In this document: positions 1 to 64,000 of the stretch, piece after piece
How the letters are laid out: each line of letters begins with the position of its first letter
Numbering within the stretch: position 1 is the stretch's first letter
Source of the DNA: Candidatus Omnitrophota bacterium
GTDB taxonomy: Bacteria; Ratteibacteria; UBA8468; B48-G9; JAFGKM01
Direction of reading: 5' to 3'
DNA: 64,000 nt
NCBI GenBank assembly: GCA_023819375.1
Contig: JAMWDI010000006.1
Location: 35,730 to 99,729 of the forward strand
Translations under genes and position numbers: made by a program
Notes under the pieces: generated by a model
Databases searched by the model: none
Told to the model about the DNA's origin: nothing
What the model saw: the letters and a program-made list of their open reading frames with translations, nothing else

Positions 1-596
1 AAAAAACTGTTAACTTCTTCATATTCAACTTCATCATCTGAGAGAGCAGTTTCGCATCGTGGGCACCAGTTAATAATTCTTTTACCTTTGTAGATTAATC
101 CTTTTTTATATAATCTTACAAAGCATTCTTTCACTGCATTTGAAAGCATTGGGTCCATTGTAAATCTTATTCTTGTCCAGTCACAAGATGCACCAAGTTT
201 TTTTAACTGATATATGATTCTTGAACCATATTCTTCTTTCCATTTCCAGACTTCTTCAATAAATTTCTCTCTACCCAATTGTTTTCTTGTCAATCCCTTT
301 TTTAATAATTCTTTTTCTACAACATTTTGAGTTGCTATACCAGCATGGTCTGTTCCAGGAACCCAAAGAGCATTAAATCCTTGCATTCTTTTCCACCTAA
401 TTAAAATATCTTGAATGGTGTTATTGAGAGCATGTCCCATATGAAGAAATCCTGTTATATTAGGAGGAGGAATTACTATAACATATTTCTTTTTTGTATT
501 CTCCGTTTTCACATAAAAATAATTCTTTTCTTCCCACATTTTATATATTTTTTCCTCAACTTCACTTGGATTGTATTTCGTTTCAAATTTATTCAT
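1..596 (-). CDS. valS: valyl-tRNA synthetase, N-terminal part (gene runs off the left edge)
   Basis: The minus-strand frame is open from position 1 to the ATG at 596. My translation reads [19 protein letters not shown]...[40 protein letters not shown]. It carries the class-I HIGH motif (HMGH) in the ValRS-type context PPPNxTGxLHxGHA. Confidence 0.85.
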
Positions 597-888
597 TTTC
601 TCCTACATATATAATTCTAGTTATTTCATTTATAACTAAAACTTCACTATTTTCAAAAATAACATTCTTTATTTTCAGACATATATCTTCTATTTCCTTC
701 TTTTCTCCATTAACAAAACATAAACCAATAAGAGATCTTTGCCATTTGTCATGATAGTCTATTTCAGCAATTGAAACATTGAATTTTGATTTTATTTTAT
801 TCTTTAATGATTGTATTACTCTTCTTTTATCTTTTAAACTTGTACTTCCTGGAATTATCAACTCAATCTTTAAGGTTCCAACAAACAT
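589..888 (-). CDS. DUF503 (YlxP-like) small protein
   Basis: 99 aa. The N-terminus, [27 protein letters not shown], matches the typical DUF503 pattern. The gene overlaps the valS start by 8 nt. Confidence 0.65.
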
Positions 889-918
889 AAATTTAAATAA
901 TTTATTCTATCATAATTT

Positions 919-2061
919 TTACTCTATTTCCAGTTTTTTATATATGCTTTCAAAAACCTTTTTAAGTGGAATTTTTTTTAAGTCTGAAATTTTTCTGCAA
1001 TCTTCAAATTCAGGAGAAATGTTAACAATTTTACCATTAAAATAAGAAAATTTTACTCTAACTTTTCCATATTCAGTTTCTATTTCTTTTATTTCTCTTT
1101 TTAAAATTAATCTTCTCTCTTTTCTAAATCTGAAGCCAATTGTTGTGCTTTCTTCAAATAACACTTTACTTACATTTGTAAAATCTTTTTCACGGCAAAT
1201 AACTTCTATTTTAAAAACTGGTCTATTTTTTTTACCTATCCCCTGAAAAACGGAAACGTCGACTGCACCTGAATTTAAAAGTTTGTTTATTAAATTACCA
1301 ACAAAAACTGGATTCATATCATCAATATTTGTTTCAATTACAATTATTTCCTTATCCTCTTCATCAATATATCCAATTAGAAACTTCAAAACATTGGGTT
1401 TTGGTTCATCTCTTGTTCCAGCACCATATCCAACTTTTTCTATATAAAAATTCAAATAAGATTGTGTAAAATCAGCAAGTCCTTTTAAAATGGCAACACC
1501 TGTTGGAGTTGAAATTTCAAAATCAGTATTTTTAAAAATAACAGGGACACCTTTTAAAATTTCACAAGTTACAGGTGCAGGATTTCCTAAACCTACTGGA
1601 CTTGAGAATATTTTTTTAATTCCTAGTAATTCTATTCCAAGAACAGCACTTGCTATTTCAACTATCGCATCTATCTGTCCAACTTGATGAAAATGGACCT
1701 TTTCCTTTTTTTCTTTATGGGCAATGCTTTCATTTTCTGCAAGAATATCAAATATTTTAAAAATTTTTTCTTTTATTCTATCTTCAAAACTACTTTGTTC
1801 AACTATTTTTAATATTTTTTTATAAGGTGTTCTATCATCCCATTTTTCTAATGGCTTAACAAAAAATTGAGTTCCTTCTATAAAATGTCCCCATGGGGTT
1901 TCCTTTTTTACTTTTTTTATTTCTATTCTATAATTTTTAATTGGTAATTTTTTAAGTTCATTTTCAAGAAGTTTCAAATCAAGGCCTGCATCTATTATAC
2001 TTCCAACAAGCATATCTCCTGCACATCCGTTTACGACATCAAAATATCCAGTTTTAATCAT
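919..2061 (-). CDS. larC: LarC-family nickel insertion protein (DUF111; nickel-pincer cofactor biosynthesis)
   Basis: 380 aa. The N-terminus YFDVVNGCAGDMLVGSIIDAGLD resembles the LarC signature (FDCxSGISGDMxLGALxDxG). The size fits, and there is a 4-nt overlap with yajC. Confidence 0.75.
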   Translation of the reverse strand: MIKTGYFDVVNGCAGDMLVGSIIDAGLDLKLLENELKKLPIKNYRIEIKKVKKETPWGHFIEGTQFFVKPLEKWDDRTPYKKILKIVEQSSFEDRIKEKIFKIFDILAENESIAHKEKKEKVHFHQVGQIDAIVEIASAVLGIELLGIKKIFSSPVGLGNPAPVTCEILKGVPVIFKNTDFEISTPTGVAILKGLADFTQSYLNFYIEKVGYGAGTRDEPKPNVLKFLIGYIDEEDKEIIVIETNIDDMNPVFVGNLINKLLNSGAVDVSVFQGIGKKNRPVFKIEVICREKDFTNVSKVLFEESTTIGFRFRKERRLILKREIKEIETEYGKVRVKFSYFNGKIVNISPEFEDCRKISDLKKIPLKKVFESIYKKLEIE

Positions 2062-2366
2062 TCTTTCTTTTTTTCAATTACTTGAGAAATTGCATTTTTT
2101 ACAATATCAATTTTTGTGTTTTCTCTAAATTTTACAGTGACAATTTCATCTTTTATTTTTTCAACTTCCCCTATAAGTCCCCCAATTGTGACAATTTTAT
2201 CTCCTTCCTTTAGTTCATCAAGCATTTTTTTTCTTAACTTTTCCTTTTTTTGTTGAGGCAAGATTAAAAGAAAATAAAAAACAAAAAATATCAAAATTAA
2301 AGGTAATAAGGCACTAAATGGAGATGGTTGTGGAGGTGGTGCCTGTGCTAAAAACAATATATTCAT
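2058..2366 (-). CDS. yajC: preprotein translocase subunit YajC
   Basis: 102 aa with one N-terminal TM segment, followed by QKKEKLRKKMLDELKEGDKIVTIGGLIGEVEKI, which is the YajC motif. Confidence 0.85.
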   Translation of the reverse strand: MNILFLAQAPPPQPSPFSALLPLILIFFVFYFLLILPQQKKEKLRKKMLDELKEGDKIVTIGGLIGEVEKIKDEIVTVKFRENTKIDIVKNAISQVIEKKKE

Positions 2367-4786
2367 TTTTTCTCCTTGTTTTTCTTTTTGTTATTCTTTT
2401 TCCCTTTTATGCTCTTTAAATATTTTTCTGTAAGTTCTTCTAATCTTTTTGAAACAAGATAGTTAATAGTCCCTTCTGGATAAGTTCCATCTTCTCTTTT
2501 TTCTCCTGCAGGTATACCTGTTAAAATTTCTATTCCTTCATCAATTGTTTTAACTGCCCATATATGGAAAAGTCCTTTTTCAACTGCTTCAATAACTTCA
2601 TCATTTAAAATCAAATGTTTTAAATTTTTTTCTGGAATTATTACTCCTTGTTTTCCTGTTAATCCTTTTGCTTTACAAGTATAATAAAATCCCTCAATTT
2701 TTTCGTTTATACCACCGACTGGTTGGATCTCCCCTTTTTGATTGACAGAGCCTGTTACTGCAATTCCTTGTTTTATAGGAACATTTGCAAGTGCAGATAG
2801 TAGAACATATATTTCTGTTGAGGATGCACTATCTCCTTCAATTTCTTCATATAATTGTTCAAAACATATACTTGCAGAAAATGCTATAGGGCCTTGACTT
2901 CCATACTTTTCAAGAATATAATTATTTAGAATTAAAAAGCCTTTATTATGAATTCTACCTGCAAGTTTTACTTCTCTATCTATATTTATTACACCAGATT
3001 TTCCTACATAAACATTACAAGTTATCTTTGATGGTTTTCCAAAAGTATAATCACCTAAGGAAATAACAGATAAACCATTAATTTGTCCAACTTTTTCACC
3101 ATCTGTATCAACCATTATCGTACCTTCTTTAATCAATTCTTCAATCCTTTTTTCAATAAGATTAGATCTATATATTTTTTCTTCAAGGGCTTTTTTGACA
3201 TGTTTTTCCTGAACTACAGGGGAATTGTCCATTTCGGCCCAGAAATTTGCTTCCCTAATAATATCTGCAATTTCAATAAATCTGGTTGTTAATTTGTCTC
3301 TATCTTCAACAATTCTTGAGCCATATTCTATAATTTTACCAACAGCATATTTATCAAAAGGTCTTAAATTTTCTTCTTTACATATTTTGCTTATGAAGGC
3401 AGAATAATTTTTATATCCTTCTTCATTTTTATCCATAAGTAAACTGAAATCTGCTTTTACTTTAAAAAGTTTTCTAAAATCCTCATCATAAGCATATAAA
3501 AGATAATAAAAAATAGGATGTCCAATAAGAATAACTTTTACATCAAGAGGAATTGGTTGTGGTCTTAATGTTGGTGTATTTATCAATCTAAATTGTTCAT
3601 TTAAGTCCTCAATAATAATTTCATTATTTTTTAATGCTCTTTTTAAAGTTTCCCATGCAAAGTAATTTTTTAAAACATCTAATACCTGCAGAATTAAATA
3701 TCCACCATTGGCTTTATGAAGTGCTCCTGGTTTTATCATTGTAAAATCAGTTACCATTGCTCCAAAATGGGGTCTATATTCTATTCTTCCACATAAATTG
3801 TATGCAGTAGGATTTGTTTCCTTTACAACAGGTGCGCCTTTTGTTTGTGAATTATCTATCAAAACATTTACAGTGTATCTATATAATGAAGATTCTCTAT
3901 CAGGTAATTTTAAACCAGGTAATAATTCAATTTCTCTTCTTTCTTTAAAATCCTCAACATTTTCTATCATGTCTTTTTCAACATCATCTAAATATTTACA
4001 AACATCTTCAAATTCCTTGTATTTTTCTTTAAGTTCTTTTATTCTTGGAGCAATGGTAAATTGAGCAGTTTCTTTTTCAAGTTTATTTAGTTTTTCTTTT
4101 GCTTCTTTTTCATATTCTCTTATTTTCCTTAAAATATCATTTAGTTCTTCATAAAGCATTTCCTGTTTTTTTCTTATTTCATTTTTCGCTTCGTCTGTTA
4201 ACTTTTCTAAATCTTCTTCCTTTAATAATTGTCCCTCAATTACAGGAACAAAAACTACTCCTGAAGGTGTTTGTTTTATCTGAAAACCTGCTTCTTTAGC
4301 AGACCTTTCTATTTGCTCAAAAAGTTCATTCCTTTTATTTTGAAATTCCTTTATTATTTGATTTTTATGTTCTTCATAAACTTCACTTTCAAATGTTTTA
4401 GGCAATTCTATTTTAAGTTCATTTACTAACATTTCCATATCTTTTTTGAATTCATTCGCTTTTCCAGGTGGAAATCTTAAGGCATTTGGCATATCCGGAT
4501 TTGTAAAATTATAAACATAACACCAGTCATCAGGAGTTTCTCCTTCTTCCGCAATTTTCCTAACTGCTTGTTCAACAGATGTTGTCCTTCCACTACCTGT
4601 AATTCCTGAAACATAAATGTTATATCCTTTACTTTTAATTTTCAATCCAAATTCAAGTGCTTTTTTTGCTCTATCCTGTCCTATAATTCCTTCCAGTGGT
4701 GGAACTTCTTCAGTAGTATTGAAATTTAAAATTTCATAATTGCACTTATTCTTAAGAAATTCAACGTTTACTTTATATTTTTCCAT
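2363..4786 (-). CDS. Lon-like protease, LonC-type (degenerate AAA-like domain plus S16 peptidase domain)
   Basis: 807 aa. The P-loop-like sequence GITGSGRTT has Arg at the Walker-A Lys position. A long K/E-rich insertion follows. The C-terminal Lon protease motifs are GDSASS and GGINEKIEG. An SD-like GGGGAA lies upstream of the ATG. Confidence 0.8.
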   Translation of the reverse strand: MEKYKVNVEFLKNKCNYEILNFNTTEEVPPLEGIIGQDRAKKALEFGLKIKSKGYNIYVSGITGSGRTTSVEQAVRKIAEEGETPDDWCYVYNFTNPDMPNALRFPPGKANEFKKDMEMLVNELKIELPKTFESEVYEEHKNQIIKEFQNKRNELFEQIERSAKEAGFQIKQTPSGVVFVPVIEGQLLKEEDLEKLTDEAKNEIRKKQEMLYEELNDILRKIREYEKEAKEKLNKLEKETAQFTIAPRIKELKEKYKEFEDVCKYLDDVEKDMIENVEDFKERREIELLPGLKLPDRESSLYRYTVNVLIDNSQTKGAPVVKETNPTAYNLCGRIEYRPHFGAMVTDFTMIKPGALHKANGGYLILQVLDVLKNYFAWETLKRALKNNEIIIEDLNEQFRLINTPTLRPQPIPLDVKVILIGHPIFYYLLYAYDEDFRKLFKVKADFSLLMDKNEEGYKNYSAFISKICKEENLRPFDKYAVGKIIEYGSRIVEDRDKLTTRFIEIADIIREANFWAEMDNSPVVQEKHVKKALEEKIYRSNLIEKRIEELIKEGTIMVDTDGEKVGQINGLSVISLGDYTFGKPSKITCNVYVGKSGVINIDREVKLAGRIHNKGFLILNNYILEKYGSQGPIAFSASICFEQLYEEIEGDSASSTEIYVLLSALANVPIKQGIAVTGSVNQKGEIQPVGGINEKIEGFYYTCKAKGLTGKQGVIIPEKNLKHLILNDEVIEAVEKGLFHIWAVKTIDEGIEILTGIPAGEKREDGTYPEGTINYLVSKRLEELTEKYLKSIKGKKNNKKKNKEKK

Positions 4787-4852
4787 AAATCATTCCCCTT
4801 TTTATTATCACTAAATAATACATTATTAAACATAAGAAAGTCAATACAAAAA

Positions 4853-5407
4853 TTATTTTTCAAAATAATTAAATGCCTTTAAATTTATTTCAAAGTATTT
4901 AGATGGGATTAAAACTTTCATTGCCTCAATAAAACTTTTCTTTTTTAAGGGTATAAATTTAGAAGAAAAGCCAAGCATTAAAACATTTAAAATTTTTATA
5001 GAACCTATACTTTCTGCAATTGATGTAAAATTCTCAATATAAAGATTTTTAACATTTGTTTTTAAAATTTCTATAATCTCTTCATATTCATATTTTAATC
5101 CATATATTGGAATAGGAAAAGAATTTACAACTGCAATACCATCAGGTTTCAAAAAATTTAAATATCTAACAGATTCCAGTGGTTCAAAACCAATAATTAA
5201 ATCTGCCTGCCCTTTAGGAATTACAGGGCCTAGTTTGCAATTTAATCTTACATGCGCTTCTACTGATCCTCCTCTTTGTGACATTCCATGTATTTCTGAC
5301 CCTTTTACAGGTAAACCTTCAATAACTCCTGCATTCCCTATGATGTTTGAACACAATATTATTCCTTGTCCTCCTACCCCACAAATTAAAATGTCAAATT
5401 TTTTCAT
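4853..5407 (-). CDS. iorB: indolepyruvate:ferredoxin oxidoreductase subunit beta
   Basis: 184 aa. The N-terminus DILICGVGGQGIILCSNIIGNA is typical of IorB/2-oxoacid:Fd oxidoreductase gamma-like subunits. There is a 4-nt overlap with iorA. Confidence 0.85.
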   Translation of the reverse strand: MKKFDILICGVGGQGIILCSNIIGNAGVIEGLPVKGSEIHGMSQRGGSVEAHVRLNCKLGPVIPKGQADLIIGFEPLESVRYLNFLKPDGIAVVNSFPIPIYGLKYEYEEIIEILKTNVKNLYIENFTSIAESIGSIKILNVLMLGFSSKFIPLKKKSFIEAMKVLIPSKYFEINLKAFNYFEK

Positions 5408-7158
5408 TTTTCTTTAATAGCATCAAAAAAACATATTTCTTTGCACATTCCACATCCGTTACATAAAATATTTATTTCTAAAATTTCTTTATTTTGAATT
5501 ATTGCAGGACAATTGAGTTCTAAACATAACTTACACTTTTTACAGATATTTTTGTCTATATAATAAATCTTTTTTTCTTTATTGGAAATTTGAATACATT
5601 CTCTTTTAAAAATAATAACTTTTACACCCCTTTTTTCTTTGAATTTTTCTATTTCTTTAATGGATTTTTTAATCTTATAAGGATCAATTTCAATGACATT
5701 TTCAACACCACATCCTTCAATTAATTTTTTCAAATTTATTTCAATAGTTTTTTCCTCTTTAGCAGTTATTCCTGTTCCTGGATGAGGTTGATACCCAGTC
5801 ATAGCAGTTGTTCTGTTGTCAAGTATTGCGATAATTTGATTTGATTTGTTATAAACTGAATTTATAAGTCCAGGAATTCCTGCGTGAAAGAAAGTAGAAT
5901 CTCCTATTATTGAAATAACATATTTTTTTTCAAATTTTGCAATGCCACTCCCAATCGAAATTCCAGAACCCATACATAGACAAGTATCAATTGTTCCAAA
6001 TCTTACACCAAGGGTATAACAACCAATATCACCTGGATAAATTGCATCTTTCCCAAAAACTTTTTTCAAAATATAAAATGAACCCAAATGGGGACAACCT
6101 GGACATAACAAAGGATTCCTTTGAGGTAAAGAAAAAGCAAAGAATTTTTTTTGTTTTTTAGTTAAAGATACTTCTATTTCTTCAACTGACAATTCCCCTT
6201 CTTTTTTAACATCCCCGCTTAATTTACCACAAATTTTTAAATCAGGATTATATTTTTTTGAGCAAATATAAACAAATTCCTCTATAACAGGGTCTCCTTC
6301 CTCAAAAATGTATACTTTTTTTAATTCTTTCAAAAATTTTCCCAACTTTTTTTCTGGAATTGGATAAGTACTAACTTTAAAAACAGGGTAATTTTTATTT
6401 TTTATATCCATAAATTCTTTGGTATAAATATAACCCAGACCAGATGCAATAATTCCTATTTTCCCTTCTCCTTTCTCAATCCTATTTATTTTTAATTTTT
6501 CAATATCTTTTTTGATTAATTCTATTTTCTCATTTAATTTTTTTATTGCTTTTCTTACATTTGTTGGAACCATAACCAATTGTTCTGGATTTTTAATAAA
6601 ATTTAAACTTAAATTTTTTCTTTTTCCCCTTTCACCTATCAAAACATCGGATTTTCCGTGAGACAATCTTGTTACACTTCTTAAAATTACAGGAATTTTA
6701 TATTTTTCTGAAAATTCAAAAGAAAATGAGGCTAAATCTTTTGCTTCTTGTATAGTTGATGGTTCAAAACATACAATCCTTGCAAAACTTACATATCTTC
6801 GTGAATCCTGCTCATTTTGAGATGAATGAGAAAAAGGATCATCAGCAACAACTATTACTAATCCTCCAATAATTCCAGTATAAGCAGATGTTAAGAGGGC
6901 ATCTGAAGCTACATTTAAACCAACATGTTTCATAATAGCACAACTTCTTCTGCCAGTTAAACTTACACCATACGCGTTTTCAAAAGCAACTTTTTCATTG
7001 ATACTCCATTCAATATATACATCATCATTTGCAATTGAAATAAGATATTCAGTTATTTCTGATGAAGGAGTTCCAGGATAAGCAAATGAGGCGTCAATCC
7101 CCCCTTCATAAAGTCCATAAGCAATTGCTTCATTTCCAAGTAAATATTTTACTTGCAT
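5404..7158 (-). CDS. iorA: indolepyruvate:ferredoxin oxidoreductase subunit alpha
   Basis: 584 aa. TPP-enzyme N-terminus (LLGNEAIAYGLYEGGIDASFAYPGTPSSEI), GDSTFFHAGIPGLIN, and a C-terminal 2x[4Fe-4S] region (CKKCKLC...CNGCGMCKEIC). Confidence 0.9.
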   Translation of the reverse strand: MQVKYLLGNEAIAYGLYEGGIDASFAYPGTPSSEITEYLISIANDDVYIEWSINEKVAFENAYGVSLTGRRSCAIMKHVGLNVASDALLTSAYTGIIGGLVIVVADDPFSHSSQNEQDSRRYVSFARIVCFEPSTIQEAKDLASFSFEFSEKYKIPVILRSVTRLSHGKSDVLIGERGKRKNLSLNFIKNPEQLVMVPTNVRKAIKKLNEKIELIKKDIEKLKINRIEKGEGKIGIIASGLGYIYTKEFMDIKNKNYPVFKVSTYPIPEKKLGKFLKELKKVYIFEEGDPVIEEFVYICSKKYNPDLKICGKLSGDVKKEGELSVEEIEVSLTKKQKKFFAFSLPQRNPLLCPGCPHLGSFYILKKVFGKDAIYPGDIGCYTLGVRFGTIDTCLCMGSGISIGSGIAKFEKKYVISIIGDSTFFHAGIPGLINSVYNKSNQIIAILDNRTTAMTGYQPHPGTGITAKEEKTIEINLKKLIEGCGVENVIEIDPYKIKKSIKEIEKFKEKRGVKVIIFKRECIQISNKEKKIYYIDKNICKKCKLCLELNCPAIIQNKEILEINILCNGCGMCKEICFFDAIKEK

Positions 7159-7176
7159 AAGAAATTAATTATACAA

Positions 7177-8622
7177 CTATTCTTTTTTCTTGAAAATATA
7201 CATTTCAACCAGATAATAATACTCTCTTTTTCCTTTTAATTTGCTTAAAAGTTTTTCATTAAAGATAAATTTTTCTTCATAGATTTTTTCAAAATTTAAT
7301 TTGAAAAAATTCTTTACTCTTTCAGATACTTCAAACCTGTTTATATTATCAAGGATAAGAAAAAATCGTGTTTTGTTCTTTGCTAAATCACTTATTTTTT
7401 TAAAATCTTCTTCGTTTTCTATCTCAATTATTTGATTTTTACCATGATAATACCACTGGATTGGTGCCAAAATATTTTTGTCAATATTTTCTGTTGTAAA
7501 TATTAAATCCCCCTCTTTTTCAAATTTCTGTATTTTTTCATATATTTCTTTATATGGAATTAATTTACTGGCATCCTGATATTGAAAAGGATCATTGGAA
7601 TAGTAAAAGTAGAGAGACGGCATAAGAGTTAAAAAGAAAAAAAGTGAAAATCGGCTTTTTTTATTTAAATTTTCAAGCCCTAAACTATAAAACAAAAGAT
7701 AAAAGATAGAAAATGGGATTAAATTTTGAGGAACTGTTGAGGGAAAAAAAACAAGAATTAATGGGAGAAAAAGAGAAATTATTAAAATCCATTTTTTTTC
7801 ATCGTTTAATTCCCAAAATGATTTCAAACAAAAAGGAATTAAAAAAAGATAAAATAAAAAAATGGGAACTAATATTTTAAAATTGAAAGGATTTATAGTT
7901 TCTCCAAGGAAAAAATAGAAAAGAGTATAAGGAAATCTAAGAATTATAGGAACAGGTCTTCTAACACCAAGAGTAAAAATAATTTGATAAGGGATTCTTA
8001 ATAACCAAGGAAAATAGAATATCAAGATTATTAATAGAGAAAATAAAACAGTTAAGTCTAATTTTCTAAGTATAATTAATGAAAGAATCTGTATCAAAAT
8101 CACAATGAAAGCAAGATTATGAGTATATAAAAGTAAAATGTTAAAAATGGCAAGGTTTATTAAAAAAATTTTTTCTTTTTTTTCTATATAATTTAAGAAA
8201 GAGATAAAAGATAGGATCGTTAAAAATGTAAATAAGGTATAGGACTTAATGATTTGAGACCATAAAATTAAGGGAGGACTTAAAGAGATAAAAAGTGAAA
8301 GAAAAAGACCTGTTTTTTCATTTTTGAATTTTTCTCCTAAAAAATAACTGCTCGGGATGCACATTATACCAAAAATTAAAGGTAAGATTCTTAAAATAAA
8401 TTCATTTTTACCAAGTTTTAACCAAAAATGAACCATTGCATAAAATAAAGGGGGATGTGCATCATTAAAAGTTATATAATCAATCATCCATCTTATTGAA
8501 TGTTTACCGAGAGAAATTGCAAGTAATTCATCACACCAAAAAGAATGTTTTCCAAGATTGAAAATTCTTACGAAAATACCTATCATTAATATTAAAAACA
8601 AAAAAAATCTCTTATTCATCAT
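7177..8622 (-). CDS. GT-C fold membrane glycosyltransferase (GT39/ArnT/PMT-like), copy 1
   Basis: 481 aa and polytopic. The first loop carries a CDEL acidic motif (HSFWCDELLAISLG) followed by DAHPPLFY, as in ArnT/PMT_2 proteins. A soluble C-terminal domain is present. Confidence 0.65.
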   Translation of the reverse strand: MMNKRFFLFLILMIGIFVRIFNLGKHSFWCDELLAISLGKHSIRWMIDYITFNDAHPPLFYAMVHFWLKLGKNEFILRILPLIFGIMCIPSSYFLGEKFKNEKTGLFLSLFISLSPPLILWSQIIKSYTLFTFLTILSFISFLNYIEKKEKIFLINLAIFNILLLYTHNLAFIVILIQILSLIILRKLDLTVLFSLLIILIFYFPWLLRIPYQIIFTLGVRRPVPIILRFPYTLFYFFLGETINPFNFKILVPIFLFYLFLIPFCLKSFWELNDEKKWILIISLFLPLILVFFPSTVPQNLIPFSIFYLLFYSLGLENLNKKSRFSLFFFLTLMPSLYFYYSNDPFQYQDASKLIPYKEIYEKIQKFEKEGDLIFTTENIDKNILAPIQWYYHGKNQIIEIENEEDFKKISDLAKNKTRFFLILDNINRFEVSERVKNFFKLNFEKIYEEKFIFNEKLLSKLKGKREYYYLVEMYIFKKKE

Positions 8623-9388
8623 ATTTTTTCAAAATTACAATTATACTTTTTTCAACAAAAAATTTCCATAAATTTAAAAGGTTGAATTTTTTCCCAGTAA
8701 ATTCTTTTATAGTTAAAATTTTTAAAATTTTAAATCCAGAAAAGTAAGCCAATTTTGAAATAGAATTTTTATCAAAATGATAAATCTGAACCGGTAGATG
8801 TAAGATTGATTTACTCTTTTTTGTGAAAGAAAATAATTTAGCAATAAAAAATAAATAATTTGAATGTAATGGTGTTTTTATAATCAAAATTCCATCTTTT
8901 TCTAAAAGTTTTTTACATTTTTGTAAATAATTTACCGGTTCCTTAATATGGGCAATTACATCCATCATAGTTATTATATCAAATTTTATTTCAAAATTTA
9001 GATTTGAAAGATTTCCTTTGAAGACTTTAAACCCTTTTTGGGAACAGAATTCTATCGCAAAATCAGAAATATCCTGCCCATAAACTTCATAACCAATTTC
9101 ACTTGCTAAATCAAGTAATATTCCAATTCCGCACCCTACATCAAGTATTTTTCCTTTTGATGGGATTAACTTTTTAATTTTCTTCAGAATTTTTTTAAAA
9201 TATTTTTTTCTTTCCTGATAAAACTCAATATACCATTTTTGAAAATAAGAACTATCATACAAATTTTCAACTTTAACTATAGGATATAAAAATTTTACAT
9301 AACAGTTGGTACACTTATAAATTTTATAATTTCCATCTTCCCAACTTTTATAAATTCTTCTACTTTTACACAAAGGACACTCAATCAT
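8612..9388 (-). CDS. class I SAM-dependent methyltransferase with N-terminal Zn-ribbon
   Basis: 258 aa. CPLC...CTNC zinc ribbon, followed by SAM motif I ILDVGCGIGILLDLA and motif-II-like DIITMMDVIAH. Confidence 0.75.
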   Translation of the reverse strand: MIECPLCKSRRIYKSWEDGNYKIYKCTNCYVKFLYPIVKVENLYDSSYFQKWYIEFYQERKKYFKKILKKIKKLIPSKGKILDVGCGIGILLDLASEIGYEVYGQDISDFAIEFCSQKGFKVFKGNLSNLNFEIKFDIITMMDVIAHIKEPVNYLQKCKKLLEKDGILIIKTPLHSNYLFFIAKLFSFTKKSKSILHLPVQIYHFDKNSISKLAYFSGFKILKILTIKEFTGKKFNLLNLWKFFVEKSIIVILKKYDE

Positions 9389-10856
9389 TTTTTCTTTTAT
9401 ATATCTTAAAATTATCTATTTCCCTATCAAAAGTGAATCTTTTATCTAAATACTTTTTTATTTTGGGATACTTTTCTATTTTGTAAAAACTCATATTTAT
9501 TAAACTATTGTCAGTTGCATCAATAAAAAGTCTAATGTTGTAAATTTCAAGTTCCTGCAAGAAAATATTTAAAGCAGGTTGATATTGGTGTATAGAAGGT
9601 GGATGGACAAAATTTTCTCCAATGACAGGATCAAGTATTATAAATCTTGTTCCAGGTTCTCTATTTGAAAGAAGGTATATTTTAGGATTAAAGCCCCAAA
9701 CAATAATTTTATCATCTTTTTTTGTGTTTTTTTCAATATAATCAATAATTTCTGAATATTTTTGAATTTCAAATTCTTTTTTCCATTCTCTGTTTTTTAT
9801 AAAACAAATCCATCTTTTGTAATAATCCAGTCCGTGCCAATAAAATACTGATTGAAGTATAGAAAAAAATATCAAAATATTTAAAATTTTCGTTTTTTCT
9901 TGTTTACTTATAAAATTCCCATATCCAATTATTCCTACAATAATTGATAAAGTTAAAAATGGAACATAATGATGTGGAAATGGAAGTCCATGAATAGCAC
10001 CCCATAAAAAAGTAATAAACAATAAAATAAGAAGGTCTTTTACTTTTTCATTTTTATTTCTGAAGAAGTTTATCCCAAATATTAAAAGAAAAGGATTCAA
10101 AAAGTAAATCCTTGTGATCATAGGGAAAATAAAATATATTTTTTTGATAACATTAACACTAGAAGTTAGAAAAAGTGGATATTTTATATTCCATTCAATC
10201 CATTCATAAATTATATTTTTTTGAAATAGGTATGCAAGAAAACTTATAAAAGGGATAAAGCAAAACACAAATCCTACAATGGTTTTGGTCAGATTTTTAG
10301 TTTTTAAAAATACTAAAAAAACAAAAGAAAAAATTAACAATATACCAAACTGTTTTAAAAAAAGAGAAAGGCCAACTAAAATACTTGATAGAAAAATTGA
10401 AAAGTAATTCTGAGAAAAAAGAATCAAAAACCAGGAAAGTAATACGAGAAAAACAATAATAAATTCTGGCCCTTTATGAACGTCTACTGGATAAAAAAGA
10501 GTACTTAAAACAGGATAAAAAATTAAAGAAAAAAAAGATGCTTTTTTATTTGAATATTTTTCAACAATTTTAAATATCAAAAAAGTATTTACAAAAAGGA
10601 TAAAAAGATAAAAAAGATGAACTGCTAAAAGATAGTTTTCTTTAAAAATTTTTAAAAAGAAATAATAAATATATCCAAGGCCGAATCCTTTATTTTCAAA
10701 TATTTCTCTGTATATCTGTCTTCCTTTTGAAATTTTGTAAGCAACAAGCGCATATTCTGGTTCATCAACATTTGAGAAATAAGGAAAAATGTAAGGAATT
10801 CTAAAGATAAGAGTGAGTAAAAATGAACTAATAAAATAAAAAAAATTTCTTTTCAT
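9381..10856 (-). CDS. GT-C fold membrane glycosyltransferase (GT39/ArnT-like), copy 2
   Basis: 491 aa and polytopic. The first-loop VDEPEY motif is followed by KGRQIYREIFENKGFGLGYIYYFFLKIF. That block is shared with the plus-strand paralogs at 15385 and 17752. The C-terminal domain is soluble. Confidence 0.6.
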   Translation of the reverse strand: MKRNFFYFISSFLLTLIFRIPYIFPYFSNVDEPEYALVAYKISKGRQIYREIFENKGFGLGYIYYFFLKIFKENYLLAVHLFYLFILFVNTFLIFKIVEKYSNKKASFFSLIFYPVLSTLFYPVDVHKGPEFIIVFLVLLSWFLILFSQNYFSIFLSSILVGLSLFLKQFGILLIFSFVFLVFLKTKNLTKTIVGFVFCFIPFISFLAYLFQKNIIYEWIEWNIKYPLFLTSSVNVIKKIYFIFPMITRIYFLNPFLLIFGINFFRNKNEKVKDLLILLFITFLWGAIHGLPFPHHYVPFLTLSIIVGIIGYGNFISKQEKTKILNILIFFSILQSVFYWHGLDYYKRWICFIKNREWKKEFEIQKYSEIIDYIEKNTKKDDKIIVWGFNPKIYLLSNREPGTRFIILDPVIGENFVHPPSIHQYQPALNIFLQELEIYNIRLFIDATDNSLINMSFYKIEKYPKIKKYLDKRFTFDREIDNFKIYKRKND

Positions 10857-10858
10857 TC

Positions 10859-11536
10859 TTAATCAATAAATTTATATTTTATCAAAGTCCATATTGCTTC
10901 AATTCCATCTTTCCATCTTATCTTTTTCCCTTCTCTTATTGATCTTGGATTGTAACTTATAGGAACTTCATAAATTTTATATCCCCTTTTTCTTAATTTT
11001 GCTGTTAATTCCTGACAAAACTCAAATCTTTTACATTTCAAATTAATCCTATCTAAAATTTCTTTTTTAACCATCTTATAACAAGTAGGAGCATCTGTTA
11101 ATTTGGTTCCATAAAGTAAATTTGTTAAAAAAGTAACCAATTTCCCTCCATAATGGAAAACAAATGAAGATTTTTTATTTTTTCCAAGAATTCTTGAACC
11201 AAAAACTACATCTACTTTTTTTTCTTTTATAAATTCAATCATTTTTAACCAGTCAAATGGATTATATTCCAAATCAGCATCCTGTATTACCACAATATCT
11301 CCTGTAATATGTTTAAGCCCTTCTCTTATAGCAGTCCCCTTCCCTTCGTTTTTTTCTTTGAAGATAATCTTTATTCTTTCATCATTAATACTTTGTAAAA
11401 TTTCTTTTGTTCCATCTGTACTTCCGTCGTCAACTATTATTATTTCTTTTTCAACAGGAACTTCCAGAACCTTTTTTAAAATTTTTAAAATAGTTCTTTT
11501 TTCATTATAAACCGGAATGATAACACTTAATTTCAT
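10859..11536 (-). CDS. GT2 glycosyltransferase, polyprenyl-phosphate sugar synthase-like (DPM1/ArnC/GtrB type)
   Basis: 225 aa. Motifs seen: VIIPVYNE, VDDGSTDGT, QDADLEY (DxD), and a C-terminal YNPRSIREGKKI element like the lipid-phosphate-sugar synthases. Confidence 0.8.
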   Translation of the reverse strand: MKLSVIIPVYNEKRTILKILKKVLEVPVEKEIIIVDDGSTDGTKEILQSINDERIKIIFKEKNEGKGTAIREGLKHITGDIVVIQDADLEYNPFDWLKMIEFIKEKKVDVVFGSRILGKNKKSSFVFHYGGKLVTFLTNLLYGTKLTDAPTCYKMVKKEILDRINLKCKRFEFCQELTAKLRKRGYKIYEVPISYNPRSIREGKKIRWKDGIEAIWTLIKYKFID

Positions 11537-11591
11537 TTTTCAATTAAAATTTGTTCTCCTAAGGAAATTATAAAGTGAATACAAATTAATA

Positions 11592-12791
11592 TCAAGAAAT
11601 TTTCAAATAAGTGTTAGGTCTAAAAAATTTCTTAAACAAATCTAATGTATAAAAAAAACCATGAACAGAAAAAATTATATAAAATGGTTCAATTGGTAAT
11701 CTGTATCTTATTGATGCAAGGTAAATCATATGAAATACTGTAAAAATAAAAATCAGTATATGTAAAAAATTTGCTTTTGAATTTTTGAATGAAACAAAAA
11801 AGCCGATTATAAAAAATGGTAAAAGAATCCCAAAGGATGAAATACTTATAATTCTGTATAAAATTTTTTCTTCAAACTCTGGAGCATTGGGGACAATATT
11901 CCAAAATCTTTTAAATTTATTTTTAAGTAGATATAAAAATCTTTTCGGGTTTTTTTTAATTACTTCTATTGTCATTTTATATAAGAGTTTATCTCTTGTA
12001 ATTTCTTCAATTTGATGTATATTTTGGGGGAAATAAGAACAGGGACCTCCATCTGAAAAAGGATTATTTCCTTCCCAGAAAACCCATCCACCCATAGTTG
12101 TTCCTGGAATAAATTTTTTAAAAATTTTGTAATTTCTAATTATCCATGGTGATAAAACTATGCAAAATCCGATAACAAGAAAAAAGACCTTTCTGAATTT
12201 TAATTTTAGATTTTCTTTTAAAAATAACAATTTTAAAATTACAAAAGGAATAAAAATTTGAAAGGTTGGTCTTGTTAGTCCAGCAACTCCACTTATAACT
12301 CCTGCTTTTAAAGATATTATTCCGTTTGTATCACTCAATTTTATTAGATAAAAAATGCTTAAAACAACAAAAAAAAGAAAGAAAGTTTCTGTTAACAAAA
12401 AACCATTATAAAAAATGAAAAAAGGATAAAAAGAAGAAATTATGGCAGAAAGTGTTCCCTCTTTTTTTCCAAAAATTTCCTTTGAGATTTGGTAAATTAT
12501 GTAAACTGTAAAAGTTGAAATTAAACTCTGAAAAATTCTTATATGTAGAAAATTAAACTTTAAATAAAATAAAATACTTAAAATTAAAGGATATAAAGGT
12601 GGCCTAAAACTTTTAAAATTCTCATTTACAATTAAACCCTTTCCTGACAGAAAATTTTTAACCATTTTTAGATATTCAAACTCGTCATCAAAATAAAGAT
12701 AGTTTTTCAAATAAAAGACAAAGGAAATCCTCAAAATAAAACTAAACGATAAAATAAAAACTAAAAATTTTCTTTCAGATATTCTTTCCAT
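11592..12791 (-). CDS. GT-C fold membrane glycosyltransferase (GT39/ArnT-like), copy 3
   Basis: 399 aa. First-loop YFDDEFEY acidic motif and RPPLYPLILS. It shares SPWIIRNYKIFKKF and KRFWN blocks with the 14163 gene, so the two form a paralog pair. Confidence 0.65.
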   Translation of the reverse strand: MERISERKFLVFILSFSFILRISFVFYLKNYLYFDDEFEYLKMVKNFLSGKGLIVNENFKSFRPPLYPLILSILFYLKFNFLHIRIFQSLISTFTVYIIYQISKEIFGKKEGTLSAIISSFYPFFIFYNGFLLTETFFLFFVVLSIFYLIKLSDTNGIISLKAGVISGVAGLTRPTFQIFIPFVILKLLFLKENLKLKFRKVFFLVIGFCIVLSPWIIRNYKIFKKFIPGTTMGGWVFWEGNNPFSDGGPCSYFPQNIHQIEEITRDKLLYKMTIEVIKKNPKRFLYLLKNKFKRFWNIVPNAPEFEEKILYRIISISSFGILLPFFIIGFFVSFKNSKANFLHILIFIFTVFHMIYLASIRYRLPIEPFYIIFSVHGFFYTLDLFKKFFRPNTYLKIS

Positions 12792-13453
12792 ATTTTAAAT
12801 TTAAAAATTAAAAAATTATTATGTCCATAAATTCCGACTCTTTTAATCGTAAAATTGGAATAATAAGTTCTTCTAAATCTTTTAGGTGTCACAAAGGCCT
12901 TTTTATAACCACTTTTCTTTACAATTTCTTCTATTTTTTTATTGAATTCTCCATAAGGATAACAAAAGAATTTTACTTCTTTTCCAAGTTTATCTTCTAT
13001 CATTTTTTTAGAGTTTATTATCTCTTCTTTTATTTTCTCTTCCGATAGTAAAGTGAGATGTGGATGTGTTAAAGTGTGAGAACCAAATTCTACACCATTT
13101 TTAGCCATATCAAAAATTTCTTTCCAGTTTAAAAATCTATCCTTTTCCACACTTTTGTAACGAAGAAAGATTTTATCTGTATTGATATAATTTACTACCA
13201 AAAAAATCAGTGGTTTTATATTCAATTTTTCCAGAAATTCATAAGCAAACCAATAATTGTCTGCAAAACCATCATCAAAAGTTAAAAGGACTTTTTTTCT
13301 AATTTCATTTCCTGTTGATATATATTCATCTGCTTTTAAAAATTTAAATTTTTTAAAAATTAAATACTCTATTTGTTTTTTAAACTCTTCAATATTTACT
13401 GTAAGCGCATCACTCTTATACCAAGGATTAACTCTATGATATGAAAGTACCAT
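12761..13453 (-). CDS. polysaccharide deacetylase family protein (CE4; ArnD/PgdA-like)
   Basis: 230 aa. LTFDDGFADNY (the CE4 TFDDG motif) and GSHTLTHPHL (the His-His metal motif). Confidence 0.8.
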   Translation of the reverse strand: MVLSYHRVNPWYKSDALTVNIEEFKKQIEYLIFKKFKFLKADEYISTGNEIRKKVLLTFDDGFADNYWFAYEFLEKLNIKPLIFLVVNYINTDKIFLRYKSVEKDRFLNWKEIFDMAKNGVEFGSHTLTHPHLTLLSEEKIKEEIINSKKMIEDKLGKEVKFFCYPYGEFNKKIEEIVKKSGYKKAFVTPKRFRRTYYSNFTIKRVGIYGHNNFLIFKFKIWKEYLKENF

Positions 13454-13462
13454 TTTTTGTTT

Positions 13463-14176
13463 TCAAAATTTTATTCTTTTAAATTTATATCTTAAAATAA
13501 GTAGAATCATTTTTAAGCCAAGAAAAAATGCCTTTCTCATACTTCCTGTGACAGAAGATTTTCCAACTCTTGGTTTATAGTTAACAGGGATTTCTATAAA
13601 TTTTGTTCCAGTTTTTATAACAAGTAGCGTTATTTCAGGCCCAAAATGTTCTTTACCGACAGTAAAATGATTTTTTATTTTTTCATATAAGGGTCTTTTA
13701 ATAAGTCTCATTGTACAACCAACATCTGTTAAAGTTGTTGTATTGTAAAGAAATTCCATTAATTTTGCAACAGCCCAATTACCCCATTTTAAAAAGAAAT
13801 TCATATTTGCTCCTTTCCAGATAAGTTCTCTCGTTGTTCTTGTTCCCAAAACATAATCAAAATCATCGCTATAAGCAAGAAGTTTAATAACATCCCTACC
13901 TTCAAATGTTCCATCTGGTTCCGAAATAATTAAATAATCTCCAGTTGCTTCAGAAAGTCCTTTTTGAATGGCAAAACCATATCCCTGTTTTTTTTCATAA
14001 ACAAGACGTGCCTTTGTCTTTTTTACTTCTTCATCAGTTCCTTCAACTGCATTATTGTTTACAACAACTATTTCATCAACATAACCAGATGCAAAAAAAT
14101 CTTCTATTGCCTGCCTTATGGAATCCTTTTCATTGTATGTTGGAAATATTACCGATACTTTTTTATTTTTCCACAT
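13463..14176 (-). CDS. GT2 glycosyltransferase, polyprenyl-phosphate sugar synthase-like, with variant acidic motifs
   Basis: VSVIFPTYNE is present, but VVNNNAVEGTD replaces DDGSxD and SEPDG replaces DxD. The C-terminal YKPRVGKSS element is present. I prefer the ATG at 14176 (MWKNKK); the track ORF starts at a GTG at 14197. Confidence 0.7.
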   Translation of the reverse strand: MWKNKKVSVIFPTYNEKDSIRQAIEDFFASGYVDEIVVVNNNAVEGTDEEVKKTKARLVYEKKQGYGFAIQKGLSEATGDYLIISEPDGTFEGRDVIKLLAYSDDFDYVLGTRTTRELIWKGANMNFFLKWGNWAVAKLMEFLYNTTTLTDVGCTMRLIKRPLYEKIKNHFTVGKEHFGPEITLLVIKTGTKFIEIPVNYKPRVGKSSVTGSMRKAFFLGLKMILLILRYKFKRIKF

Positions 14177-15368
14177 TTTTTTTAAAAAATAAAACACTAA
14201 AAATTATTAGAAATGGTGATAAAGGTTCTCTATATCTTATTACTGTTTTAAAAAAGAGTATTATCGGTAAAGACCAACCAATTATTAAAAAGTATATAAA
14301 TAAAAATTTGCGCCAAATTTTAATATTTTTTAATAATCCTGCAAATCCAAAAAAAATTAAGGGAGTATATGTTAAAAAGCCGATTATAACATGATAGGTT
14401 TTGTAATTTTCTCCAGGCCCAGAAAAAGTATGAGGGTATAATCTCCAGTATCTTTTAAATCTATCAAAAATTAGTTTAAGATACGTTTTAGGATTATTAA
14501 GAATAAAATTTTTTGCTTCTTTATAAAGAGCGTTATTTATTTCTATTTCACTTAAGCCCTCAAATTTTTTAAAGTATTCTAATGGCGGATTCCAATAACC
14601 AGAAGGTTCATTTAAAGAATTAGAATTGTTTGCTATATAACATACTATACCACCCTCAGTTGAGGTAATCAAAAATTTTTTAAAGATTTTATAATTTCTA
14701 ATACCCCATGGAGATATAACTAAAAGGCATGGTATCGTAATTAGAAGGTAATTTTTTAAGAATTTTTCTCTGTAAAATAAAATAAAATATATGAAAAGGA
14801 AAATCAAAAGTATTAAAAATAAACTTCTTGTTAATATACCAAATCCTAAAAAAATTCCACTAATAAAATAATAAAAAATATTGCTATTCTTTTCTCCAAG
14901 CATCAAAAAAAATGTAAATCCGCACATTAAAAATATTTCAAGGGTTACAGGAGCAAGATAACCAGTCCAAAAAATAGATGGTGGATAAATTGAGAACAGT
15001 AAAGCAGATAAAAGCCCAGTTCTTTTATCAATAAGTGTTATTCCAAGGAAATATATAAGAATACAAGTTAAAGAACTTAAAATTGCCAGTCCTATTTTGG
15101 CGGCAAAATAATTATGTCCAAAAATTTTGTAAATAATCGCTAAAAATAAAGGAAAACCTGGGCTTCTCCATGCATAAAATCTCGGCCCATCAGGAAAATA
15201 TGGATTATTTACCCAATATCCTTGTCCTGATGCAATTTTCCATCCAAGTTCATCCCACCAGTCACCCCAGACATCAACGTTATTGTTAAGTGTTAAAATA
15301 AAACCAATTCTTAAAACTAAAGCCCACAAAAAAATTAGAAACAGATATTTTTCATAAGTTTTTTTCAT
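14163..15368 (-). CDS. GT-C fold membrane glycosyltransferase (GT39/ArnT-like), copy 4
   Basis: First-loop WWDELG motif and SPGFPLFLAIIYKIFG. Paralogous to the 11592 gene (SPWGIRNYKIFKKF, KRYWR). I prefer the ATG at 15368 (MKKTYEKY) because the track start at 15425 is a TTG. Confidence 0.65.
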   Translation of the reverse strand: MKKTYEKYLFLIFLWALVLRIGFILTLNNNVDVWGDWWDELGWKIASGQGYWVNNPYFPDGPRFYAWRSPGFPLFLAIIYKIFGHNYFAAKIGLAILSSLTCILIYFLGITLIDKRTGLLSALLFSIYPPSIFWTGYLAPVTLEIFLMCGFTFFLMLGEKNSNIFYYFISGIFLGFGILTRSLFLILLIFLFIYFILFYREKFLKNYLLITIPCLLVISPWGIRNYKIFKKFLITSTEGGIVCYIANNSNSLNEPSGYWNPPLEYFKKFEGLSEIEINNALYKEAKNFILNNPKTYLKLIFDRFKRYWRLYPHTFSGPGENYKTYHVIIGFLTYTPLIFFGFAGLLKNIKIWRKFLFIYFLIIGWSLPIILFFKTVIRYREPLSPFLIIFSVLFFKKNVEK

Positions 15369-15384
15369 GTTAATATAAATTATA

Positions 15385-16767
15385 ATGTTTATTGAAAAAA
15401 AAATAAATTTTAGATTGTTAAACAAGTTTCTAATCCCAATTTTCGGGATTTATTTTTTTCTAATTGTTCCATCAACATTACCAAATTTTTATCCAATGTT
15501 TATTGATTCTGGAACTTATGGATATGTTGCTCAACAAATTAACAAAGGGAAGTTATTGTATAAAGAAATATTTGAAATAAAGTTACCTGGAATTTATTAT
15601 ATTTACGCTTTTTTATTCAAAATATTTACAGATTCAAGATGGGTGCTTTATTTTGTTGACTTAATCCATAATTTCTTAATTTTATTTTTTATTTATCTAA
15701 TTTTTAAAAGAGAAAATTTAATTGATTACTATTGGCTTTTTTCAATATTTTTTATAACTTGTCTTCGTGTTTATCCTTCATATTGTGATGGCAATCTGAA
15801 TGAACACTGGTATTTATTCTTCTTTTTACTTTTTTATTATTTAATTAATTCAGAGAAAAACAAAATAAAAGAATTAATTGCTGGGTTTTCTTTTTCTTAT
15901 CTTTTTTTCCTGAAACAAAATTTTATTTTTTTGAATATTCCTTTGATTTATTTTTTCCGAAAAAAAATGAAAAATTATTTTTTTATTCTTGGATTTCTTC
16001 CTATGACTTTATTTTTCCTTTACATTATAATTAAAAGTTGGCCTGAATCATTAAAAGCAATTTTTCTTTTTCCCTTGAGAAGGTCAGGAGAAGAAAAAAT
16101 GTCTTTAATTTTAAAACTCAAAACTGGAATAATTTATGGTCCCTTTTTGCAGTTTTTAATTCTTTTTATTTTAAGTTGTATTAAAAATAGTAAAATAAAA
16201 AGATTTATCATTTTACAAGGTCTAATTCTTCTTTTTATAACATTTTTTCTTCCTCTTTTTTATATACATTATTTAGTTCTTCTCCTTATATTGACAATCC
16301 CCTCTTTTACAATTATTGGAAAAGAATATCCGAAATATTTTTGCTTTTTTTTGTTGTTTTTTTTAATCTTTCCACCCTTTAAATTTATAAAAATAAGATT
16401 TAAACATTCTTTTAAAGCCCTTAGACTTACTCTTGTTGAAAAAGATTTAAGATTAGCATCACCTCCTATGGCTTTTACAATAATCAAATATCTTAAAGAA
16501 AATGAAAAATTTATAATGATACCTTCATATCCAGAAATTTACTTTATGACTAAAACTGAGTCTCCTTATAGATTTTTTCTTTTAGATGATCTTGTATCTA
16601 AATTTTTCAAAGAAGAGTTTAAAAAAATGATAAAAGAAAGACCGCCTGATTACGTTTATCTTGAAAAAGAAGTTTCCTATTTTGAGAAGGTTTTTTATTT
16701 AGATAGAAGAGAATATGAATTAAAACAAATTGACGAAAATTTATTTAAATTTAAAATTTTACGATAA
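15385..16767 (+). CDS. polytopic membrane protein, GT-C-like (paralog A of the plus-strand trio)
   Basis: 460 aa. IDSGTYGYVAQQINKGKLLYKEIFEIKLPGIYYIYAFLFKIFTDSRW is near-identical in pattern to the 17752 protein. The shared C-terminal block is RPPDYVYLE...FKFKILR. Confidence 0.55.
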   Translation: MFIEKKINFRLLNKFLIPIFGIYFFLIVPSTLPNFYPMFIDSGTYGYVAQQINKGKLLYKEIFEIKLPGIYYIYAFLFKIFTDSRWVLYFVDLIHNFLILFFIYLIFKRENLIDYYWLFSIFFITCLRVYPSYCDGNLNEHWYLFFFLLFYYLINSEKNKIKELIAGFSFSYLFFLKQNFIFLNIPLIYFFRKKMKNYFFILGFLPMTLFFLYIIIKSWPESLKAIFLFPLRRSGEEKMSLILKLKTGIIYGPFLQFLILFILSCIKNSKIKRFIILQGLILLFITFFLPLFYIHYLVLLLILTIPSFTIIGKEYPKYFCFFLLFFLIFPPFKFIKIRFKHSFKALRLTLVEKDLRLASPPMAFTIIKYLKENEKFIMIPSYPEIYFMTKTESPYRFFLLDDLVSKFFKEEFKKMIKERPPDYVYLEKEVSYFEKVFYLDRREYELKQIDENLFKFKILR

Positions 16768-16772
16768 ACAAA

Positions 16773-17747
16773 ATGGGGCAAAAATTTTATTTTGGATTTT
16801 CTGATTATCTTTTACTTGAGGTTGCAAATATTAATTTTTATCAATTACATTTTGATGCTGAAAGCATAGTAAGAGGTTACAAAAAATTAAAAGAAATTGC
16901 TGAGGAACTCAATATAGAACCACCTATTCCACGGATGGCCGGTTTTGCTTATTCACACATTGCTTCACTTGGTGCAAAAATTGAATTTCCAATTGATGGA
17001 GAACCAAAACCGTTTCCTTTAATAAAAAATATTGAAGATATTGATAATTTAAAAGAACCTGAAGATTATTTGAGTGCATCTTTAATACAGAAAAAACTAA
17101 AAACATTATCAGAACTAAAGAGAATTGTTCCTGAAACTCCAAATACAATTGGACATTTATTTGAAGGGCCTATAACAACAGCAGTTTTGCTTATGGGACA
17201 GGATTTTTTTATCCTTGTTTACGATAATCCAAAAAAGGCGCATAAATTACTTAAATTTTGTGTAAGAAGTGCTTTAAATTATTCAAAATGTATATTAAAT
17301 TATTTTGGAGAAGAGTTGAAAGAAGGTCCAAAAGGAATTCCTGATGATTTTGCAGGTATTTTACACCCAAAACTTTTTCCTGAATTTGTTTTGCCTTACT
17401 GGGAAGAGATGTATGAAAGATTAAAGGCAACCGAAAGACATTTACATAGTGAACTATTAAGAGAAGAACACTTAAAATTTCTAAAAGATGTGAAAATTGA
17501 TGTTTTTGATCCTTCTGCAGACCAGTATTTAAATGGAGAAATTTTGTTAAAGAAATGTCCTTGTAAATTTACTTTAAGAATTCAATCTTGGGAAATTTTC
17601 AATCTATCTGCAGATGAACTTGAAAAATTATATATAAAACTTGCAAGTTATAAACCTATCTCTATAAATTTTTATTTAGATAGATTGATTGACTTACCTA
17701 AGATAAAAAGACTATTGAAAATAGCAAGAGAATTAGAGAAAAATTAA
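16773..17747 (+). CDS. uroporphyrinogen decarboxylase (URO-D) / MtaA-CmuA-like family protein
   Basis: 324 aa. The block DDFAGILHPKLFPEFVLPYWEEMYERLKATERHLHSE...IDVFDPSAD follows the URO-D-fold pattern (D-x-a-g-l-s-p-x-f-x-e-f-v-l-P-y ... lH-x-c ... d-v). The assignment rests on this motif only. Confidence 0.45.
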   Translation: MGQKFYFGFSDYLLLEVANINFYQLHFDAESIVRGYKKLKEIAEELNIEPPIPRMAGFAYSHIASLGAKIEFPIDGEPKPFPLIKNIEDIDNLKEPEDYLSASLIQKKLKTLSELKRIVPETPNTIGHLFEGPITTAVLLMGQDFFILVYDNPKKAHKLLKFCVRSALNYSKCILNYFGEELKEGPKGIPDDFAGILHPKLFPEFVLPYWEEMYERLKATERHLHSELLREEHLKFLKDVKIDVFDPSADQYLNGEILLKKCPCKFTLRIQSWEIFNLSADELEKLYIKLASYKPISINFYLDRLIDLPKIKRLLKIARELEKN

Positions 17748-17751
17748 ATAT

Positions 17752-19158
17752 ATGAAAATAAAAATTGAACATTTTTTTAGTTTTTTGTCCATCATTTATT
17801 TTTTAATTGTTTCTTTTCCTCATATTCCTACCTATAATAATATGTCTATTGATAGTGGTATTTATGCATATATTGGTCAACAGGTAAATAAAGGCAAAAT
17901 TTTGTATAAAGAGGTCTGGGATTATAAATTTCCTGCCATCTATTACATATATGCATTTCTTTTTAAAATTTTCCCAGATTCAAGATGGACATTATATTTT
18001 ACAGATGTTTTTATTCATGTATGTATGTTAATCTTAATATTTTTAATTTTGAAAATTTTTGAAAAAAGAGATTATTTCTGGATAATTTCTTTTCTCTTTA
18101 CCACAACTTACAGAATTTATCCTTGTTTTAGTGGGGGCAATTTAGCAGAACATTTCTTTTTATTTATATCTTTTATTTCTTTATATTTATTATTTAAAAA
18201 ACCTACAAAATTTTTTGATTTTACTCTTGGCAATTGTTTTGTCTGGATGTTAATGTTCAAACAACCTTATATTTTGATTGTGTTAATAATATTCTTATTT
18301 TTTAAAGATAGAATTTTAAAGGGCGAAAAAAAATTCTTCTTTTGTGGTTTTCTATTATCCTTTTTATTCTTTATTTGTGTGTTTTTAAAAGGAGCCCCTG
18401 AAAGTTTCGAAACGGTGACATTTCCTTTTAAAGTTACAAAAGAGAGTAATTTTATAACTTTAAATACTTTGAAAAACTTTTTAAATAACCTTGAGTATAA
18501 AATAAGGATAATTTTATTTGTTGGTCCAGGAAAGCAAGTCCTATTATTTTTACCTATTTTTTTCTTTGTAAAAGATAGATTAAAATTTCTCTTTTTTTCT
18601 TTATTCCTTTCTTTGCTATTTATTTATTTGACAACTTTCGCTTTGTACGCACATTATATACTTTTATTAAACATTTTAATTTTATTAGGGAGTATTATCT
18701 TGATAAAAAATTATCCAAAAAAATTTGCTTTATTTTTCCTTATTTTATTTACTTTATGGCCATTAACATTAATTAAAAAAAGGTTTATACATTCCTATAA
18801 TGCCTTTTATAAATTTTTTGTTTTGAAAGACCACAGAATAAGAGTATATCCAATTGTTTTTACTGTTGCAAAATATATTAAACCTAATGAAACTCTTTTT
18901 ATGATACCTGATTATTGTGAAGTTTATTTTATATTGAAAATTGAAAGTCCTTGGCGATTTTGTGGAATTGGACAAGGAATCCCAAATTATCCAAAATTTA
19001 AAAATGAATTAAAAAAACTTATTAGAGAAAAACCTCCTGATTATTTTTATCTTGAGATTTCAATTAAAGAATTTGAAAATATTTTTGATCTTAAACCAAG
19101 TGAATATAAGTTAACTTTTCTTGAAAACAATCTTTATAAATTTAAAATTTTAAAATAA
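17752..19158 (+). CDS. polytopic membrane protein, GT-C-like (paralog B of the plus-strand trio)
   Basis: 468 aa. IDSGIYAYIGQQVNKGKILYKEVWDYKFPAIYYIYAFLFKIFPDSRW, with the C-terminus KPPDYFYLE...YKFKILK. Paralog of the 15385 gene. Confidence 0.55.
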   Translation: MKIKIEHFFSFLSIIYFLIVSFPHIPTYNNMSIDSGIYAYIGQQVNKGKILYKEVWDYKFPAIYYIYAFLFKIFPDSRWTLYFTDVFIHVCMLILIFLILKIFEKRDYFWIISFLFTTTYRIYPCFSGGNLAEHFFLFISFISLYLLFKKPTKFFDFTLGNCFVWMLMFKQPYILIVLIIFLFFKDRILKGEKKFFFCGFLLSFLFFICVFLKGAPESFETVTFPFKVTKESNFITLNTLKNFLNNLEYKIRIILFVGPGKQVLLFLPIFFFVKDRLKFLFFSLFLSLLFIYLTTFALYAHYILLLNILILLGSIILIKNYPKKFALFFLILFTLWPLTLIKKRFIHSYNAFYKFFVLKDHRIRVYPIVFTVAKYIKPNETLFMIPDYCEVYFILKIESPWRFCGIGQGIPNYPKFKNELKKLIREKPPDYFYLEISIKEFENIFDLKPSEYKLTFLENNLYKFKILK

Positions 19159-20291
19159 AAATTTTGATAATTTTCAATCATTTTTTCTACTGAAAAATTT
19201 TTCTTTACTAATAAGTAATTTTTCTCACCCATACTCTTGCAAATTTCAGGATTTTGAAGTAAAAACAAAATTTTCTTTGAAATATCTTCTATATCTTTTG
19301 GTTTAACAAGAAATCCATTTATTCCATCATCTATTATTTCTTTTCCTCCACCATATTCAGAGCATATTACAGGCTTTTTACATGCCATTCCTTCAAGGAT
19401 TAAATTTGGCATACCTTCCCATAAAGAAATAAGAACAATTATATCTGAAATTTTTATTAATTTTGGTAAATCTTGTCTAAAACCTGTAAATATAATATCC
19501 TTTTCCAATCCTAAATTTTGAATTAATCTCTCAAGTTTTCCTCTTTCAGGTCCTTCCCCTACTATCAAGAATTTTACTTCTTCAAATTCTTCTTTAACCC
19601 TTTTGCTAACATATAAAAAGGTTTCTAAATTTTTCTCAAATGACAATCTACCGCCAGTAAGAACTATTTTTTCATTCTCAATTCCAAATTCTTTTTTCAA
19701 ATCATCAAATTCTATTTCGTCTTTCTCATATTTTTCTATTTCAATTCCATTATATATAACATCTACTTTTTCAATACTTGCATTTAACCTCTTTAAATAA
19801 ATGTTTTTAACTTCCTCTGAATTACAGACAATTTTTTTTGTAAATTTTAATAAAATTTTATCTATAAAGAGATGATACCATTTCTTCCATAAATCAAGAC
19901 TCCTTTCAGAAGCAATTATGACAGGGATTTTACATATAATTCCTGCAATTCTACCCCAGAAATTTGAAGTAAACATAAATGTGTGTAAAATGTTTGGTTT
20001 TTCTCTTTTAAGTATTTTTATTAATCGGAAAAGAATAAAAAGATCAAATTTATATTTTTTTTCCAGAATATAAAGTTTTGTTATTTTTTTAAAATCTTCT
20101 TTCATTCTTCCGCTTCTTAAAGAAATTAAAACAGTTTCAAAAATTTTCTTATCTAGATTTTTAATTAATAAATAAAGTTGTTTTTCTGCTCCACCAATTT
20201 GGAGAGTTCCTATAACAAAGCAAATTTTAATTTTCTTTGATGGATGAAATTTTATTTTGTCCTGCCCAGTTATACCACTTTTCAATATCAT
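19134..20291 (-). CDS. GT4 (group 1) glycosyltransferase
   Basis: IKICFVIGTLQIGGAEKQ at the N-terminus and the EGMPNLILEGMACKKPVI (E-x7-E region) at the C-terminus. The first ATG is at 20291; the track start at 20303 is a TTG. The 5' end overlaps the HEAT-repeat gene by about 65 nt. Confidence 0.8.
   Translation of the reverse strand: MILKSGITGQDKIKFHPSKKIKICFVIGTLQIGGAEKQLYLLIKNLDKKIFETVLISLRSGRMKEDFKKITKLYILEKKYKFDLFILFRLIKILKREKPNILHTFMFTSNFWGRIAGIICKIPVIIASERSLDLWKKWYHLFIDKILLKFTKKIVCNSEEVKNIYLKRLNASIEKVDVIYNGIEIEKYEKDEIEFDDLKKEFGIENEKIVLTGGRLSFEKNLETFLYVSKRVKEEFEEVKFLIVGEGPERGKLERLIQNLGLEKDIIFTGFRQDLPKLIKISDIIVLISLWEGMPNLILEGMACKKPVICSEYGGGKEIIDDGINGFLVKPKDIEDISKKILFLLQNPEICKSMGEKNYLLVKKNFSVEKMIENYQNFYFKILNL
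19141..19154. repeat. perfect 14-nt AT palindrome at a convergent gene overlap
   Basis: TTTAAAATTTTAAA is its own reverse complement. It lies inside the 25-nt overlap of the 3' ends of the 17752-19158 (+) and 19134-20291 (-) genes. Confidence 0.6.
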
Positions 20292-21408
20292 ATCCCAAAT
20301 CAATACCTGTTATTTTTTTTAATGATTCTCTTGCAATTTTTTTAAGTTCGTAATTTTCACTTTTTAATAAATTAATCAATGAATAAATAGCTCTTTTGTC
20401 TCTAATTTCACCAAGAGCATAGGCAGAATATTCTCTGATGAGTAAGTGGTATCTGTCATTCAAATTTGATATAAGTGGCAATGTTGCTCTTTTATCTTTA
20501 AAAACTGCAAGGGCTTTTATTGCTTCAAGTTTTACTTCTATTTGTTTATCATAAATTAAATTCAAAATTGGTTCAAAAAATCTTACATTATTAAATTCAC
20601 AGGCAGATTTAATACTTGCAATTTTTACATACCAGTTTGAATCATTTAGCAATTCTATTAAACAAGAAATTGTTCTGGGATTTTTTATTTTTCCAAAAGT
20701 TTCAGCGATCTCTTTTCTTACAAAATTATTCTTATCATTGACAAGTGGAATTAATTTTTCAACATCAACATTTTCTTTTATTTCCCCTATTGACCAAATT
20801 GCATATTTTCTTATTTCCCAATTTTTATCTTTCAAACATTCATAAAGATAAGGAAGAGATTTTTTGATTTTATTTTGTCCAAAATAAATTATTATTTTTA
20901 TTTTTGTGTTATCATCTTGATTTTTGACAAAATTTATTAAAAAATCTATTTCATCTTCATGTTTTGCCAAAATCATAAGGGCTTTTTCTCTAATTTCTGA
21001 ATCTTCAGTATTTATTAAATTTTCAAGAGTTTTTATTCCATTTTTATCGTTCATTTCGTCTACTAACTCAATCATTTTTAATTTTTTCTTTTTTGAAACT
21101 TCTGGATCATTTAGTTTTTCAAAAATATATGGTAGTATGTCAGGACCAATTTTTAACAACGTTTTCTTACTTTCCTCTGAAGGAGTTGTTTTTCCTAAAT
21201 TTTTATCTGCTATAACTGTTTCATCGTCAAGAATATCTAAAAGATAAGGAATACTTTCTCTTATTTCACATTTAAAGTTTCTTAATCTATAAGCAGAGAG
21301 GGCTTTTTTTAAAGCATTGTTTGATTTTAAATTTTCAATTTCTATTTGTAGTTCTTGTGAAAATAAAACTGAAAGAATTGAAAAGAAAATTAAAAAATAT
21401 TTTCTCAT
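20227..21408 (-). CDS. secreted HEAT-repeat (PBS-lyase HEAT-like) protein
   Basis: I prefer the start MRKYFLIFFSILSVLFSQ, which is signal-peptide-like. Its ATG is at 21408, with a GGAGAA-type SD at 21413-21420. The sequence has repeated DxNWxVRxxAxxxLGxI-type units (for example KDKNWEIRKYAIWSIGEI and DSNWYVKIASIKS). Confidence 0.7.
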   Translation of the reverse strand: MRKYFLIFFSILSVLFSQELQIEIENLKSNNALKKALSAYRLRNFKCEIRESIPYLLDILDDETVIADKNLGKTTPSEESKKTLLKIGPDILPYIFEKLNDPEVSKKKKLKMIELVDEMNDKNGIKTLENLINTEDSEIREKALMILAKHEDEIDFLINFVKNQDDNTKIKIIIYFGQNKIKKSLPYLYECLKDKNWEIRKYAIWSIGEIKENVDVEKLIPLVNDKNNFVRKEIAETFGKIKNPRTISCLIELLNDSNWYVKIASIKSACEFNNVRFFEPILNLIYDKQIEVKLEAIKALAVFKDKRATLPLISNLNDRYHLLIREYSAYALGEIRDKRAIYSLINLLKSENYELKKIARESLKKITGIDLGYDIEKWYNWAGQNKISSIKEN

Positions 21409-21424
21409 TTTTTTTCTCCTTCTC

Positions 21425-23314
21425 TTAATTAATTTTATAAATTTTTCTCCATAATTCAAAAACAAGAATAAGAAATAATCTTGCCGAATGATCAACTTTT
21501 CCTTCTATGTGCTCATCAATTATATTTTTTACAATTTTAAAATCAAATAAATCCAGTTTGTTAAATTCATTATCTAAAAGAATTTCTTTTAAATAATTTC
21601 TTAATTCCTCCCTAAACCATTTTCCAAGAGGAACACCAAATCCCATTTTTTTTCTTTTCAAAATTTCCTCTGGTAAGAAATTTTTTAGTTTTTCTTTCAA
21701 TATATATTTACTAATATTTCTTCTTAATTTCAAATCTGCAGGAAAAGTTGAAATAAGTTCTATAAATTCTGTATCCAAAAATGGACTTCTTCCTTCAATA
21801 GAATTTGACATGCAGGCAATATCCATTTTAACAAGTAGAACTTCTGGAAGATAAAGATTAAAATCGCAAAAAATCATTTTTTCAAGCAAATCCCAGTTGT
21901 TTGTTTTTTCCCATAATTTCTCTGTTATTTCAAATGAATTATAATTTTTAAGTATATTTTTGAAATTCTTACTATACAATTTTTGTTTCCATTCGGGCGA
22001 AAAAGATGTTAAACGCCTTGAATAGGCAAAACAAAAACCATTATCATCTGCTTCTTGTAGCCATTTTAAGATACGAGAAATCAAGGAATAGGGTTTCCAA
22101 TCATAAATTTTCTTGATTAATATTTTAGTATTTTTGTTAAGTGTCCCAGATATTTTGAAAATTTTATATAATTTTTCAAGTAATTTTGTTTGATAATATC
22201 TTGGATATCCTGCAAAATTTTCATCTCCCCCATCTCCATTAAGTGCAACTTTAACATATTTGCTTGTTTGTTGTGCTATATAGTAAGTTGGAATCATTGA
22301 AGAATCACCAAATGGTTCATTATAATACCAAACAAGTTTTGGCAATATTTCTATAATATTGGGTTTAACAACAAATTCATAATGTTCTGTTTTAAATTTT
22401 TCTGCCACAATTCTCGCATATTTTAATTCATTAAAGTTCTTGACATCAAAACCAACAGAAAATGTTTTTATGGGCTGACTTGATAAATTACTTATAATTC
22501 CAACAATAGTTGAAGAGTCAATTCCTCCTGATAAAAAGGCACCAATTGGGACATCTGCTATCATTCTTATTTTTGTTGCTTCTTTTAATTTTTCCCATAA
22601 AAGTTCTTTATATTCATTTTCATTTCTTAAATATAGTTTCTTATTAAAATCAATTTCCCAATACTTTTTTATTTTTATTTCTCCGTTTCTGTATATTAAA
22701 TAATGGGCAGGCTGTAATTTTTTAATGTTTTCAAATATAGTTTTTGGTGATGGTATTGCTTGATATGTAAAAAAATTATCAATGGCCTTAAAGTCAATCT
22801 TTTTTTCAATTTCTGGAACTTGCAGTAAACCTTTAATTTCAGAAGCAAAATAAAAATTTCCATTTTTGATTGTATAAACAAGAGGTTTTTTTCCAAGACG
22901 GTCTCTTGCAAGGAATAAAATTTTGTTTCTTTTGTCCCATATCGCAAAAGCAAACATCCCTCTTAGATAATTTAAACAATTCTCCTTTTCTTCTTCATAA
23001 AGATGAACAATGACTTCATTATCTGATTTTGTTTGGAAAATATGTCCATTTTTTTCGAGATTTTTTCTTAAATCAATAAAATTGTATATTTCACCATTAC
23101 AAACTAAAATCAAACTCTTATCTTCATTAAATAATGGTTGTTTTCCTGTTTCTAAGTCAATTATACTTAATCTCTTATGTCCTAATCCAACATTTTCTTC
23201 AAAAAAATAACCTTCTTCATCTGGCCCCCTATAATTCATAATTTCAATCATTTTTTTTAATTCTTCAATTTTTACCTTTTCTGCTTTTTTAATTATTCCA
23301 ACTATTGCACACAT
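21425..23314 (-). CDS. asnB: asparagine synthase (glutamine-hydrolysing) family amidotransferase
   Basis: 629 aa. Ntn Cys2 (MCAIVGI), HRLSIIDL, and the PP-loop SGGIDSS. Confidence 0.85.
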   Translation of the reverse strand: MCAIVGIIKKAEKVKIEELKKMIEIMNYRGPDEEGYFFEENVGLGHKRLSIIDLETGKQPLFNEDKSLILVCNGEIYNFIDLRKNLEKNGHIFQTKSDNEVIVHLYEEEKENCLNYLRGMFAFAIWDKRNKILFLARDRLGKKPLVYTIKNGNFYFASEIKGLLQVPEIEKKIDFKAIDNFFTYQAIPSPKTIFENIKKLQPAHYLIYRNGEIKIKKYWEIDFNKKLYLRNENEYKELLWEKLKEATKIRMIADVPIGAFLSGGIDSSTIVGIISNLSSQPIKTFSVGFDVKNFNELKYARIVAEKFKTEHYEFVVKPNIIEILPKLVWYYNEPFGDSSMIPTYYIAQQTSKYVKVALNGDGGDENFAGYPRYYQTKLLEKLYKIFKISGTLNKNTKILIKKIYDWKPYSLISRILKWLQEADDNGFCFAYSRRLTSFSPEWKQKLYSKNFKNILKNYNSFEITEKLWEKTNNWDLLEKMIFCDFNLYLPEVLLVKMDIACMSNSIEGRSPFLDTEFIELISTFPADLKLRRNISKYILKEKLKNFLPEEILKRKKMGFGVPLGKWFREELRNYLKEILLDNEFNKLDLFDFKIVKNIIDEHIEGKVDHSARLFLILVFELWRKIYKIN

Positions 23315-24456
23315 TATTTAAGTACCTCTTTATAAATATTTAAAATACACCTAATACAGTTTTCCCATGTAAAAATTTTACTTCTTTTTACACCTTTTTC
23401 TCTTAAATCTTCTTTTAAATTATCATTTTTTAAAATATTGAATATTTTGTCAACTGCGTCATCTCTCTCAAATGGATTTACATAAATACCAGCATCCTGA
23501 ACTATTTCAGGTAAAGAAGAAATATTTGAAACAATAACAGGGGCTCCACAACTCATTGCTTCAACTACTGGAAGTCCAAAGCCTTCATAGAGTGAGAGAA
23601 AAATAAAAATTTCAGCACCAGAATAAAAATAAGGCATATCTTCTTTTGGAATTTCAGAAAAACAATAAACATGTTCTGAAATGTTCTTTTCCATTGCAAG
23701 TTTCAAAATATCTTTTTTTAAATAGTTAGTTCCAACAATTATTACAAGTTTTTCCTCAATTTTCTTTTCTTTTAAAATTTTGTAAATATCAAATAAAAAT
23801 GGGATATTTTTCCTTTTTATAGAAGTTGCAACTGTTAAGATATATCTTTCATAACTAAAATATTTTTTCAGTTTTTCAAAAGCATATTTCTTTTCAATTG
23901 GTCTGAAAACTTTGTGATTTACTCCCAAATAAACAACTTTTATTCTTTCTTCTGGAAGTTTATAAATTTCCATTATATCTTTTTTGGTTGAAAAAGAAGG
24001 GACTATGATTATATCACTTCTTATTGCTGAACTCTTTATTTCAGAATACCATTTTTCTTTATAAACTTCTGGCATAATTTCAAAAGATAAATCATAAATT
24101 GTATAAATTGTTTTAATTTTTTTAAACAAAGGAAGATATGTTGCAGAAATTCCATGATAGATTGAAATTTTTTCTCTTTTTAATAATGTTTCAATAAAGG
24201 GGATTTTAAATTTTTCTTCTACAATTTTTATGAATTTTTTAGGAAATGGTAAAATTTTTAAAGAAAAATTATTAGATTCTGGAATCTGAATATTTTTTAT
24301 TCTTTTCCAATAATTTTTTAAAAAAAAACCAAAAATTAAATATTCATTTTCTTTATCAATTGAACTTAAAGTATCCAAAAGTTCCGGAAGTAGATAATAA
24401 ATCCCACCTTTTTCTGTTGAACTCAAACCGATACCAGCATCTATACATATTTTCAT
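23314..24456 (-). CDS. GT4 glycosyltransferase (paralog of the 25436 gene)
   Basis: 380 aa. EGFGLPVVEAMSCGAPVIVSNISSLPEI. The N- and C-terminal blocks are shared with the 25436-26587 gene. Confidence 0.8.
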   Translation of the reverse strand: MKICIDAGIGLSSTEKGGIYYLLPELLDTLSSIDKENEYLIFGFFLKNYWKRIKNIQIPESNNFSLKILPFPKKFIKIVEEKFKIPFIETLLKREKISIYHGISATYLPLFKKIKTIYTIYDLSFEIMPEVYKEKWYSEIKSSAIRSDIIIVPSFSTKKDIMEIYKLPEERIKVVYLGVNHKVFRPIEKKYAFEKLKKYFSYERYILTVATSIKRKNIPFLFDIYKILKEKKIEEKLVIIVGTNYLKKDILKLAMEKNISEHVYCFSEIPKEDMPYFYSGAEIFIFLSLYEGFGLPVVEAMSCGAPVIVSNISSLPEIVQDAGIYVNPFERDDAVDKIFNILKNDNLKEDLREKGVKRSKIFTWENCIRCILNIYKEVLK

Positions 24457-25439
24457 TTTTTAATTTTTAATTCAAGTTCTTTTAAATCATTTTCAACCAT
24501 TATTCTCACAAGTTCTTCAAATTTCACCTTTGGTTGCCATCCAAGTTTGGTTTTTATTTTTGTAATATTGCCCCTTAATTCATAAACTTCTGCAGGTCTA
24601 AAAAGAGTTTTATCAATTTCAACATATTTTTCCCAATTTAGGTTAACTATTTTAAATGCAAGTTCTACAAATTCTTTAACTGAATGAGTTTCTCCAGTTG
24701 CAATTACATAATCTTCTGGTTTTTCCTGCTGTAACATTAAATACATTGCTTCAACATATTCAGGAGCATAGCCCCAGTCTCTTTTTGCTTCAAGATTTCC
24801 AAGTTTTATTTTATCTAAAAGCCCCAATTTGATCATAGCAACACCTCTTGAAATTTTCCTTGTAACAAATTCAAAACCTCTTCTTGGAGATTCATGATTA
24901 AAACAAATACCACTACAAGCAAACATATTATATGCTTCCCTATAGTTTTTTGTAAAATAATATCCAACAACTTTTGAAATACCATAAGGAGATCTTGGAT
25001 TAAAAGGTGTATTTTCATTTTGTGGCGTTTCAATTGCCATTCCAAACATTTCACTTGATGCAGCAAAATAAAATTTACAATCTGGTTTTCTATTTTTTAA
25101 AGCAGAAAGAATATAAATTGTTCCATTTATATTTGTATTTAAAGTTGAAAATTCATCTTCAAAGGAATAACTTACAAAACTTTGTGCTGCAAGATGATAA
25201 CATTCATCAGGTTTAACTTTTTCAACTATGTTATATATACTTGCATAACTTTCAAGAGAACCACAATGAAGATGAATTTTATCAACTATATGTCTTATTC
25301 TCCATAATCTATGCTCAGGATCTTCAAAAGCCACTCTCCTTACTATTCCATGGACTTCATATCCCTTTTCAAGCAATAATTCAGCAAGATATGAACCATC
25401 CTGACCCGTAATTCCAGTTATTAATGCCCTTTTTTTCAT
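24453..25439 (-). CDS. gmd: GDP-mannose 4,6-dehydratase
   Basis: 328 aa. ALITGITGQDGSYLAELLLEKGYEVHGIVRR is the canonical Gmd N-terminus, and the YGISK catalytic YxxxK is present. Confidence 0.9.
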   Translation of the reverse strand: MKKRALITGITGQDGSYLAELLLEKGYEVHGIVRRVAFEDPEHRLWRIRHIVDKIHLHCGSLESYASIYNIVEKVKPDECYHLAAQSFVSYSFEDEFSTLNTNINGTIYILSALKNRKPDCKFYFAASSEMFGMAIETPQNENTPFNPRSPYGISKVVGYYFTKNYREAYNMFACSGICFNHESPRRGFEFVTRKISRGVAMIKLGLLDKIKLGNLEAKRDWGYAPEYVEAMYLMLQQEKPEDYVIATGETHSVKEFVELAFKIVNLNWEKYVEIDKTLFRPAEVYELRGNITKIKTKLGWQPKVKFEELVRIMVENDLKELELKIKK

Positions 25440-26587
25440 ACTACCTCCTTTTTTAACCTCTTATAAATTTCTAATGTCTCTTTAGCGGTCTTTTCCCAAC
25501 TAAATAATTTTGCTCTTTCCAGTCCCTTATTTATTAATTCATTCCTTAATTCAACATTTGTTAAAATTTTTTCTATAGCATAAACTATCTCTTCTATATT
25601 GTAAGGGTTGACTAAAATACCAGCATTACCTGCAACTTCCGGTAAAGAGGAAATGTTTGAAGTGATGACTGGAACTCCACAGGCCATTGCTTCAATTACT
25701 GGTAATCCAAATCCTTCATATAAAGATGGATATACAAAGACTTCACATCCATTATAAAGATAAGGCATTTCATAAATTGGAACATATCCTGTAAGTATTA
25801 TATCTTTTGTTATTTTTTCAGGGATTTCAGCCATTTTTTTGTAAAAAATTTCTGATTTCCAACCAATCTGACCACAAATGACAAGTTGCAATTCAGGAAT
25901 TTTATTTTTTATTAAAATAAAAGCGTCAATCAATCTTATTATATTTTTTCTTGGTTCAATTGTTCCAACAAAAAGTAAATATTTTTTTGTAATTCCATAT
26001 TTCTTTTTTACATTTTCTATTTTTTCTTTATCTTCTAATTTTTTATAAATTTCAGATGGAGCAAGATAGACAACATCTATTTTTTCAGAATTTAATTTGA
26101 AATAGTTTATAAGGTCATTTTTTGTTGAAAAAGAATCTGCAATAATTTTATCAACTCTTTTAACTGCTCTTAAAATAATAAATTTAAATTTTTCATAATG
26201 TAAGGGTAAAAACCAATCAGGATTAATTAAAGGTGTTATATCATGTATAGTAATGACTTGTTTTCCTAAAATATTGACTGGTGAAAAGGGGTGCAAAGTA
26301 TGAATTATATCAAATTTCCCATGGTAAAATTCTATTGGTATAAATGTCTGAACTGTATAATTATAAATTTTATTTGAAAAGAACTTAATACTTACCTTAA
26401 AATTTTTCTGCTTGAATTCTTCTTTAATTTTTTTCATTTCTTTATATTTCTTTATCGAAACTGCATAAAGAATATAAAAATTTTCAGTATCAATTTTGCT
26501 TAAATTTTTCAAAAGATTATAAGAATACCAACCAATCCCTGCTTTTTTGTTCCATGCTAAAGGAGTAATGTCAATTCCTATCTTCAT
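25436..26587 (-). CDS. GT4 glycosyltransferase (paralog of the 23314 gene)
   Basis: 383 aa. EGFGLPVIEAMACGVPVITSNISSLPEV. Confidence 0.8.
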   Translation of the reverse strand: MKIGIDITPLAWNKKAGIGWYSYNLLKNLSKIDTENFYILYAVSIKKYKEMKKIKEEFKQKNFKVSIKFFSNKIYNYTVQTFIPIEFYHGKFDIIHTLHPFSPVNILGKQVITIHDITPLINPDWFLPLHYEKFKFIILRAVKRVDKIIADSFSTKNDLINYFKLNSEKIDVVYLAPSEIYKKLEDKEKIENVKKKYGITKKYLLFVGTIEPRKNIIRLIDAFILIKNKIPELQLVICGQIGWKSEIFYKKMAEIPEKITKDIILTGYVPIYEMPYLYNGCEVFVYPSLYEGFGLPVIEAMACGVPVITSNISSLPEVAGNAGILVNPYNIEEIVYAIEKILTNVELRNELINKGLERAKLFSWEKTAKETLEIYKRLKKEVV

Positions 26588-26589
26588 TT

Positions 26590-27288
26590 TTAGAAATATT
26601 TTTCACAAATATCTATATCTTCTCTAAAATTTATATTTATATAAAATCCTTCAAAAATTACTGGACTTATAAATTCTCCCCCATCAATCATCTTTTGAAT
26701 TACATCTGTTATTTCAATTTCATTTCTTAGAGGAGATGGTGGTGTTATTTTAATATAATCAAAAACAACTCTATCAAAGAAATAAAAACCCATTCCACAT
26801 AAATTGTTGACAATATGTTTTGGTTTTTCTACAACCTTAATAACTTTTTTATTTTTTATTTCAACTGAGTAACTCTTTTTTATATCTTCAGGATTATCTG
26901 TTTTCCAAACTCCTATACCTTGTTTCATGTTTTTGGGAAAAATAAAATTTCCCTTGCATAGACAATCTCCTAAGACAACTATGAATTTTTTATTTACATA
27001 ATCTTCAACAAGGGAAACCGCATGACCAATTCCTTTTAATTCTTTTTGTTCAACAAACTCGCTTTTGATATTTAGGGTTTTAACATATTCAATTATTTTT
27101 TCTTTTTTGTAACCTACAACAAAAATAAATTTATCTGTTATATTTTTCCAATAATCAATAATATAATAAAGAATAGGTTTATTTTTTATCAAGATCATGC
27201 TTTTGGGTAAATCTGGTTCGTTTAATCGAAGTCCTTTCCCTGCACATAAAACTACACATTTCAAATCTTCTTTAAAAAATTTTTCCAT
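26590..27288 (-). CDS. sugar-phosphate nucleotidyltransferase
   Basis: VVLCAGKGLRL is the nucleotidyltransferase G-loop. I prefer the ATG at 27288 (MEKFF), which sits 1 nt after the stop of the upstream gene. The ORF is open up to 27315. Confidence 0.75.
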   Translation of the reverse strand: MEKFFKEDLKCVVLCAGKGLRLNEPDLPKSMILIKNKPILYYIIDYWKNITDKFIFVVGYKKEKIIEYVKTLNIKSEFVEQKELKGIGHAVSLVEDYVNKKFIVVLGDCLCKGNFIFPKNMKQGIGVWKTDNPEDIKKSYSVEIKNKKVIKVVEKPKHIVNNLCGMGFYFFDRVVFDYIKITPPSPLRNEIEITDVIQKMIDGGEFISPVIFEGFYININFREDIDICEKYF

Positions 27289-27289
27289 T

Positions 27290-28555
27290 TTAGTTTTTCC
27301 CTTTATAAAATTCAATAATTTTACTTATATTTTTTTCATTATCCCATATTTCTTTTGCTTTTTTAAATGCATTTTCTCCAAATTTTTTTACAAGTTCATT
27401 ATTTTTTAACAATATCTTTATTTTTTCAGCGAACTCATAAATATTTTGAGGTTCACAAAGAAAGCCTTCTTTTCCATCTTCTATAAATTCTTTAATTCCT
27501 CCTATTCTACTTGCTACAATCGCTTTTTTATTAAACATACTTTCAACAAGAACGACAGGAGACATATTTTCCCACTGTTCAGGAATTACAACTACTTTTG
27601 ATTCTTTAAAATATTTTTTAATTTCTTGATGATGTAATTTCCCTTTAATTACAACATTCTCGCTTAAATTTTTATCTTTTATCATTTTAAAAATATTTTC
27701 AACATATTTTTTTTCAACATTTTCAATTTCTCCAATTACATATAAAAGAACATCTGGAATTTCTTTTTTTATATTACTTAATGCTTCAATCAAAATATGA
27801 AGTCCTTTTCTGTATTGAATCCATCCTATATAAAGTAATATATTTCCTTTTGGTAAATCATATGGTTCATCTTTAAACTCCTCAAATATTTGAGGAATAA
27901 CTTTTGATTTTCTTATTGAAAGGCCATATTCTCTACCAATTTTTAAGGAAGAGTTTGATAAGAAAATGTATCCATCTATTTTTTTTAGAAAGAAGTTGAA
28001 AAATTTTTTTCTTAAAGGTAAAAATATTCTAAATCTAAATTGGATTTTAAAACACTTGAAACAATAAATACTGTTATATTTTTTACAGATATTATTGTTT
28101 AAATCAATCAATGTTTCATTCGGGCAGAAAAACCAATAATCATAAATAGATAGAAAAGATTTTATTTTGTAAAGTTTAACCCATATTAAGGGTGCAAATG
28201 AAATTTTTTTAAAATTGTGAAAATGAACAATTTCTGGTTTTATTTTTTTAAGAATTTTCCTTGATTTTAAAAAGACAATTATATCAAAAGGAAAAATTAT
28301 TTTGAAAAAATCAAAATTGCTTAAAATCCTGTTTTTTAAACTTTTAGGCTTTTTAAAGTCAATATAATTGTAAATTGTTTTTGTAACAAAAACATTTTTC
28401 TCTAAAATCTTATTTTTTGTTGGTGGTGTTATAAGATAATAATTTTTTATTTTATTTTTCTCTAATTCTTTAACCAACCTCATAGTTGCAATTTCTGCAC
28501 CACCATAAAAGTCATGATAATCAGGATGAAAGTCAACTATGTGTAAAATTTTCAT
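27290..28555 (-). CDS. GT4 glycosyltransferase
   Basis: 421 aa. ILHIVDFHPDYHDFYGGAE at the N-terminus and a C-terminal PEQWENMSPVVLVESMFNKKAIVAS E-x7-E-like region. Confidence 0.7.
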   Translation of the reverse strand: MKILHIVDFHPDYHDFYGGAEIATMRLVKELEKNKIKNYYLITPPTKNKILEKNVFVTKTIYNYIDFKKPKSLKNRILSNFDFFKIIFPFDIIVFLKSRKILKKIKPEIVHFHNFKKISFAPLIWVKLYKIKSFLSIYDYWFFCPNETLIDLNNNICKKYNSIYCFKCFKIQFRFRIFLPLRKKFFNFFLKKIDGYIFLSNSSLKIGREYGLSIRKSKVIPQIFEEFKDEPYDLPKGNILLYIGWIQYRKGLHILIEALSNIKKEIPDVLLYVIGEIENVEKKYVENIFKMIKDKNLSENVVIKGKLHHQEIKKYFKESKVVVIPEQWENMSPVVLVESMFNKKAIVASRIGGIKEFIEDGKEGFLCEPQNIYEFAEKIKILLKNNELVKKFGENAFKKAKEIWDNEKNISKIIEFYKGKN

Positions 28556-29691
28556 TTTATATATTCTTTTATCTTTTTAAAAATTTTTTTTGCTATTGAA
28601 ATTTTATAAGGCCTCATATCTGATGTCATTTTGTATATTTTTTCTTGTAAATCTTTTGAATATGTATCTGCTATTGGCTTTGCTTTTTCTCCATAAAATA
28701 AAGAGTCATATTGCATTTGTTTATCAAAAGGAACATAATAAGAAAAATGAGCATTTATTCCTATTTGTTTTGCCCATTCTAAACTTTTTAAGTCCTTTTC
28801 ATATGATGAACCGGGTAAACCTATAATGAAAAATCCATTAACACTATCAAAATATTTTTTAGCAATCAAAACCGCTTTTTCAATATCTTTACTTGTTTCT
28901 CCTTTTTTAATAAATTTTAAAATTTCGTCATCAATACTTTCTATTCCAAAACTTATATGAGTACATCCTGCTTCTTTTAAAGCAATTGCCACTTCTTCAT
29001 CAAATCTATCTGCTCTTAAACCATTGGCACAACTCCATTTTAAATTTAAGTTTTTAACAAGTTCACAAAATTTTATAACTCTTTTTTTGTCTACATTAAA
29101 GCAGTCGTCAAGAATTGAAAAAGATTTTATATTCCACTTTTCTTTTGCTAATTTAAGTTCCTCATAACAATTTTCTGGACTTCTAGTCAGATATTTTTTA
29201 TTTCTGCTTACACAATAGATACACTGATAAGGACATCCCTGAGAGGTCATTATAGCATAATTCCATACACCTTTTTGCCAGTTTTTGAGAAATATCGGAA
29301 AAGAATCAAAGAGTTCATAATTTGGAAAAGGTAGTTGGTCTGAAAAGGGTATATTTATTTCTATTTTTTCATCAAAATTAATATAGGGATAACAACATTG
29401 AACTTCAATTATTCCAGATACAGACTTTATTTTTGCTTCAGGATATTTTTTCTTATATTTTTCAGCAATTTTCCTTGCTTCACTATATGTTCTTGATTGA
29501 ATAGAAATACCAACTGTATCTGCTTTTATTTTTAAGTATCTATTTTTGGGTTTGGGTAAAGTATTTAAATCAATTATTCTACAATTTAAAATAGTTCCAA
29601 TATAAGCAATTCCAATATTGGGTATATCAAAATTTACTCCTGCATAAGGATTAATCAAAATTATGTTTTTATATTTTATCGGATATTCCAT
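28552..29691 (-). CDS. radical SAM enzyme with an N-terminal B12-binding-domain-like (Rossmann-like) module
   Basis: The CxxxCxxC motif is SQGCPYQCIYC. It is preceded by a roughly 150-aa domain (NIILINPY...VGISIQS), as in class B/B12-binding-domain radical SAM proteins. I prefer the ATG at 29691; the track start at 29736 is a GTG. Confidence 0.7.
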   Translation of the reverse strand: MEYPIKYKNIILINPYAGVNFDIPNIGIAYIGTILNCRIIDLNTLPKPKNRYLKIKADTVGISIQSRTYSEARKIAEKYKKKYPEAKIKSVSGIIEVQCCYPYINFDEKIEINIPFSDQLPFPNYELFDSFPIFLKNWQKGVWNYAIMTSQGCPYQCIYCVSRNKKYLTRSPENCYEELKLAKEKWNIKSFSILDDCFNVDKKRVIKFCELVKNLNLKWSCANGLRADRFDEEVAIALKEAGCTHISFGIESIDDEILKFIKKGETSKDIEKAVLIAKKYFDSVNGFFIIGLPGSSYEKDLKSLEWAKQIGINAHFSYYVPFDKQMQYDSLFYGEKAKPIADTYSKDLQEKIYKMTSDMRPYKISIAKKIFKKIKEYIK

Positions 29692-30889
29692 ATTTTTCTT
29701 CTCTATCAATTGTATTATATGCTCTACACCCTGCACATAGAATTGGAACTTTTTCTCTTTTTTTTACAATCATCTTTCTAAATTCTATATATCTCTTTGA
29801 ATACCATATTTCTTTAAAAGGTTTTTCAAAAATGTTGCCTAAAGCATATTTTTTTAAAAAATCTCTTTTATTAGACATTAAAACTGCACAACAAGGCATT
29901 ACATATCCGCCCATCATAATATAGGGTTCCTGCCAAGCAATGCAATTATGCATTGGTTGTAAATTTTTAGGATGTGTTGGATGAACAAATGAAATATTCA
30001 TTCCAAGTTTTTTTGCTTTTTTTATTGTCAATTTTATTAATTCATCAGGTATTTTAGGCAAAAAAAGATGTTCAATTTCTGGAAAATAAAGTAATCCTGT
30101 AAATTCAATTCTACTTCCTGGACCCAATAAATTTTTATTTAATGAATATACAAGTTCAACAAAATCTGGCATTTCGTGAACATTTAATTTATTAACTATA
30201 TATCTAAAATAAACTTCTGGAATTGGAGATTTATATTCTTTTTTTAATTTTAAAAATGTTTTAATGTTGTTTAAGGTTTTTTCAAAATTACAACCAATTT
30301 TTATTTTTTCATAAGTTTCTTTTGTTGCTGCATCAATTGAAATATAGATTGTGTCTACTCCAAGTTCTATAAGTTTTTTAGAAATATTTTCATCAATTAA
30401 ATCAAAACTATCAACTAATGCAACAAAAATATCTCTCTTTTTTAAATATTCAATCATTTTTAAATAATCTTTATTCAAAAAAGCATCACCTTCACCTGTT
30501 AAATTAACCCATTTTAATTTTGGAAAATTTGAAATGATTTTTTTAAATTCTTCAAAACTTAAATCTTTGTTTGGTTCTTTCCAATAGGTATGTTCACAGA
30601 TTAAACATTTCTTATTACATTTTGTTGTAATTTCAATTTCTAAGACTTGTGGATAGCCTATTATTTCAGGGATTAAATTGGGATATAATTTTAAAATTGG
30701 AAGAAAGATTGAACCTATCCAATTGCCAGTCCCTTCTCCACCAGCAAAAACAAAAAATTTTGTCCATAGAAATTTATATAATCCTCTAATACCCCTTTTT
30801 CTTAAAATATAAAAGATAATTTTTTTGTAATTGAACAAATTGAAGATTGGAGTTATTATAAGTTCTAAATTTTTAAAAATTTTTTTCAT
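29669..30889 (-). CDS. radical SAM / SPASM-domain enzyme
   Basis: 406 aa. CxxxCxxC is TTKCNKKCLIC. The C-terminal Cys-rich auxiliary-cluster region is HNCIAWQ...MPCCAV...LCAGCRAY. About 75 aa of hydrophobic N-terminal extension precedes the core. Confidence 0.8.
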   Translation of the reverse strand: MKKIFKNLELIITPIFNLFNYKKIIFYILRKRGIRGLYKFLWTKFFVFAGGEGTGNWIGSIFLPILKLYPNLIPEIIGYPQVLEIEITTKCNKKCLICEHTYWKEPNKDLSFEEFKKIISNFPKLKWVNLTGEGDAFLNKDYLKMIEYLKKRDIFVALVDSFDLIDENISKKLIELGVDTIYISIDAATKETYEKIKIGCNFEKTLNNIKTFLKLKKEYKSPIPEVYFRYIVNKLNVHEMPDFVELVYSLNKNLLGPGSRIEFTGLLYFPEIEHLFLPKIPDELIKLTIKKAKKLGMNISFVHPTHPKNLQPMHNCIAWQEPYIMMGGYVMPCCAVLMSNKRDFLKKYALGNIFEKPFKEIWYSKRYIEFRKMIVKKREKVPILCAGCRAYNTIDREEKYGISDKI

Positions 30890-32363
30890 TTTTAATCATT
30901 TCCTTAATCCAATTTGTTTTTAAGACTAACCCAAAATAGACAATGCAGCAAAAGATTACTTCAATAAATAAAAGATAAATATTCTTGTTAAAAAATTTAA
31001 AACTATTTATTAACCATACAATTAAAAAAAGCAAACTACTTCCCATCAATGGAACAAAAATAGAGTTTTTAAAAGTAAAAGAAAAGTTTATTTTTAGAAT
31101 TTTATGAAAAATCCACAGTAAATATGAAGTGCTGAGGCTAATGGAAATTAATGTGGCAATTATCACACCAACAAAACCTATAATTTTTATTAAAACGTAT
31201 GTAAGGACTATATTTAAAATACTTTGAAATACACTGGCATACATTTGATATTCTGGCTTTTCTATACCTACTAAAATTGCAGTTAAATTTGAAGAAAGTA
31301 AAGTTATTAAAAAAATTAAACTGAATAATCTTAAAACAATAATTGAATTTTCATATCCAGGCCCAACCCATACATTTATTATTAAAGGAGCAGCTGCAGT
31401 TATAAAAAACATAATTGGAAAGGCAAAAGTTGAAACATATTTCAATCCATATGTATGTAATTTTATTAATTTCCCCTTTTCATTTAATGCTTTCAATTCT
31501 GCTGATGCAGGTACAATTGCCGAATTTAAAACTCTTATCATACTTGCAAGTTTTTCAGGTATAGTATATCCGATCTGATAAATTCCAACAAGGCCTACAT
31601 TTAAAAAGTGCGATATGAAAAATTTATCCGTTTGATATGTTATAACTTCTTCAATTGTAGTTAGCCATCTTTTAATCCCAAATTTACTCAATTTTTTTAA
31701 CATGTTTTTTTCAAAGTTTAAAAAATTCATTTCAACTTCAGGAAATATTTTAAAAACAAAATAGATATATATTAAACTTCCAATTGAGTATACAAGAAAA
31801 TTATTAAGCATCAATCCTTTTATTCCCCAGTTATTTTTTATAAAGAAGATAACACCTAAAGCGTGTAGAGATGTGAGAAATATTGTAATTTTCCCTGTGA
31901 TATCCATTCTTTGAAATCCCCTTATGCAACTTTGAAAAAGATTAAAGATGTTAGAAAATCCTACATAAATAATTGTCCATTTAAAAAGGAATTGAGTATC
32001 ATCTTTAAATTCCTGTGGTATTTTTAGAATTTTTATTAAATAGGAAGGAGAAAAAAAAGCAAGTGGTAACAGAATTAAAAATATAATGAAATAAAAAAAT
32101 AAACCAGATTTTATTACATAATTTATGTTGTCTATCTCATTTTTTGTCTTATATTCTGCAATATATCTTTCAAAGGACTGCCCTATACCAAAATCAATAA
32201 GAGAAAAATATCCTGTTATCAATGTAATTAAAGACCATATACCATATCTATTTACTCCAAGATTTTTTAGAACAAAAGGAACAAGGAAAAATCCTAAAAT
32301 AGCAGAATACCCATAACTTATAAGATTGTAGATTGTGTTTCTTATAATTTTTTCTTTTAACAT
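30873..32363 (-). CDS. wzx: MOP-superfamily oligosaccharide flippase (Wzx-like)
   Basis: 496 aa and roughly 12-14 TM segments. The N-terminus IRNTIYNLISYGYSAILGFFLVPFVLKNLGVNRYGIW is typical of polysaccharide-biosynthesis flippases. Confidence 0.75.
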   Translation of the reverse strand: MLKEKIIRNTIYNLISYGYSAILGFFLVPFVLKNLGVNRYGIWSLITLITGYFSLIDFGIGQSFERYIAEYKTKNEIDNINYVIKSGLFFYFIIFLILLPLAFFSPSYLIKILKIPQEFKDDTQFLFKWTIIYVGFSNIFNLFQSCIRGFQRMDITGKITIFLTSLHALGVIFFIKNNWGIKGLMLNNFLVYSIGSLIYIYFVFKIFPEVEMNFLNFEKNMLKKLSKFGIKRWLTTIEEVITYQTDKFFISHFLNVGLVGIYQIGYTIPEKLASMIRVLNSAIVPASAELKALNEKGKLIKLHTYGLKYVSTFAFPIMFFITAAAPLIINVWVGPGYENSIIVLRLFSLIFLITLLSSNLTAILVGIEKPEYQMYASVFQSILNIVLTYVLIKIIGFVGVIIATLISISLSTSYLLWIFHKILKINFSFTFKNSIFVPLMGSSLLFLIVWLINSFKFFNKNIYLLFIEVIFCCIVYFGLVLKTNWIKEMIKNEKNF

Positions 32364-32365
32364 TT

Positions 32366-32383
32366 GTTTAATTTATTTTAAAC
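32366..32383. repeat. inverted repeat GTTTAA-N6-TTAAAC between the regulator and wzx
   Basis: Read directly from the sequence: GTTTAA 32366-32371 and TTAAAC 32378-32383. It is followed by the direct repeat TAAACAA-AT-TAAACAA (32379-32394). The same half-sites occur at 32899-32904 and 32920-32925, upstream of the regulator. Confidence 0.4.
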
Positions 32384-32412
32384 AAATTAAACAATTTTGT
32401 CAACAAAAAATT

Positions 32413-32895
32413 TTATTTTGAGGAAATTATTGTAGAATAACTTTGCAAATATTTAAGGTTTTTAGAAAAAAACTCAAGTTTATCTGTTAGTTTTTCAATT
32501 TCTTTTATTTTGTTTTTTATTAATTTTTCATTTTTTACCTTTTCAATATTTTTCTTTATTTCTTTCAGATATTTTCTGATTTCATTTATTCTTTTTAGAA
32601 GTCCTGTTTGTAATTTATTTATTATAATTCCTTCTATATCTTCATTTGCTTTATATAGTGGTCTTGTATGTCCCCTTTTCCAGACTTTTTCAACTGCATT
32701 CCAATCTTCAAGTTTTTTTAGATTTATACTTACATTACCCTTACTAATTCCAAGTTCTTTCGTTATTTGGGAAGGAGAAAGAGGTTTTGAATTTAAATAT
32801 AAAAGAGCATAAATTTGACAGGTTGTTCTATTAAGTCCCAATCCTTCTCCTATGTTTCCAGCCAGTTCTATCAGTTTTTCTTTTATTTTATCCAT
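32413..32895 (-). CDS. winged-HTH transcriptional regulator, GbsR/MarR-like
   Basis: 160 aa. QIYALLYLNSKPLSPSQITKELGISKGNVSINLKKLEDWNAV is the HTH region, followed by a C-terminal K/E-rich helix. Confidence 0.7.
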   Translation of the reverse strand: MDKIKEKLIELAGNIGEGLGLNRTTCQIYALLYLNSKPLSPSQITKELGISKGNVSINLKKLEDWNAVEKVWKRGHTRPLYKANEDIEGIIINKLQTGLLKRINEIRKYLKEIKKNIEKVKNEKLIKNKIKEIEKLTDKLEFFSKNLKYLQSYSTIISSK

Positions 32896-32940
32896 TTTGT
32901 TTAACTTGTTTTATATATTTTAAACTTTTGAAAAGAAAAA

Positions 32941-33804
32941 TCAATATTTAAATTTAGAAAATTCTTGTAAGGATTTCTTCATTATGTCAACCGGTGCTTT
33001 TTTCCCAGTCCATATTTCAAATGATATTGCTCCTTGATAGACAAGCATTGAAAGTCCATCAAGATGTGGAATTTTTAAATTTTCTGCAATTTTTAAAAGT
33101 TCAGTTTTTCTGTTATAAACAATATCATAAACAAATTTCACCTTTTCTATATTTTTTTTGTCTATAAGAAGCGTATCTCCTTCTTTCATCCCAACAGAGG
33201 TAGTATTTATTAATATGTCAATACTTTCCCATATCTTTTTTTCGTTTCTTTTTTCAAATTCAATTATTTCAACCTTTTGAAAATTAAGTTTTCTCTGAAT
33301 GTGTTCTTTAAGTTTAACAGCATTCTCAAAAGTTCTATTTGTAATAAAAATTGAATTAACTTTTTTAGAAATAAGTGAACCACAAATTGCATATGCACTA
33401 CCACCTGCTCCAATAATAAAAATGTTTTTGTTTTCAGGATCAAATTTCCCATCTTCTATTAAAGACCTTATAAAGCCATCTCCATCAGTTGTATATCCTT
33501 TTAACTTTCCATCTAAATTATGAATAGTATTAACAACTTCAAGTATTTTGCTCGTTTCATCAAGTTCATCTATATATTTAATGATTTCTTTTTTATGAGG
33601 AATTGTTACATTCACACCTATCCAGTTGAAAACTTTTATTGCTTCTACTGCTGTTTTTAAATTTTCTGGTTTGACTTCAAATGGTAGATAAACAAAGTCA
33701 ATTCCAAGATATTCAAAAGCAGAATTCTGGAAGATTGGAGAAAGAGTATGGGTCACAGGATATCCAAAAACTCCTGTAATTTTTGTTGTACCTTTAATTT
33801 TCAT
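32941..33804 (-). CDS. aroE: shikimate dehydrogenase
   Basis: 287 aa. GVFGYPVTHTLSPIFQNSAF, NVTIPHK, and the GAGGSAYA Rossmann motif. Confidence 0.85.
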   Translation of the reverse strand: MKIKGTTKITGVFGYPVTHTLSPIFQNSAFEYLGIDFVYLPFEVKPENLKTAVEAIKVFNWIGVNVTIPHKKEIIKYIDELDETSKILEVVNTIHNLDGKLKGYTTDGDGFIRSLIEDGKFDPENKNIFIIGAGGSAYAICGSLISKKVNSIFITNRTFENAVKLKEHIQRKLNFQKVEIIEFEKRNEKKIWESIDILINTTSVGMKEGDTLLIDKKNIEKVKFVYDIVYNRKTELLKIAENLKIPHLDGLSMLVYQGAISFEIWTGKKAPVDIMKKSLQEFSKFKY

Positions 33805-33849
33805 TTTTCAATTATTTTACCATAATTTTCTTAAGGACTAAATTTTTAT

Positions 33850-33877
33850 TTGACATTTTATATTTGTGTTTTAAAAT
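33850..33877 (+). promoter_or_regulatory. candidate sigma70-type promoter of parA
   Basis: TTGACA (33850-33855), a 16-nt spacer, then TAAAAT (33872-33877). This lies 27 nt upstream of the ATG at 33904. A tandem GAAGTTA-G-GAAGTTA sits at 33886-33900 and contains the SD. Confidence 0.5.
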
Positions 33878-33903
33878 TAAATTAAGAAGTTAGGAAGTTA
33901 AAA

Positions 33904-34671
33904 ATGAGGAAAATTGCAGTTATAAATCAAAAAGGTGGATCAGGAAAAACTACAACAGTTGTAAATATAGGATATTATCTTGCAAAAGCAGACAGAAAAG
34001 TTTTGTTAATCGATCTTGATCCTCAATCTCATACAACAATACATCTTGGTTTTGATCCACCGGAAATTAAAAAATCTCTTTATGATTTGCTTGTTAATCA
34101 AACTCCTTTGAATGAGGTTTTAAAGCAAACAAATTATAAAAATCTTGATTTGATTCCTTCAAGAATTGAACTGGCAAGTGCTGAAATTGAACTTGTAAAT
34201 GAAGTTGGAAGGGAAATAATATTGAAGAAAATACTTGAAAAAAATAGAGTAAGGTATGATTATGTAATAATGGATTGCCCTCCTTCTCTTGGGCTTTTGA
34301 CTTTAAATGCTTTAACGACTGCAAAAGAAATTTTTATTCCAATTCAAGCTGAATTTTTTGCTCTTGAAGGTTTAACTAAACTATTTCAAACAATAAAAAT
34401 TGTAAAAGAAAGATTAAATTCAGATCTTGAAATTACAGGGATTATAATTACTATGTATGATAAGAGGAAAAATATATGTAGAGATGTAGAAAAGAAGGTT
34501 GAAGAATATTTCAAGGATAAAGTTTTTAAAACAAGAATAAGAGAAAATGTTCGTTTGGCAGAAGCACCAAGTTATGGAAAAGCAATAGGTGATTTTGATC
34601 CAGGTAGTTATGGGGCTGAAGATTATGAAAATTTAGTAAAAGAAATTTTAAAACAGGAGAATAAAAAATGA
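33904..34671 (+). CDS. parA: ParA/Soj-family partition ATPase
   Basis: 255 aa. Deviant Walker A NQKGGSGKTTT, DLDPQ, and the DCPPSLG Walker B region. Confidence 0.9.
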   Translation: MRKIAVINQKGGSGKTTTVVNIGYYLAKADRKVLLIDLDPQSHTTIHLGFDPPEIKKSLYDLLVNQTPLNEVLKQTNYKNLDLIPSRIELASAEIELVNEVGREIILKKILEKNRVRYDYVIMDCPPSLGLLTLNALTTAKEIFIPIQAEFFALEGLTKLFQTIKIVKERLNSDLEITGIIITMYDKRKNICRDVEKKVEEYFKDKVFKTRIRENVRLAEAPSYGKAIGDFDPGSYGAEDYENLVKEILKQENKK

Positions 34672-35042
34672 GAAAAACAGGTTTAGGTAAGGATCCATTA
34701 AGTTGGATTAATTCAACAATTATAACTGACAAAGAAAGTGAAGAAGAAAAAAAGGAAGAAATAATTGCAGTAAAAAAAGATGTTGTTAAAATCCCTAAAT
34801 TTCAAACTTTTGAAGTCAGGTTGACAACACTTTTAAGAGAGGACCAACTTGAATTTCTTGAAAAACTTATTAGGGATATTCATAAAAATAGAGAACCTCA
34901 ATATAGAAAAGAAAGAATAACCAAAAATACTTTAATAAGGGTTTTTATAGATGCTTTTCGGAATGTAAAATTTGATATTAAAAATATACCTGATGAAGAG
35001 ACATTACTTGAAAGAGTTCTTGAAAAAGTTATAAGGGATTAA
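34668..35042 (+). CDS. small charged protein coupled to parA, ribbon-helix-helix-like (not a ParB)
   Basis: 124 aa with a 4-nt overlap with parA. The N-terminal tail is MRKTGLGKDPLSWI, followed by an acidic linker. FEVRLTTLLREDQLEFLEKLIRDI...ITKNTLIRVFIDAF then fits a strand-helix-helix pattern. I could not recognise a ParB HTH or CTPase motif. Confidence 0.4.
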   Translation: MRKTGLGKDPLSWINSTIITDKESEEEKKEEIIAVKKDVVKIPKFQTFEVRLTTLLREDQLEFLEKLIRDIHKNREPQYRKERITKNTLIRVFIDAFRNVKFDIKNIPDEETLLERVLEKVIRD

Positions 35043-36643
35043 AATTCTATTTGCTTTCCTTTTTCTGCTGATTCAATAGTTTTTTCTATAATTCCAATTA
35101 TATTTCTTGCAATTTGTATATCTATTTCAAGATCTTCTCCAAACAATAAATGGTCTGCGACATTGTTGTAAAATCTAAAAGTTTCTGATTTATGTGGTTG
35201 AACAATTTTTTCTGAAATTACACCGTTTTCATATTCATAGACTTTTATTATATCTGTCTCTAAAATTCCGCCTTTTTCACCAAGAATTCTCCATTTTGGT
35301 TTTGGAACTGAAGCAATAGTTGAAATCTGGATATCGGCAACTTCTCCATTTTCAAAAGTAATTAAACTTTTTATTTCATCTTCATTTGAAAAATTAAGCC
35401 AATTTCTTTTATGGATAATTCCATACACATTTTTAATTTTTGATGGAATAAGCAATAAAAGCCAGTATAGAAAATGGGCTCCCCAATCATAAAATAATCC
35501 CCCCGAAATATTTTTTTCGCTTCTCCACCACTCTCTTGGCATTCCATAATTACCCATGAATATTTCAACATTAAAAATTTTCCCTATTATACCTTTTTTT
35601 ACAATCTTCTCAATGGTAAGGAAATCCCCATCCCATCTTCTATTGTGAAAAACTGTTAACATTAAATTTTTTCTATTTGCAGTTTCAATCATTTCATCCG
35701 CTTCTTTTAATGTTAAACACATTGGTTTTTCTACAACAACATTTTTGCCAGAATTAAGAGAAGTGACAGTAAGATTTTTATGAGTATTATGGGGTGTTAT
35801 TATTACAACAAGTTCTGTTTCTTTATCGTTAAGAAATTCATTTAAATCAGTATATGTTCTACTTTCAGGAAAATCTTTTTTTGCCTGTTCAACTCTTTCC
35901 TTATTTATGTCATAAAAAGCAACAGTTTTTAAACCGTAGGTTGAGTTTATAAGTTCTGCGTGATATTTACCCATCCCAAAAGCGGGTCCATATCCAATTA
36001 TTCCACATTTTATTTCTCTTTCCTGTTTTTCATTTTTTATTATCCAGTTAATGCCTCTTTTTATAACTTTAAGAATATCTTTATTTTTAAAAGTTTCAAG
36101 TGAATGCCCTGGAGAAAAATAAAATATTCTTCCATTTTCATAATTTTTAATATAGCCAAGGGGTAAAATTTTGCCTTGCCAGTAACCTTCAAATAAAATT
36201 TGTGTGTTATCTGATGTAATATCAAGGAAATAGAATTCATCCTGAATTAAAGTTGAAGGTATTCTTCTGTTAATAAAGTGAGAATTGTTGGATTTTAATT
36301 CATATTCAAAAACAGGGCTATGAGACAAAAACTTACAACCTAAAATTTCTTGAAGTTTTTGATTTTCTTTAAAACAGATTATTGAAGAATGAAGAATAAA
36401 TAATCCCCCTCCATTTTTCAAATATTTTATTAGATTTTCTTCTACGTTTTTGTTTAATTTTGTAAATTTTTGAGGCTCAGTATAAATTAATATTCCATCA
36501 AAATTAAAAATTTCTCCATTTTCAATTACTTTTTCTTCTTCAATTATTGATAAGTCACACATTTTAGAAGTTTCCTTTATAATATTTACAAATTCTTCAT
36601 AGGGATGAAGATTTCCACCAATTAAAATTAGTATTTTTTTCAT
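35039..36643 (-). CDS. fusion protein: ThuA-like (class I GATase-like) domain plus Gfo/Idh/MocA oxidoreductase
   Basis: 534 aa. The N-terminal half carries GGGLFILHSS...DEFYF...GRIFYFSPGH (ThuA pattern). The C-terminal half carries IKCGIIGYG...VVVEKPM (Gfo/Idh/MocA Rossmann plus EKP motif). Confidence 0.7.
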   Translation of the reverse strand: MKKILILIGGNLHPYEEFVNIIKETSKMCDLSIIEEEKVIENGEIFNFDGILIYTEPQKFTKLNKNVEENLIKYLKNGGGLFILHSSIICFKENQKLQEILGCKFLSHSPVFEYELKSNNSHFINRRIPSTLIQDEFYFLDITSDNTQILFEGYWQGKILPLGYIKNYENGRIFYFSPGHSLETFKNKDILKVIKRGINWIIKNEKQEREIKCGIIGYGPAFGMGKYHAELINSTYGLKTVAFYDINKERVEQAKKDFPESRTYTDLNEFLNDKETELVVIITPHNTHKNLTVTSLNSGKNVVVEKPMCLTLKEADEMIETANRKNLMLTVFHNRRWDGDFLTIEKIVKKGIIGKIFNVEIFMGNYGMPREWWRSEKNISGGLFYDWGAHFLYWLLLLIPSKIKNVYGIIHKRNWLNFSNEDEIKSLITFENGEVADIQISTIASVPKPKWRILGEKGGILETDIIKVYEYENGVISEKIVQPHKSETFRFYNNVADHLLFGEDLEIDIQIARNIIGIIEKTIESAEKGKQIEF

Positions 36644-36688
36644 CTTTTACAACCTCCTTTCTGTTGATGTATAATTTAGCAAAAAACT

Positions 36689-37675
36689 ATGAAAAATACA
36701 AAATTTTTTACACTTTTTTTAATTTTCATTAAAACAAGTTTACTTCAAACCACTACTTTTGTTGAAAAAACTGAATTTTTGCTTGGAACTATATTTGAAA
36801 TAAAAATTGAGAAAGTAAAAAATGATCAAAAAATTCTTGATCAAACCGTTGAATTTATAAGGGAAATGGAAAATAAATTTAGTGTTTTTAAACGGGATAG
36901 CGAAGTTTCAAAGTTAAATAAATTGAAAAAATATAAAGTTTCGGAAGATGTTTTAGAAGTTATAAAGAAAGCAATTGAAATTTCAAAATTGACAGATGGT
37001 GCTTTTGATATAACCTGTAAACCGTTAATAGATTTATATAAATTGAAAAGTAAAAAAAATCAATTGCCAGATGAAAAAGAAATAAAAAGGGTTTTAAAGA
37101 ACATTGGATGGGAAAAAATTAAAATTTCAGAAAAGGAGGTTATTTTAGAAAAAGAAATGGAAATTGACCTTGGCGGAATAGCAAAAGGTTATATAGTAGA
37201 TAGAGTTGTAGAATTTTTAAAAAATAAAGGAATTAAAAATGGACTTGTAAATGCAGGAGGAGATATATACTGCTGGGGAAAAAATCCTGAAGGAGAGGAA
37301 TGGAAAATAGGGATTGAAAATCCTTTTAAAGAAGGTGAAATTATTGCAATTTTCAGTATTACAGATAGAGGAATAGCAACAAGTGGAAATTATAAAAGGT
37401 TCTATAAGGTCAAAAATTTAAAAATAGGGCATATTGTAAATCCAATAACAGGTAATATAGTTTTTAATTCACCTGTAAGTGTTACTGTTATAGGGCCTAA
37501 TTGTACGGAAGCAGATGGATTGGCAACTGGAATTTTTGTTCTTGGAGTAAGTAAAAGTTTAAAATTAATGAATAAATTGAAAAATTTTGAATATTTTATA
37601 ATAGACAGAAACGGTAAAATTTACATGTCTCCAAATTTTCCAGTTTTTCAAAAAAGTTCTGGATCAAATAAATAG
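36689..37675 (+). CDS. apbE: FAD:protein FMN transferase (ApbE family), with a secretion signal
   Basis: 328 aa. DLGGIAKGYIVDRV, NAGGDIY and ATSGNY motifs, with a hydrophobic N-terminus. Confidence 0.85.
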   Translation: MKNTKFFTLFLIFIKTSLLQTTTFVEKTEFLLGTIFEIKIEKVKNDQKILDQTVEFIREMENKFSVFKRDSEVSKLNKLKKYKVSEDVLEVIKKAIEISKLTDGAFDITCKPLIDLYKLKSKKNQLPDEKEIKRVLKNIGWEKIKISEKEVILEKEMEIDLGGIAKGYIVDRVVEFLKNKGIKNGLVNAGGDIYCWGKNPEGEEWKIGIENPFKEGEIIAIFSITDRGIATSGNYKRFYKVKNLKIGHIVNPITGNIVFNSPVSVTVIGPNCTEADGLATGIFVLGVSKSLKLMNKLKNFEYFIIDRNGKIYMSPNFPVFQKSSGSNK

Positions 37676-38910
37676 GAATAACTTTCTCTTTTTCTTATTA
37701 ATTTTAAATTTTTACCATTCACAAGGACTTCAGGGGTTCTCAATCTTGTATTATAATTTGAGGACATTGAAAATCCATAAGCCCCAGCACTCATTATTAC
37801 AATGTAATCACCACTTTTAATGTTTTCTGGAAAATCTCTATCTTTTCCCAGATAGTCACCTGTTTCACATATAGGACCAACTATATCAAATTTTAAAGTT
37901 TTTCCATTCTTTAAATTAACAGGGTATATAAGATGATAACTATTATAGAGAGAAGGTCTTATAAGGTCATTCATTCCAGCGTCAACAATTATGAAATTTT
38001 TTGTTTTTCTCTTTTTAATATATAGAATTTTTGATATTAAAACTCCTGAATTGCCAACTATAAATCTTCCAGGTTCAAGTATTACTGTTTTTAAATTAAA
38101 GTTTTTAAGGCTTTCTTTTATTTTCTTTCCAAATTCCTCAATATCCTGTATTTTGTCTGAATAAGTATAAGGAATTCCAAATCCTCCACCAATATCGAGT
38201 ATTTCTGGTTTAAAATTATTTTTTTGACAGAATTTTTTAATAGTTTCAATTCCTTTAATATATGGTTCTACTTCTTTAATTTGAGAACCAAGATGAAAAT
38301 GTATTCCTTTAATTTGAACAAAATTAAATTTTTTCTTCAAAATATTACCTGCTGTTTCAATATCAATTCCAAATTTGTTTTCAATTTTTGAAGTTTTTAT
38401 ATAGTGATGAGTATCAACGTCTATATTAAGATTCAGTCTTATATTTACATTTACTTTCTTTTGGTATTTTTTGCCTAATTTTTCAATAATATATAACTCA
38501 TCTTCATTTTCCACATTAATACAGAAAATATTCTTCTTTATAGCAAATTCAATTTCACTTTCTTTCTTCCCAACACCAGCAAAAACAATATCACATGGTG
38601 AAAAACCAGCCAGAATTGCTTTTCTAATTTCTCCTTCAGAAACGACATCTGCTCCAAGACCATTTTCTTTCATTATTTTTAATATATGAATATTAGAATT
38701 TGACTTTACTGAAAAACATATTTTAGCAGGAATTTCTGAAAAAGCATTTTTTATTTTTTTTATTTGGTTTAGTAAAAAATTGTAACTGTAAACATAAACA
38801 GGAGTTCCAAATTTAATCGCTATTTTTTCGCCTTCAACTTCTTCAACATAGAACTTTTTCTTTTTAAAACTAAAATAGGGATAGAAAAATTCTTTAAATT
38901 TTCCCTCCAT
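37648..38910 (-). CDS. lysA: diaminopimelate decarboxylase
   Basis: 420 aa. FGTPVYVYS, FSVKSNSN (PLP Lys), GGGFGIPY, and CETGD. An AAGGAG SD lies 9 nt upstream of the ATG. Confidence 0.9.
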   Translation of the reverse strand: MEGKFKEFFYPYFSFKKKKFYVEEVEGEKIAIKFGTPVYVYSYNFLLNQIKKIKNAFSEIPAKICFSVKSNSNIHILKIMKENGLGADVVSEGEIRKAILAGFSPCDIVFAGVGKKESEIEFAIKKNIFCINVENEDELYIIEKLGKKYQKKVNVNIRLNLNIDVDTHHYIKTSKIENKFGIDIETAGNILKKKFNFVQIKGIHFHLGSQIKEVEPYIKGIETIKKFCQKNNFKPEILDIGGGFGIPYTYSDKIQDIEEFGKKIKESLKNFNLKTVILEPGRFIVGNSGVLISKILYIKKRKTKNFIIVDAGMNDLIRPSLYNSYHLIYPVNLKNGKTLKFDIVGPICETGDYLGKDRDFPENIKSGDYIVIMSAGAYGFSMSSNYNTRLRTPEVLVNGKNLKLIRKRESYSYLFDPELF

Positions 38911-40259
38911 CTTTCAATCTCCTTTTTGACATTTTCTATTGAGGTTCCTCCAAATGATGTTTTTAAGTTTGCAGACTTTTCAAAATTAAGCAGATTAAAA
39001 ATGTCTTCTTCAAACTCTTTAGAAAATTTTTTAAATTCTTTTAGAGAAAGAGAAAATAAATCCTTTTTATTCTTAATACAATAATTGACAATTTCACCAA
39101 CAATTTTGTGGGCTTTTCTAAAAGGGATTTTCTTTTTTACAAGATATTCTGCAATGTCTGTAGCAAGCGTAAAAGAAGATATAGAATTCTTTATTTTTTC
39201 AGTATTAAATTTAATGTTTTTAATAACCTTTGAAAGAATATTTAATGAAGATATTAAAATTTCAATTGTTTCAAATAGTGGTTTTTTATCTTCCTGCAAA
39301 TCACGATTATAAGAGAATGGCAAACTTTTAAGAGTGCAAAGGATACCAGTTAGATTTCCTATTGAGATACCTGTTTTCCCTCTTATTAATTCAAGAATGT
39401 CAGGATTTTTTTTATGTGGCATTAGACTGGAGCCAGTACATAAATTGTCTGGCAAATTGATAAATTCTATTTCATCCATATTCCATATTATTAAATCTTC
39501 AGAAAAACTTGATAAATGAATTAAAGTTAATACACAGTTAAATAAAGTTTCAAGTAGAAAATCTCTATCCGAAACAGTATCTAAACTATTTCTTGTGATT
39601 TTAGGGAAATTCAATAGTTCTGCAACATATTTTCTGTCTATATTTAAGGTTGTTCCAGAACAGGCTCCAACTCCAAGGGGTAAAATATTAACTCTTTCAT
39701 ATGTTGAAAAAAATCTTTCTTTGTCTCTTTCAAGTTTTTCAATATATGAAAGAAGATAATGAGAAATTAATACAACTTGACTCTGTTTTAAATGGGTATA
39801 TGCTGGAATTAATTTATCAATATATTGCTCGCTTTTTTCAAGTAATGCTTTTTGAACATTTATAATTCCCTTGATGATTGAAATAATAGCATCCCTCAAA
39901 TATAATCTTTCGTCAAGAGCAATTTGGTCATTTCTGGATCTTGCAGTATGAAGTTTTTCACCAACATCCCCTTTTATTTCAATTAATCGTCTTTCTATTG
40001 CTGTATGTATATCTTCATCAGTTTTTTTAATTTCAAATATATTTTTCTTAATTTCATTTTCAATTATTTTCAAACCATCAATAATTTCTTTTTCTTCCTC
40101 TTTCGTTAATAAACCAACTTTTGCAAGCATTTTTGTATGTGCAATGCTTCCTTTGATATCGTAAAAAGCAAGTTTTTTATCTATATCAATTGATTTTGTA
40201 AACTCTATAACTTCATTTAAAATCTCATCTTTAAATCTTCCTTCCCACATATATTTCAT
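38820..40259 (-). CDS. argH: argininosuccinate lyase
   Basis: 479 aa. WEGRF at the N-terminus, TARSRNDQ, and the GSSLMPHKKNPD signature. The 3' tail overlaps lysA by 91 nt. Confidence 0.9.
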   Translation of the reverse strand: MKYMWEGRFKDEILNEVIEFTKSIDIDKKLAFYDIKGSIAHTKMLAKVGLLTKEEEKEIIDGLKIIENEIKKNIFEIKKTDEDIHTAIERRLIEIKGDVGEKLHTARSRNDQIALDERLYLRDAIISIIKGIINVQKALLEKSEQYIDKLIPAYTHLKQSQVVLISHYLLSYIEKLERDKERFFSTYERVNILPLGVGACSGTTLNIDRKYVAELLNFPKITRNSLDTVSDRDFLLETLFNCVLTLIHLSSFSEDLIIWNMDEIEFINLPDNLCTGSSLMPHKKNPDILELIRGKTGISIGNLTGILCTLKSLPFSYNRDLQEDKKPLFETIEILISSLNILSKVIKNIKFNTEKIKNSISSFTLATDIAEYLVKKKIPFRKAHKIVGEIVNYCIKNKKDLFSLSLKEFKKFSKEFEEDIFNLLNFEKSANLKTSFGGTSIENVKKEIERWRENLKNFSIPILVLKRKSSMLKKLKAKK

Positions 40260-40330
40260 TTTTTACCTCTTGTTTTTTTATTTTATCAAAAGTATTATAA
40301 TAAATCAAAAGAGGAAGGAGTAATTTTGTC

Positions 40331-42202
40331 ATGAGAAAAAATTTAATAATAGTTGAATCGCCTACAAAAGCGAAAACAATCGGTGGGATTCTTGGTAAAG
40401 AATATATTGTTTTTGCTACAATGGGACATATAAGGGATTTACCTGAAAATGAATTTGGGGTTGATATAGAGAATAATTTTGCTCCAAAATATATAATTAT
40501 TCCTGGTAAAATGAAAATTGTTAAGCAACTTAAAAAACTTGCTGAAAATTCAAAAGATATTTATCTTGCAACAGATGAAGATAGAGAAGGAGAAGCAATT
40601 GCTTGGCATACGCTGTGTTTGCTTAATAAAGATATTGATGAGGTAAAAAGAGTTGCTTTCCATGAAATAGTTCCTGAAGCAGTTAAATCTGCATTTAAAA
40701 ATCCAAGAAAAATTTCTTTAGAACTTGTAAATTCCCAGCAGGCAAGGAGAATACTTGATAGAATAGTCGGTTATACAATAAGTCCATTACTTGGTAAACA
40801 CCTTGAAGTTGGCCTTTCTGCAGGAAGAGTTCAATCAGTTGCCTTAAAGTTGATAGTTGAAAGAGAAAAAGATATAGAAAATTTTGTTCCTGAGATTTAC
40901 TGGGTTATTAAATGTGAAGTTGAAAAGGAAGGGCATAAAGTTATTTTTAATTTAGTAAAAATAAGTGATAAAGTAATTGAGAGAATAAAAGAAAAAGATG
41001 TTGTAGAGGAAATTTTAGAAAAATTAAAAAAAGAAAAGTTAATTGTAATTGAAAAAAAAGAAATTATTAAAAATGTAAATCCTCTACCTCCTTTTATAAC
41101 AAGTACTTTACAACAAGAAGCAATTAATATTTTAAATTTTTCTTCTTCAAAAACGATGTTTATCGCCCAACAGCTTTATGAGGGAATTGAAATTGAAGGG
41201 AAAAATATAGGTCTTATAACTTATATGAGAACAGATTCACCAAACGTTTCTAAATTTGCTCAAAATCAAGCATTGAAATTTATAAAAGAAAATTTTGGTG
41301 ATGATTATCTTCCAGAAAAGCCAAATATTTATTTTTCAACATCTCCTATATCACAGGAAGCACATGAGGCAATAAGACCCACTTCTGTTTATAGAACACC
41401 AGAAAAAATTAGGAAATATTTGACAACTGACCAATTCAAATTATATGAACTTATATGGAGAAGATTTATAGCAAGTCAGATGAAATACGCAGTTATAAAA
41501 AATTTAAAGATTTTAGCAAAAAATGATATATATGTATTTGAAACAGAAGGAAATTTTGTAATTTTTGATGGTTTTTTGAAACTCTGGCCATTAAAGATTG
41601 AAAAAGGTAATGAAATTATTGAAAAATTTGAAGAGAAAGAAATTCTTAACGTTAAAAGATATTTTAAAGAAGAAAAAGAAACGAAACCACCTCAAAGATA
41701 TACTGAAAGTTCATTGATAAAAACTCTTGAAAAATATGGAATAGGTAGACCTTCAACTTATGCTCCAATAATTTCAACTTTATTTGGGAGAAAATATATT
41801 AAAAAGGAAAAAAAATTTCTTGTTCCTTTGAAAATGGGAAGAATAGTTTATGAGATTTTAAACAAATTTTTTCCTGATATAATAGAGATAGATTTTACGG
41901 CTAAAATGGAAGAGAATCTTGATAAGATTGCGAATGGAGAAAAAGACTGGATTGATGTTTTAAGGGAATTTTATAGTAAGTTTAAAATAACACTTGACAG
42001 AGCCAATGAGTTGATAAATAGGGATGTTTTGAATGAAATTATTCTTGAAGATAAAAAATGTCCACTTTGTGGACAAAAATTGACTATAAGAAAAAGTAAG
42101 TATGGGGTTTTTGTTGGATGTTTAAATTATCCCAGTTGTAAATATAAAGAGGAGATAAAAGAAAATGTTAATAATTCCAGCAATAGATTTAAAAAAAGGT
42201 GA
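40331..42202 (+). CDS. topA: DNA topoisomerase I (short form, single C-terminal Zn finger)
   Basis: 623 aa. LIIVESPTKAKTI (Toprim), ATDEDREGEAIAWH, LITYMRTDS (active-site Tyr), and one CPLC...CxxxxC finger. Confidence 0.9.
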   Translation: MRKNLIIVESPTKAKTIGGILGKEYIVFATMGHIRDLPENEFGVDIENNFAPKYIIIPGKMKIVKQLKKLAENSKDIYLATDEDREGEAIAWHTLCLLNKDIDEVKRVAFHEIVPEAVKSAFKNPRKISLELVNSQQARRILDRIVGYTISPLLGKHLEVGLSAGRVQSVALKLIVEREKDIENFVPEIYWVIKCEVEKEGHKVIFNLVKISDKVIERIKEKDVVEEILEKLKKEKLIVIEKKEIIKNVNPLPPFITSTLQQEAINILNFSSSKTMFIAQQLYEGIEIEGKNIGLITYMRTDSPNVSKFAQNQALKFIKENFGDDYLPEKPNIYFSTSPISQEAHEAIRPTSVYRTPEKIRKYLTTDQFKLYELIWRRFIASQMKYAVIKNLKILAKNDIYVFETEGNFVIFDGFLKLWPLKIEKGNEIIEKFEEKEILNVKRYFKEEKETKPPQRYTESSLIKTLEKYGIGRPSTYAPIISTLFGRKYIKKEKKFLVPLKMGRIVYEILNKFFPDIIEIDFTAKMEENLDKIANGEKDWIDVLREFYSKFKITLDRANELINRDVLNEIILEDKKCPLCGQKLTIRKSKYGVFVGCLNYPSCKYKEEIKENVNNSSNRFKKR

Positions 42203-43025
42203 TATTGTTCGTCTTTACAAAGGCAGGTTTGATAAAGTCTCTTATTATGACGTTGAGATTGAAAAACTTGTAAAAGAATATCTTAAAGCAGGAGCAAAAA
42301 GATTACATATAGTTCTTTTATATGGAGCCAAAAAAGGTGAAATAGGTAAGGAAGAATTAGAAAAGATAAGAAAGATACTTGAAATAAGAAAGATTAATAA
42401 TAGAGAAGATTGTGAAATTCAACTGGGTGGTGGAATAAGAGAAAAGACTCAGATAGATAGTTTTTTTAATCTTGGCATAAATTATTTGATTATTGGAACT
42501 GCCTTCTTAATTCCGTTGGCTTTAAGTGAAGGATACAGCTTGCAGGATATAAAATTTTTTTATCAAAGAAGTGGGAAAAATTTTGATTTTGAAAAAGAGG
42601 TACCAAATTTTGAATTGATGGAATGGCTTGATTCTTCAGTGAAAGAAAAGATAATAATTTCAGTTGACTATTATAAAGACGAAGTTGCCCTTAGTGGATG
42701 GGAAGTAACTATACCTTTAAAACCATCTTTTGTAATCAAAAAATTTCTTGAAAGAGGTTTTAAAAGGTTTCTTATAACAAGTATTGAAAGTGATGGAACA
42801 CTTGAAGGAATTGATTTAAATAATCTTAATAGAATTATGAAAGAAATTTATGATTGTAAAGAAAAAATAAAAGAAATAATCGTTGCAGGTGGTATTTCAA
42901 AAGAAGAAGATCTAATTCTTTTAAATTCTTTAAAACACAAACCAACTGGAGTTGTTATTGGAAAAGCACTTTATCAAAAAAAATTGAATTTAGAAGATGT
43001 TATCAAAAAATATCAAAATATTTAA
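42165..43025 (+). CDS. hisA: HisA/HisF-family (beta/alpha)8 protein, divergent HisA-like
   Basis: 286 aa. LIIPAIDLKKGDIVRLYKG at the N-terminus, GGGIR, ISVD, and GVVIGKALY. It is about 40 aa longer than typical HisA, and LLYGA replaces DLDGA. Confidence 0.55.
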   Translation: MLIIPAIDLKKGDIVRLYKGRFDKVSYYDVEIEKLVKEYLKAGAKRLHIVLLYGAKKGEIGKEELEKIRKILEIRKINNREDCEIQLGGGIREKTQIDSFFNLGINYLIIGTAFLIPLALSEGYSLQDIKFFYQRSGKNFDFEKEVPNFELMEWLDSSVKEKIIISVDYYKDEVALSGWEVTIPLKPSFVIKKFLERGFKRFLITSIESDGTLEGIDLNNLNRIMKEIYDCKEKIKEIIVAGGISKEEDLILLNSLKHKPTGVVIGKALYQKKLNLEDVIKKYQNI

Positions 43026-43572
43026 GAGTTTAATTTTATTTTTGTTGTTTATTTTTTGCAACTGTTATTCTCAATTTAATGCCATTGTAACTCCTCTGAT
43101 AAATAGGGAATATGCAGATAAACTTTTAAATAGTATAAAAAATGCTCAAAAATCAATATATGTGATTATGTTTCAGACAGGTTATTATCCTGAATATCCC
43201 GAAAGTTTTTCCAATTTAATTTTAAATGAACTTATTAATGCTGTAAAAAGAAAAGTTAAAGTTGAAGTAGTTTTGGAACAGGGAACAAAAAATTCTGTGA
43301 AGGAAAAAAATTTGAAAACAGGAAAATATCTTGCAGAAAATGGAGTTATAGTTTATTTTGATGATGAAAGAAAAACTACGCACGCAAAACTTGTTGTTAT
43401 TGATGAAAAACTTGTATTTATCGGAAGTCATAACTGGAATTATTATGCTCTTGAAAAAAATAATGAAATAAGTGTTTTAATTGAATCGTCACAAACTGCT
43501 CAATTTTTTGTAAATTATTTTAATAAACTAAAGAAAAGTTGTAAATTGTTTAAATTGGAGAAGAACTTTTAA
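42997..43572 (+). CDS. secreted single-HKD phospholipase D-family protein (Nuc-like)
   Basis: 191 aa. Hydrophobic N-terminal signal (SLILFLLFIFCNC) and one HKD motif, HAKLVVIDEKLVFIGSHNW. Confidence 0.75.
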   Translation: MLSKNIKIFKSLILFLLFIFCNCYSQFNAIVTPLINREYADKLLNSIKNAQKSIYVIMFQTGYYPEYPESFSNLILNELINAVKRKVKVEVVLEQGTKNSVKEKNLKTGKYLAENGVIVYFDDERKTTHAKLVVIDEKLVFIGSHNWNYYALEKNNEISVLIESSQTAQFFVNYFNKLKKSCKLFKLEKNF

Positions 43573-43575
43573 ATT

Positions 43576-45923
<2,348 letters not shown>

Positions 45924-46427
45924 TTATTCTTCCAGTTTAAAATTCTTATATTTTTTTAAGTAATTTATTACTCCACCTTCTCTTATGATTTCTATCAAAA
46001 ATTTTGGAATTTTTGAACTTGAAATTTCCTTATTTTTTGTTATGTTGATTATTTTCCCTTCCTCAAGATGTATTTCAATTTCATCACCATTTTCAATTTC
46101 GTCAGTATTGGTTTCTATCAAAACCAATCCGTTATTAATACCATTTCTATAAAAGATTCTTGCAAAACTTTTAGCAATTACTGCAGGAATCCCTGCATAT
46201 TTAATTACTAAAGGGGCTTGCTCTCTGCTACTTCCACAACCAAAATTTTTCCCTGCAACAATAAAATCTCCTTTTTGAACTTTTTTATAAAATTCAGGAT
46301 CTATATCTTCCATTAAATGTTTTGCAAGTTCATTCATATCAAGTGTTTTAAATTTATATTTTCCTGAAATTATATAATCAGTATTTATGTTGTCTCCAAA
46401 TTTATGAGATCTTCCTTTTAAAATCAT
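45924..46427 (-). CDS. leuD: LeuD-type small subunit of an aconitase-family hydro-lyase (3-isopropylmalate dehydratase-like)
   Basis: I prefer the start [24 protein letters not shown], with its ATG at 46427. [14 protein letters not shown] is the signature. No large (LeuC-like) subunit is present in the window. Confidence 0.75.
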
Positions 46428-46528
46428 AGTTAAAACCCTTTTTGCCCAATTATTTTTATCATAGTTTTTCAAAAAAATCAAATTGAAAATTCAAGTTAAA
46501 AAATATATAATTTTTTCATGAAAAGGAG

Positions 46529-47233
46529 GTGATTATGAGAATACTTGCAATAGGAGCACATCCGGATGATCTTGAAATTTTATGTGGTGGGACACTGGCA
46601 AAATATGCAAAAATGGGACATAAAATATTTATGGCACATTTATGTAATGGAAATATGGGAGGAAAAGATATCTCTCCTGAAGAACTTGCTGAGATAAGAG
46701 ATAAAGAAGCCAAAAAATCAGCAAGTTTAATAGGGGCTGAAGTTCTTGGACCGATTGCAGGAGATCTTGATTTGTACAATACAAAAGAAATGAGAATAGA
46801 AGTAATAGATATAATAAGATATGCTAAACCAGATATAATTATTACTCATTCTCCAGATGACTATATGCCAGACCATACAATAACAGGAACACTTGTATTT
46901 GAAGCAGCATTTACTGCAACTTTACCAAATTATAAAACAAAATATCCTGCTCATGAACTTATAACTCCAATATTTTACATGGATACACTGGTTGGATTGA
47001 AATTTCAACCAACTCATTATGTTGATATAACTGAATTTTTTGAAATAAAGAAACAAATGCTTTTATGTCATGAAAGTCAATACAAATGGATAAAAGGGCA
47101 TCATTTGTCAGATCCTATTAATTTAATAGAAACAATGTCAAAATTTAGAGGTCTTCAATGTGGTGTTCTTTATGCAGAAGCATTTAGAATGGAAACTGTT
47201 TGGGGAAGAGTAAAACCGACTGAATTAATATAA
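46529..47233 (+). CDS. PIG-L/LmbE-family N-acetylglucosaminyl deacetylase
   Basis: 234 aa. ILAIGAHPDDLEILCGGTLAKY (AHPDD motif) and a later DHT metal-ligand region. A GGAGG SD lies upstream. Confidence 0.8.
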   Translation: MIMRILAIGAHPDDLEILCGGTLAKYAKMGHKIFMAHLCNGNMGGKDISPEELAEIRDKEAKKSASLIGAEVLGPIAGDLDLYNTKEMRIEVIDIIRYAKPDIIITHSPDDYMPDHTITGTLVFEAAFTATLPNYKTKYPAHELITPIFYMDTLVGLKFQPTHYVDITEFFEIKKQMLLCHESQYKWIKGHHLSDPINLIETMSKFRGLQCGVLYAEAFRMETVWGRVKPTELI

Positions 47234-48571
47234 ATTTTTAATTGTATTTAAAATTAAATCTTCGGAATCTTCGCTAACTTTACAAGCAAGAGGTAATGTT
47301 TCATAACTTGAATTTATTCCTATTGCTTCAGAAACGCGAACTTCATCAAAATTTGGTTTAATTTCAAGGTTTTTTTTGTGTTGTAAAAATGCTTCCTTAG
47401 TTGGAATATAACCAATATGAAAATTTGAATTTTGGGCAATAATTATATTTTCAAAGGGTAAACTTTCTCTTATTTTTTTACCAATTCCTGTGAAAATTTC
47501 TCCAGGTAATGTTAAAAGGCATAACTTTTTTTCTATTGAAAATCCATTTAAATATAAGTTCCACTTTTTTCCTTTAAGTTTTTTCATATTTATAATGGAA
47601 AGTGCTATAAGATATTTTAAAGTGTCCTTAGGAATTTTTGATTTTAAAATCTTTTTGGCTTTCTCAACGTCTTCTTTGCTATAATTATAATGATGAAGAA
47701 TAAATTTTTTAAAAAAGGGAGATATTTTTTCATATTTTTGAAAATCAATATTTTCGAGCACCTTTCTTAATCCTTGGAATAGTTTTTCTGCTATTATATT
47801 TTTGATTTCGCTTGTCCTGGTTTTTTCATCTTTTGGATTGATATGATTTATATCTCCACTTGGACCATTAAGAACTAAAACATTACATTTGAATTCACGT
47901 TCAATTTTTTCTCTTAAAGTACCAGGCCAATCAGCAGATATTAAATTTCCTCCTATTGTATCTGGATGAAGAGCAAAGTTTAAAATAAATCCTGTATATC
48001 TTTCTTTATCCCTGAAAGAAATAACATATAAAGTATCGTCAACATCACCTACACTTTTAATTATATTTTCTTTTTGAGTAAATGGATTTGTAATAACTCT
48101 TCCATCCTTCATTAAATATCTTCTATTGAAAGCAATTCCTTCTACTTTTGTTCTTCCTATACCCATTTCTACTTCTTTTCTGTTTTTATATGCTATTTTT
48201 ATACTTCCTGCTATATAAAAAGGTAAAATTTCTAAGTAAGAATTTTCTACATAGAAATTTTTTGTAAATATTGAGTTTTTGGATTTTGTTGGCAGGGGTC
48301 CTGTATGAGTATGAGTTGCATGTATTGAAATATTTTGTGGATTTATTTTTATCTCTTTTGTAATAATTTCTTTGACTTTTTTAACTATTTGTTGGTCAAT
48401 CCATATTAAATCACATGAAACAAGTGCAAATAAATTTTTTCCATCATCAATTACTAAAGAAGTGGCATAGAGTTCATCCAATATTCCCTCTGCTCTTCTA
48501 TCAATAAAATATCCAACAAGAGAAAAACCAACTGGGGGAGTTATACAAACTTTTCCAAAACCAACTTTCAT
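47225..48571 (-). CDS. neutral/alkaline ceramidase-like N-terminal-domain protein
   Basis: 448 aa. The N-terminus VGFGKVCITPPVGFSLVGY...LYATSLVIDDG, followed by HATHTHTGP, resembles the neutral ceramidase family signature (GTHTHSGP). Confidence 0.55.
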   Translation of the reverse strand: MKVGFGKVCITPPVGFSLVGYFIDRRAEGILDELYATSLVIDDGKNLFALVSCDLIWIDQQIVKKVKEIITKEIKINPQNISIHATHTHTGPLPTKSKNSIFTKNFYVENSYLEILPFYIAGSIKIAYKNRKEVEMGIGRTKVEGIAFNRRYLMKDGRVITNPFTQKENIIKSVGDVDDTLYVISFRDKERYTGFILNFALHPDTIGGNLISADWPGTLREKIEREFKCNVLVLNGPSGDINHINPKDEKTRTSEIKNIIAEKLFQGLRKVLENIDFQKYEKISPFFKKFILHHYNYSKEDVEKAKKILKSKIPKDTLKYLIALSIINMKKLKGKKWNLYLNGFSIEKKLCLLTLPGEIFTGIGKKIRESLPFENIIIAQNSNFHIGYIPTKEAFLQHKKNLEIKPNFDEVRVSEAIGINSSYETLPLACKVSEDSEDLILNTIKNLY

Positions 48572-48573
48572 TT

Positions 48574-49491
48574 TCAGTCTTCTTTTAATTCAGATAATTC
48601 AACTACTCTTTTTTCTTTTTCGCTTATTAATGCACATTCCATAAATTTCATTATTTCAAGTGTTTCCTTAGGATCAACAGGTGGAATTCCTGTTTTAAAA
48701 AATTCAATTATTTCTTTAAGGAGTTGAGAATAAATAGGAATTTCTGTTGAATAAGTGACTTGATATATTTTCTTTTCAGCAAATACAGTTGCACCATAAC
48801 TGTGGGGACCTTTTCTCGTACCTCTAACAGTTCCAATTTTATTTCCTTCCCAGACACCTACAACAAAATGGAAATCCTCTGTTTTTTCACAGTAAACTTT
48901 TGTACATCCCTTTCCCATAAAAGTATATAGGATTTCAACACCATGTATTCCATACCAGAATAAACCTGGATTGGTTGGGTCAAGTGAACACGGAGAAAAA
49001 GCATCACATCCAAGAACTTCTCCACGTTCTATATCCTCTTTAACTTTTTTGATGTTATAGTCAAATCTTAAAGATGAAGAAGAAAATACAGGACAATTAT
49101 ATTTTTCTGCCATTTTATAAATTTTTAGTGCATTAGAATAATTTTCAGCAAGAGGTTTATCTATAAATAGTGGTTTTCCAGCCTTTATAACTGGTTCTGC
49201 TTCTTTAAGATGTCTTCTCCCATCTACGCTTTCAAGTAAAACTGCATCAACTTTTTCAAGTAGTTCCTCAATAGAGTTTACAATTTCAATATTATATTTT
49301 TCAATAAGTTCTTTTTTATATCCCTCAACTCTTGAATAACTTGCATAAAGGTCTGGACTAAAAGAGGGATATCCAGCAACTATTTTTCCTCCTTTTATAT
49401 GAAATGGATCGTTTTCATCATTTAAAAGTTTTGTAAAAGCAACAACATGTGAAGTATCAAATCCAATAATTCCAATTTTGAACTCATTCAT
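48574..49491 (-). CDS. Gfo/Idh/MocA-family oxidoreductase
   Basis: 305 aa. KIGIIGFDTSH Rossmann start and the FIDKPLA (EKP-like) motif. Confidence 0.7.
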   Translation of the reverse strand: MNEFKIGIIGFDTSHVVAFTKLLNDENDPFHIKGGKIVAGYPSFSPDLYASYSRVEGYKKELIEKYNIEIVNSIEELLEKVDAVLLESVDGRRHLKEAEPVIKAGKPLFIDKPLAENYSNALKIYKMAEKYNCPVFSSSSLRFDYNIKKVKEDIERGEVLGCDAFSPCSLDPTNPGLFWYGIHGVEILYTFMGKGCTKVYCEKTEDFHFVVGVWEGNKIGTVRGTRKGPHSYGATVFAEKKIYQVTYSTEIPIYSQLLKEIIEFFKTGIPPVDPKETLEIMKFMECALISEKEKRVVELSELKED

Positions 49492-50416
49492 TTTTATCCT
49501 CCATTTTTAGTGCTTTAATTATATTTTCATTTTTTATATTTGTCAAAAAAGAAATGAAATGTTGAGGAAGTGGAGCAATGAATTCAAGTTTATTTTTTGT
49601 TTTTGGATGAATAATCGTTAACTTATAAGAATGTAAATATAATTTAGTTTTTTCTGCTTTTTCTCCATATTTTAAATCTCCTATAATAGGATACCCTAAA
49701 TAAGAGAGAGTTAAACGAATTTGATGGGTTCTTCCAGTAATTGGTTTTATTTTTAAAAGAGTATAATCATCTATATATTTTTCAACTTCAATTTCTGTCA
49801 ATGCATCTTTGCCTTTTAAATAATGTACTTTCATTTTTGTTGGATTTTCCTTATCTGGAGATATTTTGAACTCTACAGTTTTCTTTTTTTCAGGAAATTT
49901 CCCTCTTACAATTGCATAATATTCTTTTTTAATAATTCTATTTCTGAATTGTTCAATTAAAGACCAGTAACTAAAATCATTTTTAGCAAATATTATAACT
50001 CCACTTGTTTCCTTATCCAGACGATGAACAACACCAGGTCTATAGGGATAACCAATATTTGAAAGTTTTGTATGATAAAGAAGATGATTAATTAATGTCC
50101 CTGATTTTATTTTTGGAGTTGGATGTGTTAATATTCCAGAGGGTTTATTTACGACAATTATATCTTCATCTTCATAAAGTATGTCAATTTCTCCTTTTTC
50201 TGGTTTTATAGTTTCATTTTCTTTCAAATCTTCTTCAAAAATTTTTATTAGGTCATTTTTTTTAAGAAGATAAGAGGGTTCAACAGATTTTTCATTTACC
50301 AAGATTTTTCCTTCTTTTATAAGATTCTTTATTTTTTCTCTTGAAAATTTAATTTCCTTTTTTAAAAACTTGTCCAATCTAATTCTTACTTCATTTTCAT
50401 ATTTAATTTCTTTCAT
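49484..50416 (-). CDS. rluD: RluA-family 23S rRNA pseudouridine synthase (RluD-like)
   Basis: 310 aa. N-terminal S4 domain, the HRLDKETSGVIIFAK catalytic Asp motif, and TGRTHQIR. Confidence 0.85.
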   Translation of the reverse strand: MKEIKYENEVRIRLDKFLKKEIKFSREKIKNLIKEGKILVNEKSVEPSYLLKKNDLIKIFEEDLKENETIKPEKGEIDILYEDEDIIVVNKPSGILTHPTPKIKSGTLINHLLYHTKLSNIGYPYRPGVVHRLDKETSGVIIFAKNDFSYWSLIEQFRNRIIKKEYYAIVRGKFPEKKKTVEFKISPDKENPTKMKVHYLKGKDALTEIEVEKYIDDYTLLKIKPITGRTHQIRLTLSYLGYPIIGDLKYGEKAEKTKLYLHSYKLTIIHPKTKNKLEFIAPLPQHFISFLTNIKNENIIKALKMEDKNE

Positions 50417-50435
50417 TATTTTTGGAAGTGAAAAA

Positions 50436-51596
50436 TTAGGGTTGCCTTTTTGTTAGTTCTTTTATAAGTTCAAGAGCAATAATATTCCTTTGAATTTGAT
50501 TTGTTCCTTCATAGATTTGTGTAATTTTGGCATCCCTAAACATTTTTTCTACTGGATATTCTTTCATATATCCATATCCGCCAAATATTTGAATTGCATC
50601 AGTTGTTACTTTCATCGCTACATCAGAAGCAAAAAGTTTACACATTGCTGATTCTTTTGAGAATTCTTTAACCCCACTGTCAATCATTTTTGCTGTTTGA
50701 TATATTAAACATCTTGCTGCTTCAATATAAGTTGCCATGTCTGCCAGCATATGACTTACTGCCTGAAAAGAAATAATTGTTTGCCCAAATTGTTTTCTTG
50801 TGTGAGCATATTTTAGAGCCTCTTCAAAGGCTCCTTGAGCAATTCCAAGTGCCTGTGCCGCTACCCCTGGCCTTGAGGTATCAAAATTTTTTAAAGTTAT
50901 CAAAAATCCCATTCCTTCTTTACCTAAAACATTTTCCTTTGGAACTTTACAGTTTTCAAATATTAATTCTCTTGTTGCAGATGCTCTTATCCCAAGTTTT
51001 TTTTCCTTTTTTCCAAAGGCAAATCCTTCCATTCCTTTTTCAAGGATAAAAGCAGTTGCTCCACGAGGCCCTTTTGTTTTGTCTGTTGAAGCAATAACTA
51101 CATAAATTTCCGCTTCTCCACCATTTGTTATCCACTGTTTAGTTCCATTTAAAATATAATAGTCACCATTTTTTCTAGCAGTTGTATTTAAATTTGTTAT
51201 ATCGCTTCCTGCTTCTGGTTCTGTAACAGCAAATGCAGCAAGTTTTTCCCCTTTTGCAATGGGTGGCAAATATTTTCTTTTTTGTTCTTCATTGCCAAAA
51301 AGTATGATTGGAAAAGCACCAAGGGCAGTTCCAGCATAAGCAAGAGCAATACCTGCACAAACTCTGCTGAGTTCCTCTATTACAAGACATAATTCAAAAA
51401 CCCCACATCCAAGTCCACCATATTCTGAAGGTATAAAAACGCCAAATAGGTCGGCTTTTGCAAGTTCTTCTACTATATCCCAAGGGAAAATTTCTTTTTC
51501 GTCATATTCTGCTCTTTTAGGTTTTATTTTCTCTTCTGCAATTTTTCTTGCCAATTCTTTAATCATTTTTTGTTCTTCTGTCAAGAAATATTCCAT
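50436..51596 (-). CDS. acyl-CoA dehydrogenase (short/butyryl-CoA dehydrogenase-like)
   Basis: AFAVTEPEAGSD, QWITNGG, and the IYEGTNQIQR catalytic Glu context. I prefer the ATG at 51596 (MEYFLTEEQ), which has a GGTAGGTGG SD. It lies 7 nt after the fabF stop. Confidence 0.9.
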   Translation of the reverse strand: MEYFLTEEQKMIKELARKIAEEKIKPKRAEYDEKEIFPWDIVEELAKADLFGVFIPSEYGGLGCGVFELCLVIEELSRVCAGIALAYAGTALGAFPIILFGNEEQKRKYLPPIAKGEKLAAFAVTEPEAGSDITNLNTTARKNGDYYILNGTKQWITNGGEAEIYVVIASTDKTKGPRGATAFILEKGMEGFAFGKKEKKLGIRASATRELIFENCKVPKENVLGKEGMGFLITLKNFDTSRPGVAAQALGIAQGAFEEALKYAHTRKQFGQTIISFQAVSHMLADMATYIEAARCLIYQTAKMIDSGVKEFSKESAMCKLFASDVAMKVTTDAIQIFGGYGYMKEYPVEKMFRDAKITQIYEGTNQIQRNIIALELIKELTKRQP

Positions 51597-51603
51597 TTGC
51601 CAC

Positions 51604-52839
51604 CTACCCTTCAAATTTTTTTAAAACAACAGTTACATTATGACCACCAAATCCAAAAGAATTGGAAATGGCAATCTTTACTTCTTTTTCTCTTGCTACA
51701 TTTGGAACATAATCAAGATCACATTCAGGATCTGGATATTCATAATTGATTGTAGGAGGTATAATTCCAGTTTTTAATGTAAGAACAGTAGAAACAAATT
51801 CAACTGCTCCTGCTGCTCCCAATAAATGACCTATCATTGATTTTATTGAACTTATAGGTATTTTATAAGCCCTTTCTCCAAAAAGTCTTTTTATTGCAAG
51901 GGTTTCGCTTTTATCATTTAATGGTGTACTTGTTCCATGTGCATTTATATAATCAACATCTTCTGGATTTACTTTGGCATCTAAAAGAGCATATTTCATA
52001 GATAAATATGCGCCGAAGCCATCTGGATCAGGTGCGGTTATATGATAGGCATCACAACTCATTCCAGCACCAAGAAATTCACAATATATTTTTGCATCTC
52101 TCTTTTTTGCATGGTCTAAAGATTCAAGAACTACAACTCCTGCTCCTTCTCCCATAACGAAACCATCTCTTTCTCTATCAAATGGTCTTGATGCTTTTTG
52201 AGGTTCATTGTTTCTTCTTGAAAGTGCTTTCATTGAACAGAAACCTGCAAGACCGAGAGGTGTTATACACGATTCAGTTCCACCAGCAATTATTACATCA
52301 GCGACACCACTTCTTATTAAATTAAGTGATATGGCTAATGCATGGGCTCCTGATGCACAAGCACTGACGGTACAGAAATTTACACCTTTAAACCCGTATA
52401 AAATGCTGATTTGTCCTGAAGCTATATCAGGAATTAACATGGGAATTAAAAAAGGAGAAACTCTATCAGGACCATTTTCAAGTAAGATTTTATGTTGTTG
52501 TTCAATTACTCTTAAACCACCAATTCCTGCACCTATGATTACACCCACTTTTTCTTTTTCTTCTTCTGTAAATTCAATTCCACTATCTTTTATTGCTTCT
52601 TCTGTGGCCTTTAAAGCAAATTGAACAAATAAATCCATCTTTCTTTTTTCTTTAGGATGAACATTTTCAAGTTGGAAATTTTTGACTTCTGCTCCTATTT
52701 GAGTGTCATAAGAGGATGCATCAAAAGATTTAATTTTATCAACGCCACTTACACCATTAATTAAATTTTCCCAACTTGTTTTAACATCATTCCCAATAGG
52801 TGTTACAAGCCCAATTCCAGTAACAACAACTTTTTTCAT
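51604..52839 (-). CDS. fabF: beta-ketoacyl-ACP synthase II
   Basis: 411 aa. [13 protein letters not shown], the [11 protein letters not shown] active Cys, HGTSTP and GHLLGAAG. Confidence 0.95.
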
Positions 52840-53081
52840 TGCAATTTTTTCTTTTCAATATAGTCAATTGCATCTTTAACAGTTTTTATTTTTTCTGCAT
52901 CTTCATCTGGAATTTCAAGACCAAATTTTTCTTCAAAATCCATTACAAGTTCAACTGTATCAAGCGAATCTGCACCAAGGTCTTCAACAAAAGATGACTC
53001 TTCTTTAATTTGAGAGGGATTTACTCCCAACTTTTCAACTATAATATCTTTTACTATTTTTGCTATTTCTTCTCTTGTCAT
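52836..53081 (-). CDS. acpP: acyl carrier protein
   Basis: [14 protein letters not shown] is the phosphopantetheine-Ser motif. I prefer the ATG at 53081 (MTREEI), which has a GGAGG SD. Confidence 0.95.
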
Positions 53082-53094
53082 ATCCCCTCCTTTT

Positions 53095-53826
53095 TTACAT
53101 AACAAGTCCTCCATCTATTCTAATAACCTGTCCTGTAATATAATTTGCGTTTTCTGAAGCCAAAAAATAAACAAGTTCTGCTACTTCTTCTGGTTTTCCA
53201 AATCTTCCAAGTGGAATTGATTTTAACATTTCTTCTTTAATTTTTTCTGGTAAATTTTCTGTCATTTTTGTGACTATATATCCTGGTGCTACTGCATTTA
53301 CATTTATTCCTCCTCTTGCAAATTCTTTGGCACAAGTTTTTGTCAAAGCAATAAGTCCTGCTTTTGAAGCAGAATAATTTGCCTGCCCTATGTTTCCAAT
53401 TTCACCTATTATTGAAGCAATGTTTATTATTTTTCCACTTTTTTGTTTATACATAATTTGACCTATTATTTTACTACATAAAAAGGCACCTTTCAAGTTC
53501 ACATTGAGAACATCATCCCAGTCCTTCTCAGTCATTCTAAAAATAAGTTTATCTCTTGTAATTCCTGCATTATTTATAAGAACGTCTATTTTTCCCCATT
53601 TATTAATGATCTCTTTACTTCCTTTTTCTATTTCTTCCTCTTTTGTTATGTCTATTTTTCTTGAGATTAACTCTATTCCCTTATTTTTTAAAAAACTTTC
53701 AAATTCTTCGTCAATAATAATATCCCATAAAACAAGTTTTGCTTTATCATTTCCAAATTTAAGTGAAAGTGATTTTCCGATACCACCAAAAGCACCTGTA
53801 ATAAGAACAACTTTATTTTCAAACAT
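53095..53826 (-). CDS. fabG: 3-oxoacyl-ACP reductase
   Basis: 243 aa. [17 protein letters not shown], and YSASKAG (the YxxxK motif). Confidence 0.9.
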
Positions 53827-54755
53827 TATTTTTCCTCCTTTTTTAAAAATGAAATAAAAGTTTCAAGTGTTATGGGATTTTCTATGTTAAATGAAGGTAT
53901 ATTTGGAACAATCGTTTCAACAATTTTTTTAAGAACATTTTTAGGCCCAATTTCTACAAAACAATCTATTCCATCATTTTTCATATTTTCAATCGTTTCA
54001 ACCCATCTTACAGATGAATACAATTGCCTTAATAAATTTTCTTTTATTTCTTCTTTATCAACAGTTTTTTTCCCAGAAAAATTCATATAAACTGGAAATT
54101 TAGGATTTTTAAAATTTATTTTTTTAATTTCTTCCTCCAAAAGTTCAGAACCTTCTTTCATAAATTTTGTATGAAATGGTCCACTAACTTTTAAAAAAAT
54201 TGATTTTATTTGTTTTTCTCTTAGAAAATTATAAAGTTTTTCAAGTTCCTCTTTTTTTCCTCCAACAACTATTTGAGTGTAGGAATTTATATTTGAGATT
54301 TCAACATCATAATTTTTTATTATTTCTTCAACATTTTTTAGTGATATCCCAACAATTGCTAATAAGGAACCATTTATTTTTTCCGAAATAGAATTCATAA
54401 TTTCTGCTCTTCTTTTTACAAGATAGAAACCCTCTTCAATTGTAAAAACATTACTTACACATAAAGCAGTATATTCTCCTAAACTATGTCCTGCAACACT
54501 TTCTGGTATTATTTCCGTTTTCGTAAAAAAATATTTCCATAATATTAAACTTATACCAAAAATTGCTGGCTGACAGTAAATTGTTCTTGTTAATTCTTCA
54601 AGAGGGCCATTAAATATTTTTTCAATTAAAGGTAAATCTGTTATTTTTTCCCCAATTTTAAGGATTTCAAAATATTCACTATTTTCTTCTATTATTTCCT
54701 TGCCCATACCAACATATTGAGAACCTTGACCAGGGAAAAGAAGTCCTATTTTCAC
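53826..54755 (-). CDS. fabD: malonyl-CoA:ACP transacylase
   Basis: LLFPGQGSQYVGMG and the GHSLGEY active Ser. The likely start is the GTG at 54755 (read as MKIGLLFPGQG), which overlaps the fabH TGA as GTGA. An upstream ATG at 54785 is also open. Confidence 0.9.
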   Translation of the reverse strand: MKIGLLFPGQGSQYVGMGKEIIEENSEYFEILKIGEKITDLPLIEKIFNGPLEELTRTIYCQPAIFGISLILWKYFFTKTEIIPESVAGHSLGEYTALCVSNVFTIEEGFYLVKRRAEIMNSISEKINGSLLAIVGISLKNVEEIIKNYDVEISNINSYTQIVVGGKKEELEKLYNFLREKQIKSIFLKVSGPFHTKFMKEGSELLEEEIKKINFKNPKFPVYMNFSGKKTVDKEEIKENLLRQLYSSVRWVETIENMKNDGIDCFVEIGPKNVLKKIVETIVPNIPSFNIENPITLETFISFLKKEEK

Positions 54756-55732
54756 TTTACCCACCTTATTAAATTTGAAGCCCATGTAAGGCCTGCGCCA
54801 AAAGCAACAAGAATTATTAAATCTCCTTTTTTAATTTTTCCAGATTTTACTGCCTCATCAAGTGCAACAGGGACACATGCTGCTGACATATTTCCATATT
54901 TTTCAATATTTATAAAAAATTTTTCTAAAGGAATATCCAAATTTTTTGCAACACCGGCTATTATTCTTAAATTTGCCTGATGAGGAATAATAAGAGAAAT
55001 ATCTTCCTTTTTTAAATTGTTTTTTTCAAGAATTTTTAAGACTGCTTCACTCATAGAATGAATTGCTATTTTGAAAAGTGTTGATCCTTCCATTTTCATA
55101 AAATTCATTCTTTTTTCTATCACTTCAAAAGAAGACGATTTTAAAGAACCTCCCCCAGGGGTATATAATAAATTACCATAACTTCCATTAGATGCAAGAT
55201 AAGAATCAAGAATTCCTTCTTCTTTTGAATAACTAATAATTGCTGCTCCTGCTCCATCACCTAATAAAACACAAGTGCTTCTATCCGTATAATCAGTTAA
55301 TCTACTCATACATTCAGAAGCGATAACAAGACCATTTTTATATCCACAGCCTAAAATTAAACCTTTTGCAATTTCAAGACCATAAATAAATCCAGAGCAC
55401 GCTGCTTGAAAATCAAAAGCAGGTATATTTTCAAGTCCCAATTTTTTTTGAATTATACAAGCAGTTGAAGGAAAATACATGTCAGCAGTTATTGTGGCAC
55501 AAATTATAAAATCAATATCTTCCTTTTTAATTCCTGAGTCAGCAATTGCTCTTAAAGATGCTTCAACACCCAAATCAGAAGATGCTTTACCTTTTGGACA
55601 TATTCTTCTTTCTTTAATACCAGTTCTTGTAATTATCCATTCATCACTTGTATCTACCATCATTTCCATGTCTCTATTTGTTAATTTTATTTCTGGTAAA
55701 TATGAACCTGTACCAGTTATTGCAACACCCAT
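54752..55732 (-). CDS. fabH: beta-ketoacyl-ACP synthase III
   Basis: 326 aa. AACSGFIYGL active Cys, HQAN and GAGLTW. Confidence 0.95.
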   Translation of the reverse strand: MGVAITGTGSYLPEIKLTNRDMEMMVDTSDEWIITRTGIKERRICPKGKASSDLGVEASLRAIADSGIKKEDIDFIICATITADMYFPSTACIIQKKLGLENIPAFDFQAACSGFIYGLEIAKGLILGCGYKNGLVIASECMSRLTDYTDRSTCVLLGDGAGAAIISYSKEEGILDSYLASNGSYGNLLYTPGGGSLKSSSFEVIEKRMNFMKMEGSTLFKIAIHSMSEAVLKILEKNNLKKEDISLIIPHQANLRIIAGVAKNLDIPLEKFFINIEKYGNMSAACVPVALDEAVKSGKIKKGDLIILVAFGAGLTWASNLIRWVK

Positions 55733-56706
55733 TTTTTTTCTTTTATTTTTTCAATTAAATTAGAGATGACAATTTTTTCTCCAAGTTTTATTGCATTGTA
55801 AATTGCCCTTGGAGAACTTCTCCCATGACTTATAATAACATTCCCATTAACGCCGAGAAGAATACCACCACCATATTCAGCATAATCTGCTTTTCTGACA
55901 AAATTTTTAAGATTTTTATTTATAAGAAAGAATCCTAATTTACCAATAAAATTTTTTCTAAGTTCTTTCATTAGTATAGTTCTAAATGATCTTGTTATTC
56001 CTTCAGAAGTTTTTAAAACAACATTTCCAGTAAAACCATCAGTTATAATTACATCTGCTTTCCCTGAAAACAACTCATGCCCTTCTATATTCCCTATGAA
56101 ATTTAGTTTACTTTCCTTTAATAATTTATAAGTTTGTTTTCTCAGTTCATCTCCTTTGCTTTCCTCTTCTCCTACATTTAAAAGTGCCACCTTTGGATTT
56201 TTAATATTGAAAACTGACTCTGCATATATAGATCCCAATATACTTGATTGAAAAAGATGGGTCGGTTTTGGATTAACATTTGCACCTGCATCTATAAATA
56301 CAGTAAATCCACCAAGAATATTTGGAAATAAAACTCCTATGGATGGTCTCTCAATTCCTTCTATCATTCCAAGTTCTGCAATTGCTATTGAAACAAAAGC
56401 AGCAGTATTACCTGCACTTAAAGAAAAGTCAACTTTTTCTTCTTTTAAAAATTTAATTGCAATTTTCATTGTTGTGTTTCTTTTTAATAGATTTGAAGAG
56501 ACTTTTTCATCCATAGCAACAAAATCGTCGCAATCAACAATTTCAATAAAAGTAAAATTTTTTTTTAATAATTTTTCTATTTTACTTTTTTGCCCTATAA
56601 GAAATATCTTAAAATTCTTGTCCTTAATTAGTTCTAAACTTTTGACTGGTGAAAAAGGAGCATTATCACCACCCATGGCATCTATAGCAAGTTTAATTAC
56701 TCTCAT
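55717..56706 (-). CDS. plsX: phosphate acyltransferase PlsX
   Basis: 329 aa. IAIDAMGGDNAP, DGFTGNVVLK and GGGILLGVNG. Confidence 0.9.
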   Translation of the reverse strand: MRVIKLAIDAMGGDNAPFSPVKSLELIKDKNFKIFLIGQKSKIEKLLKKNFTFIEIVDCDDFVAMDEKVSSNLLKRNTTMKIAIKFLKEEKVDFSLSAGNTAAFVSIAIAELGMIEGIERPSIGVLFPNILGGFTVFIDAGANVNPKPTHLFQSSILGSIYAESVFNIKNPKVALLNVGEEESKGDELRKQTYKLLKESKLNFIGNIEGHELFSGKADVIITDGFTGNVVLKTSEGITRSFRTILMKELRKNFIGKLGFFLINKNLKNFVRKADYAEYGGGILLGVNGNVIISHGRSSPRAIYNAIKLGEKIVISNLIEKIKEKKWVLQ

Positions 56707-56888
56707 TTTTTGCTTTCAATTTTTAAAACTTCTATTCCTTTATAATAACCACATACACTGCAAACAAAATGAGGTAATTTCAGAGAACCACAATTAGAGC
56801 ATTTGCTTAAAGGAACATTTTTTATTTTTTTGCTACTTCTTCTCTTAGCAGTTCTACTTTTTGAATGTTTTCTTTTAGGGTTTGGCAT
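56703..56888 (-). CDS. rpmF: 50S ribosomal protein L32
   Basis: 61 aa. MPNPKRKHSKSRTAKRR, followed by a CxxC...CxxC zinc ribbon. Confidence 0.9.
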   Translation of the reverse strand: MPNPKRKHSKSRTAKRRSSKKIKNVPLSKCSNCGSLKLPHFVCSVCGYYKGIEVLKIESKK

Positions 56889-57375
56889 TTTTTCCTCCTT
56901 GAAATTTTTTTCTTAAAGCCTCCTCAACATTTTTAGGAACAAAACAAGAAAGAGGACCATTTAGTTTTGCTATTTCTTTCACCATTGAGGAACTTATATA
57001 GAAAAATTCTTCTCTTGGCATCAAAAAAATCGTCTCTATATCTTTATCAAGTTTTCTATTTGTCAAAACCATTTGAAACTCATAATCAAAGTCACTTATG
57101 GCCCTTAATCCTCTTATAACAATTTTAATATTTTTTTTCTTTAAGTATTCAACAAGAAGCCCATCAAAACTTTCAACTTTTATTCTTTTATTATTTTTAA
57201 AAACTTCTTTAATAAGTTCTACTCTTTCTTCAACACTAAATAAAAAATCTTTTCTTGGAAAGCCACTTACCGCTATAATAGTTTCATCTAAAATTTTTAA
57301 ACTTCTTTCAACTACATCAATATGTCCATATGTTATCGGATCAAAAGTTCCAGGATATACACCAATTTTTTTCAT
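56875..57375 (-). CDS. coaD: phosphopantetheine adenylyltransferase
   Basis: 166 aa. GVYPGTFDPITYGHIDV (the T/HxGH motif) and ISSSMVKEI. Confidence 0.9.
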   Translation of the reverse strand: MKKIGVYPGTFDPITYGHIDVVERSLKILDETIIAVSGFPRKDFLFSVEERVELIKEVFKNNKRIKVESFDGLLVEYLKKKNIKIVIRGLRAISDFDYEFQMVLTNRKLDKDIETIFLMPREEFFYISSSMVKEIAKLNGPLSCFVPKNVEEALRKKFQGGKNAKP

Positions 57376-57923
57376 TTTATTCTCCTCATATAGGTTAAAG
57401 AAGTTTTTCCATATTTTCTTTCTTTTATTTTTTCTAAACCCTCAACTACAGGAATTTCTTTTTTATAACTATGTTCAATAACTATAATTCCTCTTTTTTT
57501 TAAAACATTTAATTTTACTATTTTTTTCATTATTCTTTCAAGTTTTGAAATCGGAAATTCATATGGTGGATCTCCTATTATTAAATCGTATTTGAAATTT
57601 TCTAATTTTTCAATTTCATACTCACAATCACCTTTGATAATTTCACATTTTTTTTCCAAACCAAGATTAGAAATATTTTTTTTAATAACCTCTATCGCTT
57701 TTTTTTCTTTTTCAATAAAAATTACTTTTTTTGCTCCATGACTAAGTGCTTCTATCCCTAAAATTCCACATCCTGCAAATAATTCTATAACTTTTTTATT
57801 TACTATCCAACTTCTTAAAGTATCAAAAATTGCTTTTCTTACAATATCTTTTGTTGGTCTTACATCTTTATTTTTTATAAATTCAACTTTTCTTCCCTTA
57901 TAGATGCCACTGATAATTTTCAT
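57372..57923 (-). CDS. rsmD: 16S rRNA (guanine966-N2)-methyltransferase RsmD
   Basis: 183 aa. IISGIYKGRK, RPTKDIVRKAIFD, LFAGCGILGIEALS and the DPPY motif. Confidence 0.85.
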   Translation of the reverse strand: MKIISGIYKGRKVEFIKNKDVRPTKDIVRKAIFDTLRSWIVNKKVIELFAGCGILGIEALSHGAKKVIFIEKEKKAIEVIKKNISNLGLEKKCEIIKGDCEYEIEKLENFKYDLIIGDPPYEFPISKLERIMKKIVKLNVLKKRGIIVIEHSYKKEIPVVEGLEKIKERKYGKTSLTYMRRIK

Positions 57924-58807
57924 ATCTTGAGACGAGAAGAACTTTTTTCAATCCAATCAATAACAATAGCAGAAGCAATAAAAATGGAAGAATAAGTTCC
58001 AAAAATAAATCCAATCATAAGACAAAAAGCAAAATTATGTAATGTTTCACCACCAAAAAGGAAAATTGTAAACACAACAAAAAGTGTAGTTAAAACAGTA
58101 AGAAGAGTTCTGCTTAATGTTTCATTTATACTCTTGTTAAATACAGATAGATAATCAGTACTTCGTGTTTTTCTAATATTTTCTCTTATTCTATCAAAAA
58201 TAACAACAGTATCATTGACAGAATATCCTACGATTGTCAGTAGACCTGCAATTATCATTCCATCTATTTGTTTGCCAGTTAGAATTAATACTGACAAAAC
58301 AATCAAAATATCGTGAAATACTGCAATTGTTGCTCCAACAGCAAATTTAAATTCAAATCTTATAGTTAAATAAATAAGAATACCTATTAAACCAATTAAA
58401 AATGCTTTAAGTGCTTTCTTTCTTAAAGTAATACTCATAGAAGGTGAAATTACAGATTTTCCTTTTACTGTAAAAGTATCACCAAATTTTTCTTTTAATT
58501 TTTGTATAACAATGTCAGAAGTTTTTGAAGGTAAACGCATTAGGTAGTTTTTCTTTGTAGTTCCCAATTCTTGAACAGTAAATGAGCCAATTTTTATTTC
58601 CGAAATTAATTTTCTCAAAGTTACAATATCTATCTTTTCTTTAAATTCTATATTTATCAAATCACCACCAACAAAATCAACTCCAAAGTTTTTTTCTCCC
58701 TTAATTATTAAAAAAATCAGGCCAATAATAATTAGCGAAGTAGAAAAAACATAAAAAATTTTTCTTTTACTTAAAAAATCAAAATTTGTATTTTTTATAA
58801 GTTCCAT
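57920..58807 (-). CDS. secF: protein translocase subunit SecF
   Basis: 295 aa. FDFLSKRKIFY at the N-terminus, and GYSVNDTVVIFDRIREN. Confidence 0.9.
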   Translation of the reverse strand: MELIKNTNFDFLSKRKIFYVFSTSLIIIGLIFLIIKGEKNFGVDFVGGDLINIEFKEKIDIVTLRKLISEIKIGSFTVQELGTTKKNYLMRLPSKTSDIVIQKLKEKFGDTFTVKGKSVISPSMSITLRKKALKAFLIGLIGILIYLTIRFEFKFAVGATIAVFHDILIVLSVLILTGKQIDGMIIAGLLTIVGYSVNDTVVIFDRIRENIRKTRSTDYLSVFNKSINETLSRTLLTVLTTLFVVFTIFLFGGETLHNFAFCLMIGFIFGTYSSIFIASAIVIDWIEKSSSRLKI

Positions 58808-58808
58808 T

Positions 58809-60131
58809 TTATATCCTCAATCTTTCAATTTTTCTATTTATTATTATCCAGTCAACTATTGTTTTAGTTACAAATACTGCTGTAAATAAATTGGCAATAA
58901 TACCTATACTTAAAGTTAATCCAAATCCTTTAATAGGTCCTTCACCAAATGTGAATAAAATCAAGCCAGTTATTAAAGTTGTTATATTTGAATCAATTAT
59001 GGCACTCCATGCTTTATAATACCCAGCGTCAACACTTGCCTTAGGAGATTTTCCTGACTTTAATTCTTCTCTTATTCTTTCAAATATCAATATATTTGCA
59101 TCAACTGCCATGCCACATGTCAAAGCAATACCTGCTATTCCAGGTAAAGTTAAAACACCTTTTATTGCACATATTACTCCAATTAGAATTAAAATGTTTA
59201 ATGCAAGTGCAAAATCTGCAAGTAAACCAAAATAGAGATAATAAAAAATCATAAATATAACAACTATTATTGCTCCATATAAGGATGCTTTAACTCCTTT
59301 TTGTATATACTCTTTTCCAAGAGTTGGTCCAATGATTTCTTGATAAATGATATTTAATTTTGCAGGTAGTGCTCCAGATCTTAAAACTATTGCAAGTTCT
59401 TTAGCTTCTGCTAAAGTAAATTTTCCTGTAATAACTGCTTTTCCTTCTGGAATTCTTTCTTTTATTTGGGGAGTACTTTTGACAACTCCATCCAAAACAA
59501 TAGCGAGTCTTTTTCCAATATTTTTTGCTGTAACTTCTTCAAAAATTTTTGCTCCTTCTTTGTCAAAGATTAAATTTACATCAGGAAAACCAGTTCTATC
59601 ATATCCAACATAAGCATCTACAATATATTTTCCAGTTATTTCAGGCTCTTTTTTTAAAAGTAGTGGATAAGTTTCTCTATAGATTCCTCTTTCATCTTTT
59701 TCTTTCATATAAACCAATTCATATCCTTCTGGAATATTACCACTTAAAGCCTGCTTGTATAAATTTTCATTTTCTTCTACAAGTTTAAATTCAAGTAAAG
59801 CAGTTTGTCCAATAATTTCTATTGCTTTTTCAGGATTTTGAACACCGGGTAAATCTACAACTATTCTATCTATTCCTTCTTTTTGTATTATTGGTTCAGC
59901 AACTCCAAGAGCATCTATCCTGTTTCTTATTATTTCAAGGGCCCTTTCTGTTAAATCTGAAGTCAATTTTGCATCTACATTTTTTTCTTTTTCTATTTCA
60001 AGAACAATATGAACTCCACCCTGCAAATCTAACCCTTTTTTAATTTTTTTCTCTGGTGGATAAATAGAGTAAATACATAATCCTATTACAGCCAGAATTA
60101 CTCCAAATTTAATTAAAAATTCCCTTTTCAT
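58809..60131 (-). CDS. secD: protein translocase subunit SecD (short form)
   Basis: 440 aa. [24 protein letters not shown] and [17 protein letters not shown]. Confidence 0.9.
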
Positions 60132-60505
60132 TTATATACTTCCTTAGGTTCAAATATTTTTTCTTTAACGATTTTAACCTCTCCATTTTCATATTTTCTA
60201 AAAAAACAAGTATAATAACCTTGATGACATGCACCACCCTTTTGATCTACTTTAAAAAGTAAAGTATCTCCATCGCAGTCAATGTAAATTTCTTTAACAT
60301 ACTGGAAATTACCAGATTCTTCACCTTTAAGCCATAATTTTTTTCTGCTTCTGCTGTAATAAAACATTTTACCTGTTTGTAAAGTTTTTTCTATCGCTTC
60401 TTTATTCATCCACGCAACCATCAAAACATTTCCATTCATATCTTGAATGACTGCTGTTACTAAACCTTTTTCATCAAACTTAATTAAATTGAAAAATTTT
60501 TCCAT
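60128..60505 (-). CDS. hisI: phosphoribosyl-AMP cyclohydrolase
   Basis: GLVTAVIQD...[29 protein letters not shown] and DCDGDTLL. I prefer the ATG at 60505 (MEKFF). Confidence 0.85.
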
Positions 60506-60516
60506 TTTACTATAAT
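60489..60516 (+). promoter_or_regulatory. candidate sigma70-type promoter positioned for a leaderless transcript of the MGMT-domain gene
   Basis: TTGAAA (60489-60494), a 16-nt spacer, then TATAAT (60511-60516). Only 7 nt separate the -10 box from the ATG at 60524, and no SD is present. Confidence 0.45.
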
Positions 60517-60523
60517 TTAAATA

Positions 60524-60796
60524 ATGAGAAAACAAAATAAAAATACCATAAAAAAAAAATTATGGCAAGTTTTATTAAAAATTCCAATAGGTCAGACAAA
60601 AAGTTATTCAGAAATAAGTAAAAAACTTGGATTAGAAAAAAAAGTAAGATTTATTTCTAAACTTTTAAAAGAAAACCCTTATCCTATATCAATTCCTTGT
60701 CATAGAGTTATTCATAAAAATGGAAAAATAGGAAAATATCTTTATGGTTCTGATTTTAAAAAGTTTTTGATTGAATGGGAGAAATTCTTTGTTTAA
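60524..60796 (+). CDS. minimal methylated-DNA-protein-cysteine methyltransferase (C-terminal MGMT domain only)
   Basis: 90 aa. The active-site motif IPCHRVI has the Cys intact, and an HTH-like [12 protein letters not shown] precedes it. Confidence 0.75.
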
Positions 60797-60823
60797 AAAA
60801 ATTTCATATACTGAGATTGAAAA

Positions 60824-60832
60824 TGATATAAT
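60824..60832 (+). promoter_or_regulatory. candidate extended -10 element upstream of acsC
   Basis: TGATATAAT (TGnTATAAT) lies 30 nt upstream of the ATG at 60862. A strong SD, AAGGGAGGG, sits at 60847-60855. Confidence 0.35.
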
Positions 60833-60861
60833 TAAAACAATGAAGAAAGGGAGGGAAAAAA

Positions 60862-62190
60862 ATGGCTTTAAAACCACTTGATATATTTAAATATCTACCT
60901 AAAACAAATTGTAAAGAATGTGGATATCCTACATGTCTTGCATTTGCAATGCAAATAGCAATAGGAAAAGCAGACCTTTCTCAATGTCCATATGTAAGTG
61001 AAGAAGCAAAACAACAACTTGCAAGTGAAAGTGCTCCTCCTATTAAAACAATAACAGTTGGAAATAAAGAAAAAATCAATCTTGGTGGTGAAACAGTTTT
61101 ATACAGGCATGAAAAAACATTTTATAATCCACCTGGAATTGGAGTTTTAATTACTGAAGATATGGAAGATGCTGAAATTGAGAATGAAATTAAAAATATT
61201 GTAGAATTCAAATATGAGCGTGTAGGAGTTGTTATGAAAGGAGAATTTATAGGTATTCAAGATAAGGGAAAAGGAAGATTTATTGAATTAGTAAATAAAT
61301 GTTACCAAACAGGAAAAAATTTAATATTAATAAGCGATAATGTTCAAAATTTACAACAAAGTTTAGATTTATGTAAAGATGTAAAACCAATAATTTTTCC
61401 TAACGATACTAAAGATGAAATTTTAAAACTTGTAAAAGAATTTAGCCTTCCTGTTGTTGTAAAAGGAGAAAATTTAGATGAATTGGCTCAAAAAGTTGAT
61501 AAAATTAAAAATTATGGAATTGAGGAAATTATTTTATATCCAGAAAATAAAAATATAAAGGAAATTTTTAAAAACATTGTTTTAATAAGAAGAGCCGCTA
61601 TACTGAGAAGAATCAAAAATTTTGGTTTTCCTGTATTGACAATTCCTGCTTTTCTAACTGATAACTATTTAGAAGAAGGTATTTATGCAGGTATTTTTAT
61701 AGCAAAATATGGAAGTATTATTCTTCTTTCAAAAATAAGAGGTGAAATCCTTTTTCCTCTTCTTATAGAAAGACTAAATATATTCACCGATCCACAGAGA
61801 CCAATGACTACTCCAGAGGGTATTTATGAAATTGGAAAAGTAAATGAGAATTCGCCAGTTTTTGTTACAACTAATTTTTCATTAACATATTTTATTGTTT
61901 CTAGTGAAATAGAAAATTCTAAAATTCCTGCTTATTTACTTATTCAGGATACTGAAGGTTTATCAGTATTAACTGCTTGGGCAGCAGATAAGTTTAATGC
62001 AGAAACAATTGCTAATCTTGTTAAGAAAACAAAAATTGGTGAAAAAGTCAAAAAGAAAGTTTTAATAATTCCTGGGGTTGTTGCTCAAATATATGGAGAA
62101 TTAGAAGAGGAACTACCTGATTGGAAAATTATTTTGGGGCCAAGAGAAGCATCTCATATTCCAACATTTTTGAAAAGCGTAGAACTTTAA
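60862..62190 (+). CDS. acsC: corrinoid iron-sulfur protein large subunit (acetyl-CoA synthase complex gamma subunit, AcsC/CdhE)
   Basis: 442 aa. The N-terminal [4Fe-4S] motif is LPKTNCKECGYPTCLAFAMQIAIGKADLSQCPY, followed by a TIM-barrel and a corrinoid-binding C-terminal domain of the expected size. Confidence 0.85.
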   Translation: MALKPLDIFKYLPKTNCKECGYPTCLAFAMQIAIGKADLSQCPYVSEEAKQQLASESAPPIKTITVGNKEKINLGGETVLYRHEKTFYNPPGIGVLITEDMEDAEIENEIKNIVEFKYERVGVVMKGEFIGIQDKGKGRFIELVNKCYQTGKNLILISDNVQNLQQSLDLCKDVKPIIFPNDTKDEILKLVKEFSLPVVVKGENLDELAQKVDKIKNYGIEEIILYPENKNIKEIFKNIVLIRRAAILRRIKNFGFPVLTIPAFLTDNYLEEGIYAGIFIAKYGSIILLSKIRGEILFPLLIERLNIFTDPQRPMTTPEGIYEIGKVNENSPVFVTTNFSLTYFIVSSEIENSKIPAYLLIQDTEGLSVLTAWAADKFNAETIANLVKKTKIGEKVKKKVLIIPGVVAQIYGELEEELPDWKIILGPREASHIPTFLKSVEL

Positions 62191-62201
62191 GGGGGGTGAC
62201 A

Positions 62202-63077
62202 ATGATTTTAATAGGTGAAAATATAAATATAATGAATAAAAAAATAAAGTTTGCAATGGTTGAAAGAAAAAAAGAGATTATTCAAAAAATTGCAATTGAA
62301 AGTAAAGAAAATGGAATGAATTTTCTTGACATAAATATTGGTCCTGCAAGAAAAGATGGCCCATTTTTGATGGAATGGATTATAAAAATAATTAGAGAAG
62401 TTTGCGATTTACCTCTTTCATTAGATACCACAAATATAGAAGCAATTAAAGTTGGTCTTGAAATGGAGGGAGAAAGAGCAATGATAAATTCTATTCAGGC
62501 AACAGAAGAACGTATGGAAGAACTTTTGCCTTTCGTGAAAAAATATAACTGTAAATTTATAGGTTTACTTCTTAGTAAAGAAGGAATGCCGAGAGATGAA
62601 AATGAAAGAGGAGCGATAGCAGCAAATTTTCTTGCTAAAATTGATGAATATGGAATATCTCATTCTTTGGTTTATTTTGACCCCATAGTTCTTCCTGTTA
62701 GATTTCAGCAAGAACAGGTTGTTGCAGTTATTGAGTTCATGAAAATGTTTAAGGAACTTTTTCCAGATTGTAATTCAACCTGTGGGCTTTCAAATGTTTC
62801 TAATGGAGCATTAAACGAATTAAGAGGATTGATAAATAGAACTTATCTTGTTATGCTTTGGAAATATGGGTTAAGTAGTGCTATTGTGGATGCTTATGAT
62901 AAAGAACTAATTGCTATTATTAAAGGAGAAAAAGAAAATATTAAAAATTTGATATGGAAGGCAATGGATAATGAAATAGATTTGAAAGGGCTTTCTGAAG
63001 AAGAAAGGAATTATGTTAAAACAGTTTATATTCTCCAAGGGAAATCAATATATTCTGATTCATATTTAAAACTTTAA
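62202..63077 (+). CDS. acsE: methyltetrahydrofolate:corrinoid/iron-sulfur protein methyltransferase
   Basis: I prefer the start MILIGENINIMNKKI, with its ATG at 62202 and a GGGGGGTGA SD. LDINIGPA and LSLDTTNIEAIKVGLE parallel the Moorella MeTr pterin-binding motifs. Confidence 0.85.
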   Translation: MILIGENINIMNKKIKFAMVERKKEIIQKIAIESKENGMNFLDINIGPARKDGPFLMEWIIKIIREVCDLPLSLDTTNIEAIKVGLEMEGERAMINSIQATEERMEELLPFVKKYNCKFIGLLLSKEGMPRDENERGAIAANFLAKIDEYGISHSLVYFDPIVLPVRFQQEQVVAVIEFMKMFKELFPDCNSTCGLSNVSNGALNELRGLINRTYLVMLWKYGLSSAIVDAYDKELIAIIKGEKENIKNLIWKAMDNEIDLKGLSEEERNYVKTVYILQGKSIYSDSYLKL

Positions 63078-63080
63078 AAA

Positions 63081-63641
63081 ATGGAAAAAGGATATTTAGA
63101 AGTTTTTGAAGAAACATGGGAAAAAACTAAAAATTTAATTGAGAAAGGATTTATTAAAAATATTAAAATTGAAAATAATAGAATCATTCTCCCTTATCTT
63201 GATAAAAAGGTTGAAATTGATCTTAAAACTAAAAAATTCAATCCTGAAGTAAGCGAAAAAGAAAAAATTTTAATACTTCATTACATTTGCAAAAATAAAG
63301 ACACATTTTCGGATGAGTTAATTACTTTTAAAAATCTTATAAATGGAAATTTTTACTTCCCTTCAATTTATTCTCGAGTTTATGTTCCCTTAATAGAGAA
63401 ATATAGAGAAAAACCTGAAAATTTTATAGAGAAAATGTTGGAAATTGGGGGCATAAAAATTTCTGAAAATATTATAAAAATAAATGTTTTTCCAAACGTT
63501 TTTTTTATTTTTGAAGTTATACCTGCAGATGATGAATTTCCATTTGATTTAAAAATCTACTTTAATAAAAGAGCAAGTGACATTTTTGAAATAGAAGACC
63601 TTGTGATAATAGGAGAAATAATAGTTTCAAAAATTGTATAA
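63081..63641 (+). CDS. hypothetical protein coupled to acsE (possibly DUF3786-like; unverified)
   Basis: 186 aa, starting 3 nt after the acsE stop. I recognise no catalytic motif. The family guess rests on size and on recalled neighbourhood association with corrinoid/acs clusters only. Confidence 0.35.
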   Translation: MEKGYLEVFEETWEKTKNLIEKGFIKNIKIENNRIILPYLDKKVEIDLKTKKFNPEVSEKEKILILHYICKNKDTFSDELITFKNLINGNFYFPSIYSRVYVPLIEKYREKPENFIEKMLEIGGIKISENIIKINVFPNVFFIFEVIPADDEFPFDLKIYFNKRASDIFEIEDLVIIGEIIVSKIV

Positions 63642-63659
63642 AAAAAAGGGGGGGTGAGA

Positions 63660-63905
63660 ATGGTTGAAATTTACAAGGATAGAATAGAGGGCCTTTATTG
63701 TAAATGTACTAAAGGAGAAATAGCAGTTTTTAAAATTGGAGAAGATAAGATTAAATGTATCTACTGTGGGAATGAAATAAGATGTAAACCACCTATAGAA
63801 TTTGTCTGGAAAGAAAGATGTGCTAATTGTGAAGGTAAAATGTCTACTTTTATAATTGATTCAACTGGTTTAAAAATCTGTTCAAGGTGCGGTTTAACAA
63901 GATAA
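63660..63905 (+). CDS. small 4x Cys-pair zinc-ribbon protein
   Basis: The ATG at 63660 follows a GGGGGGGTGAG SD. Cys pairs are CKC, CIYC, CANC and CSRC, spaced about 17-20 aa apart. Confidence 0.5.
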   Translation: MVEIYKDRIEGLYCKCTKGEIAVFKIGEDKIKCIYCGNEIRCKPPIEFVWKERCANCEGKMSTFIIDSTGLKICSRCGLTR

Positions 63906-64000
63906 AATTTTTTAAAATTAATTAAAAATATCCCAAATCCTATCAGAAAAATACCAAGAAGAAGTGATAGGTATTTTAAATATTTTTCTTCAATAAATTT

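Follow-up and report, generated by a model that had tools for sequence, protein, structure and literature searches.

Three-component glycosylation systems, composed of a lipid-phosphate-sugar synthase, a flippase (including the MATE/MOP type, which is able to serve such systems) and a GT-C glycosyltransferase, are established, and examples with several GT-Cs have already been noted (PMC11127046). In GtrA-GtrB-Gtr* of Shigella and Salmonella, GacI/J/K/L of Streptococcus and ORF12-15/GT136 of Citrobacter, a GT2-type polyprenyl-phosphate sugar synthase stands beside a GT-C working outside the membrane. In the ArnC-ArnD-ArnT pathway for lipid A aminoarabinose, the GT2 lipid-phosphate-sugar synthase is followed by a CE4-fold deacylase, which works on the cytoplasmic side while the sugar is still lipid-linked, and then by a GT-C of the PMT_2/GT83 type. 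In the mycobacterial arabinan/mannan sets (EmbA/B/C, AftA-D, MptA/B and PimE, with Ppm1/DPA donors), many GT-C paralogues draw on a small number of polyprenyl-phosphate donors to make an extracytoplasmic polymer, and archaeal Agl N-glycosylation systems comprise the Dol-P-hexose synthases AglJ/AglD, the GT-C AglS, the methyltransferase AglP and Agl23.

Gene content of the array and assignment of its proteins

The locus described here lies within a 64,000-nucleotide stretch of DNA (the window) from an uncultured hot-spring bacterium of the Omnitrophota/Ratteibacteria group. Its genes are as follows:

7177-8622, minus strand: GT-C A, 481 aa, putative PMT_2-type membrane glycosyltransferase, core member
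8612-9388, minus strand: SAM methyltransferase, class I (Pfam Methyltransf_23/11/31, E = 1e-18)
9381-10856, minus strand: GT-C B, 491 aa, divergent PMT_2-superfamily protein of the B/E/F group, accessory
10859-11536, minus strand: GT2a, 225 aa, GT-A enzyme of the polyprenyl-phosphate glycosyltransferase type (Pfam Glycos_transf_2, E = 1.5e-39)
11592-12791, minus strand: GT-C C, 399 aa, PMT_2, core member, paralogue of D
12761-13453, minus strand: CE4 (NodB-type) de-N-acetylase, 230 aa (Pfam Polysacc_deac_1, E = 1e-29)
13463-14197, minus strand: GT2b, 244 aa, polyprenyl-phosphate glycosyltransferase type (Pfam GT2, E = 5.5e-20)
14163-15368, minus strand: GT-C D, 401 aa, PMT_2, core member
15385-16767, plus strand: GT-C E, 460 aa, B/E/F group, accessory
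16773-17747, plus strand: URO-D/MtaA-like protein, 324 aa (Pfam URO-D, E = 2.6e-15)
17752-19158, plus strand: GT-C F, 468 aa, B/E/F group, accessory, paralogue of E

ORF calling recovered all six polytopic proteins of the initial annotation, together with the interleaved methyltransferase, two GT2, CE4 and URO-D-like genes it had named. D and E are divergent, with 16 bp separating their start codons. The mechanical ORF of D extends to a TTG at 15425, but its orthologues are 401 aa long, which favors the ATG at 15368 as the start. Hydropathy analysis revealed that all six GT-Cs have a basic N-terminus, followed by a hydrophobic helix and many more hydrophobic segments. The acidic motifs read as annotated (CDEL in A, VDEPEY in B, DDEFEY in C, WWDELG in D and IDSG in both E and F) and lie 5-10 residues past TM1, in the first external loop. 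They were invariant in each orthologue found (D31-E32 in both A and B, D35-D36-E37 in C, D39-E40 in D, D41 in E and D33 of IDSG in F); in C, DDE(F/Y)EY as a whole is invariant among orthologues, and VDVWGDWWDELGWK of D is nearly so. A conserved Asp (often DD/DE) in the first extracytoplasmic loop past TM1 is a hallmark of GT-C enzymes, and the loop-1 D/DE of the six is the counterpart of D55/E56 in ArnT and D77/E78 in Pmt1 (PMC7801869).

The proposed paralogy was borne out for the C/D and E/F pairs and for the kinship of B to E/F. C and D are 31% identical (E = 4e-37) and both contain SPW(I/G)IRNYKIFKKF, E and F are 39% identical over 455 aa (E = 2e-83), and B aligns with E over the N-terminal 80 aa (E = 2e-8). 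Profile-profile comparison (hhalign) gave a probability of 99.6% over 401 columns for B versus E and of 96.8% over 301 columns for A versus the E/F family, so that A and the B/E/F families are joined.

Pfam matches, homologues, structure models and these profile links all support the view that the six proteins are GT-C-type glycosyltransferases of the PMT_2 superfamily. Relative to the Pfam PMT_2 (PF13231) cut-off of 26.1 bits, C (61.4 bits) and D (57 bits) scored above and E (21.5 bits) below, and A, B and F gave no direct Pfam match. Many of 125 homologues of A carry PF13231 and the NCBI name "glycosyltransferase family 39 protein," and an E/F family profile retrieved 21,226 cluster representatives, of which all 10 sampled exceeded the PMT_2 cut-off. 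Membership is thus direct for C and D and by transitivity for the other four. AF2 models of B (pLDDT 81.5, pTM 0.85) and E (pLDDT 84.5, pTM 0.86) had the GT-C fold: Foldseek probabilities of at least 0.8 were returned only for GT-C chains or GT-C-related PIG-U, with TM-scores highest against ArnT (0.62 for E, with 5f15; 0.57 for B). All of the top 28 PDB matches of B were either GT-C structures, among them STT3, DPY19, PglB, AglB and ArnT, or PIG-U, a GPI-transamidase subunit related to GT-C; E matched STT3, ArnT, AftA, PglB, ALG12/9/3, Pmt4, AftB and PimE.

Weak matches were found between A, which has a C-terminal soluble domain of roughly 150 aa, and TIGR03663 ("flippase activity-associated protein Agl23"; NCBIfam), and between D and ArnT, LA_3751 and STT3 (Pfam/NCBIfam). 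The last scored 20.2 bits, below the cut-off of 24.5, and was the only Pfam STT3 match among the six proteins, and the WWDxG motif was absent from the C-terminal part of each. Membership in the oligosaccharyltransferases (STT3/PglB/AglB, GT66) was rejected, the likeness being at fold level only. The same holds for the mycobacterial Emb/Aft/Mpt/PimE families: none of the six matched Pfam Arabinose_trans, AftA_N, GT87 or MptA_B.

Both GT2 enzymes are, as annotated, of the polyprenyl-phosphate-sugar synthase type, nearest to DPMS, ArnC and GtrB. The best NCBIfam matches of GT2a, all below cut-off, were AglJ, PgfS, ArnC, Dol-P-hexose transferase and PpgS, and its best PDB sequence matches were PfDPMS (5mlz, 1e-19), ArnC and GtrB; GT2b matched AglJ, Dol-P-hexose transferase and PpgS in NCBIfam, and DPMS and ArnC in the PDB. 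Neither has the C-terminal TM helices found in GtrB, ArnC and PfDPMS. The CE4 protein carries the motifs TFDD and H-T-L-T-H (HxxxH). Its start codon lies 10 nt beyond the GT2b stop, its orthologues are 228-229 aa long, and it has neither a signal peptide nor space for one, so that it is presumably cytoplasmic. In sequence, however, it is nearest to extracellular PgaB/IcaB-type deacetylases and not to ArnD: PDB sequence matches were 6dq3, IcaB (4wcj) and PgaB, and neither the NCBIfam ArnD model nor, in the PDB sequence search, an ArnD structure was among its matches. The methyltransferase has an N-terminal Cys4 zinc-ribbon-like motif, and the URO-D-like protein matched MtaA/CmuA weakly in NCBIfam and nothing in the PDB sequence search.

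The locus had also been described as markedly AT-rich on the basis of two 60-nt spot counts. These were reproduced (16.7% and 36.7%), but proved unrepresentative, and the claim is weak: GC content is 24.7% in the locus versus 28.2% in the window outside the glycan region. Since GC3 is not lower in the locus (0.16-0.20 versus 0.12-0.16 elsewhere), the gap stems from codon positions 1 and 2, i.e., from amino-acid composition. The lower GC content thus reflects membrane-protein composition, not foreign origin.

Comparison with described systems

Like the three-component systems, the locus places GT2-type synthases beside GT-Cs. It differs from the Gtr type in having six GT-Cs (three of them core) and two synthases, in the absence of a GtrA/SMR flippase from the window, where a MOP-type flippase is encoded at 30873-32363, and in that its GtrB-like catalytic domains are without TM helices; moreover, the CE4, methyltransferase and URO-D-like genes sit inside the array. 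None of the family-specific NCBIfam cut-offs of three-component systems was reached in the locus. With the Arn pathway it shares the succession of GT2 synthase, CE4-fold deacylase and GT-C, as well as ArnT as the top TM-score for both modelled proteins. In contrast to that pathway, its CE4 is nearer to PgaB, IcaB and 6dq3 than to ArnD. ArnA- or ArnB-like genes were absent from the window, and orthology to ArnC/ArnD/ArnT was rejected (ArnC model, 71 and 27 versus 529 bits; ArnT, 28 versus 567).

Likeness to the mycobacterial AftA, AftB, PimE and EmbC is confined to the fold; the window proteins are 400-490 aa long, lack carbohydrate-binding modules and belong to a different phylum. As for archaeal Agl, the best NCBIfam matches of GT2a and GT2b were AglJ and Dol-P-hexose transferase, A weakly matched Agl23/TIGR03663, and a SAM methyltransferase is part of the cluster, but scores were far under the cut-offs (111 versus 325; 38 versus 126), the window is without an AglB/STT3 oligosaccharyltransferase, and the host is bacterial.

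Adjoining genes and conservation of the module

The array is adjoined by further genes, all assigned by Pfam:

19134-20303, minus strand: GT4 glycosyltransferase (GT4a)
20227-21495, minus strand: HEAT-repeat protein with a hydrophobic N-terminus resembling a signal peptide
21425-23314, minus strand: AsnB-type amidotransferase
23314-32363, minus strand: cytoplasmic glycan genes (three GT4 glycosyltransferases, GDP-mannose 4,6-dehydratase, sugar-1-phosphate nucleotidyltransferase)
within 23314-32363, minus strand: a pair of radical SAM proteins, including one of the SPASM type
30873-32363, minus strand: MOP/Wzx-type flippase

NCBIfam matches within 19134-23314 (stp2-like, XrtA/PEP-CTERM amidotransferase-like) remained below cut-off, and the dehydratase scored 419 bits against the gmd equivalog cut-off of 415. 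Apart from the MOP/Wzx-type protein, which lies 12 kb from the array, the window encodes nothing flippase-like; no small multi-TM ORF resembling GtrA/SMR was present in the whole window, and none of the ORFs of at least 100 aa that were scanned against Pfam matched a phosphoglycosyltransferase, Wzy, WaaL or PglB.

A search with the D family yielded 50 metagenome loci. The array does not stand alone: the module recurs in about 24 of 37 loci surveyed in metagenomes and MAGs. In these, the order D-GT2b-CE4-C-GT2a-methyltransferase-A is kept, complete or up to the contig end, and it holds from 33% to 70% identity. C is kept in all related loci and A in nearly all, with the methyltransferase staying next to it. 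GT2b is the best-conserved module gene (86-94% identity in relatives), and the URO-D-like protein is 79-83% identical and missing in one locus (L005). In most related loci, AsnB, or AsnB-HEAT-GT4a, stands ahead of the module. The number of GT-Cs varies from 3 to 6 per related locus, against a fixed GT2 pair: B is missing from loci L007, L008 and L004, and F is retained more widely than B or E, with L007 and L008 keeping F without the other two. A, C and D make up the core together with both GT2 enzymes, CE4 and the methyltransferase, whereas the accessory proteins B, E and F vary with lineage.

The earlier view that six paralogues are comparable only to the mycobacterial machineries is not supported, as the same module, with 3-6 GT-Cs, occurs in dozens of Omnitrophota/Ratteibacteria metagenome loci. 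An unrelated locus (L010) also counts against it, because it contains GT-C genes of the PMT_2 and YfhO types, along with two polytopic ORFs of no assigned family and a Wzy_C protein. One related locus (L012) has an MptA_B-family member within its array. The term "assembly line" likewise overstates the case: a variable GT-C number against a fixed GT2 pair fits a core with decorators at least equally well.

Proposed function and alternative readings

Family and fold membership, motifs, gene order and conservation are results of the analysis; outer-face glycosylation, as first annotated, is the most economical reading. The locus probably encodes an enlarged system, of the Gtr or ArnC-ArnD-ArnT type, for extracytoplasmic glycosylation from polyprenyl-phosphate sugars. 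We infer the following scheme as regards donors, flippase and acceptor, and also where CE4 is located and what it does. GT2a and GT2b would each transfer a monosaccharide from a nucleotide sugar to polyprenyl phosphate at the cytoplasmic face, where CE4 probably N-deacetylates a lipid-linked HexNAc as the counterpart of the ArnD step, and the methyltransferase may contribute a methyl group. The lipid-linked sugars would then be flipped, with the MOP/Wzx-type protein as the candidate, and the GT-Cs, with their invariant Asp(-Glu) in external loop 1, would pass them to one or more acceptors on the external side of the cytoplasmic membrane. B, E and F most likely draw on the same two donors for further linkages or branches. 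The probable acceptor is the glycan that the adjoining GT4/GMD/AsnB genes produce, with envelope protein or lipid as the alternative; no particular sugar or acceptor can be assigned, because no module protein attains an NCBIfam equivalog cut-off.

Several observations count against this model. With six GT-Cs and two donor synthases, four GT-Cs are without a dedicated partner; a GtrA/SMR flippase is missing from the window and the MOP protein is distant; the GT2 pair lacks C-terminal TM helices; and CE4 is nearer to PgaB/IcaB than to ArnD. In addition, the lowest Foldseek E-values of B and E belong to oligosaccharyltransferases, enzymes that use pyrophosphate-linked donors.

A somewhat unlikely alternative is that the six transferases modify the envelope independently of one another, each acting on an acceptor of its own (lipid A/LPS core, lipoproteins, S-layer or pilin proteins, or polysaccharide) and without a common product. 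GT2b-CE4-C would then form an amino-sugar lipid-modification unit and the others Gtr- or PMT-like decorators. The parallel of this triplet with ArnC-ArnD-ArnT logic and the weak ArnT match of D are consistent with such a division, as is the varying GT-C count beside a fixed GT2 pair; serotype-specific Gtr enzymes likewise have GtrA and GtrB in common (PMC11127046). However, ArnA/ArnB-type genes are absent from the window, ArnC and ArnT scores are far under the equivalog cut-offs, and A, C, D, the GT2 pair, CE4 and the methyltransferase occur together in a strictly kept order across a wide identity range, which favors a joint product.

It is less probable still that some of the six, chiefly B, E and F, act as oligosaccharyltransferase-, ligase- or polymerase-like enzymes. 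A polyprenyl-pyrophosphate oligosaccharide made by the adjoining GT4s and flipped by the Wzx-type protein would then be transferred by them en bloc onto a protein, a lipid or a chain under elongation. The Foldseek E-values of B and E (lowest for STT3, PglB and AglB), the sub-threshold Pfam STT3 match of D, and the nearby four GT4 genes and Wzx-like flippase, with no match to Wzy, WaaL or PglB among the ORFs of at least 100 aa scanned against Pfam, point in this direction. TM-scores, in contrast, peak at ArnT (0.62 and 0.57), the sampled remote relatives were all PMT_2 and none STT3, the six proteins are without a WWDYG-type motif or large C-terminal domain, the window is without an initiating phosphoglycosyltransferase, and close relatives with GT4/AsnB genes do without B and E. 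That several of these proteins are paralogues without catalytic activity, serving as scaffolds, chaperones or flippase-associated proteins, as the weak TIGR03663 match of A and the missing direct Pfam matches of A, B and F might suggest, is very improbable given the invariant loop-1 acidic residues and many other invariant positions in every family and the full GT-C fold confidently predicted for B and E.

Extracytoplasmic glycosylation from polyprenyl-phosphate sugars therefore remains the preferred reading. The GT-C/PMT_2 family type is known and the array itself is uncharacterised; the window locus is the largest version of a module common to the Omnitrophota/Ratteibacteria lineage, and its most likely role is to build or decorate, from the outer side of the membrane, a glycan of the cell surface.

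Gene content and base composition of the locus

Between 7177 and 19158, eleven genes are tightly packed. The minus strand carries eight, transcribed in the order D, GT2b, CE4, C, GT2a, B, MT, and A, and the plus strand three (E, a URO-D-like gene, and F). The six large open reading frames (ORFs) reported by the initial annotation, here called A to F, were present at the coordinates it had assigned, and the genes interleaved with them (MT, the two GT2 genes, CE4, and the URO-D/MtaA-like gene, listed below) had also been named correctly.

Genes of the block and of the adjoining glycan region
7177-8622, minus: A, GT-C-type membrane protein
8612-9388, minus: MT, class I SAM methyltransferase
9381-10856, minus: B, GT-C-type membrane protein
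10859-11536, minus: GT2a, GT2 enzyme (225 aa)
11592-12791, minus: C, GT-C-type membrane protein
12761-13453, minus: CE4, deacetylase
13463-14197, minus: GT2b, GT2 enzyme (244 aa)
14163-15368, minus: D, GT-C-type membrane protein
15385-16767, plus: E, GT-C-type membrane protein
16773-17747, plus: URO-D/MtaA-like protein, between E and F
17752-19158, plus: F, GT-C-type membrane protein
19134-20303, minus: GT4a, GT4 glycosyltransferase downstream of the block
20227-21495, minus: HEAT-repeat protein; hydrophobic N terminus resembling a signal peptide, judged by eye from the sequence
21425-23314, minus: AsnB-type amidotransferase, resembling the XrtA/PEP-CTERM-system enzyme
Downstream of AsnB, minus: three further GT4 genes
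Minus: bona fide GDP-mannose 4,6-dehydratase, GMD (419 bits versus a cut-off of 415)
In the adjoining glycan region, minus: sugar-1-P nucleotidyltransferase
28552-30889, minus: two radical SAM genes, one like the B12-binding HpnJ/PhpK group, the other SPASM-domain maturase-like
In the adjoining glycan region, minus: MOP/Wzx-type flippase

For D, the mechanically called ORF reaches back to a TTG at 15425; because its orthologues are 401 aa long, the ATG at 15368, which the initial annotation had chosen, is the likely start. The divergent start codons of D and E are 16 bp apart (15368-15385), and the spacer consists of A and T only. It contains no purine run resembling a Shine-Dalgarno sequence, and either promoter would need to sit within the opposite gene. 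The same arrangement is kept in three related loci (L001, L004, and L005), with gaps of 25 to 28 bp. A promoter and terminator scan of 7000-20500 was uninformative, the DNA being too AT-rich (105 promoter-like sites versus 87 ± 10 expected; 1 terminator-like site versus 4 expected).

The block had been described as markedly more AT-rich than the housekeeping genes on the basis of two 60-nt counts. Their arithmetic was correct (16.7% and 36.7% GC), but they were not representative: GC content was 24.7% in the locus, 25.4% in the adjoining glycan genes, and 28.2% in the remaining window. Third-position GC was not lower in the locus (0.16-0.20, versus 0.12-0.16 in housekeeping genes), and therefore the whole difference resides in the first and second codon positions and reflects how rich these membrane proteins are in Phe, Ile, Leu, Tyr, Lys, and Asn. 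Acquisition by horizontal transfer, which low GC might suggest, was rejected, third-position GC being equal to or above that elsewhere.

Farther out, the upstream flank (919-4786) codes for a LarC nickel-insertion protein, YajC, and a LonC-type protease, and the far end (60862-63641) for CdhD (the CODH/ACS delta subunit), a pterin-binding protein, and a DUF3786 protein. These flanks support the presumed Wood-Ljungdahl-type anaerobe of the initial annotation, whose remark is matched by the CdhD subunit and the pterin-binding protein (60862-63077). Elsewhere in the window, a ThuA (trehalose utilisation) domain is fused to a GFO/IDH/MocA oxidoreductase in one protein of 534 aa (35039-36643), and a PIG-L/BshB1-like de-N-acetylase gene (46529-47233, plus) is convergent with a neutral/alkaline ceramidase-like gene (47225-48571, minus).

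GT-C identity of the six membrane proteins

All six proteins have a basic N terminus followed by a hydrophobic helix and many more hydrophobic segments. The acidic motifs previously read in the first loop (CDEL in A, VDEPEY in B, DDEFEY in C, WWDELG in D, and IDSG in both E and F) were all found, 5 to 10 residues past the first helix, and showed no variation across all orthologues collected. Their invariant Asp or Asp-Glu corresponds to the catalytic residues D55/E56 of ArnT and D77/E78 of Pmt1 (summarised in PMC7801869).

The proposed paralogy was likewise borne out. C and D matched at an E value of 4e-37 (31% identity), E and F at 2e-83 (39% identity across 455 residues), and B and E within their first 80 residues at 2e-8. 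Against an E/F profile, B aligned as homologous over 401 columns with a probability of 99.6% (hhalign), and the A family over 301 columns (96.8%), with D41 of E falling on D31-E32 of A.

Direct Pfam PMT_2 matches (gathering score, 26.1 bits) were obtained for C (61 bits) and D (57 bits); E scored slightly under the threshold (21.5 bits), and A, B, and F had no direct match to this family. A has 125 detectable homologues, many of which carry PF13231 and the NCBI MAG name "glycosyltransferase family 39 protein." Protein B itself is listed under the label "hypothetical protein" in a "Candidatus Omnitrophica bacterium" MAG. Searching the PDB by sequence gave no match with the E/F profile or protein C, and just a marginal 43-residue AglB match with the A-family profile, so that comparison at the fold level was needed.

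Alignments and AlphaFold2 models were therefore built for E (pTM 0.86, pLDDT 84.5) and B (pTM 0.85, pLDDT 81.5), from the least-annotated group, B/E/F. At a Foldseek probability of at least 0.8, both models matched solely GT-C-fold chains in the PDB or the GT-C-related PIG-U subunit, i.e., STT3, ArnT, PglB, AglB, DPY19, AftA, AftB, ALG3/9/12, Pmt4, and PimE; unrelated transporters appeared below these, at probabilities of <0.1. ArnT gave the best TM-scores (0.62 and 0.57). An oligosaccharyltransferase-like role of B, E, and F, in keeping with the STT3, PglB, and AglB matches, is a live rival reading. A full HMMER search of 1.84 billion cluster representatives with the E/F profile returned 21,226 matches at E ≤ 1e-3 and 952 at E ≤ 1e-30, and 10 of 10 remote matches sampled carried PMT_2 above cut-off. 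Only ∼9 representatives exceeded 270 bits. These results place E, F, and B together as one small, divergent branch of the very large PMT_2 superfamily. Several converging lines thus identify A to F as GT-C glycosyltransferases, as the initial annotation had claimed; the refuting outcome it had named, that they are not GT-C enzymes, did not occur.

Predicted sugar-donor enzymes and conservation in related loci

By sequence, the solved structures closest to GT2a and GT2b are Pyrococcus DPMS (5mlz), three ArnC structures, and GtrB. The top NCBIfam matches were AglJ, Dol-P-hexose transferase, PgfS, ArnC, and PpgS, all far under their equivalog cut-offs. Given these relatives, both enzymes are predicted to be of the polyprenyl-phosphate glycosyltransferase type. 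Unlike GtrB, ArnC, and PfDPMS, they have no C-terminal transmembrane helices. The DxD position of GT2b reads E-P-D.

CE4 carries the metal and catalytic motifs TFDD and H-T-L-T-H and is nearest in sequence to PgaB-, IcaB-, and 6dq3-type deacetylases. Its start lies 10 nt past the GT2b stop, leaving no space for a signal peptide, and its orthologues are of equal length; on these grounds, CE4 is probably cytoplasmic. The order GT2b-CE4-C parallels the logic of ArnC-ArnD-ArnT, in which a lipid-P-N-acyl sugar is made, deacylated, and transferred outside. This likeness is one of analogy, not orthology. Membership tests against the Arn models failed.

The six-gene array recurs in related MAGs and metagenomes. 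All six GT-C genes were found in the same order, at 56 to 71% identity, in a Ratteibacteria MAG (L005) and a JGI contig (L001/L044), and another JGI locus (L014, Ga0080004_1116469) has all six with F as two ORFs. Four (A, C, D, and F) are present in L007 and L008, and L004 has four plus an extra, unassigned 567-aa polytopic ORF. The nearest loci belong to MAGs of Ca. Ratteibacteria and Omnitrophota; several derive from Tibetan samples. More distant loci (33 to 47% identity in A) retained D-GT2b-CE4-C-GT2a-MT-A and had other GT2/GT-C pairs added, one of these additions being an MptA_B-family protein. Scanning metagenomes for the D family yielded 50 loci; the 30 of at least 9 kb, together with seven found earlier, were surveyed (n = 37). 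D-GT2b-CE4-C-GT2a-MT-A was present in ∼24 of the 37, either complete or up to the contig end, and was usually preceded by AsnB(-HEAT-GT4a). GT-C numbers ranged from 3 to 6 per locus, foreign GT-C families being undercounted by the HMMs used. The unit therefore has three GT-Cs, two GT2 genes, CE4, and the methyltransferase as its conserved core, to which B, E, and F are accessory. The window holds the maximal form of this module.

Judging from identities across relatives, the predicted cytoplasmic enzymes are conserved far better than the GT-Cs (45 to 71%): GT2b is 86 to 94% identical, GMD 92%, and the URO-D-like protein, well above its GT-C neighbours, 79 to 83%. The value for GT2b, set against its flanking GT-Cs, indicates unusually strong constraint on a single donor synthase. 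The URO-D-like gene is absent from L005, and its product matched no PDB sequence.

An IS200/IS605-type Y1 transposase occupies the identical C/GT2a junction in three loci that differ in divergence (L001:4910-5548, L004:4461-5120, and L013:7308-7964). It is missing from the window, where a 55-bp gap remains (11537-11591) that holds the region's best sigma-70-like match (11/12 positions). A position fixed in this way suggests that the gene is old and has been retained, possibly through domestication, or else that the junction is a hot-spot of recurrent insertion. In L014, indolepyruvate:ferredoxin oxidoreductase genes lie inside the array, between C and GT2a; in the window, they flank it (4853-7158).

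Proposed extracytoplasmic glycosylation pathway

Extracytoplasmic glycosylation by GT-C enzymes is known mainly in the form of one synthase with one transferase, the mycobacterial cell wall being the main multi-enzyme exception. The best-supported model for the module is an expanded system of the three-component type, in the framework of PMC11127046. Inside the cell, two lipid-phosphate sugars would be made, one of which CE4 probably de-N-acetylates; methylation of one is a possible second modification. They would then be flipped, perhaps via the MOP protein; MATE/MOP flippases act in three-component glycosylation systems (PMC11127046). No small GtrA/SMR-type flippase was found among unannotated ORFs of at least 50 aa in the whole window. 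GT-Cs with an outward catalytic loop would use the flipped sugars. The fixed synthase pair and variable GT-C number suggest that several GT-Cs share donors, as mycobacterial GT-Cs do and as in Shigella, where GtrA and GtrB are common to several serotype-specific Gtr enzymes. Accessory members probably supply variable linkages.

The simplest candidate acceptor is the product of the neighbouring GT4/GMD/AsnB genes. A role directed at LPS, lipid, or protein is a live rival. No initiating phosphoglycosyltransferase, Wzy, or WaaL was detected by Pfam among window ORFs of at least 100 aa. The HEAT-repeat and AsnB genes are almost constant companions of the module, a hint that the product contains amidated uronic acids and that the HEAT-repeat protein is a periplasmic partner. 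Rather improbable, in our estimation, is a more far-reaching reading, in which core A, C, and D, the two Pren-P-sugar synthases, CE4, MT, and AsnB, with accessory B, E, and F, would form a mycobacteria-like machinery that polymerises or branches a major envelope glycan. All of this would take place on the outer face, with lipid-phosphate monosaccharides as building blocks, among them a methylated sugar and a de-N-acetylated (amino) sugar.

The protein families themselves are all known, the label "GT39 family" already stands in public records for some members, and multi-GT-C systems are known from mycobacteria and have been noted elsewhere. In the literature on Ratteibacteria/Omnitrophota glycosylation and PMT_2 arrays, we found no description of the module. 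Two points are new: a candidate phylum is recognised to have a compact, conserved module of several GT-Cs into which a methyltransferase, a URO-D-like protein, and a probably cytoplasmic CE4 are built, and B, E, and F form a small divergent branch. The module, from an uncultured thermophile-associated lineage, combines two donor synthases, a deacetylase, and a methyltransferase with three core GT-Cs and as many as three accessory ones. These small proteins (400-490 aa) offer a test set for donor sharing among several GT-Cs, a means to ask if ArnD-like lipid-linked deacetylation exists beyond the Arn pathway, and a route to the surface composition of these bacteria. Were the outer-face machinery true, its product would be a previously undescribed envelope polymer, characteristic of the Omnitrophota/Ratteibacteria lineage.

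Follow-up and report, generated by a model that had tools for sequence, protein, structure and literature searches.

Two adjacent radical SAM genes in the window (the whole stretch of 64,000 nucleotides analysed here) are translationally coupled and belong to a recurrent, uncharacterised cassette. This cassette consists of an HTH regulator, a Wzx flippase, a twitch-type radical SAM enzyme (enzyme 1), an AprD4-like radical SAM enzyme (enzyme 2), a GT4 glycosyltransferase with a Cys4 insert (Cys4-GT4), and a sugar-1-phosphate nucleotidyltransferase (Table 1). Our best reading is that the pair performs radical tailoring of a surface-glycan hexose by dehydration, oxidation, or epimerisation, where we infer both chemistry and substrate. 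In this uncultured bacterium, the cassette most likely carries out unusual chemistry on a sugar chain of the cell surface.

Two overlapping radical SAM genes in a glycan operon

An earlier note on this DNA described two overlapping genes, each with a CxxxCxxC radical SAM motif. Both ORFs were confirmed on the minus strand at the coordinates first given to them, and both products score above the gathering cut-off of Pfam Radical_SAM (PF04055, 29.5 bits) with 8.6e-16 and 59 bits for enzyme 1, and 3.2e-22 and 79.9 bits for enzyme 2. The motifs CNKKCLIC and CPYQCIYC are invariant in 120 homologues of enzyme 1 and 120 homologues of enzyme 2, respectively. Homologue N-termini and the sequence itself replaced the start of the second gene, previously GTG 29736, by ATG 29691, which yields a protein of 379 aa and an overlap of 23 nt between the two genes, compared with 68 nt before. 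The wzx and enzyme 1 genes overlap by 17 nt, while the enzyme 2 stop and the GT4 start share ATGA. Given these overlaps, the junctions leave no room for a precursor or any other ORF, as the earlier note had argued.

Table 1. Features of the radical SAM locus (positions in the window)
Feature	Position	Strand	Description
MarR/HTH-type regulator	32413..32895	minus	Operon head; Pfam MarR_2 5.2e-10
Wzx/MOP-family flippase	30873..32363	minus	Pfam Polysacc_synt 1.3e-17; 3' end overlaps rSAM1
Radical SAM enzyme 1 (rSAM1)	29669..30889	minus	406 aa; basic helical N-extension (aa 1-80), rSAM core, twitch-type domain for a predicted auxiliary cluster
CNKKCLIC, enzyme 1 radical SAM cluster motif	30596..30619	minus	aa 91-98
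Enzyme 1 auxiliary-cluster cysteines (predicted), C316-x16-C333C334 ... C385-x2-C388	29717..29944	minus	No Cys beyond C388
Radical SAM enzyme 2 (rSAM2)	28552..29691	minus	379 aa; Rossmann-like N-domain (~100 residues), linker, AprD4-like rSAM core from ~aa 140
QCCYP, enzyme 2 family-specific motif	29386..29400	minus	N-domain end; C99 invariant, C100 at least 90% conserved
CPYQCIYC, enzyme 2 radical SAM cluster motif	29212..29235	minus	aa 153-160
GT4 glycosyltransferase with Cys4 insert in N-domain	27290..28555	minus	421 aa; Pfam Glycos_transf_1 1.5e-35
GT4 Cys4 motif, C144-P-x11-C157-x7-C165-x2-C168	28052..28126	minus	Kept in 16/16 aligned cassette GT4 orthologues
Sugar-1-phosphate nucleotidyltransferase	26590..27288	minus	232 aa from ATG 27288; Pfam NTP_transferase 1.4e-16
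Second GT4	25436..26587	minus	383 aa; often next cassette gene
GDP-mannose 4,6-dehydratase	24453..25439	minus	TIGR01472 419.1 bits (cut-off 415)

Several neighbours recur in related loci (labelled L). A regulator homologue (35% identical) lies upstream in L008, and HTH genes are found directly upstream in L036 and L042-L044; a Wzx orthologue (73% identical) precedes the rSAM pair in L006. The nucleotidyltransferase has glucose-1-phosphate thymidylyltransferases as its best PDB relatives (1.4e-15). The second GT4 has orthologues of 39-68% identity, located after the nucleotidyltransferase in L006, L008, and L010 and after the Cys4-GT4 in L001 and L016; in L007, a copy (32%) separates the rSAM pair from the Cys4-GT4. 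GDP-mannose 4,6-dehydratase homologues above 50% identity are confined to L006, L026, and L028, making this gene an occasional cassette member elsewhere.

A recurrent, probably mobile cassette

The families of enzymes 1 and 2 are tight (50-65% identity) and extend across many bacterial and archaeal phyla, with all homologues coming from uncultured organisms. Together with the Cys4-GT4, and mostly also with the nucleotidyltransferase, the pair recurs in Nitrospirota, Endomicrobiales, Chitinivibrionales, Desulfobacteraceae, Gemmatimonadota, Patescibacteria-labelled MAGs, a Gammaproteobacteria MAG, and Methanosarcinales. Among 31 loci with the twitch enzyme, the Cys4-GT4 is present in all 13 that contain an AprD4-like partner, as opposed to two of the 18 without one. 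A nucleotidyltransferase homologue is located within 10 kb of the twitch gene in 21 of these 31 loci. When loci were looked up from the AprD4-like protein, the twitch gene was directly upstream and a GT4 directly downstream in three of three cases, on either strand, and the end of the twitch gene ran 4-16 nt into the AprD4-like gene. The neighbourhood is made up of glycan genes (Wzx, Wzy_C, STT3/AglB, GT2/GT4, and NDP-sugar SDRs). This conserved synteny with Wzx, GT4, and nucleotidyltransferase in bacteria and archaea upholds the glycan-operon setting recognised in the earlier note and supports a role in glycan tailoring.

Two rSAM-Wzx fusion proteins (P0248 and P0255; 868 aa, mutual identity 45%) lie within the same cassette on three contigs. 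In both, a full-length AprD4-like domain (40% identity with enzyme 2 of the window) is joined to a Wzx, and the window Wzx shares 30% identity with the C-terminal half of P0248 (2e-84). The cysteines of the QCCYP region persist in the fusion as VLCCYRY. The fusion is rare, its two diverged clusters probably going back to one event, and co-assembly, not a common substrate, might account for it. Distribution of the pair is patchy and joint: of 41 related genomes, the same two carry both genes, consistent with a glycan-variation module that spreads horizontally. We consider the cassette to be self-contained and horizontally mobile between distant anaerobic bacteria and archaea.

A possible course of glycan tailoring

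We propose that the pair forms the radical-chemistry core of a mobile glycan-tailoring cassette, and we give this proposal, together with the following course of steps, an even chance of being correct as a whole. A hexose-1-phosphate would be activated by the nucleotidyltransferase, and the Cys4-GT4 would transfer the activated hexose, on the cytoplasmic side of the membrane, to the growing unit carried on polyprenyl diphosphate. The AprD4-like enzyme might then, without cobalamin, generate a 5'-deoxyadenosyl radical that abstracts a hydrogen from the sugar; elimination of the neighbouring hydroxyl would yield a keto-deoxy sugar. The twitch enzyme, equipped with one predicted auxiliary [4Fe-4S] cluster and spare invariant cysteines, might oxidise or epimerise a secondary carbinol, either of this sugar or of an adjacent residue, and the finished unit would be flipped by Wzx. 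In this order of steps, tailoring would probably precede flipping and act on the lipid-linked unit. The specific reactions assigned to the two enzymes are tentative. Since 18 of the 31 loci have the twitch gene but no AprD4-like partner, the two enzymes need not act on a shared residue. A dedicated reductase, as in the AprD4/AprD3 pair, is absent from the cassette.

The closest solved relatives of both enzymes (BtrN, viperin-like enzymes, DesII, and AprD4) act on sugars or nucleotides. We give a lipid-linked glycan as the substrate, rather than an NDP-sugar, about an even chance. Similar to DesII, which acts on a TDP-sugar, both enzymes might work earlier, on the soluble NDP-hexose provided by the nucleotidyltransferase, so that a rare activated sugar is then transferred by the Cys4-GT4. 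This alternative is doubtful. In its favour, the nucleotidyltransferase accompanies the twitch enzyme in two thirds of its loci, NDP-sugar SDRs of the 4,6-dehydratase-like type are frequent neighbours, and enzyme 1 counts DesII, BlsE, and viperin, which act on nucleotide-linked molecules, among its relatives by fold and sequence. However, the fusion of the AprD4-like enzyme to a flippase in two lineages fits a membrane-bound, lipid-linked substrate better, and neither AprD4 (glycoside) nor BtrN (free cyclitol) uses an NDP-sugar. In addition, the AprD4-like gene follows the GT4 in its occurrence (13/13 loci) and not the nucleotidyltransferase, which is missing from L001, L016, and L037.

Enzyme 2 resembles AprD4

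AprD4 is the nearest solved relative of enzyme 2 by sequence (4.7e-13 and 4.9e-19), and also its best fold match (TM 0.71, 8.4e-16; model pLDDT 93.4). The resemblance concerns architecture and fold, not family membership, as enzyme 2 scores 51.1 bits against the equivalog cut-off of 500 for the AprD4 family (NF033070). HpnJ, its best NCBIfam match (1.6e-30), reaches 106 bits (cut-off 578) and covers the rSAM core only (161-328). Similarity to BtrN and AprD4 is likewise remote (14-18% identity in fold alignments), and, taken together with these widely missed cut-offs, this means that the reaction type is not transferable to the window enzymes.

The earlier note compared the N-terminal module of enzyme 2 with that of cobalamin-dependent class B radical SAM methylases and suggested, beside oxidation and epimerisation, C-methylation of a sugar, with GenK/Fom3 as precedents; enzyme 2 would then be a true cobalamin-dependent methylase. 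The module is indeed Rossmann-like and remotely homologous to the B12-binding domain (PF02310), but its score of 19.4 bits is below the gathering score of 32.1. Across the family, weak matches at E <= 0.01 were obtained for 31 of 120 members (best 7.2e-06), and one 50%-cluster representative exceeds the threshold. The domain is a degenerate B12-like Rossmann module that might still bind cobalamin. The class B methylases MgmA, TsrM, TokK, and CysS come second to AprD4 in the fold search, and bona fide B12-rSAM genes are frequent in related loci; where present, however, the full B12-rSAM is a separate, additional gene (L036, L042, and L044). The pre-core segment of enzyme 2 is ~40 residues shorter than in canonical B12-rSAM enzymes (residue 161 corresponds to HpnJ profile position 199), and relatives of 450-500 aa align only from ~residue 116. 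Given that the PF02310 threshold is missed and that AprD4, the nearest solved relative, has no bound cobalamin (PMC12931638), C-methylation is the less likely chemistry, and we regard a class B methylase as improbable.

Enzyme 1 carries a predicted one-cluster auxiliary domain

BtrN is the best PDB sequence relative of enzyme 1 (3.8e-12, family profile), followed by viperin-like enzymes and DesII. In a Foldseek search with its AlphaFold model (pLDDT 94), SuiB and SkfB came first, and DesII and BlsE also ranked high. The C-terminal region matches Pfam SPASM (PF13186; 3.9e-13, 49.9 bits, cut-off 21.5), a model spanning the portion common to SPASM and twitch domains. A full SPASM domain carries a seven-cysteine motif, CX2CX5CX3C plus one more downstream cysteine, which is sufficient for two clusters. 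Of the nine cysteines in enzyme 1, five fall into the C-terminal domain (316, 333, 334, 385, and 388), and the seven-cysteine motif is incomplete because no cysteine follows the C-terminal CxxC. While the SPASM-like, cysteine-rich region reported before is thus borne out by the PF13186 match, its cysteine pattern is not that of a two-cluster SPASM domain and instead corresponds to the one-cluster twitch type of BtrN, predicting a single auxiliary cluster. In agreement with the definition of twitch domains as truncated SPASM domains (PMC9012708), here with a cysteine pair at a beta-hairpin plus a CxxC, phmmer and profile alignments to BtrN span C333 and C385/C388, and C316 is located 16-17 residues upstream of the hairpin cysteine, at the position of the first BtrN ligand. 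Beyond the four cysteines expected for one cluster, the additional invariant Cys200 and one of the C333/C334 doublet appear to be spare.

The N-terminal extension of 80 aa, originally described as hydrophobic and ~75 aa long, is real and conserved in homologues. It is not membrane-spanning, given a maximum Kyte-Doolittle 19-residue mean of 1.23, 12 K/R residues versus 3 D/E, and its packing into four helices (pLDDT >78) without beta strands in the AlphaFold model. A basic extension, together with the fusion of the AprD4-like enzyme to a membrane flippase, could also suit enzymes whose target is the lipid carrier or a different membrane lipid instead of a sugar, comparable to the rSAM tetraether synthase of archaeal lipids (GDGT-MAS), which is among the weak matches (sequence 1e-3; fold rank 27). 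We consider this very improbable: the GDGT-MAS matches are limited to the generic rSAM core, the N-terminal helices have a hydrophobic moment no greater than ordinary surface helices, and the cassette always includes a GT4 and usually a sugar nucleotidyltransferase, both superfluous for lipid-only modification.

Tailoring of a glycan rather than a peptide is likely in our judgement. The earlier note named a conserved small peptide gene in orthologous loci as evidence for a RiPP system; we searched 34 related loci and found no conserved small intergenic ORF, with no family common to more than two of them, and every larger small-ORF cluster listed consisted of alternative-frame ORFs within large genes. 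The enzyme 1 model contains no RRE-type domain (PqqD-like winged helix), nor was there a PqqD/RRE Pfam match among the window proteins scanned or the neighbouring genes listed. That the pair are RiPP or protein maturases placed by chance inside a glycan operon, an idea already disfavoured, is therefore exceedingly improbable, even though SPASM/twitch enzymes are best known from RiPP pathways and two such structural matches (SuiB and SkfB) lead for enzyme 1, as small ORFs, intergenic space at the rSAM junctions, and RRE-type strands in the all-helical extension are lacking and the conserved partners are Wzx, GT4, and nucleotidyltransferase.

Comparison with known systems

BtrN is the 2-deoxy-scyllo-inosamine dehydrogenase of the butirosin pathway (PDB 4M7T). 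It performs a two-electron oxidation of a carbohydrate-like substrate (PMC9012708). Similar to BtrN, enzyme 1 has a truncated SPASM ('twitch') domain behind its rSAM core, and its cysteine spacing, C-x16-C(C)-x50-C-x2-C, parallels the auxiliary cysteines of BtrN; in the local alignment, which spans the hairpin cysteine and the CxxC, C333 falls on the hairpin cysteine (4m7s_A residue 187), while C385/C388 match the later CxxC. In contrast, the alignment is significant over the auxiliary domain only, enzyme 1 has 406 aa compared with ~250 in BtrN, and it adds a conserved 80-aa N-terminal module, the CC doublet, and the extra invariant Cys200. Enzyme 1 also resides in a surface-glycan cassette, whereas BtrN belongs to an antibiotic pathway.

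AprD4 is a radical SAM 1,2-diol dehydratase of apramycin biosynthesis that acts on paromamine (PDB 6FD2); according to the title of the PDB entry, its substrate is a glycoside and not an NDP-sugar. Its architecture is shared by enzyme 2: a Rossmann-like N-domain, distantly related to B12-binding domains, precedes the rSAM core. However, identity in the fold alignment is 18%, the N-domain of enzyme 2 is shorter, and QCCYP is specific to the enzyme 2 family. Enzyme 2 further lacks an AprD3-type reductase and is instead accompanied by a twitch rSAM, the Cys4-GT4, and Wzx.

HygY and NeoN are radical SAM sugar epimerases with auxiliary clusters from aminoglycoside pathways; they invert a sugar carbon, and a dedicated cysteine serves as hydrogen donor. 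For NeoN, PMC10991966 summarises this donor as Cys249; among its references, the title of Besandre et al. 2021 concerns HygY. Set beside these enzymes by description only, enzyme 1 would likewise offer spare invariant cysteines.

The class B methylases (GenK, Fom3, TsrM, and TokK) have the same domain order as enzyme 2 and provide second-tier fold matches, but the B12-domain match of enzyme 2 is sub-threshold, its N-domain is truncated, and canonical members of 450-500 aa align to it from residue 116 onward only.

HpnJ catalyses ring contraction to the hopanoid cyclitol ether, acting on a lipid-linked amino sugar placed by a glycosyltransferase. While its match to enzyme 2 is restricted to the rSAM core (106 vs 578 bits) and hopanoid genes are absent here, HpnJ is the best NCBIfam match of enzyme 2 and offers a conceptual parallel for the modification of a lipid-linked sugar.

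Results

Both radical SAM genes reported in the earlier note are present where it had placed them, on the minus strand. Homologues of enzyme 2 have N-termini that start at residues matching MEYPIKYKNIILINP, and the ATG at position 29691 has a purine-rich stretch ahead of it; we therefore took this codon as the start of gene 2. With this start, genes 2 and 1 overlap by 23 nt, while the gene for the Wzx flippase and gene 1 overlap by 17 nt, and the stop of gene 2 and the start of the GT4 glycosyltransferase gene have an ATGA in common. These overlapping junctions indicate that the four genes are translationally coupled and leave no space for a peptide gene. Neither radical SAM protein reaches an NCBIfam equivalog cut-off: the best match of enzyme 1 is W_rSAM_matur (136 bits vs a cut-off of 380), and that of enzyme 2 is HpnJ (106 bits vs 578), with the AprD4 model scoring 51 vs 500.

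Features of the window and of homologous loci (L numbers); positions without an L number are those of the window
Feature	Position	Strand	Remarks
ORF 1, enzyme 1 (twitch radical SAM)	29669-30889	-	406 aa; Pfam Radical_SAM 8.6e-16, SPASM 3.9e-13
ORF 2, enzyme 2 (AprD4-like radical SAM)	28552-29691	-	379 aa; Pfam Radical_SAM 3.2e-22
Cys4 insert of GT4	28052-28126		GT4 aa 144-168; C-P-x11-C-x7-C-x2-C
Gmd	24453-25439		over GDP-mannose 4,6-dehydratase equivalog cut-off (419 vs 415)
AsnB-type amidotransferase	21425-23314		nearest TIGR03108 (XrtA/PEP-CTERM-associated); 628 bits, missing cut-off of 817
AsnB-type amidotransferase	L028:1148-2884
AsnB-type amidotransferase	L032:19515-21161
Radical SAM-Wzx fusion	L042:2853-5459
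Radical SAM-Wzx fusion	L043:2599-5205
Radical SAM-Wzx fusion	L044:5708-8314
Guanylate-kinase-like P-loop protein	L001:12392-13141		JGI metagenome contig, taxon unstated
Guanylate-kinase-like P-loop protein	L016:13155-13919		Gammaproteobacteria-labelled MAG
DUF362 protein	L028:12250-13362		Methanosarcinales
DUF362 protein	L029:11146-12291		Chitinivibrionales; GmhB-like HAD phosphatase adjoins
Six full-length B12-binding radical SAM genes	L038:1-17122		within 17 kb

All nine cysteines of enzyme 1 are conserved across 120 homologues: the SAM-cluster motif accounts for C91, C95 and C98, and C200, C316, C333, C334, C385 and C388 make up the remainder. As no cysteine follows the C-terminal CxxC, the CX5CX3C...C portion of the SPASM motif is absent, and the enzyme is of the twitch type rather than the SPASM type initially assigned. 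By the definition given in a review, a twitch domain is a SPASM domain in truncated form, with a single auxiliary cluster bound (PMC9012708), and the auxiliary cluster of BtrN has four cysteine ligands (PMC9012708). BtrN is the closest solved structure to enzyme 1 by sequence (1.4e-7 with the single sequence, 3.8e-12 with the family profile), and the alignment sets C333 and C385/C388 on BtrN cysteines. Using an AlphaFold model (pLDDT 94, pTM 0.91), Foldseek recovered SuiB, SkfB, DesII, BlsE, viperins and BtrN at TM 0.5-0.6; these model-based matches are generic for radical SAM, SPASM and twitch folds and do not single out a function. The conserved N-terminal extension of 80 residues (consensus YKxTIxYLLxKRGxRxxYNFLFxKxFVxxGGEG) had been described as hydrophobic, but it is strongly basic and its hydropathy lies under the transmembrane level. 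In the predicted model it comprises four helices; their hydrophobic moment (0.59), taken as a measure of possible membrane anchoring, is not above that of ordinary core helices, and the absence of beta strands shows that it is not an RRE.

Enzyme 2 shows remote kinship to AprD4, its top match both by sequence (4.7e-13 with the single protein, 4.9e-19 with the profile) and by fold (E 8.4e-16, TM 0.71), followed by class B methylases and MiaB/RimO. AprD4 is a radical SAM 1,2-diol dehydratase acting on paromamine. The N-terminal Rossmann-like, B12-type module proposed in the earlier note holds in part: the domain is remotely B12-like, but it is compact and degenerate, and its B12-binding Pfam match is sub-threshold (19.4 bits vs a gathering score of 32.1). 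It packs four beta-alpha units into about 100 residues, the radical SAM core beginning near residue 140. Weak PF02310 matches occur in 31 of 120 family members, in keeping with a compact, degenerate domain in the family as a whole. When 1.84 billion representatives were searched exhaustively, enzyme 2 aligned over its full length with no more than about 20 clusters (clustered at 50% identity); the next relatives are proteins of 450-500 aa that match solely from residue 116 onward. The domain boundary carries an invariant QCCYP motif. An extra Fe-S site formed by C209, C221 and C243 was considered and dropped, given that all three are common to AprD4 in the alignment.

A peptide substrate for the pair finds no counterpart in the homologous loci. 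We clustered all ORFs of 20-120 aa from 34 loci, and the larger families among those listed all lie in alternative frames within large conserved genes. With ORFs of at least 150 aa masked, no small ORF was common to more than two of the 34 loci. The earlier proposal that a peptide precursor is lacking, which a conserved peptide gene would have overturned, is thus borne out across these loci.

Each radical SAM family has hundreds of members at 50-65% identity, with sources including CPR bacteria, Margulisbacteria, Elusimicrobiota, Nitrospirota, Omnitrophota, Thermoplasmatota and Heimdallarchaeota. On sequence grounds, the pair belongs to two tightly conserved, unnamed families, which, as read from their gene neighbourhoods, move among very distant anaerobes in company with a flippase, a glycosyltransferase and a sugar-activating enzyme of their own; these anaerobes include CPR bacteria and DPANN, Asgard and methanogenic archaea. 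With one genome taken for each species, a pattern scan yielded 30 loci; every one came from a MAG, and together they represent no fewer than 15 groups of phylum level, bacterial and archaeal. We then scored 31 non-redundant loci, including the window, with the window's proteins as queries. An AprD4-like partner was found near the twitch gene in 13 of the 31; an orthologue of the Cys4-GT4, a GT4 glycosyltransferase with a four-cysteine insert, was present in every one of these 13 and in 2 of the 18 loci without the partner. A nucleotidyltransferase homologue lies within 10 kb of the twitch gene in 21/31 loci. In all three look-ups of AprD4-like genes, the twitch gene sits directly upstream, overlapping the AprD4-like start by 4-16 nt, and a GT4 gene, on either strand, follows directly. 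The cassette is small (5-7 genes) and is surrounded in every case by glycan genes: Wzx, Wzy_C, STT3/AglB, GT2/GT4 and NDP-sugar SDRs.

Additional full-length B12-binding radical SAM genes are also frequent among these neighbours. L038 and the related glycan loci L003, L004, L036 and L037 are very rich in such genes, which there adjoin methyltransferases and Epimerase_2 proteins. This suggests that uncultured anaerobes methylate their surface glycans extensively by radical chemistry. L001 and L016, both without the nucleotidyltransferase, carry a P-loop protein of about 250 aa between the AprD4-like and Cys4-GT4 genes, and L028 and L029 have, inside the cassette, a DUF362 protein ending in a ferredoxin-like 4Fe-4S tail, which could be a dedicated electron donor to the radical SAM enzymes. 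Counterparts of the window's AsnB-type amidotransferase (36-38% identity) lie no more than 10 kb from the cassette in L028 and L032, two distant loci.

Among 41 related genomes from the window's own lineage, both radical SAM genes occur in the same two, of one genus, and are absent from the remaining genomes of the family and order. Such a distribution is typical of a glycan-variation module acquired horizontally. The genome carrying the window comprises 1.73 Mb in 13 contigs.

The four-cysteine insert lies in the GT4 N-domain and follows C-P-x10-12-C-x7-8-C-x2-C in 16/16 cassette GT4 proteins. PDB matches of the Cys4-GT4 are confined to its C-terminal GT4 domain (residues 191-418), so that the insert falls outside every solved relative; it could be a zinc ribbon, or alternatively an Fe-S site. 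PDB relatives of the nucleotidyltransferase are glucose-1-phosphate thymidylyltransferases. Gmd was considered as a general supplier of the radical SAM substrate and rejected, since only 3 of about 31 loci pair the cassette with a close Gmd homologue; within the same glycan, Gmd is probably dedicated to a different sugar. The operon genes scanned include no partner that processes 4-keto-6-deoxymannose.

On three contigs the AprD4-like enzyme is fused to Wzx. The fusion proteins P0248 and P0255 (868 aa each, 45% identical to one another) contain a complete AprD4-like domain, which is 40% identical to enzyme 2 over residues 11-356 and keeps the CC motif, and a Wzx portion with 30% identity to the window's Wzx (2e-84). 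Gene order on all three contigs is HTH regulator, fusion, B12-binding radical SAM, twitch radical SAM and GT4; L042 and L043, which are long enough to show more, continue with a nucleotidyltransferase and a second GT4. By homology, this is the window's gene set, differently ordered. Among 5.8 billion sequences the fusion forms two protein clusters only; it is rare, probably arose once, and is retained across deep divergence.

Discussion

Wzx works on lipid-linked oligosaccharides from the cytoplasmic side. Together with the fusion, this leads us to favor a lipid-linked unit over a soluble NDP-sugar as the substrate. A possible reading, on balance doubtful, is that the glycan, while linked to polyprenyl diphosphate, is itself the target of radical SAM chemistry at the flippase: an AprD4-like dehydratase free of cobalamin would dock on Wzx, to which it is fused in some lineages, with the twitch oxidase/epimerase alongside, and an ordinary hexose freshly added by the dedicated Cys4-GT4 would become a deoxy-keto or epimerised sugar just before export. 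The nucleotidyltransferase would supply the NDP-hexose that the Cys4-GT4 installs, the AprD4-like enzyme would dehydrate a vicinal diol without cobalamin, and the twitch enzyme would oxidise or epimerise a carbinol. For the latter, the spare invariant cysteines (C200 plus one of C333/C334) would be suitable as hydrogen donors, a use for which HygY reportedly offers a precedent similar to that of NeoN. In NeoN, the hydrogen donor is Cys249 (PMC10991966). The specific reactions are of low confidence. A reductase partner is not conserved, and the twitch family also occurs without the AprD4-like enzyme.

If chemistry at the flippase were confirmed, radical SAM enzymes would for the first time be known to act on a lipid-linked oligosaccharide, and O-antigen and N-glycan diversification would gain a new enzyme class. 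Strict anaerobes, bacterial and archaeal alike, would share a way of making rare surface sugars that needs neither oxygen nor NAD, and this would explain how rare deoxy or epimerised surface sugars arise in them with no recourse to the usual NAD- or PMP-dependent enzymes. The radical SAM-Wzx fusion would likewise offer a handle on the coupling between glycan modification and flipping.

To our knowledge, sugar-tailoring radical SAM enzymes such as BtrN, AprD4, DesII and GenK belong almost solely to antibiotic pathways. The literature searched contained no account of such an enzyme acting on a cell-envelope glycan, nor of this cassette; a Geobacter paper naming both search subjects is unrelated to it. 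Twitch radical SAM oxidoreductases and epimerases, as well as the AprD4-type dehydratase, are already known from aminoglycoside pathways. New are the two unnamed, tightly conserved families, the fixed association that they form, in the envelope or N-glycan loci of bacterial and archaeal anaerobes, with a Cys4-GT4, a nucleotidyltransferase and Wzx, and the fusion of a radical SAM enzyme to a flippase.
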